Source: Balanoglossus misakiensis
Lineage: Eukaryota; Animalia; Hemichordata
DNA: 64,000 nt
Assembly (NCBI GenBank): GCA_040954595.2
Contig: CM082587.2
Span: forward strand, 2,819,000-2,882,999
Direction of reading: 5' to 3'
In this document: piece by piece, positions 1 through 64,000 of the stretch
How positions within the stretch are numbered: position 1 is the first letter of the stretch
How the letters are laid out: every line of letters begins with the position of its first letter
Position numbers and translations under genes: made by a program
The notes under the pieces: model-generated
Told to the model about the DNA's origin: nothing
The model's input: the letters and a program-made list of their open reading frames with translations, nothing else
Databases searched by the model: none

Positions 1-192
1 AAAGACCTGTCATTAGAACATGCAATCATTCACATTTTTGAGATTACTACTGACTGGTCCAAGGGTTGACACATACAAACACACATGCACGCATGTACGT
101 GCACATGCATGCACACAAGCACACACACTGATTTGAGTTTTACATCTTGGGTTTGCTCATAGTGTCAATCAGGGACTGTAAGTGTTACCTAC

Positions 193-3100
193 CTCAAAGG
201 ATGCTGGGACTGTCTTCTTTCCGAAATTTCTCAGAAACTCAGTGACAGCAAGCCGGAAGATGGTCGGTGGAGAAGCTGACAGAACTGTCAACAAATTTGA
301 CACTATCTGTGGGGTTCAAAAAAGGGAGGAAAATATTATATGGAAAGTATACATGTACTTGATGCAGAGGCAGGAACACACTGAATTCATAGATAATACT
401 GCAACCGACAAAATACACAGATAAATGAGTGACCACTGTACCTGTAGCAATTCCGCTGGCTGAATAAGTGGCAGTAGCCAGGATGACAATGAGGTCAGCT
501 GATAGATGACACCATGGGATGAGATCCTGTCCATTGGGAGAACTGCCCAGAGACCGCACACGACTTCTACAGTTGATGCCTGCAGTGCACTAGACAGTGG
601 TAGGGATGCTGGGTCTGTGTTCTGGTGTATGTTACACAGCAGTTTCAGGGAGACTTCCTGTACATGTGGAAGAAGATCAGCAAATTATGACTTTGGATTG
701 TTTTGTAGCGATCGAAGAAAACAATCAATGAGGACCACTTACCAATTCAGTCAATGATGTCATGGTCTTCGGTGGTGACTCCATCCATTTCTGTATCTGT
801 GCTGTACAAAACTGCGTCACATTTTCACAGACTGTTTGCTTCAGCTCACTCTTGGTAAACACGGACAACGGCAGGTGAGTCCAAAGCTGTGGATGCTGGT
901 CAGTGGGGTATCTCTTTACAAACTCCATCTAATGAAGACAAAAACAGATGCTGCATATTTGAACAAACCATTCTTCAACCACAAAAGGGACTGACTGACT
1001 TTCCTGAGAAAATATGAACTGATAAAATATTCTATGGGAAATTTTACTTTGGCGGCATTTTACAGAGTACACAAAACTGTAACTTTCTGTACAAAGCAAT
1101 TCACTTTTACCTGCTGATGATGGTCCATCATAGCAACCATTCTCTGCAGCATCAGACCTAGATTGGCATACGGTGTACTGGTGTTGTCAGGCAGTGTGGT
1201 TAGCAGATCAACCAGCAAATCAACATAATGACAAACTAGATCGGAACCACCCCACCTGTAAATCAGAAGTATGAATTGTGATAATAGCATGAGTCAACAG
1301 CACAAAGCTGCCAATGGGGAATATGAGAGAGACTAATGTTTTGCATGTACAAACCTTGCCACAAACGACCATAAATCCATCCCCAAGACAGCACTGTAGA
1401 CATTCTGGCTGAGAACATTCTCCAGGATACACTTTTCCACTCGATGGAAGTGGGCAGGTGGCAACACAGCAACAAAGCCACAAAGGTTGACGCAGAGATG
1501 TTCATAGAGGCTGACTTCTCTGTACGGTCTGCCATCATACATTGTACCAGGCACACAGACAGGAAGGCTTAGCTCAACAAAACCTGTGTAGAGATTTGGA
1601 TTACATTCATCAGTGAGTCAAACATTTCCATTGGTACCTCAAAGTTTAGTCAACTCAAATTGTGACTGGTACAACTGATACACAACATAACAACTCACAA
1701 CTCTTGAGTGATAGAACTTACAGGCCTGTACAGATTTAAAAACAGCTTCAATAATGTTGTCCCTGGCTTCGTCTTCTGAGTGATTGACAGGTGTCAACCA
1801 CAGATCGATGACATCTGTCCTCTGATTGGTCAATTCTTTGACGATCTGAGTTAGCAACAAGCAGTGTGGAAAGCACCATTCCACAGGAAGAGCTACAGAT
1901 TGGGAAAAAGAGAATAAAAATAAACAAAACATTCTTGATTTTTTCCTTTGGCTAAGTAAAGTACAGTACTTATGTTGTTCTCTTTGTGTAATACCCACCT
2001 CTGTCTGCTTTGATCACAGCATCAGCAAAGTTCCTCTCAGCCAGTAACATGGACACAAGTGGTTCAATGAAGACAAGTAATGATTGTTTCATCTCTTGCA
2101 TCTTTGTTGGATTGATTGGTGGTGAGTATAAACTTGGTGACGATACACTGCAACAAAAAAAGAAACATTCAAAGAATTGATCCGAACAATCAGATTATAA
2201 TACATGAAACCAGCAAATCTATCCCTCACCTTTGTAAATCTAATATCAGGTTGTAGAGTTCTTCAAAGCAGGGTCCAAGATAGCCATCAAAGTCCTTAAC
2301 CAGGGTCATCAAGACAGTCACAAAGAACCTACAGACTTTGAATTTCCTGCCAAAAATCTTCTCGTTTGCACTCTGAGAACTGCTAGGCTCGACATCGACA
2401 GCAAGTTGCAGCAGGTGTTTGTATGTTGACTGGATTTCCTGACACAGCATCTTCACCATGTCTGATACCTGTGGAGGTCAAACAAGAACGTTTCGTTGAA
2501 GGTTAGTCCAACCAGTGTACAGATGCACCAATCTAATGCTGATATGAAATTGAGAAGATGACAAGCTTGGACTTCTATTTACCTGCAGTCTGTCCCTCAG
2601 AATGAGTTTATTCTTTGTTGCTAATTCCATCAGACTTTTCCACGTTCTGAGCAGCACAGTGTCATCCACATTGCTGATGATGAGACAGATTTGGAACAAC
2701 CCATGACAAACTAGCAGAGGAAAAAAAATAGCATGATGAGACAAGGGTGGCTTTCCTAGAACCCTCAAAACAACTTTTGAGAGTTCTTAATTAACCTCTG
2801 AATGACTATATCTATGTTTTGATAGCATACCTTCAGTAACTGAACTAACATCATCTTCTGAGGACGACACATTCAAGGCATGGAGGACTGTGAGTAGCAG
2901 TTTCTCCAATTCGAAAGATTTCTTGAACAACTGTCCCAGCGGCTCTGATACCTGACGAAAGGTGTCCCCATAAAGAGATGTGCTTTCCTGCAGACGATAT
3001 ACGAATATACAAAAAAGCCAAAGATATAACCATAGTGTCATTTTCTCTTGTCATCACTGAGCGTTACAACCATTCATGTGACAACCAATGAGAAATAAAA

Positions 3101-3896
3101 TCTTACCTTACAATGATTGTATGACCCTTTGATTATGTGTACCACTGCCGAGGGAAGTGACTGAACCTGTTCGAGGTTTATCCCATCACTGATCAGACCA
3201 CACACATACCGCAAACACTGTCCGATGCAGTCCATTACATCCAGGATCACCTAATACAGTAAACAGGCAGTCTTATAATAATATCACTCAATATGTTCCT
3301 ATATATACAGTAAGCTTCTATATGCATTGTATGCCTGAGAGATTAATTAATTCAGTTGAGTAGTTGTGTTAGCCATACCTGAAGACACTGAAGTAAGAGC
3401 TTTTGTAAATTTCCATCTGATTGTCCATCATCTAGCTGGCTGCATATCAAAAGTAATGTAGCATCAAACAACTCGTTTGTCTATGCAGTGAAAAAAGCAG
3501 AAAAATAAGAAAATATTAATAACCATACGAAAGGCAAACTTGTAAATCAGAGAGATCATTGTTGAAAGTGTTGTTACTTGCCTTTGGAAGAACGTGTGAA
3601 AAGAACTGGACCTCCACATCATAAATCTCAAGACAGGGCAGAAATGAAGATGTCAAAGTCTTCAAGATGGGAAGCTGTTTCTCTGCAGAGGAATTTGTGC
3701 TTGAAAATACTGAGTGAAATCAGTCAAGGAGAATGTCAGTGAGGAAAGAAAAGGGTCCAATATCTTAAGTCAGTGTTCAATATTTATACACAGCATGAAA
3801 GGATATGAGAAGTTCTGGAAGGGTATCTGACAGATGTTGTTTACATGTGTCAATATCCCAACTAAACACATCTTCAAGGAATGAACTCTGAGACAT
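193..3896 (-). CDS. FIRRM: C1orf112/FIRRM (FIGNL1-interacting regulator of recombination and mitosis) ortholog; multi-exon, 3' part runs off the window start
   Basis: Spliced minus-strand exons give MSQSSFLEDVFSWDIDTCKQHLSDTLPELL..., EQVQSLPSAVVHIIKGSYNHCK-ESTSLYGDTFRQVSEPLGQLFKKSFELEKLL and RKFKVCRFFVTVL. These match recalled human C1orf112 segments (IQSLPSSVLHIIKSTFVHCK, LKLCRFFANSL). ATG at 3896; last visible splice donor at 192. Confidence 0.85.
3714..3806 (-). other. U12-type AT-AC intron (first coding intron of FIRRM)
   Basis: 5' end ATATCCTTT at 3806, branch site TCCTTGAC at 3730-3723, 3' end ...TTTCAC at 3714. Removal keeps the frame (PELL|SVFSS). Confidence 0.85.
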
Positions 3897-4641
3897 GGTG
3901 ATGTGGGACAGCCAACGGATGACTGGATCATTCTGAAACAAAAACTCCAACAATTAAAGCCTCCAGGTTACCTGTGGTAACGCAGCTTTAATCAGCCCCC
4001 CCCCCCCCCCCCCAACAGCTGCGTTACCACAGCAACCTCCTCCAGGTACAAACGAACACCTCGCCACAGTCACTCCACAGAATGATACACATCGTCTTTT
4101 GGAAGAAAAAGGGGTGAGATATAGCCTTGGCTAGGGGTAGTACAAGATAAGAGAGACCATGATTAAATCCATCAATATTTTAAACGTGTTATTTAAGTTT
4201 TAAACGCTAAAACCATAGTTACCTGTTTTCATATTAGCCGCCATGTCGTCTGTCGAGGTCAACATCCGGGTCGTGGAGAAATTCGACCCAACTTTTCTAA
4301 TCACATCGTCGTTGACTTTAGAAATGATTGTTAAATTAAGAAAAGTGTGTTATATTTTAATGAGCTTAAGTATAACATTCAATGTGAAAAGTATTTACAG
4401 ATGTTTATTTCAGATGTTTATTTCCCCACCCCCTTATTTGCATAAGAGGAAGAGACCACGTGAATATTTCCCGCCAACATTTCATTCACAACAGCTGAGT
4501 TGTGTTGACAAGACAAGGTCGTGTTGATCCTCCGGACACAAGCTGATTTTCAGATACTTGTGCGAAACTAACCAGAATTCGACGCTGCCTCTGCTTTTAA
4601 CGAAGAGTATTATCATTTGCCAGTGAGCATCGGAAGGCAAA
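3897..4641. promoter_or_regulatory. Bidirectional promoter region FIRRM/DNMT1
   Basis: Divergent ATGs at 3896 (-) and 4642 (+). E-box CACGTG 4457-4462, E2F-type TTTCCCGC 4467-4474, YY1-like GCCGCCAT 4238-4245. Confidence 0.6.
3961..4047. repeat. Short inverted repeat enclosing a poly-C tract (MITE-like remnant)
   Basis: CTGTGGTAACGCAGCT (3972-3987) is the exact reverse complement of AGCTGCGTTACCACAG (4017-4032). C18 tract at 3996-4013 lies between the arms; CCTCCAGGT is repeated on both flanks. Confidence 0.6.
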
Positions 4642-15299
<10,658 letters not shown>

Positions 15300-16326
15300 C
15301 TTGCCATGCTACTTCCTCGTCTTGCAGACATCACTTTGTGAAACGGAGGCAAATATCAGTGAAATTTATTAGGATTATATTATATATCAGTTATGTTTTT
15401 TAATGTTGAAAGTCAATTTTATCCGTGTATATCGAAGAGTTGTCTTAGAAACTTATAATTCATACAGCATTCCAAACAGTTTGTAATTCACTGGAAATTT
15501 TTATAAGTCATAGCCATTTTTGATAAAATACATGTTTTTTAAATGTCCTTTATGAATTGGCGCGACTTTTAAAAAATTGGTATCAATGATACACTGAGGA
15601 TAAGATATTTTGTCGTTTTAAACTTTCTCGTTGGTGTACCTGAAAATGGTCAAGAAGGATTTTGTGCTTTTTTGGAAATAATCAACTTGAGGCAGTATGT
15701 CCTTGACTTTAAAAAAAGCACTTAAATTTTAAATTTACAGAGCTATTATCACTGCCATTTTAGATCTCTGTCATAGCATATTTTATCGTTTTTATTGTTG
15801 GTTTACTTTATTAAATTGATATTTCATAAATTTAGTGTTTGTCTTATAAATAAAATTGAATATTATATGACACCATCTGAAAATGTTTGTTTAGTAATAA
15901 TCGCAAAGCAATTTATTGTCATCAGTTTCACCACACATTAAATATTCTGCATGCTCATCAAAGTCATTTTTAAAATTGGGTAGCAAAAAATATCAAAATG
16001 TGAAAATGAACCAGTTCTCTATGCTATTACTATGTAAAACTTTCAAACCCTATTCATATTTTAAATTTTGTTTTAGCTACTAAAAATTAGTGAATCCAAG
16101 AAAAAAGCATCTTGAAGTTTTTAGTTACAGCTGCATCATCATAAACACCAAATAGCACCATTTGTTTTCAAAATAAAATATACTTAGAAATATTTAAAAA
16201 TAACCGGCAGAAAAAATGTGTACTCTAAAAACAAAAATGCATGTATTCTTTTTGTTAAAGCTTAGCAACCTGTAGCTATGATAAACCAAAGAGCTGAAAA
16301 TCATCTATTTAGATCTATTTTGGTAT

Positions 16327-19300
16327 TCACAGTGCAACAGTTTTAAAAGACTTGGGCAAGGTCATAAACTGCTGGTTTAGCACGGACGTCGACGCTGCTG
16401 TGGTGATTGGATTCAGCGCTGGTCTCTCACAGCTTGATTGTCTGTTCATCTGTCCACAACAAGACCAGTGTCTGCGGCCTGGGTGGCCGGGATGACCATG
16501 GCCACAGCCACGAAACCCACCTGTGGATGAAAGAAAAGGATGCTTTAATTGATCATTTTTGTATGAGCAGACCACACTGTTTAAACCTTTGTTGCACACA
16601 CAGTTAGAACACAGGAACAGAAACATGATTACATAGCACAGTTTTGTTTACCTGGCATGGTGCCACCACATCCACAGGTGACATTTTTCTTTCCCTCGCT
16701 GGAACAGAACGTACAGCAGTGCCAGATACCTGTGTGTGGCAGTGGGCTGAGTGATATCTCCTTAACACTGGTGGCGCGTTGTATAGGGGTGGGTGGGTGT
16801 CCCTTAACAGTGACCGCAAACGGACTTCCCTGCAACACACAAAATAGACCCGTCAAATTGGGTGGTTTTTTTTCAAATGAACACATGGCCATGGCAATCT
16901 TCATCTACCACACCCAATGGAACAGAAAACTGACAAAAGTACTGACCAAATTAAAACACAATCTTATGAGACCACAGCTCACTGCCTGGTGATATAAACC
17001 AGAATTCAAATGAACATTGAGACTGACAGAAAGATCAGCGCAGAAAGTCCTCCATAGTGCAATCACAGTTCAATGCGTCCACAGACAAGTGCAGTGTCTG
17101 CAGCACCCTATTAGTGCATAGCTGGGAGTTAATTGGGGAATGGAGACATGCAGGCCAATGTGACCAGCAACAGCTTCCGTTCTACTTGTCAGAGTGAAGT
17201 TCAGCTCCCCATGATGTCGCAGGTATCATCAACCATGGAATGTTTGTATCATGCAAATATCATTACTGTAGCCAATGAGGTTCTAGAATGGGAGTGTACA
17301 GTAGGCAAAGTCTATGGTGACATAGAACATTTTATCTGCGGAGAGTAATTATCTTGTGCATTCATTCAGAGGGAAAACTTCTCCTTGTAAAGCATAAACA
17401 TAGGGGATTGACCTGGGTCTAGTACATTGAAACTGGCAATTCTCAGTGTGACTTCATTTCTTGACTAATCCGACAAGCTACCATTTCCTTTGCCGGCTTG
17501 CTAATTACCTGAATGACCCCATTCCTGTGTTGGGTCACCTGGCTAATGAAATTAAAGGTGACAAGGTTCACAGTTTCGTCAATTATGTACATCACCAAGA
17601 AGTGGGTTCAACAACTTGGACATGGCATAGCCTTATATGGAGCCAAACAAATGCACACAACTTTCGACCCAAGATGTACTAGTACATTGCATCTACTGGT
17701 AGCTCAAGCATGTGAAGTTGCCATTTAACCCTTTCACCCCTAGGGGTTTGGACAGAACATGGAGATGAAAGTGTTAAAGACTTATAAGAAACTGTGTGTA
17801 ATGATTCCTCACCTGAATGTGTCGTCCGTTTAAGAAAACGCTCATCAAATAATGTCCAGGAATGGGTGGCACATAGCTGATGGAGTGGATGCCATTCTTT
17901 TCATTGGCTACGTTGACTTTCACCCTCCTATAAGAGAAATAAGCAGATTTCATTGAATTGCTGCAGAAGTTCTGTGGAGGGTTACATGCAAAGTCACACT
18001 ACCCCCCCCCCCACCTCTAATCCTGACTACCAGATAAACTGTTTACCTCTGTTGGTCATCCCTGGTGACCATCTCCACCTTCAGTTGGTACTCTCTGCCA
18101 ATCAGGTTATTCTTCCCATGCTTTACCATGACGATGAACTCTGACCTTTCACCCTGCTTCCCAGCAGACAATCCTGTAGATTGAATCGAAGAAGGATCGG
18201 TCTCAGTTGGAGCAAGTCATAATATTTTGTATTTTATACACAGTGCGTAACTTTTAAGCCACATTTGAAAACAACAGTTAAAATTTTTAGTGTCTGTTTT
18301 CACGAAGCAATTTATTTTTGTCAAAAACTTGGATGAAAAAAATCTTCAACTCTCTGGAATGAATCTGAACTGTTTCCAAGTGCCGGCCAGGAGTCTAGTC
18401 TGATGAGTGACCTTGGTTGGTATTCCAAGCAACAAAATTTCACTTAATGAGCCTGACCTTGGGCACGCTAGCTATTCCAGATGCTCTGGTAAATCACTTG
18501 GTGGGCCTAGTTTAATCCATAACACACCACATACTAAGTAGGAGATAAGTGGGCCCACTTACAAACACACATGTGATGACAGATTAGTGGGATTGGGTCA
18601 CTGAGACTTCAACCAAGACGCCTGAGGCATGAAGTTTACCGTTTCACCATACTTCTCAAATTTCACGTTTGCAGAGAAAAGATTAATATACTGCAGACTG
18701 TTGGCTAAACATGCGTCTGAAAAACTAGAGAAACTTTCCAGGCATGCATAGCTGACGTTTTTCTTGTCCCGCATGGTCATCATAATCCACAAGTGAGAAC
18801 TTTGTCAGTCAGAAGTGTGCCCGTTGTCTGCGGAAACGAATCATGCAGTTCTTCCGAACATTCCACCCAACCCTACAGATGTTTGGCTCATTAAAACCAA
18901 GGTTGTATACTCCATCACCATAAACAGATGAAAACTTTTGTGTAATAACCTAGTGGTAGTCCCGGAGCTTTATTTGTGCATCTACTGTGCAACGCAAAAG
19001 TTACTTTGTGGGTTACTATTAAACATATATGTGTGTATGCGTGTGTGTGTTAATCTCACCCTCTCCTTTAGCGATGCATCTCAGTGGTTGGGATTCTTTT
19101 CCGATAACATTTCCCTTGACTTCGTAGCCATCGACCAGTCCAGCTGTCTCATCACTGTCAAATCGGAAGAAATCGTTTTCTTTCGGCTCACAGATGTACT
19201 TCATTGAGTTGAGCTCCTTCAGCCTATTGATAAGGATCTTTTTGAAGGAAAGAATTTCCAACCCTGAACCATCTTTCACAGCATCTGACACAAACTCGCA

Positions 19301-20257
19301 GGAATCTTCAAAGTCACTCAAAGTTTGCTCGAGCTTGATTTTCTGCAACTGGAGGACGTTCTCTTTCTGTAATGCGATTTCTGCAACTTTTGAAAGTAAA
19401 TATTCTTTGTGCTTTTGCAAAGCTTGGATGTAACCATCAATAAACGATGCGACATCTGAGTTGATTTGCTGAGATTTCTCTTTGACTGCAGACTGCATCG
19501 ACTTGACACTATCGATGGCAACTCTAAGGACATCGATGTGGGGTTTGGTCTGGGAAAGCAAATTTTGAATAACTTTCACTTTTCCACTGCAAACATTGTC
19601 AATGAAATCGCACTTGTGTTCGCGATGCTCCACCAAGCAGCAATCTCTGCACACGGTTTCATCGCAGGTTTCACAGAACATTTTCACTTCTTCGTTTACA
19701 TGCCTAGAGCAGAACATTGGCCTGTTGATCTTATTGATGCCTTTCTCTCGGGCTTCCTGTAAACTTAAAGTCGTGTGAGAAGAAGTCTTTCTCTGTCTCT
19801 TGTGAGCCTGCATGCAGAAACTGCACATATAGATTGAGCAGTCCTCGCATCTTACGGTGGCAGGGGAGCTATCTTCGCAGAGATCGCACTGAAGTTTGCT
19901 GCTTTCCTCGTTGAGGGACTCCAAAAGCAGCAATTTCTGTGAAACAAAGTTCACGGGTAACCCTTCAACACCGTCCTCGGGAAGATCGACTTCCACGACG
20001 CACGTCGGGCACAAAATCATCGGGGCGATGGACCTGCTGCTCTGCGAGCTGGTGCCACTTGCACTCGCCGAGGAACCGTTGACGAGATCGCTGTTGCCGC
20101 TGACGACGCACGGCTTCGCGTCCTGCAGACACGCCAAGCAAAAGGTGTGAAGACATGGCAACACGCGAGGGTCTCGTAGTTTCTTTTGGCACTCACCGCA
20201 CTCGATTTTATGACTCCAGTCCTTTGCAGCGTCGGCAGACCCCGCAAACCCATTCAT
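16327..20257 (-). CDS. TRIM45: Tripartite motif protein 45 (RING, 2 B-box, coiled coil, filamin repeat, Cys/His-rich tail); 5 coding exons
   Basis: Large first exon 20257-19060 with RING (CGECQKKLRDPRVLPCLHTFCLAC), two B-boxes and coiled coil. Filamin exons at ~18050-18175 and ~17813-17928. TRIM45-type tail HTGIWHCCTFCSSEGKKNVTCGCGGTMPG / GFRGCGHGHPGHPGRRHWSCCG. Confidence 0.92.
17725..17777. mobile_element. Tiny TTAA-flanked inverted-repeat element (piggyBac-type MITE remnant) in a TRIM45 intron
   Basis: TTAA-CCCTTTCA...TGAAAGTG-TTAA. TTAA target duplication and CCC-starting termini are piggyBac hallmarks. A related copy lies at 59427-59517. Confidence 0.5.
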
Positions 20258-21021
20258 CCTTTCAGTGCTCAATCTGAAAGCCAGAGAAACGCCCAAGCAG
20301 ATCAACCAGTTGTTACGTCAAACAACAATGTAACTTCACACCAGCAATGAGCAAACTTCAACTCGTTAAAAGTCACAGCGCTTTTACCTCGGACTGCGAC
20401 GCGAAACTGAGGCGATCTTGTTTCCGCTTCGATTTATATCCCCCTTTAGCCTGTGTAGTGTGATACATCATGATCCGAAAGCGGACACCGGTCTAAAAAT
20501 ACCGACAGTCCTACCATTCGTTATGTCATGTCAGTTTCCAGTCTGTTTACATGTAGATTGCTGCCATATTGAAATAAGTTCGATGCCACGCCCCCTAATG
20601 ACCCAGGTCAATCTTATATCTCATGCCACATTCAAAGACCGACAAACATGTTCGGTTTACACGAAATTACCCTTGTTTTCATTTTTTTCAAACAAAAATA
20701 ACAACACATATACTTTAAATTTTAAAAAGCGCACTTTTGGGCACTTTACCATTTGAACTCGTACGTGTCATGAACTTTCACCTTTGACACAGTGGAGCAG
20801 ACAGCATAGCACACGACGTGCGTCCAAGGTTCTCATATCCGCGTCGTCTTGCAGAAAGATGTGACCGACTTAGCACCTACAGGTAAAGTTGTCATGTTTA
20901 CAAGCTGGTTTTCAACCCTCCTACATGTAAATCCCAAAGCTTTGCAGCAACTCGTGCCAAGGAAGGCATAATATTGAACCGAACGTGGGTGTATCACAAA
21001 ACTGCTGCCTGGGACATCATC

Positions 21022-23345
21022 ATGTCAATGAACTTTCTGCCATTATTGCCAATGACCCGTCGCCTTGGGTGTCACCTCAGAACTATCTACTGCTTTCAAG
21101 CAGTGAGACACAAAAGTTTCTTCAAGAGAGTGAAAAATGAACTTAAATCCAAGAATCCCTTTGCCCCGATGGAGTTTGGCGTCACTGAAAACAGACCTCC
21201 GGACGAAGTTGACATTGTCATCGTTGGCGGCGGTGTAATCGGTTCCAGTATAGCCTATTTCTTGAAGAAACACCTGCGTACAGGAATGAGGGTGTTGGTT
21301 ATTGACAAAGATCCGACGGTGAGTACATGAATAATCCTACATTAGGCTCATACATTTTTTTTGTTTATCGAGATGGTTTTACTTGCTCATTATTGTGTAC
21401 AGTTAAACTCTCTATTTTCATCTTGCAGTATTCTCAATCCTCCTCCATGTTATCCTTGGGAGGAATCCATCAACAGTTTTCCTTGAAGGAAAACATCCAG
21501 ATGGCCTTGTACAGTGCCCATTTCCTCAGGAATATCAAGGAACACTTGACGGTTGAAGGGCAAGATCCACCTGACATAAAGTTCAACCCTCAGGGACATT
21601 TGTTCCTTGCAACTCAAGAGGGCGCTGAAACCCTACTTGATAACTGTATGTTTCAGAGGTAATTTGTTTCTTTTCCATATCAACTTGTATTAATCGCAAT
21701 TGTTTGACACCAGAGCATCCATATATGTACTTGTACACAAATGTGGAATAATGGAAATTACTGTTTTAAAAGTTAAATATTGAGTCTGTTGTCATATTGA
21801 GCCTATCACCTCCATTAACACAGTGAGTTGGGCGCAAAGACACAAATTATGACTGCAAAGCAGCTGAAAGAAAAGTTCCCATGGTTGAATACAAATGGCA
21901 TTGAAGTTGGCAGCTATGGTGAGTGGAGAGCAGACAATTTTGTTTATCATTCAGTGGATTATGAACTGAGAGTCGACCAATGACAGATGGTTTCCATGGT
22001 GTTGCTTTTCCAGTAGATGCGAAAAAATTTCCACCGCATCAGAATTAAATAGTGTGTGGATAAAATTGTGTTTCAGGCATGGAGAACGAAGGCTGGTTTG
22101 ACTCGGGGCAACTTCTGCAGGCTTTGAAACACAAGGCCATATCAATGGGTGTAGACTACGTCCACGGAGAAGTGACTGGATTTCAAGTCAAGCACCAAGC
22201 AGTTCCCGCTGAAGAGACCTACGTGCCAGATTACGATACTAGAATTAAGCGAGTGGAGGTTGGTCCTGGTGTGACTGTTTTTAGCATGTGTGGAATGTGC
22301 CATACTAGATAGATTTGAATTCATCTTTTTGGGTAGTTAGAATAATCTCAAATCTCGAGCAATGAATATACTCTTTCAACATGACCATTTCAGATATCGA
22401 TGCCAAACAGCCCAGAGGTGATTGGAGTACCGTGTGCTATTGTGGTCAACGCTGCTGGAAGTCAGGCCGCAGACCTGGCCAGACTCTTGTACATCGGACT
22501 GGGTGAGGGTGAAATGGCCATACCATTGCCAGTGGAACCTAGGAAAAGATTTGCCTATGTCATCAACAGTCTTAGTGGGCCAGGTCTGGACTGCCCCATG
22601 CTGATGGACCCCTCAGGGATGTGTTTCCGACGAGAGGGGCTTGGTGGAAACTATGTGTGTTCCCTTCCACCACGTGAAGTGAGTGTACAATGCCAAGTGT
22701 CAAGTTGACTTTTATTCTGTGATTATCACTGTATTTCACTCAAGTCAAGATGACATTTGCTAGTCTTTAACAGGTCGCTTGTCTCTCTTTTTTTCTCTCC
22801 CAAACCCCCAGGAAGAAGAACCGAGCACAGGAACTTTGAAAGTTGACTATGACTGGTTTGATCGTAAAATCTTACCTAGACTCGTACACCGTATACCAGC
22901 ACTAAGTAATGCAAAGGTAATCATCAAGGCATCTTCCATATGCAATGGGGGGGGGGGGGTCACAGGGTTAGGTTAGGGATGGCTGGTTGGCCCCCAGGGC
23001 TACAGTTATTGCAGCACTTCCATATTATACTGAATAAAGAGTACAGACAGCCCCTCATTGACAAGACCACTCTGAATCTCTCCTTTGCAGATGAAACATG
23101 CCTGGGCCAGTTACATTGATTACAACACAGTGGATCAAAACCCGATTATCAGTCGACACCCGGTCATCCCGAATTTCGTCTTCGCCAACGGATCCAGCGG
23201 TCATGCCGTGCAGCAGGCACCGGCAATAGGCCGTGCCGTGAGCGAGCTTTTGATAGAGGGTGCTTTCGTCAGCATTGACCTGTCCATTTTCGATTTCTAC
23301 CGATTTGTGGTCCAGAAGAAAGTGTTGGAAAGGAAAGTTGTGTAG
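21022..23345 (+). CDS. FOXRED1: FAD-dependent oxidoreductase FOXRED1-like, paralog A; multi-exon
   Basis: DIVIVGGGVIGSSIAYFLK Rossmann motif, LSLGGIHQQFSLKENIQM, ENEGWFD, LPVEPRKR, FRREGLGGNY, DYNTVDQNPII, C-terminus LERKVV. N-terminus resembles a mitochondrial presequence. Confidence 0.88.
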
Positions 23346-23811
23346 GGAAGAGAAATATCTGTGAGCTGCGAGCCAGGAAGTTTGAAGGTTCAGCTAGGGC
23401 CTGTATAGGTCACATGAAGTTGTGGATTTTCCAACAACTCCAGAGCAGCCAGTGGTGGCTTGATTATTAATAAAAATGTCTTATAACATCAGTTCAATTT
23501 AACAGATATTCTGTCTTGATGGTGAAGCTAATGTTTGTCACTTCGTTCCTAGATTCAAGTTTGTCATGTTAGTTGTTAACATTAATGAATTGGTGGCAAC
23601 ATCTTGCAGACTAAAACAAAAACTGGAACAGAAAGATGTCTACTTGAAAGTTGTATTGCTACCGCACCAGCAAAATATGTTTACTCTTAAAACATACGAC
23701 CAATATTTATAGAGATCTCAAACTTCGCTGGTTTCTGAAAGCGCCCCCGACGGTGTCAACAGCAAAGTACACGTATTTGTTTATGCTGTATGTTACGTGT
23801 TATGCAACGCG

Positions 23812-23889
23812 TCGGGCGCGGGACGTGAAAGCGACATCGGGCGCGGGCCGTGTAAGTGACATCGGGCGCGGGCCGTGAAAGCGACATCG
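23812..23889. repeat. CpG-rich 25-bp tandem repeat (3 copies) upstream of FOXRED1 paralog B
   Basis: Unit TCGGGCGCGGG(A/C)CGTG(A/T)AAG(C/T)GACA at 23812, 23837 and 23862, plus TCG. Confidence 0.9.
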
Positions 23890-24007
23890 TCAGCGCTCGT
23901 TTATATGCATTCATCACACACAGTAGATCAAGGTCGGATTGAACTTGTCCAGAATGTTGTATATGTGACACAAGTATCAGTTGACTGGACCATACATCAC
24001 GTACACG

Positions 24008-26354
24008 ATGCAGCGACTAGGTAGCGTAATGATGGCATCGGCCAAACGTGGCAAAATCATTGAATTGTCCCGACATATGAGTTTTCTGAGAGATTTTCAG
24101 GAGGGATATAAAGAAAACGCATCATTCTCGCCGTATGACAATGGATCCGGTGAAAAACAGCTACCCGACAGAGCTGATATAGTTATTATTGGCGGCGGAA
24201 TTATGGGGTCAAGCATTGCATATTTCTTGAAACGGAGAACAGCACAGAGTGTAGTGGTTGTGGAAAGGGACCCGGCGGTAATTAGCATCTCTTTTGTTAT
24301 TTGTGGCCACTGGTCATGCTATTTTTTCTCCAAAATGGATATGGTGTTACTGGACGGCCAGACTGTAAGCCAAAGCAGACCGCCTTCGCATATTGCCACA
24401 AACAATCATTTGGCAACGAACATCTGTGCACAGCTCAGCATCAAGGTCTTGAAATATACAATGCATTTCAAAGTCAACCTGGTATTGACCTTTGAGTATG
24501 GGTATGGGGTCAGCTTTTTTTTGCACACATGACAACAAAATTTCCATTTTATAAAAATTAAGTAACCTTTCCCTTTTATTTGCTTAAAGTACACACGGGC
24601 ATCAACTGTACTTTCCTTTGGCGGTATTCGTCACCAGTTTTCCCTGCCGGAAAACATTCAGATGTCAATGTTCGGTTCCCAATTCTTGAAGACTGTGAAG
24701 GAATATCTGACGGTTGATTACGCAGATCCTCCAGACGTGCAATTCCACAAACAGGGCTACTTGATTCTGGCGAGCAAGAATGGGGCCGATAGACTGATAC
24801 AAAATGTCAAGACCCAGCAGTAAGTATGAATACACTGTCTTTGATGGGATGGTTTGTGTTGTTATGAAACCTCATGCATGTGAGGTGAGGTGAGATTCGG
24901 TTGTTTTCTACACTGCATCTGTGTGCTGATTAAAAGTGCATTAGTTTAATCTTCTCTAAAATGATTACCTGATTGATCCCTACAGAGAATGTGGTGCAGA
25001 AACACATCTTCTCAGCGCAGCTCAGTTGAAGGACAAATTTCCCTGGCTGAACACAGACGGCATCGAACTGGGAGGTTACGGTAAGTAGAGTGCCACCCTT
25101 CGCTTATAATGGTCTGTTGTGAAAGGCAAGACTTGTTGAGGGTTCTGCATTTTGTTTTGATTGACAGGTGCAACCAGCGAAGGTTGGTTTGATCCTTGGT
25201 CGCTATTGGATGCTTTCAAGCGCAAAGCGTCGTCGCTGGGGGTCCAGTATGTCCACGGGGAAGTGACAGGCGCGAGAATGAAACAGGAGAAGTCACAGCA
25301 GGACGCCGGTGTCCAGTCGGACTCTAGCAAAGTCAAGTATCTGGAGGTAAAATGCGGCCTTAATTTGCGATGAAGTTTTTGCAACTAGATGGCAAATGAA
25401 CAAAGTGACACAACTTGTGGGAAAAACAAATTTGTAATTGTTAACATGTTCATTTTCCACTACAGATTTCCCTTCCAAATAGCAGGGAAGCGGTGCCATT
25501 AGTCTGCGGGACAGTCATCAACTGTGCGGGACCCCAGGCGGCCGATGTCGCCAGACTCATGAAGATAGGACTCGGTGAGGGCGATATGAGTGTAGCCCTG
25601 CCTGTAGAACCCAGAAAAAGGTTTCTGTTTGTCTTCCACAGTCCAAAAGGACCCGGGGAAGACAGTCCAATGACAGTGGACCCATCAGGGGCATATTTCA
25701 GAAGAGAAGGGCTTGGCGGAATGTACATTGGCAGTATTGCGCCAAAAGAGGTAATCACACAAGCAAGCATTTTCTGAATGTTTCATTGCATAAACACTGT
25801 ACGACATTTAATTGTCTATGAGATCTGTTCTGGTTTAGAGAAATTGAAGAATTTGTTTTTGTTTCCAGGGGGAAGAACCTAGTACAGAAGACTTGCAGGT
25901 CAATTACGATTGGTTTGATGAGAAAGTGTGGCCTCTGCTTGCACATCGAGTACCAGCTTTTGAAAATTTGAAAGTGAGTACACAGTGTTCCAATGATTCT
26001 CTTTATATAGTGGTATCTGATAAAGCTGATTTAATCACTCATAATTATACTAATGCGAGCAAAATTTATCCTAACTTTTCTTTATTGTTTTCTCAATAGG
26101 TCAGGAATGCGTGGGCTGGATTCTATGAGTATAACACTGTTGACCAGAATTGCATTATTGGCCAGCATCCGGTCGTATCAAATCTGTATCTGGCCAATGG
26201 TTTCAGTGGTCACGGAATCATGCAGGGACCAGCGGCCGGGAGAGCAATGAGCGAACTCATCTTGGACGGCAGGTTCACGTCAATAGACCTGTCCAGATTT
26301 AGCTTCAAGAGAATCATCAACAATAAGCCAATTCCCGAAAGAAACATACTATGA
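24008..26354 (+). CDS. FOXRED1: FAD-dependent oxidoreductase FOXRED1-like, paralog B; multi-exon
   Basis: DIVIIGGGIMGSSIAYFLK, YTRASTVLSFGGIRHQFSLPENIQMS, EGWFDPWSLL, LPVEPRKRF, YFRREGLGG, AWAGFYEYNTVDQN, ANGFSGHGIMQGPAAG. Intron positions match paralog A. The exact start Met is uncertain. Confidence 0.9.
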
Positions 26355-27478
26355 TGCAGAGTGCTTTTCATGAGAAGGGCGCGACTTGCGAAAAAGAGGG
26401 AAACACCAGATTTCCCTGAAACCATGTAAAGCTGAAAGGCTGCTACAGATGTAGCGTATTTGCCACAGCAGAGTAATTTATTGTTCAGTATTTTTAAACA
26501 GATCTTTAAAGATACGGTACGTCAGTTACATGATAAGTGCAATGTATGTACTTGGACACCCCCCAAATTAGACTGCAGTTCTGCATCGATAATGCACGTA
26601 TTTGCAAGGGCATTATTTTAACTATAGGTAAAGAGTTATTGTATGCCTCAGAACAGAGATGTAACTTATTATTTATGACAAACTTTTGTCCCAGAGCCTG
26701 GGCGGTACTAAAGAGTACTGCGCTTTCTTGGCAGCTGTAGGAGAAAACCACTAAACTGCATGACAAAATCAAAGTTCTTTACGCACAAATTCATGAAGAT
26801 GTGTTAAATATTGCTTGACTGTAAATGAACTGTCAATAATGCTTGCATATAGATTTAGTATCGAGTGTGGTGTAGATGTACATTATTATTTTATTTCATT
26901 GGGACTGTTTTGACATATTTTTTTATATAGATTACGTACTTGCTTAGAGGGTATTTTTTTAAACTGAGTTTTAATGTGTAGAGATTAGAATGATGAATAT
27001 AACATAATTAGCGACACTTTGTAACTGCATTTGAATCAACTTCGGGGTCATCCTGCTCTTAGAAACATGTAACTATTGGCAGATTTATAATTCGTAGATT
27101 GGGATATCTTTATCAGAGGAGTGAAACTAATTAAATATATGATAGTACAAATCTGCTCGCAAGTGTGATGAAACAGCATTGTTTTCCACACCACATGATA
27201 AATTGCATACATATTGCAGCTAATTTTGGCTTCCTGAACCAAATTTAGCCCAGCCCATAGACTTAGAGTATATATTCCAGCAATGACAAAGGTCACCAAG
27301 CCCTCCTGTCACACACACACACACACAACACAGTCTCGCGCTTTTCAGCTTGGACAAAGACCATAGTACAAAACCAAGTGCCCTTCAAATCAATGTGCCT
27401 TTATTCCATTATTGTGTAGAAAATTTAACAGCACATAATTCGAAGCAAAGACGGACAAACTGCAATAATATTATCAGT

Positions 27479-28745
<1,267 letters not shown>

Positions 28746-28923
28746 TATGGCGGCTAAACCGGAAAAAGGTCGATTTACCCGACGTGCATTGCAACATTGG
28801 GGTCACCTCTTTCGTACATACGATTGCTGATTGGCTAGTCAATGCATGAACTTTCGCCCTTTCTCTATATAGCCAATCAGAGAGAGTTTTTCATAGTGTA
28901 TATCAATGGAGTTAAAGTCTAAA
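28746..28923. promoter_or_regulatory. Compact bidirectional promoter RPS18/VPS52 with 5'TOP tract
   Basis: ATGs 178 bp apart. Pyrimidine tract CCTTTTTCC on the - strand at ~28761-28769 (TOP/TCT type). Opposed CCAAT boxes at ~28830 (ATTGG) and ~28873. YY1-like ATGGCGG at both starts. Confidence 0.7.
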
Positions 28924-31900
28924 ATGGCGGATCCCGACGAATTTGGTGTGCCGGGGAATGATGAGGTATTTACCGATTATTTTCATTCATGACAAATTCA
29001 ATGGCACGAATTTAAGTGACAGTGGTCCTGAAACCACCAAGGTATACTATTTTGCAGGCTGATCCGACTACACGACTTTACGGAGCCTGTCATCGCTTAT
29101 TGCATCGTTTGTTTACCATTTTGACACGGGTCATGTGAGGCCAGGTAAAAGGGGGAGGGGCTGATTTAGACCATGTCGTTATGATCTTATTCTTGGGCGA
29201 ATCATTACACGTATTTCGCCAAATTTTACTTTTTGGTGATTCTAATCGGTTAATCCCACCATTGATCTCAATACCCCGTTGATGTTGTTTTTCCAACTGT
29301 CCCTTTTTCATAGAATGGTGATTTGCCAGAACTGAACCTAGGGGTGCTGGACTTGACTTCAGATGAATTTATCCTTGATGAAGTGGATGTCCACATACAG
29401 GAGAATCTGGGAGATGAGCTCGTCAAGGAAGCACTGGAATCGGTACGTACAGTACAAACATGTGGATTATGCAATGACCATATCACAGTGATAACTCTAT
29501 ATTACAGTACTAATCATCTACATGTACAGTACAGTGCAGAATAATTCAACTTATTACATGTACTAATTGTTCTTTTCCAGGGTGTTGATCTGAGACACTA
29601 TTCCAAGCAGGTTGAGAAAGAGTTGCAACAGGTGGAGAATGCATCTATCCAGGATTGTATCCTTTGTACTTTGTGTTGTAAAACACACCCACCATCACAA
29701 CATAATATTTAGAATTAAAAGTGTAGTAGCTCAGGATCAAAATGTCTGCTCAAGTATAGGACTGTGTATTTTGTTTTACTTCCTTAATCTTATACTGTCA
29801 GATATCAAGGAAAGCCAGAACATCGCCAGCCTGCACAATCAGATATCGGCATGTGATACAATCTTAGAGGTCAGTTCTAACACATGATGTGTGTACATGT
29901 ACATCATCTATTCTATGATATAACAAACATCACTTAACTTGTCATTTCTGATGAAGACCCTAAGGGCACACCTGTCCAGGAAGTACACTGCATGCATCAC
30001 TTCTATGTGTTGTTTTCACAGAGAATGGAACAGATGCTGAGTAGCTTTCAGTCGGATCTTGGCAGCATCAGCTCCGAGATCCAGACTCTACAGGAACAGT
30101 CCATATCCATGAACGTCAAACTGAAAAACAGACAGTCTGTCCGCGGTGAACTCAGCCAGTTCGTGGACGAAATGGCCGTGCCGGAATCTATGATAAAGTA
30201 AGTGTGACCTGAGGTATCAGCGACCCACCCTAGGCTGTACTGACCATTTCAGGTCAAAATGAATGAAAAATCGCTGTGAGACTGATGTTGTTATATGATT
30301 ATGTGAATTGATTTTTTCCCCCTAACCTTGACAGTGTAATACTGGACACACCTGTGACTGAGGTACAGTTTCTGGAACAAATTCATGAGTTGAATAACAA
30401 GATCAACTTTGTCAAGGAACAGTCCTTCAAAGAAGCTGTATCGTGCAAAGATGTGGAAGACATCTTGGAGAAACTCAAAATAAAGGTACAACAATTTTGA
30501 AACTCTGTGAGCAGTGAAATTGTCAGAACTGTTTTACCTGAAGGGTACTGTCTTCATGGCTGTCTGTTTCTTCTTGTAACACACAGACTATCGCCAAGAT
30601 CAGAGAGTTCATACTTCAGAAGATTTATTCATTCCGTAAACCAATGACCAATTACCAAGTACCACAGAACACACTCCTTAAGTACAGGTAAATAAATAAA
30701 TCCAACTTGTACTGCAGTTGTCCGTCATATTAATAATCCCTTAGCTTGACTTTCATATTTGATTGTAATTTCTCCTTTGTCTTTCTCTCTCTTTCCCAGA
30801 TATTATTTTGAATTTCTACTGGCCAATGAGAGACACGTTGCCAAGGAGATTCGTGATGAATACATTGACACTATGAGTAAAATTTACTATTCCTATTTCA
30901 AGGGATATTCAAGTAGATTAATGAAACTTCAGGTAAGTAAAATACTACCAAGATTGGGTGTTGTTTTTCAGTAAATTTTACCCAAGGAAGGGGAGTTTGA
31001 GTTTCACAGCTATTCAACTAAATTCAATGCTTGGCGGATAAGATTTTTATTGTGATTTTCTTTCCTTTTCAGTACGAAGAAGTTGCGGATAAAGATGATT
31101 TGATGGGTGTTGAAGACACTGCCAAACGAGATATCCTTATACTTATAGAATAAATGTTGGGTATTTTTGCTTCTGTCTGGCCTTTTCAGAACAAGGGCAT
31201 ATAGACTGACAGGCTTGAAAAGGAAACTTCACAAAAGTATATAGATATGATTATAATCACTTTGACTGCTGTTCCTTGACTCCTGGGCAAGATTGTTTTC
31301 CAAGCCAGCTCTCAAGAACCGCTCAACGGTGTTCACACTTGGTAACCGTGGTGACATTTTGACAACAGAGCTGGAAGCGCCAATATTGGTGCCTCATGCG
31401 GCACAGAAGTCAGAACAGAAGGTTAGTACTTATTCACTCAAGAGACTTCACTGATCAAATAAATTTGCAGCATGGAAAATCCTGCTACCATTTTCCTCCT
31501 TTTCTTTTGCAGTACACCTTTGAATGCCTGTTCCGTAGTCAACACTATGCCCTCTTAGATAACTGCTGCAGGGAGTACCTCTTCCTGACCGATTTCTTCA
31601 TGGTAGCTGGCAACAGCGCGCAAGATCTCTTCAATGCCATTCTGGGCAAGACTCTGACGATGTTCTTGGTAAGATCAAAATTGACAAACTGTCGGAATTC
31701 ATGTGATTTGTATATCATGTCATTTTAGAGCCACCAGACTGGTACCACCCAACACACAAGTTATTTGGAATAACCAAATGTTGATGTTCTGTTTCCAGAA
31801 ACACATGGACATGTACATACAAGACTGCTACGACTCCATTGCTGTTATACTCTCTATTCACATCATTCTAAGATATCAAGTTATCATGCACAAAAGAATT

Positions 31901-33319
31901 GTACCTGCTCTGGACAAGTGAGTCATTTACAAATTATTTATCTCCATTTCTTTTTCATCTTGTCATTGAATGTCATTGTAATGACATGAGATGCATGTTG
32001 CGACTTTCTCTCAACAGATACTGGGAGACATTGCTAGACATGTTCTGGCCTCGATTCCAGTACATATTGGAGCTGAACATACATAGTATCAGGGAAACAG
32101 ATCCGCAGAAATTTGGTACGATTGATACAAGGCCTCACTATGTAAGTATACCATATTCTTTGTTATGAAATGTGACTTGTGCATTCTGTTTGCACAGTTG
32201 TGTTTAATTGTTGTGAATATATTTTGCAGATTACCAGACGATATGCTGAATTTTCAGCAGCACTGGTCAGTCTAAACGAAACCTTCCCTGACGAGAGGGT
32301 CAATAAACTGTTGGCTCAGCTGCAAGCCGAAGTGGAGAACTTTATCCTGAAAATGGCGGCCGAGTTCCCGCACCGGAAAGAGCAACTGATCTTCCTCATC
32401 AACAACTATGATTTGATGTTGACTGTCATTATGGTGAGAAGTATGCAGTGTTGAGTTCATTGGATTTCAAAATCTGTGGGAGTTCAAATGAAGTTGTCAT
32501 TGCCAAAAATGTGCAAATCAGCTGGAAAAACGTGAAATTGGTCAAAAACTCAGAACCTGAACAACCTCAGGTCAGATTGGCTTATGTTCATTATTGTATC
32601 ATTTACACTTCTTCCTCTGCCAGGAACGCACCAAAGATGATTCCAAGGAATCAGAAAGCTTCCAGCAGTTGCTGAATGCCAGGACCCAGGAATTCGTGGA
32701 GGAGATCCTGGCTCCATACTTTGGCGGTCTGATTTCGTTCGTCAAAGAGGCGGAGTCGGCGATGGAGAGAGGGCATGCCGAGCAACTGAAGAGAGAAGAA
32801 CGTGAGTATATACCATCTGGTGATAATCACTTTGTATTTGTCATTTGCCATTTTGGACACTTCTAGCACTCACAATATCATTTAATAATCATGGTCTCAC
32901 ATGCCTTCGTCTTGACCAGGTCGGGTGCAGCAGTTAGTTCGAGGGTTTGCGGCTGACTGGAAACGTGCAATAGAACTCATCAATCAAGATGTGATGAGGT
33001 CATTTACAAATTTCAAGAATGGGACCCAAATCCTCCAGGTAATGAATGGATTCATTGGAAAAGATGAATAATTTATACTTTTAATTTAAGTACATGAAAC
33101 AATACCACACACTTCACGCCACTATATCTACTCAACTCAGAATTAACGCAAGTGTTTCTTTTGCCGTTTCAGGGTGCACTGACGCAGTTAATTCAATACT
33201 ACCACCGATTTCAAAAAGTGCTGTCGCAGAATCCCTTCAAGAGCATGCCGATCAGAGGAGAACTCATTAACATTCACCACGTCATGGTGGAAGTGAAGAA
33301 ACACAAACCAACATTTTAA
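28924..33319 (+). CDS. VPS52: Vacuolar protein sorting 52 (GARP/EARP subunit); multi-exon
   Basis: LDLTSDEFILDEVDVHIQENL, GVDLRHYSKQVE, DYIKESQNIASLHNQISACD, FRKPMTNYQVPQNTLLKY, DTRPHYITRRYAEFS, FLINNYD, C-terminal LINIHHVMVEVKKHKPTF*. Confidence 0.97.
29657..29801 (+). other. U12-type GT-AG intron in VPS52
   Basis: 5' GTATCCTTT, branch TTCCTTAAT at 29780-29788, AG at 29800-29801. Removal gives IQD-Y-IKES. Confidence 0.85.
31131..31290 (+). other. U12-type intron with AT-AA termini in VPS52
   Basis: 5' ATATCCTTA at 31131, branch TTCCTTGAC at 31272-31280. The nearby acceptor that restores the conserved frame EDTAKR-G-LFSKPALKNR is ...GGGCAA| at 31290. Confidence 0.75.
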
Positions 33320-34092
33320 TAAAAGGAGACTCAGTACAGTCAAATAGTAATCTGTATTGTGTAAAGACATGAATTAAAATGTAAAAATGTTAAAGCATAG
33401 GCAATATAACTTGTTATTCAAAACTCTGGGGAAAGTAGGTACTTTACTGTCTATGGGGAAGGTGTCAATAGGGTGTCATCATGTACAAATAAAATTCAAA
33501 CTCGTGAAAGACATGTTTGATGTCAAAACATACAGACACCCATAGATTGTTGCGCGTAGATAATTCTAACCTAGCTAGGGGGTAAGACTGGCAGCGACTC
33601 TAGACCCCCTAGCCCAGGCTAGCTACAACCTCTTGTGGGGGAGAATCCGCATCTTTTTTTCTGAAGAGAGATGTTGTTATATTTGATTTATGGTTTAGAT
33701 ATGCTTATGGTTAAGCTGACATATTGGAGCGTACTCATTGTTGTGTGGATCATATAAAGTACAGTTGCTTCGAACCAGAAACATGTTTACGAGGCATGGC
33801 CTGAAAGCAAGTTAATTTTCAAACAATGTGTCCGTCATATTTAAGTTTATATATTACGGGTGCGTGTGTCAACTTGGTTATCCCGATAAACATGCTATTT
33901 GCAGATAAATACCCCAAAAGGTGTCGCCCGTGCGACGCCCAATATAAATCTGTGTACTCCTGTATATCAATACCTGAGGCCAGGGCCATGGCCGTAAAAA
34001 TAAATAAAACTTATCAATTTAATAACCAAAGTCCATTCGCGGTTGCCGTTGGATACGCATCGCACCGATCATACCTGAGTACACAACAAAAC

Positions 34093-35829
34093 ATGGCGGT
34101 CCCTAAACCACGTCGCAACAAGAACGGGGACCTGGTCCTGGATCTCAGCCGGAAAAACTACACGACGTTGCCGGCAGACGCGTTGACGCACCCAGGGATC
34201 GACGTTCTCACACTGTGTGAGAATAGACTGACGGTGCTGCCGGCGGCGGCCAGTACCTTCAGGTCGCTACGCGTACTCGACCTCTGCAAGAACTATATGG
34301 AGACCTTCCCGGCTCCCGTTCTACAGATGCAGCAGCTGAAAAGTCTCGACCTGTCGTTCAACAAATTATCGAGCATAAGCAAAGAGATCAAGGGCCTCGT
34401 TAATCTGACTGTTCTGCTTTTATCTCATAATAGTTTTAAGAGGTTCCCGGATGAGGTCTGCTTGATCAAGAAGTTGGACACACTCGACATCAGTTACAAC
34501 GCTATTGACCACATCCCTCCGTCCATTGCTCAGCTGCAAACGCTCACCGAATTGAACGCGTCGAATAACAAGATCGCGGAAATATCCGACGAGATTTACG
34601 GCAACAGGCGATTGAACATCATCGATTTGTCGAACAACCAACTGGAGAGGTTGCCGCCGTTGATTTGCATCGAACTCTCGAAACTGAGCAAGCTCACCCT
34701 CAACGGGAATGACCTGCGAGAACCGCCGAAGGATGTGTGCGACAAAGGTGTGCTTGCCGTTCGCGAGTACCAACAGTTGCAGAGGCAGCGGCAGGCTACC
34801 GGGACCGACCGCAGTCTTGGACCCGCCCGTTCGCTCCACACTCGCGGTGGAAGATACCCTCTGAGAAAGGGCCTCGTGGTGATCATCTGCAATGACAAGT
34901 TTGCCACAAGAGAGGCCAGACCAGGCGCTGCAGTAGACAGAGGTACTAAAATGTTTGAATCTTTGAAAGTTTAATTATTAAACTAACGTACATTTATATT
35001 TTTAGGCATGGGCGTGTCTGTTGTAGCCGACAATTCCGAAATAAGCATGATTATAGTATATTTTACCAAATAAAATAAGCCAATCGACAAGAAAAGCTCA
35101 AGACATCGAATGACTGAAGATATGGACAGGCCATCCGACTTGGCTAATTTTCAAGCAACTTGATATTTACCCAGATGTATAGGTACAAATAGTAGTCAAA
35201 TAGGTTAAGAAGTTGGTCAGGTTATTATATTAATACGTTTTTCTCTTATTTCCGAAGACCGTATAAAGGACGCATTCAAACGATATCCGTTCGAAATGCA
35301 AGTCTTCAACGACTTGAAGGGCGACGAGATGCTTTTCTCCTTGAAACTTCTGCGGAAAATGGAGCAGGAATTTGATTGTCTGATCGTCTTCCTTCTGGGT
35401 CACGGCACTCTTAGCACCTCCCTCGGATCCGACGGTAAATGCATCAACTTGCGGGAGATAGTCCAGGTGTTCTCTTCGGAATCGTGTCCCAGACTGGCCG
35501 GGAAACCCAAGCTGTTCTTCCAGCAGTGTTTCCAAGCGGACGCCAACGACCCCGGCCAGTTCACCCTCCCGAGCGAAGACGATTTCATGTTCGGCTCCTC
35601 CATGATCCCGACCCTGGAGGGTTACCGCGTCGCTACGCAGAAGTCGTCGCCCTACATCGAGGCCATGTGCCGGTTCATCAAAGAGGAAGGAGCCAGCAAT
35701 CACGTGGCGGAGATCATGACCATGGTAGCGGACGAGATGAAGACACGGGTGTATACGGTGAAGGGACAGAAACTGAAAATGAACACTGTTCTGTTTGGAA
35801 CTTTGACAAAGCAACTGTGGTTGAAGTAG
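34093..35829 (+). CDS. LRR + caspase-like (pseudocaspase) protein, copy 1; exons 34093-34942 and 35258-35829, 473 aa
   Basis: About 9 LxxLxLxxNxL repeats, cap LREPPKDVCDKGVLAVREY, then caspase fold: YPLRKGLVVIICNDKF..ARPGAAVDRDRIKDAF, CLIVFLLGHG, CPRLAGKPKLFFQQCFQ, small-subunit LPSEDDFMFGSS..GYR..SPYIEAMC..GTLTKQLWL. GT-AG phase-1 intron. Confidence 0.88.
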
Positions 35830-37154
35830 AAGACAAAGACTCAAGCAAAAGAAAATTTCTATTGGAAGATCTTCCCATGCTAAAATATTCTTTCAATGCA
35901 TTTTTGTAAATGTGTCATTTGTATGCAGGATACCATTTAAACATGTAAGATAGAAATATCGATTAACGTTTAATCTCCGATATATTGATTCGTGACACTA
36001 TGTATATAAACACCAAGTATTTATATGCCCAGTAGTTTTTGTGACAATGATTTTTATGATAAACTCACTGATAATAAACGTGGCCCACCAACTGGCCGAT
36101 ATATTAACGTAGGACCGCCATATCAACGTTCGACAATTAGGTAGTACAAGTTGAGTGTTACATCCATAATTACCATGTCGTGAGATCTTATGTATTCCAG
36201 GGTCTGTAGTTGACATGTCACCGTCCTTTGTATTAAAACGAATAAAGTAAACACGTTCGATTTATTTCGTTGATTGATTGATGACATACTAGTAGTTCCT
36301 TTTGCTGGAATAACATTGTGTAAAGCGCACATTTTTCTCTCTCTGGGAGACGTACAAATGTTGGCCGCCAATGGAATGGTCAAACGGTAGACACTATAAA
36401 CGGACCCGTCCAATCAAGAACACGACACCTGCGCTTTGATTAATTGCCACCAATGCTTATCTATTAAACCTCCAAACACAGGTCATTCTGGTGGGTGGCT
36501 AAGTGCGGATTAAGGAACAGGTGTGCATGCGCGGTTCGCCATCCTGGTAGAGTCACGATTTGACATTCGACCCCGAATTCTTCACACCCTACTTTTCCGC
36601 CCCTCCCTTACATGCCCTATACATGCTTACATCAATGTGTGCATATCTTTATAAATCTGACGGGAAGAAGAGATCCACAACTTGATCATATATGGTTTGC
36701 TGGTTTTATTAGTTGGGCGGGGCTGTGGGGGATCACAATTAGATGTATATAAGTGTGGTGGGAAGTTCATAAAGTAATTTTCACAGTGTAAAGGTAACCC
36801 CTCCGGAATGTGACCTCAAAATCACATGTCATCCCTGGGCCCTCTCCTTATAAAGTAGCCCTGGAGATGGGAACTTTACACGGTTGAAGATCAAAGATAA
36901 CGAGGTTTACCAGTCTGTGTGTCACTGTCTCAGGTTGTCTGTCGTTCTGTCCGTTTGTCTGCTTATATGTCTGTATGTCTCTGCCACTCTCTCTCTGCTT
37001 GCCCACCTGCCTGTCCCCCTCTCCGTCTATCTATCTTCTATCTTTACTATGTTTATTTCCATCCAGCGACAATATGAATGGTTAAAGTTCAATAGAGAGA
37101 TGTTGCCAGGGGCAATATGACAACCACGCGTAGTCAAGAAGCCCACAACAGAAA

Positions 37155-39062
37155 ATGGCGTCCGCCATCGCACCACGTCGCAACCAGAACGGGGACTTGA
37201 TCCTCGATCTATGCCGGAGGAACTACACCTCAATACCGGCAGATGCGTTCACGCACACCAACATAGATATCCTCAGACTGTCCGAGAACAGACTGACCGT
37301 ACTCGCCGCGGCTACCAGCTCATTCAGAACACTGCGCGTACTCGAACTCCGCAAGAATTACCTGGAGACCTTCCCACCACCGATTCTGGAGCTGCAACAC
37401 CTGAGAAGCCTAGACCTGTCTTTCAACAAACTATCGAGCGTGAGCAAGGGCGTTAAAGGACTCGTAAACCTCGCCATCCTGCTCCTATCTAACAACAGTT
37501 TCAGGAAATTTCCAGAAGAAGTTTGTCTGATCAAGAAGTTAGAGAAACTCGACATCAGCAACTGCCGCATCGACGACGTTCCCGCGTCTGTTGCCCAACT
37601 CCAAACCCTCGCGGAGCTGGATGTCTCCTGCAACCAGATCACCGACATATCGCAGGAGATATACCGCAACCGATGTTTGCACACGCTCAACTTATCGAAC
37701 AACAAGCTGGAAAGGCTGCCCCCGTTGCTCTGTGTGAGGCTCACGAGATTGGGAGAGTTGAAATTGAGCGGCAACGACATGAGGGAACCGCCCAAGGATG
37801 TCTGCGAGAAAGGCCTAGCCGCAGTCCAGGAATATCAACAGAAACGGCAGCTAGTTCGCCCGGTAGCGACCGTCAATCCCCGTAGTCCCCGCACTCCCGT
37901 TCCTAGATACCGCATGAAAAGAGGGCTGGTGGCCATCATCTGCAATGAAAAATACACCAGCAGAGAAGCTAGGCCCGGTTCCTTGGTAGACAGAGGTGAG
38001 AACTCCACAAAAGTCCATCAGCACAAGCCGTTCTTCACCATTATTCCAATAATGTCCGACAAAACAGACAGGACTACCCTGTATTCACCCCAAAAGAAAA
38101 CAACTGCGTTTATTGCCTCAGAAAGTTATGTTACAATAACCTATTATTATGTACTGCAGTAAATAACACGGATACTATTCTTATGAATAAGTCAAATTAA
38201 TAATACCGCATCTGTGGGTCACTATGAGGGTGGTATGTCCACGCTGACACAGATTTAGTCACGTACTAGGCAACTATTTGAGATGCGGTGAGATGATAAA
38301 TTCATTTTGTGACTGGACGATGTACATGCAACCACATGCACAGCAACTCTGCTGAGGACAATAAACAAACACGCATGCACGACAGTAGATATAGATTTGA
38401 ACTAGAAGTAGACTCTCTCAACGCGAATTATTTCTCTATATATCACACTGAAAAAATAATATTTTTTCTCTTCTTTCAATTTATGGACAGACCGGCTAAG
38501 AGATGCCTTCAAGAAATATCCATTCAGCATCAAAGTATTCAACAACTTGGACGGCGGAGAAATGCTATACTCGCTCAAACTTTTGTGCAAAATGGATGAC
38601 GATATCGACTGCTTAATTCTCTTCCTGCTCACTCATGGGACGCCTACTTCGGCCCTCGGGGTCGACGGAAAGAGCATCTGCTTCAAAGACGTCGTGGAGA
38701 CCTTCTCCGCGGAATCGTGTCCTCGGCTGGTCGGAAAACCGAAGTTGATCTTCCAGCAGGGTTACCAGTCGGACGCCAAGGACACGGGCCAGTTCGTGCT
38801 GCCGAACGAAGACGATTTCATGTTCGGGTCTTCGATGATCGCAACGTACGAAGCCTACCGCGAAGCGACGCAGAAGTCGTCGCCGTACATCGAGTCTATA
38901 TGTCGCTTCACCAAGGAGTACGGCGAGACGAACCACATGACGGAGGTCATGACCATGGTGGCCGATCAGATGAAGACGAGGACGTACTCCGTGCGGGGCA
39001 AGCCGACCAAAATGGGGACATTTCTGATCGGAACGCTGACCAAACAACTGTGGCTAAAGTGA
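37155..39062 (+). CDS. LRR + pseudocaspase protein, copy 2; exons 37155-37995 and 38491-39062, 470 aa
   Basis: Same architecture and intron position as copy 1. Motifs LLTHG and GKPKLIFQQGYQ (catalytic Cys position is Tyr). Confidence 0.88.
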
Positions 39063-39231
39063 AACATGTGCACGATTTACTCTTTGGAAGCTGTCCAATG
39101 ATAACGTGCAGTAGAAAGCTGCCCATTGAGATGCACAGTAAAGAATTTGAACAGTGATTTCTATTGATTTTTTTTATAAACTAAATTTTGTTTCTTAAAC
39201 TCTTCCGAGTAAATCGGTCGCTCAAAAAGTG

Positions 39232-39258
39232 TAAATAAATAAATGAATAAATAAATAA
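39232..39258. repeat. (TAAA)n microsatellite / polyadenylation-signal cluster after copy 2
   Basis: taaataaataaatgaataaataaataa. Confidence 0.7.
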
Positions 39259-39911
39259 GGTTTTCCTAGTTAATTCAGATTCCGACCATATTGATTGGTC
39301 AATTATTTTCCACAGTGTGATTGGTCAGTTTGGAACAGGTGTGCAATATAAGACGCTCCAGACAACCGGGCGTTGACCCTATGGTGTCTGTCCGCATCTC
39401 TGCTGACGTAACTCTAAACTAGGGCGGACGTATTCGCACCTGTTGTACCTGGTTCCTTTGGAATGCAAATATATTTGTAGATGAGACTCGGTTCTGACAC
39501 AACAGTCTGGTGGTATTGAGCAACACCCCTGCTCATTAATTCAGCCAATCAGCAGTAGATCCATAATTGACCCCTAAAATGTCATGACCATGATCACATG
39601 GTGACTAGGGATCCGAGGTTGCCATGGTTAGAGTCTCTCGACATGCAACTAGCAAAATGTCGAAAACGAAGACCAAAATGCTAGACTGTGTGTGGAGAGC
39701 AAAGCGAAACAGGCACGAGTCTGGATTCTACAATATTTGCGTAGTCAAGAGAAATTGCGAGCTGTTGTCTACCTGTACACCAAAACGACGAGCAAAGGAA
39801 CCATCGGTGGATATATACAACCACAAATAATTAACCCAATGCCACTTGACATGTAGCCAAGGTTACTATTAGATACTCTGACGACATCGTACAACATACA
39901 GTAGTAAAAAA

Positions 39912-41482
39912 ATGTCTTCCCTGATCAAACCTCGTCGGAACCAAAATGGGGATTTGACCCTAAATCTGTGCGGGAGGAATTACTCAACAATCCCCGCAGA
40001 TGCCTTCGTGTATCCTAATATCGACGTTCTCAACTTGTCAGAGAACAGGCTGACTGTACTGCCGGCAGCAGCCAGCTCATTCAAGTCGCTACGAGTTCTC
40101 CAACTTCGACGGAACTATCTAGAGAGCTTTCCGTCGCCGGTTCTGGAGCTGCAGCAACTGAGGAGTCTGGACCTGTCGTTCAACAAGCTATCTGGTGTCA
40201 GCAAGGAGATCAAGGGACTTGTCCACTTAACCGTCCTGTTGCTGTCGAACAACAACTTCAGGAGGTTCCCTGAAGAAGTCTGTCCCCTCAAGCGGTTGGA
40301 GACACTTCACGTGAACAACTGTGGCATCCCCTCCGTCCCCGCGTCCATCGCCCACCTCGAAAGCCTCACCGAACTGGAAGCGTCCGGAAACCAGATCACG
40401 GACGTGTCCGATGAAATCTGCGGGAACAGACGTTTGACCACGGTCAACTTGTCGAACAACAAGCTGGAAAGGCTACCGCCGCTGCTGTGTGTCAAGCTCA
40501 CCAATCTAGACGGGTTGCAACTGACAGGCAACGACATGAGGGAACCGCCAAAAGATGTCTGCCAGAGAGGCGTGGCAGCCATCAGGGAGTACCAGGGACG
40601 CCAGGAACGACTGCGAGGGCAACAACGACATCCAGGTGTCTCCGACAAATATCCTCTCAGAAGAGGCTTGGTTGCCATCATTTGCAATGAGAAGTTTACA
40701 AGCAGAGAAGCCAGACCTGGATCGCTAGTCGATAGAGGTAAACGAAAACACGTATTTCATAAGATGTTCAGAGGAAGGCGCTGTACGTGCCTAATCTGCT
40801 TTCCCTCTGGTTTCTAAAAATTCCTGTGGACTAAAACATAACGATTATAAATTTTGTTGGTCACTCTTCTCATACTAACTTATATAGTTCTGTTTGTCAA
40901 TGGACAGATCGATTGAAGGATGCTTTCAAGCATTATCCTTTCGAGGTGCAGGTCTTCAACAACTTGGACGGCGACGAGATGCTGTACACGTTGAAACTCC
41001 TGCGGAAAATGGAGCAGGAAATCGACTGCTTGATTATCTTCCTCCTGAGCCACGGGACGTTGACGTGCTCGCTCGGGAGTGACTGCAAGTACATCAATTT
41101 GGCGGACATCATGCAGACCTTTTCGGCCGAGTTCTGTCCCAGGATGGTTGGGAAACCCAAGCTATTCTTCCAGCAGGGCTTCCAGTCGGATGCCAAGGAC
41201 CCCGGGGGTCAGTTCACCATCCCTGGCGAGGACGATTTCATGTTCGGCTCGTCGATGATCCCAACCTACGAGGGATACCGGACCGCTACCCAGAAATCGT
41301 CGCCCTACATCGAGGCCCTGTGCCGGTGCATCAAGGAGAACGGCTCCACAAATCACGTGGCGGAGATTATGACCCTTGTGGCAGACGAAATGAAGGCCCG
41401 GATGTTCACGGTGAAGGGACAGAAACTGAAAATGAACACCGTCCAATTTGGAACTCTAACGAAGCAGTTGTGGTTAAAATAG
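39912..41482 (+). CDS. LRR + pseudocaspase protein, copy 3; exons 39912-40737 and 40908-41482, 466 aa
   Basis: Same architecture and intron position. Motifs LLSHG and GKPKLFFQQGFQ. Confidence 0.88.
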
Positions 41483-42430
41483 AAATATAGAGACAGATAC
41501 ACACGATCCCAATAATGAATAACGTGATTCTCCGTTACCTGTTTGACTGAAAAGACAGTACACCCTGTTATTCGTTGTCAAATATCTCAAAGAAACCCAT
41601 TTCGAGAATTCTCAAATACACGTATCTTTGCCAAATGGCAACAATATTGCGTAATATTTTAAAGAAAGGTGTACGAAAGACTTTGTACAGTACACTGTTA
41701 AGGTTTTCTTACGACCGTACTTTCTGTTTTTTATACAACTGTAGTTAGAACGTGATATCTAGAGGCTCCCTGATTTTGTATCTGGAACGCTTATATAACC
41801 GTGTTGATTCACACACTTATGCTTTCTTACATCCGCCTTGTATTAATCTGTCGCACAACAAGCTCACCTGAGCTCCCACGCTACCAGGAAAATCTTCGCT
41901 CAGCAGAATGGAACATCTGCGAAAACCAATAGCAGTTGTCAAGCAAACAGGAAAGGATACATGTTCACCATGGTAACCTCATTGTCATGTCGTCTTATAC
42001 AAGTAGCGCTAATTGGGCCCTAGTGGCGCAGTACAAGACGGATACTCCTTGTGTCAATGCTAACAAGTACAACGTGACGAAGGCGTTACTTGACATTCAG
42101 AATTACCGGTCTTATTCTTTAAAGAGATTGACCATAATTTGTATTTATAATATTCTATAGCCTCTTCCGTGTGCATACAAATGTAATCGATATATGTCCT
42201 TTGTGTCCCTCGTCTTGATATTGTATTGTATTGTAGCTTGTACATAATCCTTTTATTAGGAAATGTTTTTTTTAACGATTAAACAAAAACAGGTCTTGAC
42301 ATCTCCATGATCATTTTAAACGTCTACTCATTAAACATTATCACGCAAATTGTGAATAGTATCCCACAAGAGATGTTGGTTCAGGGTTTGCTTATGGTGG
42401 AGAATCCGCCTTGGTGATAAAGTTGGCGTA

Positions 42431-42500
42431 TGTGTGTGTGTGTGAGAGAGAAAGAGAGAGAGAGAGAGAGAGTCTGAGAGAGAGAGAGAGAGAGAGAGAG
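42431..42500. repeat. (TG)n(AG)n compound microsatellite
   Basis: tgtgtgtgtgtgtgagagagaaagagagag... seen directly. Confidence 0.9.
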
Positions 42501-42943
42501 TTTGAAATTATACCGTCAAGTTTTGTGTTGTGGAACATATGCAGTACCTAATGCTCAATTATAGACGACGCTTTGGAAGCCCTGACGGTAGCATTTGAAG
42601 AATGGCCAAGATGATTTAAAAAAAAAACGTTTGGGAGTCTCATCGCTTTCAGTGGGAGATGGTAGCAATGGCTACAAAAAGTGCTTTGGTCGCAGTAAGG
42701 CTGGCCACTCTAGCAAGACATATTCGGAGATTTCGAAGATCGGAGACATCCACACATGGCTATTCAGCACTCATGCAGGCAGGATACTGGACGTTGCGTC
42801 CACATCTACGTGCCGGACAGAACCACCTGTTGCGTCTGCATACAACATTACCATACACGTGGTAGCCAAAGTCCTTCTGCGGGTCATTTAGCGTTACCAC
42901 TGGATACCATCGACCATATTGGTGGCGAGAGGACAACATAAAA

Positions 42944-44728
42944 ATGGCTGCTGCTGCTGTCAGACCTGTCCGTGACAGAAACGGAGACCTTGTTCTCGAC
43001 CTGTGTCGAAGGAACTACGCGGCAGTGCCGCCAGACGCGTTCATTAACACGGCCATCGACGTACTCAGACTGTCCGAAAACAGACTGACCGCCCTCCCAG
43101 CGGCGGCCGGTACATTCAAGTCACTGCGCGTACTCGAACTTCGCCGAAATTACATCGAGGGATTCCCGCCGCCTATTCTGGAGATGAAACAGTTGAGGAG
43201 CCTCGACCTGTCGTTCAACAAAATTTCAGCCGTCAGTGGAGGCATAAGCGGCCTCACCAATCTAATGGTCCTGTCGCTATCCAACAACAACTTCAAGAAG
43301 TTCCCAGAAGAAGTCTGTCTGATCAAAAATCTGGACAAGCTACTTCTGAGCAACTGCAAGATCGAGTCCGTCCCACCAGCAGTGTCGCAACTACGAGCAC
43401 TGAGCGAACTGGACCTCTCCAACAACCGCATCACAGACATATCCGTCGAAATATACAGAAACGTAAACTTGATCGCTTTGAATTTTTCCAACAACAAACT
43501 GGAAACGTTGCCGCCCTTACTTTCCACCGAACTCACGGGGCTATCTAGTCTGAGTCTGGAGGGCAACGACTTGAGGGAACCGCCAAAGGACATCTGCAAC
43601 AGGGGTTTGGCCGCTGTTCGGGATTATCAGCGGCAGCAGCGTCAAAAACTAGCCAGCGCGCCGTTGTCTGGACGCCAACGAGGACACGCCGCTATCTCTC
43701 GCTACCGTATGAAAAGGGGACTTGTGGCAATCATCAGCAACGAAAAGTTCACCACCAGAGAAGCAAGACCCGGCTCCAAAGTTGACGCAGGTTAGGAACA
43801 GTCAGATCACTTCATTGCAGTAAACTGTTAATCCACATGTCGTTGGTTTGGTGCTATTCCAAACCGCTCGTTATCTATGTTGAACTCAAAATAAATAAAA
43901 TTCCCGTTTTGCTCAGTTACAATATTGCTTTAGTCAATTAATTACATTACGGGCATTACATCTATTACCGAATTGAACGAGTCATTGTTGATGAGACAGT
44001 CCCCTTGAGCAAGAACGAGGACGTATAGTTTACCATCAACAAGCACCTGTTTTGTAATGAAGTCACCGACAGAGCTTTGTTTCTGATCACCAATTTCGGA
44101 CGTATTTTAATAACTATTTTACTTTCGCCGTTTATAAACAGATCGACTGAAAGATGCTTTCAAGCATTATCCGTTCGAAGTGCAGGTCTTCAACAACCTG
44201 GACGGCGACGAGATGCTGTACACCTTGAAACTCCTGCGGAAAATGGAAGAGGAAATTGATTGCCTGATGGTGTTCCTCTTGAGTCACGGCTCGCTGAGCT
44301 GCTCGCTTGGCAGCGACGGCAAGTGCGTCAACTTGCGGGATATAGTGCAGCTCTTCTCTTCGGAATCGTGTCCCAGACTGGCCGGGAAACCCAAGCTGTT
44401 CTTCCAGCAGTGTTTCCAAGCGGACGCCAACGACCCCGGCCAGTTCACCCTCCCGAGCGAAGACGATTTCATGTTCGGCTCCTCCATGATCCCGACCCTG
44501 GAGGGTTACCGCGTCTCTACGCAGAAGTCGTCGCCCTACATCGAGGCCATGTGCCGGTTCATCAAACAAACCGGCTCCGCAAATCACATGGCAGAGATTA
44601 TGACCATGGTGGCGGACGAAATGAAGACCAGAATATACATGGTGAGGGAACAGAAACTGAAAATGAACACTGTTCTGTTTGGGACTCTGACGAAACAGCT
44701 GTGGCTGACAGATAGAATCAGAAGATAA
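42944..44728 (+). CDS. LRR + pseudocaspase protein, copy 4; exons 42944-43790 and 44142-44728, 477 aa
   Basis: Same architecture and intron position. Motifs LLSHG and GKPKLFFQQCFQ; short C-terminal extension TDRIRR. Confidence 0.88.
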
Positions 44729-46159
44729 CATGACTTTTAATGCAGTACTGGCACACCCTAAAGCTGACATTATTTCAAGTAGAATCGGACGCGAACGATC
44801 GGAATTCAGTAGATTGCAGATAGGTACTAACTCTTCTTGGTTTTCCAGTTTAATGACATTGGAAAATCTGTTTGAAAGCGACGAAATTTTGCTATGCAAA
44901 TGCGACTGGCGTTATACGAAGACCATGCTTCCAATAGGTTTAATTCATATCATGTGATTGGACTTATCGATTGACATACCAAGATAACCTCTTGACACTT
45001 ATCACACCCGTACATGTGTCGTGTCGTCCCATCTCTGTGAACACTCCTTGTTACAAAGATAGCCTTTGATCTGACCTTTATAATCCCCATTCGGCAATTT
45101 ATGTCTTGTCGGTAATTTTAAAACAAACACTTGGCGCCCAGTCAGCATATCGTGGAGAAAAAAATGTGAATTCGGTAGCTCATGATGTTTTGATGTCTCA
45201 AACATGTTCACCGTTCCCAGTTGAATTCAAAATACGGCTGGAGTGCCTGTATTCTGCAGAGAGACAGTGTACGTGACACCGAGGGGACGTCATTAGCAAT
45301 TAATTGCGGCTGTGGGTGGTTTTGACCGTTTATCACGGCGAAGCCCACCTGGTGACCATCGGGAAATGCCTTTATGAAGAAAACATACACAGTCAACCAA
45401 AGGACAAAAGACAAGTTTCAGTAAAAGGCGAATTTCTCAGCGAGCGCAGTGAACACTTCGACCACTGGCAGGAAACTGAGGAAAAAAGCCCAATTATGAA
45501 CATCATCTCAAAAATCATAAATGCCATTATGCCATTTCCGTTCCTAATCTCACTTTCGCATATCGCTGTTGTACTATTGCATGCAATATACTGTCTTTGA
45601 TTTTCCGAATTTTTGTGAATTTTTTCTCGTTTGTTATAAGATTCCTACATAACTTTTTTGTGTGTGTGGACCGGTTGGGAGCTCTCTGAGATTCATGAAA
45701 TAGCGGTATCTGAAAACAACCAAACTCCATCTTTGTCAAGTTCTTCCAAGATGATCAGTCTGAAGCACATTTTCTCCCCTACACCTCAGATAAAATGAAA
45801 CAAACTCAGGGCTGCATATTAAAATTTATGATGAGAGGGAAGAGACCTCTCCAGCTCACGCTTTATGCGTGTGAAGTAGGAAATGAAGACGAAAACAACA
45901 TCATGTGGCCGGATTAAAATCTTAATGAAAAAAAAACATCGTGACCGCGGTCGTTGCCATGCAACACGTTCAAGACAGCATTATTAAACTTGTTTTCGTG
46001 AATAACGTGATTACTTTCGAGCCTTAATTTCACTGGTCAACGAACCGCAATTTACCACTGTGATTGGCGCTGAGTGTCACGTGCTTCCTACCCTAAAAGT
46101 CTTGACCACTCCGTCGATTTGTCAAACTTCTGCTGCTGCTGCTCTGAGCAAGAAGAAAG

Positions 46160-47152
46160 ATGCAAAATTCATCACTGACCGATTGCAACGGTTTCGCCCT
46201 GCCTCAAAACTCCAGCCTCCTGTATAGTGATGGCGAACGCCAGATACTGCTTACCAACAGACTTGAGGATCAACTGTATCAGGTCGTCACTTCCATCATT
46301 CTGTCAATTACCATCATCGTCGGAACCGCGGGCAACGTTGCCGTCATCGCGCTCATAGCTGTCAAAAAACCCATGCGCACGCCGCCGAATTTTCAGTTGG
46401 CAAGCCTGGCCCTGGCAGATTTGTTCGCCTGCACCATACCATCTCCCGTGTACCTGCACGGCCTCGTAGCCCTGTTGAATGGATCGTACGACGTCTGTTC
46501 AAAAGTAAAGCAAGCGAGTTGTTCCGTGATTTTGGTGACTTTCCAGTTCGCCTTCTTTACTTCTCTGCTGACGGTGACTACGGTGAGCATCACACGCGCT
46601 GTGGCCATCAGTAACAGACTGAGCGCGAGTCAAAAGAAGAAGATGATCGGTGTATTCGTTGCGTCAAGTTACGCCTGTGGCATCGCTCGTGGCATATATG
46701 TTTTGCTGACACGCGGAGTTGACCGCTCGTGTCTCCACTATGCGGTGTCGGCGGAACGCAGAGAAGACGACGGCGGCGCGAGAGCATTCCTACCGGTGAG
46801 CGTCCTCATTGGGGCCGTGGTTGTGACTCTTTGCTACGTCTACATCCAGGTAAAAGTTCGACGAGCCAGTGCTGCCGTCCATGCTCACAACAGTGCCAGC
46901 TCTGCCCAGAATCCTGATAATGAAAACAACATGGGCACGAACAAGGTTATCGTAACAATTGTGGTGACATTTTTTGCCCTGTACACACCACAAGCCATAT
47001 CATTCATAATGTATTTGTTTGGCATGGTGAAATTTGATGGTTCATCATTTGCGAAGTACATTTTCCTGAGCATATGGCTCGCTGGAAGCGCTGCCAATCC
47101 TATTATTTACGTTTTCAGATCAAGAGCATTTAGAAGCCACTTCAGGAAATGA
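46160..47152 (+). CDS. Orphan rhodopsin-like (class A) GPCR, single exon, 330 aa
   Basis: Seven hydrophobic segments; GN in TM1, SLALADL in TM2, ITRAVAI at the DRY position, LYTP in TM6, ANPIIY in TM7, helix 8 FRSHF; N-terminal NSS glycosylation sequons. Confidence 0.88.
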   Translation: MQNSSLTDCNGFALPQNSSLLYSDGERQILLTNRLEDQLYQVVTSIILSITIIVGTAGNVAVIALIAVKKPMRTPPNFQLASLALADLFACTIPSPVYLHGLVALLNGSYDVCSKVKQASCSVILVTFQFAFFTSLLTVTTVSITRAVAISNRLSASQKKKMIGVFVASSYACGIARGIYVLLTRGVDRSCLHYAVSAERREDDGGARAFLPVSVLIGAVVVTLCYVYIQVKVRRASAAVHAHNSASSAQNPDNENNMGTNKVIVTIVVTFFALYTPQAISFIMYLFGMVKFDGSSFAKYIFLSIWLAGSAANPIIYVFRSRAFRSHFRK

Positions 47153-47702
47153 TATTATGGAACACACACCTCGGGAATCGATTGCCGTAAAAAACGTTGT
47201 GAGGGCCTTCACTTTGTAGACACTGTCGCCGCTTTGTGGATGCGTGTCCAGGTTCACGTCGTCAGTTTTTATGGAATGCTAACAGGGAATGCAAACGCGT
47301 GCGCACACACACGCACCTTCACTTCAAGAATCCTTCGTTTTGGTGATAGATGCGAATCGTTGCTAAGTATCTATATCCCACTAATCGGACTTCTTCTTGC
47401 TGTATTGTCCATTCTTGCCATTGTATTCCCTCTCCACGTGACGTTTTGTACAACTAACGCGGAAGTAGTGCGTTACTTAACTTGTGCATTGTATCACATA
47501 CCTGTCAGTTTCGCATTATGGGTATGACTGTCACACTGAATATAGCAGCAATGGGGCAAATATCTCACTATATATATATTAATGTTTCGCTGTATTTTGC
47601 TAGCAAATGCTGTCGTTCAGCGTGATAGCGAAAGTGTTTCATAGCTGAGCTCAGATAATGCTTCACAGACAATACTTCTCTACGTACGCGTAATTTCCAC
47701 GA

Positions 47703-47713
47703 GGGGATTCCCC
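47703..47713. promoter_or_regulatory. NF-kappaB (Rel) consensus site upstream of the TRAF gene
   Basis: GGGGATTCCCC, a p50-type kappaB palindrome about 210 bp before the TRAF ATG. Confidence 0.55.
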
Positions 47714-47920
47714 ATGCCTACCCATTCGTTTCCTATGAAACATGGAACTAATAATAGAAGTGCTATTATTAACATAACATTACGTGAACTAAACTATAAA
47801 ACGCAGATTTGGGTTATTTTACGCAAAAGCCTATCGTCGGTCCAGAAAAGTGAACTCAGCACAAGTCTATATCGACTGACATTAAAACTATATGTATATT
47901 TAGACGTGCCGTATATACAC

Positions 47921-50900
47921 ATGTCTTCCGGGTACATTGTCGGTATATTTGGAAGCCATGCGCCGGATTCAAAATATTTGTGCAATTTTTGTGATCAAAT
48001 TTTGAAGGAACCCATGCAAACTTTTTGCGGTCATCGTTACTGTAAACAGTGTCTGGAACAGATCTTTTCAAGGTAAAGATTTCATTGTCGATAGTCTCAT
48101 TGATGTCTTCCTCTGTCTGTCTCTCTGTCTCTCTGTCTCTCTGTCTGTCTACTTCAATCCCGATGTACTTAACGTCGTCAATCGCAACGACTCCAAATTT
48201 CTTCTTTTAACATTTACAGGAGACACGCCTGTAGTGCCGGAACAGAAAGAAATGTAGGCTAAGATACAGCAGTACCTGTCACATGAATACTAGCATTCGT
48301 CATAAACTAAATAAAATAAAGGCATAGGCGAACTGACCAGGCGTCGGACAAACCCGAATGAGAATAAGATATAGTGTTCTGACCCTTCGTATTTTCTCGT
48401 TTTCTTTTTTCTGCAGTAGTGGCGAATCAGAGTTGTCTTGCAAAGCATGTCAGAGGGAAGGAAGCAACGATTCGCTATTGAGCACAGATCAGGTAAGAAA
48501 GGAAAAAATAAATGTCACAGCAATAGCGTTGACCAGAGTTTTTTGTCGCAGCTGAAATCAGAAATTGCAGTGCGGACAAACAGTTCGGATAGCATGTACC
48601 GACATGGGAACAATCGAACGATCGTCACTATTTGGTGAATCAACAAAAACAGGCTGTCATGAATGTTTTCTAGTGGTTTGACGTCACGTGTTGACCGTCT
48701 TGTAACTTTCAGATGTATAAAGACAGAGCAATTCTCAGAGAACTCAACGACTGCAGCGTAGAATGCCCAAATGAAGACTGCGATTGGAAAGGTCTCTACA
48801 AAGAATTTGACCGGGTAAGTAAAAAACCAGACCACCACAAAGCTTAATACGGAAATAACCTTGGTGAACCCACCGGGTTTTTCTATGCTGTTTACCATTT
48901 AAGGGAAAAAAATAGGGCGGCACGACATTTAAGCCAACTAATAATAGGGAACAAAATAACATTTAGTTCTTTTTATGTATTTTCGAGTGCTTCCGGGAGA
49001 TAAAATGCGTCCAGGTTGACTAGCGAATCCCGAAATAGCACTACTTGACCTGCGGGCAATGGCTGTCGTGCTAAGGCGGCTACGCAAGAACACGCGGGTC
49101 TTCGATTATCGGTAGATGTGAATCACATCGGGGTCAACAAGTCTCAACAAAAATGTCGAAATTTATTCTATAACTATAAAATATTCACCTCATTTATTGT
49201 GTTCGTAGGAGCATGTAGGTGGGTGTCCATCGGCTCTGATCGTCTGCATCAAGTCTGGTTGCGGAGCGAAGATAAAGAGAGATGTTTTAGCGGAACATTT
49301 GGAGAAGGAATGCACGATGAGGGTGGTCCAGTGCCGGTACTGCAAGGCAGAGCTACCGTACAGAGAACTCCAGGTAATGATATGCCGTAAAGGTTATAGT
49401 TTTTGTCTTTCTGAAGGACTTTATAACTCTGATGACTCAAAATGGGAAACGCGCGCTGCAGATTTGGGAGGATGGGAGGAGGAGCTGAATTAAAACAAAC
49501 CACGTGATTAGTCACTGCATTATCAACGTTTATTTTGGATTTCACTCACTTTGCAAATTTCTCCACGAGAAATGCATTCTTATTTTACACTTTTCTGAAT
49601 AAAAAATCCTATAATTTTGCTAAACGTATTGTTCATTTTTTTCTAACGACAGGTTCATTATGAAGAATGCGCTCAGTTTCCAATAAAATGTCAATTTTGT
49701 CACAAGGGGGATATCATTCGCGAAGAGGTGAGTCCGTTGGAAAATACCGCAATTTTTTTTCTAACTGTATCCAATGACATCACTGCCTCGTGACGTGACG
49801 TTTCACTTTCAGGTGACAGGTGTGTGATAACAATGTGAGGCGCACGTGATTCAGTTCAAGCTTCCGGGGTTTGCTCGGTTCTTTACACCCATTCATATTT
49901 AGACCATCTCAATTCTTTACTGCTCAAATTTCTTCATATAAACCACACCTTGTCCATCTTTCTCGTTTTAGCTGGCAGCCCATCTGAATACGGAAACTGG
50001 GGATTGTCCTAAGAAACTCTCACCTTGCAAATTTAAAGAAGTCGGATGCAGCGAACTGGTACGTAAATATCACGTCCGTGTTTCGCTTGTTGATTTTTTT
50101 ACCGGAAAGTTCTAAGGCCTAATAAAGAATGCGCTAAAATAATGTTGTTATCCATTTCCAGATCGAAGATGACAAAAAGGAAGATCATAACAAGGGATTC
50201 GTCGGTGAGCACCTGATAATGGTGATGAATACGATGCTGACCGTACTCTCTGCGGTCCAAAATGGGAAAGCCGATAATGGTGTGGACGAAGCAAAGAGAA
50301 AAATCGACGAACAGGACAAGAAGATCGACAGACTGGCCAGCGAATCGAAGAACCTGGAAACAGAAATGCAGGCGCTCAAAGAAAATCTGAAGAAAACAGC
50401 GGTTGTTGAGAATGGACTTAGTCTAACTGGATTCAAGACATCCCTAGAAAAAGTCCGGTCTGATTTTGAGACTCTTGGTAACAAACAGACGGTTTTACAG
50501 ACCAAAGTGACGACTTGCGAGGGAATCGTAGCCGTCTTGAATAAACAGATCGAGGAGGATCAGGGACGGTTGCACGAGGTGGAAAAGAGCAAACGGAGGG
50601 AAGGTGAGAAGATTGTAGAATTGGAACGCAAAGTCCAAGCACAGGACAGAATTATAGCGTTGAAGGATGTGGCTTTGGCTGAGAAGGACTTGAGAATACA
50701 ATCTTTAGAGACGGCTTCATATGATGGTGTTTTACTTTGGAAGATCTCGGATATAGCAAGAAAGCGCCGGGATGCAGTCTCGGGTAAAACCGTCTCCATT
50801 TATTCCCCGTGTTTCTACACAAGTCGCCATGGCTACAAGATGTGCGCCCGCATCTACCTGAATGGCGACGGTATGGGCAAAGGTAATCACGTGTCTGTCT

Positions 50901-51184
50901 TTTTCGTCGTCATGAAGGGCCATTATGACGCTCTCTTGAGATGGCCCTTTCGCCAGAAGGTCACTTTGATGTGGATCGATCAGAATAACAGGGAACACGT
51001 GATAGATGCTTTCAGACCGGATCCGTCATCGTCTTCTTTCAGAAGACCGACACAGGATATGAACATTGCAAGTGGGTGTCCTCTGTTCATGCCACTGTCG
51101 CAACTGGACAGTCCCAGACACGCCTACGTCAAAGATGATGTAGCATTTCTGAAAGTAATTGTGGATACGAGTGATTTGATTTAA
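47921..51184 (+). CDS. TRAF2: TNF receptor-associated factor, TRAF2(/1/5)-like; RING, TRAF zinc fingers, coiled coil, MATH; 7 coding exons
   Basis: SKYLCNFCDQILKEPMQTFCGHRYCKQC; MATH domain SYDGVLLWKISD..YSPCFYTSRHGYKMCARIYLNGDG..DALLRWPFRQKVTL..DQNNREHVIDAFRPD..DMNIASGCPLF, closest to recalled TRAF2. Confidence 0.88.
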
Positions 51185-51959
51185 CAAGAAAGTTAGTATT
51201 TTAATGTGCTTCAGTCTGTAATGCTGTGAGCTGGAAATCCTTTTCGTCAAACGAAAACGGAACATGTGTGTAATCCTCAAAGGATAAATATAGTACACTT
51301 ACTTTGAAAGATATAGAGTATTGCCGAAGTTATTGGCAATACCTGAGATAGGTTACAGTATTTGCAATGCAAACTGTGTTTACATGTATTCTATGTTCTA
51401 CAGTATTTTATCTCAAGAGGGAATCTTAAGTACGGAGACGGGGAGATTTAATAATTTAAGATGGAAGCGGTTGCGCGGTGACAAAGAAGTCAGTGACAGA
51501 TGCCTTAATTTTAACGGCAATTTTATTTGCACGATAACATGCACAATGTTTATTATAACCAGGCCGAATTTATCGTTTTGTAAGAGTTTATTTATATGAA
51601 GGTGTATTTTTTAATCAAAAATAAGCACGTACAATACAAATTACTATATATCGTGTTTTTGTCATTAACGTGATGTACTCAAATGTTAGAAATAAAATCT
51701 GGAAAGTGAAAAGCTTATGTTACATACTGAGTCAATGAAGTTTCTTTTTATATGAAGCAGCTGCAGACTTCATCAGTCAGAGCATAGACAGTAGAGGGGG
51801 AAAATCAACTGACCACTGTGTGGAAAAAAAGCACGAACCTTTGCGACTATATCATGTAAGCCCCCCCGTAATGACTGAAGGCTGTGCCCCTAAACATTTC
51901 TGTGCAGCGCCCCCAAGAAAAAGCAGTTTAACAGCAAATAAATAAGAAACAAACAAACG

Positions 51960-51978
51960 AAGGAAGTTCCCGGAAGTC
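51960..51978 (+). promoter_or_regulatory. Tandem ETS/GABP-type motifs upstream of CACYBP
   Basis: AGGAAGTTCCCGGAAGT about 120 bp before the ATG. Confidence 0.4.
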
Positions 51979-52091
51979 TCTTGTCACTGACACCGTGTTT
52001 ATGGTTTCAGTTGCATTTCGGCGACAAATAAAATTAAAAAGGAAAGTAACTCTCCTGAAGTATATATTATAATAAGAGCTGAGTTGCAGAA

Positions 52092-53601
52092 ATGGCTGAT
52101 GTCTTGAATGAGGTAAGCAAAGCCGTCAGTATGTACAGTTCACTGTGCCATGCCATGCGTGTCCACAACCGGTCGACCCACGTGTTCGATAAAGTATTCA
52201 TTGATATAGCGGAGACTACCACCTTGACCCCTGTGTAGTTGAAGTTCAATAAAATAGTTTCATGTTGATCGTGCACAGCTTAAACGTGACCGCGAGGAAC
52301 TTCAGAAGCTGCAGAACATCGCAACAAGACAGAAGGTCAAAGATCTGCTCTTGATAGAGCAGCGGAAAGTGGAGACAGAAATTGGCAGGCGAGAAGAACT
52401 GGCCAAGAAAGAAGCGGCTGAGAATGGCAGTGGCGATGCAGCGGCTGAGACTGAGGGTGCCGTGGGCGGAGAAGCTGCCAGCTCTTCCACAAAGACAGAA
52501 GCAAAGACACGTGTTTATACAGTCAAAATTATGAACTATGGTAGGTCTACTGACTACAATGACAGGCTACATCATAGACTTCTGAACTGGTGTGTGTATT
52601 GTTATGGTAATGTCAAGTCACATTTCACAACATGATATTTGTATTGTCCGTGTACTGACTTCACTTGGTAAAAACTAAATTGAAAATCTTTGTTTTTCCC
52701 CTGACACACAGGCTGGGATCAATCAGATAAGTTTCTCAAATTATACATCACAGTCAATGGTATTCACACTATACCTAAAGAAGATTCTGTTGTGACATTT
52801 GGAGACAAGTGAGTACTGCATTAAATCTGCATCAGTGTGCCCTCCAACAGACATAATTTTAAAAAGCTTTGAGTCAATTTGAGGATTTCTAGAAGTTTCT
52901 CTTGAGTCAGCCTTGTACTATTTACCCTGTATTCTTTGTTTTCAGATCTGTACATGTTTTTGTTAAAAATTTACAAGGGAAAAACCACGAACTCATAATC
53001 AACAATTTATTAAAGCAAGTTAAACCAGAAGAAAGTCACTTTAAGGTGGGTAAAAACTCTCTCATATTTTGTCCAAACATTACCCCAGACTAGCCTGGAG
53101 TCAAATAAGGTACTTACTGTGTTAGTTGATCCTTTTCAACTAAAATGATTCCATCATGTGACTTTATTTTCGGCCTGCAGGTGAAAACAGACATGTTAGT
53201 AGTGTTTCTGAAGAAAGCAAACAAAGAAACGTGGGCTTACGTGACTCAGAAAGACATGAAGGCAAAAGAGCCAAAGTAAGTCCGGGATTCAGCTCCTGTT
53301 TTATGTAATACTGCCCTCTAGAGGTAGTATGTATATATTTCCACCTAATCAGTCAGTCAGTCTTTCTGCAGTCCGAAAACCTTCAATAATATACCACACC
53401 TGTTTACATGTAAACAGATAAATTCTGATTATTTTCTCTCCTTGCAGAACTCCAAAATATGACAAAGAAAAAGACCCATCTGAAAGCATCATGGACATGA
53501 TGAAAAACATGTACGAGGAAGGCGACGACGAAATGAAACGCAGCATCGCAAAGGCGTACACGGAGTCTCGTAATAAACCTCCAGGAGACATGCCTATGTG
53601 A
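52092..53601 (+). CDS. CACYBP: Calcyclin-binding protein (Siah-interacting protein); 6 coding exons
   Basis: [52 protein letters not shown] (CS domain), VKTDMLVVFLKK, SGS domain DPSESIMDMMKNMYEEGDDEMKRSIAKAYTESR. Confidence 0.95.
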
Positions 53602-55980
53602 ACGAGAAACAAATAAAATTCAGACTTGGGGTGGGCAAAGTCTTCTAATGATGACAATAACATATTTTCATCTGCCACCTGTTTTTGTTCAGGATGGTTG
53701 CAGCTTTATATACTTGAAGAAATTCAAATTAAAGACATGACACCAGATGATTGTCACTGAAACTGCATCAAGATTTGTCATTGGTCCATCAAGTCACATG
53801 ATCGGTGTCGTGGAAACAAGCTAATTAGCCAGTGAGATATAGTTTTGCAACATGTAGCTCCACAATGTAGCTTGGTTTAGTATAGTAATTGCTCCTAGAA
53901 AACAGCATTTTGACTTCGGACAGTCCGGGAAAATCACTTGGAAATATTCTTGAAAGAGTTGTGACTCCCACTTTTTCATTTCAAATGCTGGTGCAGAACC
54001 TAAAGGTTTCCATGCAAGGGAGAAAGCTGCTTTCTTGCTTGCTTCATACCAACAAGTTCTTGAAACAAATGATTTTCAGTGATCTTTTTACCAGATGAAC
54101 ACTTTTGAAACTGGTTTCCAACTTCGACTTTTGGAAAAAAACTTTTCTAGTTTATCTTTAATTGAACCATGGTAACTGATTTGAATCACAGATTTACTTA
54201 AAAACAATAAAAAAAGTCTGTGTGAAGAACAGTAAATGTGTGGCTTGATTTGCTTAAGAAACTGCATGCTTTTATTGTCATGTGCCATTTAAAAAGTTGT
54301 TCCCAGAAAATACTGAAGTTATCTTGATTGTAAGAAAATAAAACTACCTAAACTCCACAGCTGGCCAACTATACATGTATGTAGGCACAGTTCCGCCACA
54401 AACCTCGAGAAACACGCGAGTAGCGATTCTTGTGTGACAGTGTCGGCCGAACTGGAGCGCGACTTTCACATCACCGACAGGGAATGTTTGGAAAAAGTGG
54501 AGCTAGGGTTGAATTTGGGTTTCAGGATTATGTGTTTCTTCAACCCAATTTCTCGCGGCCAAAGAATGAATTCGAGTGGGTAGGTAATCGATGAGCGACG
54601 TGACGACCCAACGAATCATTCGTTTTCTCGAGCGAGATGCGCAATTTTATGATATGTAGGCCTAGGTCCGATGTAGGCCTAAATCATTCAAGTTATTCGG
54701 ACTCGGGTTGCCTTTCTTCCATTTATTGCGAAATTCTGTCCAGTTGTTTATCTTGCCAAAGGCCGTAGAAGCGACGATGTATGACGAAACTTAATTCGTA
54801 AAGTTCCACCAAACAACTTTTTATACTAGTTTTGATATTTTTGATTAGTTTAGGCCTACATCGACTCAAGATCGCTTTTTGGACGAACGTTGACAAACAT
54901 TCTATCTCGTCGCACTTCAAGAAATAATTACAAGTTTTTTTAATTAATTTTTCTTGTAAAATTTGAATCCTTTGTCGGATACAGAAACTTTTAGGACCCA
55001 AAACCAACCCAACCAAAAACTACAGGGCCACTTTATAAGCTTTTAATACGACACGAGTCAGTGCACAGGTACCAAGACACCACAAAATACGCTTCCACAA
55101 TTTTGAGTGTTTTGGCAGGGCATCAAATCTTATGTATTGGGACTGACCTATGATATAAAATTTTAAGCCAGCCCTGTATGTCGCGTCAGTACCCTGCTGT
55201 CGAATGAATGAAATCATGCCTATCCTACCTGCCCAGTAAACCGACTCGTTCATGAGCGCTTATACTCCCCCAAGACAATTAATGCATTACATGATTGCTT
55301 TTTGCGGTTTAGTGTTGCGGAGGTCATGGCTAGCTGTGATACCATGGTAACAACACAGTTAAGTAAAGTGAACTTAAAAAGGTGCTTATAGTCTTGTATG
55401 CCTATGTCTTTGTATTGAAAACATCAATCAAACAAAAGCTCAAATGTCGGGGTCAACAAAAACAAACCCCGTGTCGATAGGAAGAAATGGACATTTTGGC
55501 TATAAAAATTACCATGGCCCATACATAGAAAACATTTTTTTTTCAAGCTATCGTTTCAGTAGTAGAACGTACACTTTCCTTTTGTCATAAGCTTTATACA
55601 TGTACTAGACAAGTCGAAAGGTCATTTCGTATTGTTCGTCAGTACGTGCGGGCGCTATCGGCGTCACAGTCGTCAATCCGTCATGACCTTTTTATTTTCG
55701 AAAATCCCGCAGAATGAAGCTCTCTAGGTTAGCCGTCATTTCAACTCTGTTGTTGCCAAGAATTCGTGGTATTTGGTGCTGCTTACTCGAGGATAACCTA
55801 AATAGCATCAAGTGACATTTCTGAAGCCTTCATAAGGAAATGGTTTCATTTCATAAGACTGTTTTGGTTTGCCATTTTTAACCTGAGATTTTTTTTTATA
55901 TTTGGGAACGAAAATTACGCGACACCAGGGGGTCGTGATAGGCATCGGCGGAGAGAGTGGAAACACGACGAAGGATCAAG

Positions 55981-56081
55981 ATGAACATGGCGGACTTGGA
56001 CGGGACTGTCCCACCTTTACCACCGAGGTACCGATTCAGGGATTTGGTTTTGGGGGACCACTATGCGGAGGGAGAGGACAG
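55981..56081 (+). CDS. KCNT2: First coding exon of Na+-activated K+ channel Slo2 (KCNT1/KCNT2 family); gene continues beyond the window
   Basis: (MN)[32 protein letters not shown] followed by donor AG|GTACGT. Matches the recalled KCNT2/Slack-A N-terminus [24 protein letters not shown]. Confidence 0.88.
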
Positions 56082-59000
56082 GTACGTAATTTTTTTTTAA
56101 GCGCGACTATCAGCTGCGCGGGCTTGCTTGAAACGAAAACGAATGCGCATTAGTCAGCGCGCACTGCTCGATGAAATCAACAAGTCTGTCGTGTGTTTGA
56201 TATCACGTTCCTGGCGTATTTTACTTCCCGAGAATACGCGAGTGACTTTGCGTATTGTCGCCGTGATTTTGTCGCGGGTGTGTGTGAGGATTCGTTAGTT
56301 CAATGGCACTGCTGTCTAACGAAATCGATCGATTTTAGTTCGTTGCCTGGGCACTTAATTTTCCGCACTGAGCGTCAAAAACGGGCGCAGTAGTACGCGT
56401 ACGTAACACAGAAGCCGTTCAGTAAGCGACACCGATTGGTGATTGTAGGTGATCGCAATTACCGATAACCCTTTAAAATGATCGGCCTTGGAAATAGCGT
56501 CGTACAATGTTTGTAAATATAAGTCTGTACGGTTAAACCGGTTCACTGTTGAGATACATGTACTAGATATTTGCGTAGAGTGTTTCAACGGCAATTCCTG
56601 TTTTCGTGGAAGGGTTTGTTCATATATTGTACATGAACAGTCTGTGAGAAATTGTCTGTTGACATTGCAGGAAATCAAATTATATAAAGTTACTAGCAAT
56701 AAAATTATGAAATGAAATAAAAGACTTATATACAGTCCAAGTTGCAGCACTGTGATTTATTTAACTGTACAAAACACATCTATAATTCAGTAAAAACCTG
56801 TCAATGGGGGTGGGGTGGATGTTTCCCCAAAAGTAGCAAATGTGTAGAATCTGCTACATAGAATTTAAGTGGTTGCCCAGGCAGTGTCATGTGTGAATTT
56901 CCTTTATTATTAATTTGCAGTCTCTTATTCTTTGTTGATATAATCATGCATCTACCACAGTCTGTGGTAGCTCCATGATGTAATCTAATGAAAGCTGGCT
57001 GTTGGATAAATCAAGAGAGCTAGTAGGGCCCTTAGCCACCACCCCCTCCCCAATCTGGGCCAGGGTAAATATGGTATTGGTGTGGTAGCTTGCAAGATTC
57101 AGTATTCTATTTTATAATGCTACAAAGTACATGTACCAGGATCATCAGGCCAGCTGTAAAATTGTCACTTCAGTGCCCTGATTCAATTTGCTGCTTCCAG
57201 ATCTAGCTCTTAATGGTCAGAACCAGAATAAGTGATGTGTTGCTAATTGTATTGACTGTATGTGATACTCTAGCATCATTATCAACATAGTCTAGCTTTT
57301 TATAGGAATAAACACTCTCAGTGTTGTAGCAAATTATTTCCAGAGGTTCATATCTTTGTAATATAGTCATTCATCCACAACTAAATTCAAATGAAGTCAA
57401 GATAATTTTGAATCTATTTTTTACCTTTATTTGAATATTACATAACAAACATGCAATTGATATCATGGGAGATATAATTAATTGATGTATTTCCCCCCAA
57501 AGTAATTTAGCTAGAGGTCAATGATTCATACTTCTAAGTACCAAACTCCTTTGAGTTAGACACTATAATATTGACATTGACAAAATTTATCAGTGTGTGC
57601 ACTCAGAAATATCTAACCCAAAGAAAGAATGTTTAAACCATGCATGGCCAGGTCCTATAGGCTAATGTGAACACTATACTACTGTGCATAAACTGCTTTG
57701 GGGGATTAATTTTTTTCTTTGGTTTACTTTTTGTTATTTCTTGAATAATTTATTTTCTGCTTTGTGGTATGAATTTTTAATATGATAGCCATATTATAAA
57801 ACGCGCCCACGCATAAGTTTTCCAAGGGGGTCCCAAAGCAATAATACAGTGATATAATAATCAAGTGAAATGCTCAAATCATCTGATTTATATTGAAGTG
57901 AATGATGAGAACTCACTCTTCGTTGGAAGAAAGTGTATATGAGAACAGAATAACAATAAAAGAGCAAGATTTAGTGTGGAATACTGTTTTGCAATAAAGT
58001 AGGTTAGTTGCAATCTATCGATGCGTTATCTAGTATTTTACTATACCAGAGCATTTTCATTGTATTTGCTTGATTGCTGTATTTTTAGGCGAGGCAGTTG
58101 ACCTTTGACCTAAAATAGACATATCATAGTGATACACAGTTCTGACTCATAATTTGACACTCAAATCAGCTGCACAGGAAAGGGTTTAAACTTTAATTCA
58201 TAAACACTGCATATATTTCTGTATTTTTTACTGTTGTCATGACAACCTTTCTGCATGCATGTCATCATCTCTTGATTGGGAGGTGTGAAGATAATGATAA
58301 TAATTGTGCTAAATTATTGATATAGCTTTCATTTAAATATCAATGGCAATTAATGAAAATAACATACATGGTAATAACTGGTAATATTAATACTGTTGAA
58401 GTGTATATTCTCATTACATTTTCTAAAGGTGGATACGTTAATTTGTAATTCATGCTAAGTGTTTAGAGTGGGTTTCTTGTGTTTTTGGATGAAGCTGATC
58501 GTGAAAAAAGATTAGCCATAAAACATGGAACTAGATCAATCATTGCAAACCCTATCAGGGAAATTTTCTTATGCTAGGGTGATGATTATGTCAGCTGAAC
58601 TGTACTGAATTCAGACGTATTTTGAATGCACAGTACACGTTAAAAAAAGAACATCCATTTAGGATTCAAGAATGTGCGTTCTGGGTGATTGCTTTGTCAG
58701 GTTTTTGCTCACATTTGCCAGAGGGGATGCATCGGCTTCGTTTCATGGGTTTCAGAGTTGCAAGATTGGGTAGCCAAATGCTTCCTGAATGTGAATGATA
58801 ACAAGGCATTCAAGGGAGGAGGACATTTTCTGTGAGGCTGTCGACTGACAATGACAGTTCATGTACAGCTGTAAAAATCTGACTGTAAACTTGCTGTTCA
58901 CAGACTATACTACTCTTTTTGGGTAACCCTCTTACATGTACTGGGTTTGTGAATCATGATCCCCATGAAGCTTTGACAACCAGGCCTGGTGGACAGCTGC

Positions 59001-59426
59001 AGTCTCCTGGTAGCTATACACACACTGCATCTGTTGCTGCTGGCTCAGGCTGCTCTGTCAGTGTGCTCAAGTAGAATGGGCACAAGGCTTTTATGTACCT
59101 TCCCAGATGCAGGGTTTTGAATAGTTTCTGGTGCAATCAGCACGGTAATATATTCCTGGCTATTGTTTCTTGCAACCCACTGTCTATTGTCCTGGATCTT
59201 GAAATGAATATGCATGAGGGGTGGGAGTATGGACACTTGCAGTGTATTGGAGATTATGTAACAGTTACTGGTGAAATGTATGCTGGGAGCCACTGTACTG
59301 GTCATGTGACAGGTCCTGGACAACTCCATGTCATCAAAGCTCAACTGACTGTTATATCCACTACATATAATATGAACAATGGGCACTTAAAAGCCGAAAA
59401 AAAGTCAATGCTTCTTTGCCAACATT

Positions 59427-59517
59427 TTATCGATTCACCCCATTCCCCTGTGTAGAAGTCCAACATTACCATAGAAAACAATGGATTTGGATCAAACCAT
59501 AGTGTTGAAAGGGTTAA
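59427..59517. mobile_element. piggyBac-type MITE remnant in the KCNT intron
   Basis: Right end TGAAAGGGTTAA; degenerate left end TTATCGATTCACCCC resembles TTAACCCTTTCACCCC at 17725. Confidence 0.45.
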
Positions 59518-62500
59518 AAACTTGACCCTCACATCATTCTGATGCTGCACAGCACAGCATGTATCAGTGTTCATTGTGTTGATCAGACCTGTACATTTGA
59601 CTGGGTGATTGGTTTCAATTATCTTTGATCTAAAAAAAGTGTGGTTAATTAGCCTTGATGTATGCAATTGTTAGTGTATTGCCATGATAATGATATACTG
59701 TTTGAATGATCAGCTAGTCTCCACAACCCTGTTTATGTATTATCACAATAAATATCGATATATAGATATGCATCATCCTGTTGTAAAATTGTGAATCTTT
59801 TATGACTTCTTATCCAAGGTGGTCTAAAATATGGCTTATCTGTAATTCTAATTGTACATCTGGAATGGGTGGTTAACATTTTATCATCATTTTATGGATG
59901 GAGTCACGCATTCACAATGTGATGGAAATTAATCTTCAAAAGGATATCGCCCTTGATTGCCATGCATGCATCCATACAAAAGCTCGAAACCCTGCAGCTT
60001 TATTTGCAGTGTTTGATTCATTTCAGTTTGTAACATTACCCTTTTATGTTGTCATGGTAACAGAGGATGCCTGGTGTCGTTCCGTATCCTGACCCCTGCG
60101 GTTTTGGCTATTATATGAGTGGCTCAAGTGGATTGTGCATTGCTATGGCAACCAAAGAGCAAAAAACAAATACCATTATCAATGGTAGGATCCGTTTAGT
60201 GTGCACAGTCTTAGACATCATTCATAAATATACGTGTAGATGCATTTAAATGCAGAACCACACATGCCGTGAAATAATTTCTTTCAAAATAAATGTAGGG
60301 CAGAATGATGGATGATTTTGGATGATTTCATCCAATAATTGTGTTTTACATGGATTCTGATAACACAGAGAAGAATATTTAATTATATTACCCTGCATTT
60401 TGGCCTAACTTTCAACTTTACTGACCATAAATCCTAAATAAACGAGCGTTTTTTAATTCTGTGTGCAAAACTGTTAACTCATCATCAACAATGTGATCAG
60501 TATTGTAAAAAAAAACTCTGCCCCGCCCTAGTCTGTGGTAGCCAATAAAACATTTTATCTGATGTGCTGGTAGGCCTCTCGTAGATCTTACATGATAAAA
60601 AGAAACAAACCTCTTTAAAGTCTTTAATCATCATCTTGCACATGGCTACATCCATTTTTATTCCTATGATCACGAAAACCTGTCTGGTAGAGCTTTTGTC
60701 GGCAGTCTAATTGGTAGTTATCACATGCGATTTTAATCTGGGCTGTAAATTTAAGCATCAGTGTGTGTGCATAATCAATGTACCATTTCAGGATAACATA
60801 TCATCTCGAAATCCTAGATTGCTTACAGTCATTGAGATTGTCTGCATTTACTTCCTGCTGTTGTAGAGTATCTTTTGCCATGGTTCAACCAATGATGTGC
60901 TGTATTTTTGTAGACCATGTATAACTGCTGGTACTGGGTGTGTCGAACTTCAACAGATGTTAACAATGGAAAATTATTTTTATGGAATCAATTTCTTTGC
61001 ATGAATGCCATATTTGTAGATTTCTGGACGTAAATACATTTGTCAGTGGTTGATTGATAGGTTTGTCAACAATTTCTCTTGTCACTCTTTGTGTTGAAAA
61101 CATTTCCATATTAATTAACACGCTTTGTTGACTGGGGATATGGAGAAGATTTAAGTATTTTACATATTAAAAATATGGTAAAAGTAGCCAGCTATTGAGG
61201 CTTATTGTTTGTTCAAAAGTAGGAGTGAGTGCACAGAATACAAGTAGTAGGATAGACTTATCCTTGAGAACTGTAAGTGATCGGTAATTTATGCAAATGT
61301 ATTCATCAAAGACAGTGTGCATCATAACTGATTGAGGGCCTATAGGTAATTTAGCCAGTTTGTGCTATATAAGGCAATATGTGCAAATTTTCTTTATCTG
61401 TGTGATTGATGTACATGGCCATGTCTCCACAATTGATGTTTTCTGTATGCTTAGACATGAACAAGTGTCTTCTGTAATCACAACAAATAGTCCAGTACTT
61501 TGCCATATTAGTGGGATAAGTGCAGTATCAGAAAGCAAATTGATTTATCAGTATCATTTATTATCGCTAGAAAAATATATAAATATTAAAAATGCTATTT
61601 TCTATTGGCATTTCGAAGATTAATTGTCATCATTCTTAGCAATGCAAAATTTCTCTGTGGCTGCCGTCAGTCTAGCAAAAAGCACTTGGCAGGTGGAATA
61701 GTTTGTTTGTGGTAATAATTCATCCTTGAAAATTAAAAGACAGCTGGTAAATATTCATGGTGCATGTAAATGTTCAAGGTTGTGTTTTATTTGATCAATG
61801 TACAATGTAAAATGTATGTCTGGTTCAGTACACGTATGTAGTTAGAATTGTACTCTCTGTTAGTTCATCAATTTTACAGTCTTCATTATGTTGCTCGGAG
61901 CAACCTTGACAGTTGACTATGGTATAATGTGATGGTAACCCAGGAAATGCTATAAAACTATGCAATTTATGGCTGTTGAAAACTAAATGCAAAAAGGTTG
62001 AACGAAATCTTTTGTTACATTCATAGTTCCTATAGAATCAATTGATTTGGAATTACAGCTGTATGAATTCAAGGAAATGAGATCAGAACCTACGCCTGAA
62101 ACCTTTATCTGATTGTGAAAATGAACAAAAATATATTTGACTTCAAATTGCAACTGCTTTCAGTGCTTGAATGGTAAATTCATTTTCGTATTTACCCCTA
62201 CTGTTGATGACCCAAGCAATTTGCCTTGTGTCAATTTATGGGAAGGCGTAATATTTGGAGATTAAATTATTTGAATGTTATTGCTATGGCAACCATGCAG
62301 AAGCCACTTCTTCTGTGTTGACACATGCTGGTGACCAGATTGGTATATGCAACTGTAATGTTTCCATGGTAATGGTTATATAAATAGAAGAATCATGTGA
62401 CATTTACATGTGTGCCCTTGGAAACTGGTCTTTTGGAAAATGAGTCATCGCCATGTATATTGTAGCATTATCTAAATATATTTAGTACAAATGTTAGCAG

Positions 62501-63410
62501 GATCAGCAATTTCATGTAGTTGCTGTATGCATCATGAAATGAGGTGATCCACACAATGTAAATCGTATGAACTGTCTTTGAAAAGGGATGTAAATTTACA
62601 AGTCAGTCTTTACTGCATCGGTTGTAAATCGTGTTGTAAATCGTCTTGCAAGTCATTGGCAGAACATCCTGTAGTAGACGATAATGTGATTTGAGAGAGG
62701 TTGCAATATTGATTGGACGCATGTCATTGTTATAACCTGGATCTTTCGCCTGTCGGAGTTGCATCATGCACTCCGCATGGAACCAAAGAAATTGTGACAG
62801 TTGTAATTGCTACATGCTGTTTGTGTGTGAAGAAAGATGTAGTGCGTCTTGTAAATTACATTTGATGATTGTTAGCAAGCAAGAGGATTCTCATAGTGAT
62901 GGCTGTGTTCCCGTTGTTGTTTATTGGAAATACATTTAGCCCTGCCTGTCAATCTCATGTACTAAGGACCCGCAGCTTCTTCATTTTACATCATGAGATA
63001 GAACCTCACAGTGGCACCAATAGCAATTTTATATCAACCTTTTTTGCTCATTTTAGTAATGTGACTATTTTAAAGAAAAGTGTATTATTTTTTCCCTTTA
63101 TTTTTCAAACGTTGACACAAAGAAATTTTCAAACATTGACTCAAAGATTTTGAAAATCTTTCTTTTTGTAATATAAAGGGCCCCACTGAGAAGCATAAGG
63201 TTATATAACAAATACTGAAATATGAATTACTGTGGGATATGGAGTTCTATTATGGCAGTAGGTGTATAATAATGGCTGTATTTCAGCAGAGAACTGAAAA
63301 AGTGAAAAGTGAATAGAGCTACTGTAAAGTGCTGCATTTCTTCAGGGAATAAAAATGTCATCAGAGATATCCGGGTTACAGGTTACCCAACATTGGGTGA
63401 CCATCAGGAG

Positions 63411-63535
63411 ATGGTGCTGCGCATTCTGATGATGCAATTACTGGAGAGTTTGTACGAGTGGCCTGTACCTGTCATTGAAAGATTGTGCCAGGGAATTAAA
63501 CAGGCACTCGGTGACCTCAGAAATTACATCGATCT
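63411..63535 (+). CDS. Candidate alternative first exon of the KCNT/Slo2 gene
   Basis: ATG in good context (GAGATGG), 41 open codons (MVLRILMMQLLESLYEWPVPVIERLCQGIKQALGDLRNYID), ending at CT|GTAATT in phase 2, the same phase as exon 55981-56081. No homology recognised. Confidence 0.3.
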
Positions 63536-64000
63536 GTAATTTCCCTTGTGGGGAAATAATATGTGGTTTGGGAAATCTTCGTGCCATTTGGCTGCCAAAA
63601 AGACAAACTGATGATTTCTCTAGTCCTAATGAGACAATTTGTTTCAGTCATTATGGAAAGCTGCATAACAGGTGGGGTTTCTAGTTGATAAGATCTGTAC
63701 ACCTGGTACCACCAATTATATTATAGTATTCAAGATGATCCATTAAAAAAACTCATTTTTGTATTTGTATTGTTGGATGCTGCAGTTTGCTTACCTTGAA
63801 TGATAATGATTATTGGACCTGATACTGTGATGAACTTTAATTAAATGTTCTGCAAATTTGATTCGTTATTTTTTGCAAATATCATTCAATTTTTGAACAC
63901 TACAGTACAATACATTCAGTATTTTTTATAAACTTCATTAAATGTTTTACAAATTTCAGTGTGTTTTAACAATTATGTATGTATATATTTTCTGCCATTT

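What the first reader, a model, noticed from the sequence alone, without database searches (positions are those of the whole stretch)
34093..44728. Tandem array of four LRR-caspase-fold fusion genes: candidate undescribed one-component sensor/caspase-regulator family
Seen: four intact, co-oriented two-exon genes (466-477 aa). Each has about 9 LRRs with no signal peptide or TM segment, a short basic linker, and a complete caspase fold (large and small subunit motifs). Known: well-characterised animal caspase prodomains are CARD or DED, and LRR sensors (NLRs, PIDD1) normally reach caspases through adaptors. I do not recognise a characterised family with LRR fused directly to a caspase domain. 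Inference: a ligand-sensing receptor wired directly to a caspase-dimerising module, expanded locally like an immune gene family. Similar fusions may already exist unannotated in other invertebrate genomes.
Basis: partly seen in the sequence, partly recalled or inferred. Interest (0 to 1): 0.9.

Follow-up and report, generated by a model that had tools for sequence, protein, structure and literature searches.

The report
Acorn worm LRR pseudo-caspase gene array
Four neighbouring genes, likely from an acorn worm, each join leucine-rich repeats to a caspase fold that lacks the cutting cysteine, and they likely act as regulators of related LRR-caspases that kept their cutting residues and that we found only in acorn worms.

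Summary
In detail: four intact two-exon genes of 473, 470, 466 and 477 aa, each with nine LRRs, a basic linker and a whole caspase fold. The fusion does not depend on splicing, because exon 1 already runs from the LRRs into the caspase's first strand.

What the finding did not state: all four, and all three Ptychodera flava orthologues, carry Phe or Tyr where the catalytic cysteine belongs. His237 and the Asp-pocket Arg179, Gln283 and Arg341 are kept. They are pseudo-caspases.

Seven LRR-caspases that keep the catalytic cysteine turned up in Ptychodera, Glandiceps and Saccoglossus, among caspase-8/10 sequences. No LRR-caspase from another group appeared in the listed hits.

The array is old, under purifying selection, and has a conserved LRR face, so it does not look like a diversifying pathogen-receptor family.

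Best reading (0.45): c-FLIP-like regulators in which LRRs replace DEDs. A modelled heterodimer passed (0.82 vs 0.00), possibly from memory of solved caspase dimers. No expression, ligand or function is shown. Nine literature searches found no description.

The parts
34093..34942 (+). g1 exon 1: nine LRRs, C-terminal cap, 28-aa basic linker, caspase beta1 and Arg179 motif
35258..35829 (+). g1 exon 2: rest of caspase fold; His codon 35401-35403 kept; Phe at catalytic Cys position (35530-35532)
37155..37995 (+). g2 exon 1 (likely orthologue of P. flava P0003; LRR identity 79%)
38491..39062 (+). g2 exon 2: Tyr at catalytic Cys position (38763-38765)
39912..40737 (+). g3 exon 1 (likely orthologue of P. 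flava P0001)
40908..41482 (+). g3 exon 2: Phe at catalytic Cys position (41180-41182)
42944..43790 (+). g4 exon 1 (likely orthologue of P. flava P0002)
44142..44728 (+). g4 exon 2: Phe at catalytic Cys position (44414-44416)
35470..35682 (+). Likely gene-conversion tract shared with g4 (44354-44566): 213 nt with one mismatch, covering the former catalytic loop and the Arg341 loop

Best explanation
The four genes encode LRR-bearing pseudo-caspases that lack the catalytic cysteine and likely work as c-FLIP-like regulators, predicted to pair through the caspase dimer surface with active caspase-8-type enzymes (most likely the acorn-worm LRR-caspases), with the LRRs likely doing the recruiting job that DEDs do in c-FLIP.

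Shown: the architecture; Cys285 replaced by Phe/Tyr in 7 of 7 family members; His237, Arg179, Gln283 and Arg341 kept in 7 of 7; an intersubunit linker cut to 13-14 residues; purifying selection; and LRR-caspases with an intact cysteine in three acorn-worm genera.

Inferred, in order: (1) an LRR cassette with a Roco/LRRD1-type cap was joined to a caspase-8 domain in an acorn-worm ancestor; (2) one copy lost its nucleophile, diverged quickly and duplicated in tandem; (3) the conserved concave face of LRR2-4 binds a conserved cytosolic partner or platform; (4) there the dead domain forms a half-active heterodimer that damps full caspase-8 activation or narrows its substrates, and its short linker would make it independent of cleavage.
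For: Catalytic column: Phe/Tyr in 7 of 7 family rows against Cys in 53 of 55 other caspase rows. The oxyanion-hole Gly238 is Ala in 2 of 3 P. flava members.

Fold: AlphaFold2 model of P0003 has mean pLDDT 90.3 and a disordered linker at 239-250. Top Foldseek matches are caspases, TM about 0.75-0.83 by target.

Selection: dN far below dS in all 6 paralogue pairs for both domains.

Partners exist: P0039 (Glandiceps), P0274 and P0021 (Saccoglossus), and P0155, P0072, P0043, P0025 (Ptychodera) have LRRs plus a caspase with the catalytic Cys.

Relatedness: in the 28-row tree the pseudo-caspases fall with caspase-8/10 (99/96), and all 10 LRR-caspase rows are one side of a branch (56/67). The family's LRR profile scores four of the relatives highest per domain (134-147 bits; P0155, P0274, P0039 and the split LRR-only model P0160) against at most 114 for the other LRR proteins in hand.

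Complex model of the P0072 and P0003 caspase domains: score 0.82, best of 3 controls 0.00, runs agree in at least 52% of contacts, partner pLDDT at least 81, interface on the C-terminal strand and flanking helices. That mark was reached by 51 of 78 solved complexes and 2 of 108 mismatched pairs (microbial calibration).

Against: The complex pass may come from memory of solved caspase dimers and does not tell which family member binds; a homodimer was not tested.

Caspase-8 ancestry of the dead domain is not established. Its stem is very long (1.84-3.37 changes per column), support was only 67/78 in the 49-row tree, and the AU test does not reject placing it with non-caspase-8 rows (p 0.338). 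Identity to the LRR-caspases with an intact cysteine is only 27-29%.

Keeping all three S1-pocket residues and His237 is not required by a simple dimer-partner role and points to peptide binding, although 94 of 219 caspase columns are invariant anyway.

No active caspase lies in the window, unlike cFLIP, which lies beside caspase-8. No genome was available to show that this species has an active LRR-caspase. No expression data.
Confidence: 0.45

Rival explanations
1. Sensor-helper pair: the LRRs recognise a microbial or damage ligand in the cytosol, and ligand binding lets the dead caspase domain switch on a partner caspase-8.
For: Cytosolic LRR array on a flexible linker. LRR5-9 exposed concave positions vary between paralogues (4 of 30 invariant). 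The heterodimer models well. cFLIP-L can activate caspase-8 without interdomain cleavage (PMC11994107, passages).
Against: LRR2-4 concave face is conserved (10 of 18 invariant against 4 of 18 convex). The array is small and old with likely one-to-one orthologues, and dN/dS is well below 1. No oligomerising NTPase domain.
Confidence: 0.2
2. Decoy or reader: the kept Asp pocket binds P1-Asp peptides (caspase substrates, fresh caspase-cut C-termini, or pathogen caspase inhibitors) without cutting, and the LRRs pass on the signal or sequester the catch.
For: Arg179, His237, Gln283 and Arg341 are invariant in 7 of 7 despite only 27-29% overall identity to active relatives. The g1/g4 conversion tract covers the former active-site loops.
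Against: A bulky Phe/Tyr at position 285 could block the site (inference; coordinates could not be inspected). The Gln-x-Pro motif before the last strand, present in most of the caspase-8-type rows, is absent. Background invariance is 43%.
Confidence: 0.2
3. Scaffold unrelated to cell death: the caspase fold serves only as a homodimerisation module that presents two LRR arrays as a SHOC2-like adaptor.
For: Structural neighbours of the LRR part are MFHAS1, LRRD1, SHOC2 and LRRC69 clusters. Long divergence from active caspases.
Against: The heterodimer with an active caspase models well, and S1-pocket residues would have no reason to stay.
Confidence: 0.1
4. Active protease with a shifted nucleophile, using Cys284 in g1 and g4.
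For: g1 and g4 carry a Cys next to the catalytic position and keep His-Gly.
Against: Position 284 is Gly, Gly, Gly, Gly and Ala in the other five members. g1 and g4 share it through one near-identical tract, so it is a single event.
Confidence: 0.05

Closest known systems
c-FLIP-L (CFLAR), the vertebrate caspase-8 pseudo-enzyme
   Same: Whole caspase fold without catalysis, beside catalytically intact caspase-8-type relatives (PMC11121540 passages). An aromatic residue at the catalytic Cys position is also a c-FLIP feature (Tyr; recalled, a search for it gave 0 papers).
   Different: LRRs instead of tandem DEDs; His237 and S1 residues kept; very short intersubunit linker; three or four tandem paralogues; no active caspase beside them in the window. 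Orthology to c-FLIP was not tested (no c-FLIP sequence in the trees); the LRR link to acorn-worm caspases suggests an independent origin.
Caspase-8/10 (DED initiator caspases)
   Same: The LRR-caspases with an intact cysteine have QACQx and fall among caspase-8/10 sequences; the window's domains keep the S1 residues.
   Different: No DED; no catalytic Cys in the window's genes; placement of the dead domain in this clade is favoured but not proven.
NLRs and PIDD1 (LRR sensors that reach caspases through adaptors)
   Same: Cytosolic LRRs linked to caspase control (general knowledge; NLR definition in PMC8662601 passages).
   Different: No NACHT/NB-ARC, ZU5 or death-fold domain; the caspase fold is in the same chain.
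Roco/MFHAS1/LRRD1-type LRR proteins
   Same: The LRR array ends in an N-x-L-x-x-P-P-x-x-V-x-x-x-G cap also seen in two Roc-COR proteins in hand; the nearest predicted structures include MFHAS1 and LRRD1 clusters.
   Different: A caspase fold follows the cap instead of Roc-COR or a death domain.
Unnamed acorn-worm RefSeq proteins XP_070582054-56 (P. flava) and the LRR-caspases XP_077999233, XP_070545591, XP_002732925, XP_070533318, XP_070548498, XP_070569699, XP_006816015
   Same: Same domain layout; the first three are 64-71% identical to g1 exon 2 and share the missing Cys.
   Different: Automatic models only, labelled uncharacterized, caspase-7/8-like or LRR-containing; no functional description found.

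Membership tests
Active caspase (peptidase C14A) | Caspase fold with large and small subunits | tested here: met
   Pfam PF00656 in 4 of 4; model of orthologue and Foldseek
Active caspase (peptidase C14A) | Catalytic Cys in QACxG | tested here: not met
   Phe/Tyr in 4 of 4 genes and 3 of 3 orthologues
Active caspase (peptidase C14A) | Catalytic His and S1 residues Arg179, Gln283, Arg341 | tested here: met
   Invariant in 7 of 7
c-FLIP (CFLAR) | Tandem DED prodomain | tested here: not met
   Only LRR families on exon 1 and on P0001-P0003
c-FLIP (CFLAR) | Catalytically dead caspase domain | tested here: met
   By sequence only; activity not assayed
c-FLIP (CFLAR) | Caspase domain belongs to the caspase-8/10 clade | tested here: inconclusive
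   99/96 in one tree, 67/78 in another, AU p 0.338 for the alternative
c-FLIP (CFLAR) | Heterodimer with caspase-8 | tested here: inconclusive
   Model passes, 0.82 vs best control 0.00, but may be from memory of solved dimers
c-FLIP (CFLAR) | Orthology with vertebrate CFLAR | not tested
   No c-FLIP sequence was obtained for the trees
NLR / PIDD1 | NACHT or NB-ARC domain, or ZU5 plus death domain | tested here: not met
   No such Pfam hit; LRR and caspase domains account for the whole chain
Roco / MFHAS1 / LRRD1 | Roc-COR or death domain after the LRRs | tested here: not met
Diversifying LRR immune-receptor array | Hypervariable concave face and recent expansion | tested here: not met
   LRR2-4 concave 10 of 18 invariant, LRR5-9 no more conserved than the convex side; dN/dS low, dS near saturation; a site-wise selection test was not possible with four sequences
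One-component ligand sensor | LRR binds a ligand and this controls caspase output | not testable with these tools
   Needs experiments

The most novel reading that the evidence does not exclude
Acorn worms have built an adaptor-free caspase pathway. LRR-caspase-8 enzymes couple recognition to proteolysis in one chain, and an independently evolved set of LRR pseudo-caspases (this array) pairs with them as c-FLIP-like rheostats or sensor subunits. This would be a second invention of the caspase-8/c-FLIP switch with LRRs in place of death folds.
Probability: 0.3. Interest if true: 0.82.

Novelty: new variant of a known kind. Interest (0 to 1): 0.6.

Why it matters
Animal caspases are usually sorted by CARD or DED prodomains (PMC8662601, passages), and LRR sensors reach them through adaptors. 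Here an LRR prodomain occurs on both catalytically intact and dead caspases in an invertebrate deuterostome lineage. If the pairing holds, it gives a minimal two-protein system for asking whether death-fold filaments are needed to switch on caspase-8, and a second example of how an enzyme/pseudo-enzyme switch evolves. The dead domains keep the Asp pocket, so they also offer a test of whether a pseudo-caspase can read caspase-cut peptides.

Tried and rejected
Data not obtained: no whole genome is held for this window, so copies or partners elsewhere in this species were not searched. No RNA holder was listed for 34050-44000; this is no evidence either way, and no reads were laid.

Structure: single-sequence AlphaFold2 of P0003 failed (pLDDT 31.6) and was redone with a 67-row alignment. 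ESM Atlas feature searches gave no usable hit for P0001 or P0039, which shows neither absence nor novelty.

Homologue searches: a search for short fragments of the family (16-399 aa) found 9 distant caspases and no family member. The search with alignment A3 is incomplete: it listed 120 of 346 hits and did not list P0001-P0003, P0072, P0043 or P0021, which were in the query. Absence outside acorn worms is therefore not proven.

Readings rejected or left open: QQCFQ as an intact active site (register is off by one). The P-x-E-x-x-F stretch as a TRAF6-binding motif (motif recalled; it is the ordinary start of the caspase small subunit, also in caspase-8). Saccoglossus P0018 (Tyr at the Cys position, no LRR, 6.7-kb contig) groups with the family (100/98) but on a 3.3-long branch, so membership is left open.

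Literature: nine searches found no description of LRR-caspases; the single 'LRR-caspase' hit is a multiple sclerosis exome paper (search listing only). An attempt to see a c-FLIP alignment through the PDB search did not list it among the best 60 of 121.

Earlier scan findings: nothing by sequence, nothing for the long word query, and only unrelated organisms for the short one.
Full report
1. Observation. Splicing at GT-AG sites gives intact proteins of 473, 470, 466 and 477 aa with one phase-1 intron (315, 495, 170 and 351 nt) at the same codon. Pfam finds LRR_8 in all four first exons and Peptidase_C14 in all four second exons. Exon 1 already carries the first caspase strand and the Arg179 motif in frame with the LRRs, so the fusion does not rest on the splice prediction. 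tblastn finds these four copies and no others in the 64 kb. Hydropathy shows no signal-like or membrane stretch. Pairwise identity is 64-70%. No RNA holder was listed, so expression is untested.

2. The caspase domain is predicted to be dead. Against solved caspases, KPKLFFQQ[CG][FY]Q aligns without gaps to KPKVFFIQACQG, which puts Phe or Tyr on the nucleophile; the Cys of g1 and g4 sits one residue earlier. In a 67-row alignment the catalytic column is Phe/Tyr in all 7 family members and Cys in 53 of 55 other rows with a residue there. Arg179, His237, Gln283 and Arg341 (caspase-1 numbering, recalled) are invariant in all 7. Gly238 is Ala in two P. flava members. The stretch from the catalytic position to the small-subunit motif is 13-14 residues, against 21-78 in the six intact LRR-caspases measured and 25-34 in six DED caspase-8-type rows. 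An AlphaFold2 model of the orthologue P0003 (pLDDT 90.3, pTM 0.55) shows nine LRR strands, a capping helix, a disordered linker and a caspase fold; the top PDB matches are caspases.

3. Orthologues. A search of proteins of 332-2000 aa with g1 exon 2 found 3 hits among 264 candidates, all from Ptychodera flava, 64-71% identical, each with LRR and caspase domains. They are joined at the same junction as my models. Their accession numbers are consecutive (XP_070582054, 55, 56) and they share one contig length. Their best matches are g2, g3 and g4 in that order; I infer a conserved tandem array, with g1 as an extra copy. The window is therefore most likely from an acorn worm related to, but not the same as, P. 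flava (inference). A profile search of 1.84 billion representatives gave the family's own cluster at 430 bits. The next hits were tandem multi-caspase proteins, and the best single-stretch hit had 117 bits. That hit is a Saccoglossus pseudo-caspase without LRRs (P0018).

4. Relatives with the catalytic cysteine. Of the best 150 of 4891 hits, 6 carry LRRs: P0003 and five proteins with an intact QACQx motif, from Glandiceps talaboti, P. flava (three) and Saccoglossus kowalevskii. A second search listed 120 of 346 hits; 3 had both domains, all from acorn worms, adding P0155. Its model has an insertion inside the catalytic motif, probably an annotation fault. A cluster look-up added the full-length Saccoglossus protein P0274, 78% identical to P0039 in the caspase domain. 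LRR-caspases with an intact cysteine thus occur in three genera that I recall as belonging to three enteropneust families. None from another group appeared in the listed hits, but both lists are truncated and one search missed six of its own eight query proteins.

5. Origin. The intact LRR-caspases fall among caspase-8/10 sequences (tandem multi-caspase proteins were left out, and P0155 and P0043 were missing from the 219-row tree). The pseudo-caspases form a clade on a very long stem. With P0018 in the set they join the caspase-8 side weakly (67/78, 49 rows). Without it they sit inside (99/96), next to P0072 (84/76, 28 rows), and all 10 LRR-caspase rows are one side of a branch at 56/67. The AU test does not reject a position with the non-caspase-8 rows (p 0.338). 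The LRR part points the same way as the best tree: per domain the family profile scores P0155, P0160, P0274 and P0039 at 134-147 bits, above all other LRR proteins in hand, and the C-terminal cap is shared. That set held no animal MFHAS1 or LRRD1. A single fusion followed by loss of catalysis is the simplest account, but it is not proven.

6. Evolution of the array. dN is 0.10-0.30 and dS 0.53 to saturated in all six pairs. Exposed concave positions of LRR2-4 are invariant at 10 of 18 sites against 4 of 18 on the convex side; LRR5-9 show 4 of 30 on both sides (the split into LRR2-4 and LRR5-9 was chosen after seeing the data). This fits a conserved partner better than a race with pathogens. 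g1 and g4 share 213 nt with one mismatch over the former active-site loops, while their first exons are only 57-59% identical as protein. That indicates recent gene conversion and makes the Cys284 of g1 and g4 one event.

7. Mechanism. A model of the P0072 caspase domain with the P0003 pseudo-caspase domain scored 0.82 against 0.00 for the best of three controls. The runs agreed in at least 52% of contacts, partner pLDDT was at least 81, and the interface ran through the last strand and flanking helices; the alignments I supplied were not used. The mark was reached by 51 of 78 solved and 2 of 108 mismatched pairs in a microbial calibration, and solved caspase dimers may be remembered. This shows that the dimer surface is compatible, not that these two bind. 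Taken with the dead active site and the existence of intact relatives, I favour a c-FLIP-like regulator recruited by its LRRs (0.45). Rivals are a ligand sensor that activates a partner caspase (0.2), an Asp-peptide decoy or reader (0.2), a non-death scaffold (0.1) and a shifted-nucleophile protease (0.05).

8. Comparison and novelty. It works like c-FLIP by inference but is not c-FLIP: there are no DEDs, and orthology was not tested. It is not an NLR, PIDD1 or Roco protein. Nine searches of the open library gave no description of LRR-caspases. I read keyword passages, not whole texts or supplements, of PMC8195603 (lineage-specific TRADD-N architectures in marine invertebrates, no LRR-caspase in the passages shown), PMC11121540, PMC11994107, PMC8662601, PMC12409990, PMC13736523 (0 occurrences of LRR) and PMC3196919 (amphioxus caspases with unusual prodomains, 0 occurrences of LRR). 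Subscription papers and the supplements of hemichordate genome and caspase-8 evolution papers were not seen and could mention the architecture. The proteins are already in RefSeq as automatic models.

9. Verdict. Real, conserved and apparently undescribed: a new variant of the caspase-8/pseudo-caspase theme with an LRR prodomain, so far seen only in acorn worms. Interest 0.6. It is kept fairly high because intact and dead LRR-caspases together make a directly testable adaptor-free system.

Noticed in passing
window 47645-51184 (+): A TRAF2/3-type gene (RING, BIRC3-binding and MATH domains) lies about 3 kb downstream of the array, past a GPCR. TRAF2 works with c-FLIP in vertebrates; whether the linkage is conserved was not checked.
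   Followed up: partly
window 46148-47152 (+): Single-frame rhodopsin-family GPCR between the array and the TRAF gene (7tm_1, E 5e-22).
   Followed up: partly
window 19019-20317 (-): TRIM-type exon with RING, B-box and a likely coiled coil.
   Followed up: partly
window 20887-21330 and 23969-24532 (+): Two separate N-terminal exons of FAD-dependent oxidoreductases (DAO family), probably two paralogous genes in tandem.
   Followed up: partly
window about 6480-14000 (+): Exons with a BAH-like hit (E 5e-6, below the curated cutoff) that look like DNA methyltransferase 1 (name recalled, not tested).
   Followed up: no
window 35470-35682 and 44354-44566: Likely recent gene conversion between g1 and g4 limited to the former active-site region.
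   Followed up: yes
P0018 (Saccoglossus XP_002735073): A 225-aa pseudo-caspase with Tyr at the Cys position and no LRR, labelled caspase-2-like, on a 6.7-kb contig; may be a divergent or partial member of this family.
   Followed up: partly
P0160, P0273, P0274 (Saccoglossus): One LRR-caspase appears as a whole 542-aa model and as two split models (LRR part and caspase part) in different records, so annotation can hide this architecture.
   Followed up: partly
P0096 and P0204: Other unusual caspase-8-like fusions among the hits: Pyrin-kinase-caspase and a brittle-star kinase-caspase.
   Followed up: no
window 34943-34974, 37996-38162, 40738-40817, 43791-43795: Each exon-1 frame stops inside the intron, so intron retention would give LRR-only short forms, loosely like c-FLIP-S; no transcript evidence.
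   Followed up: no
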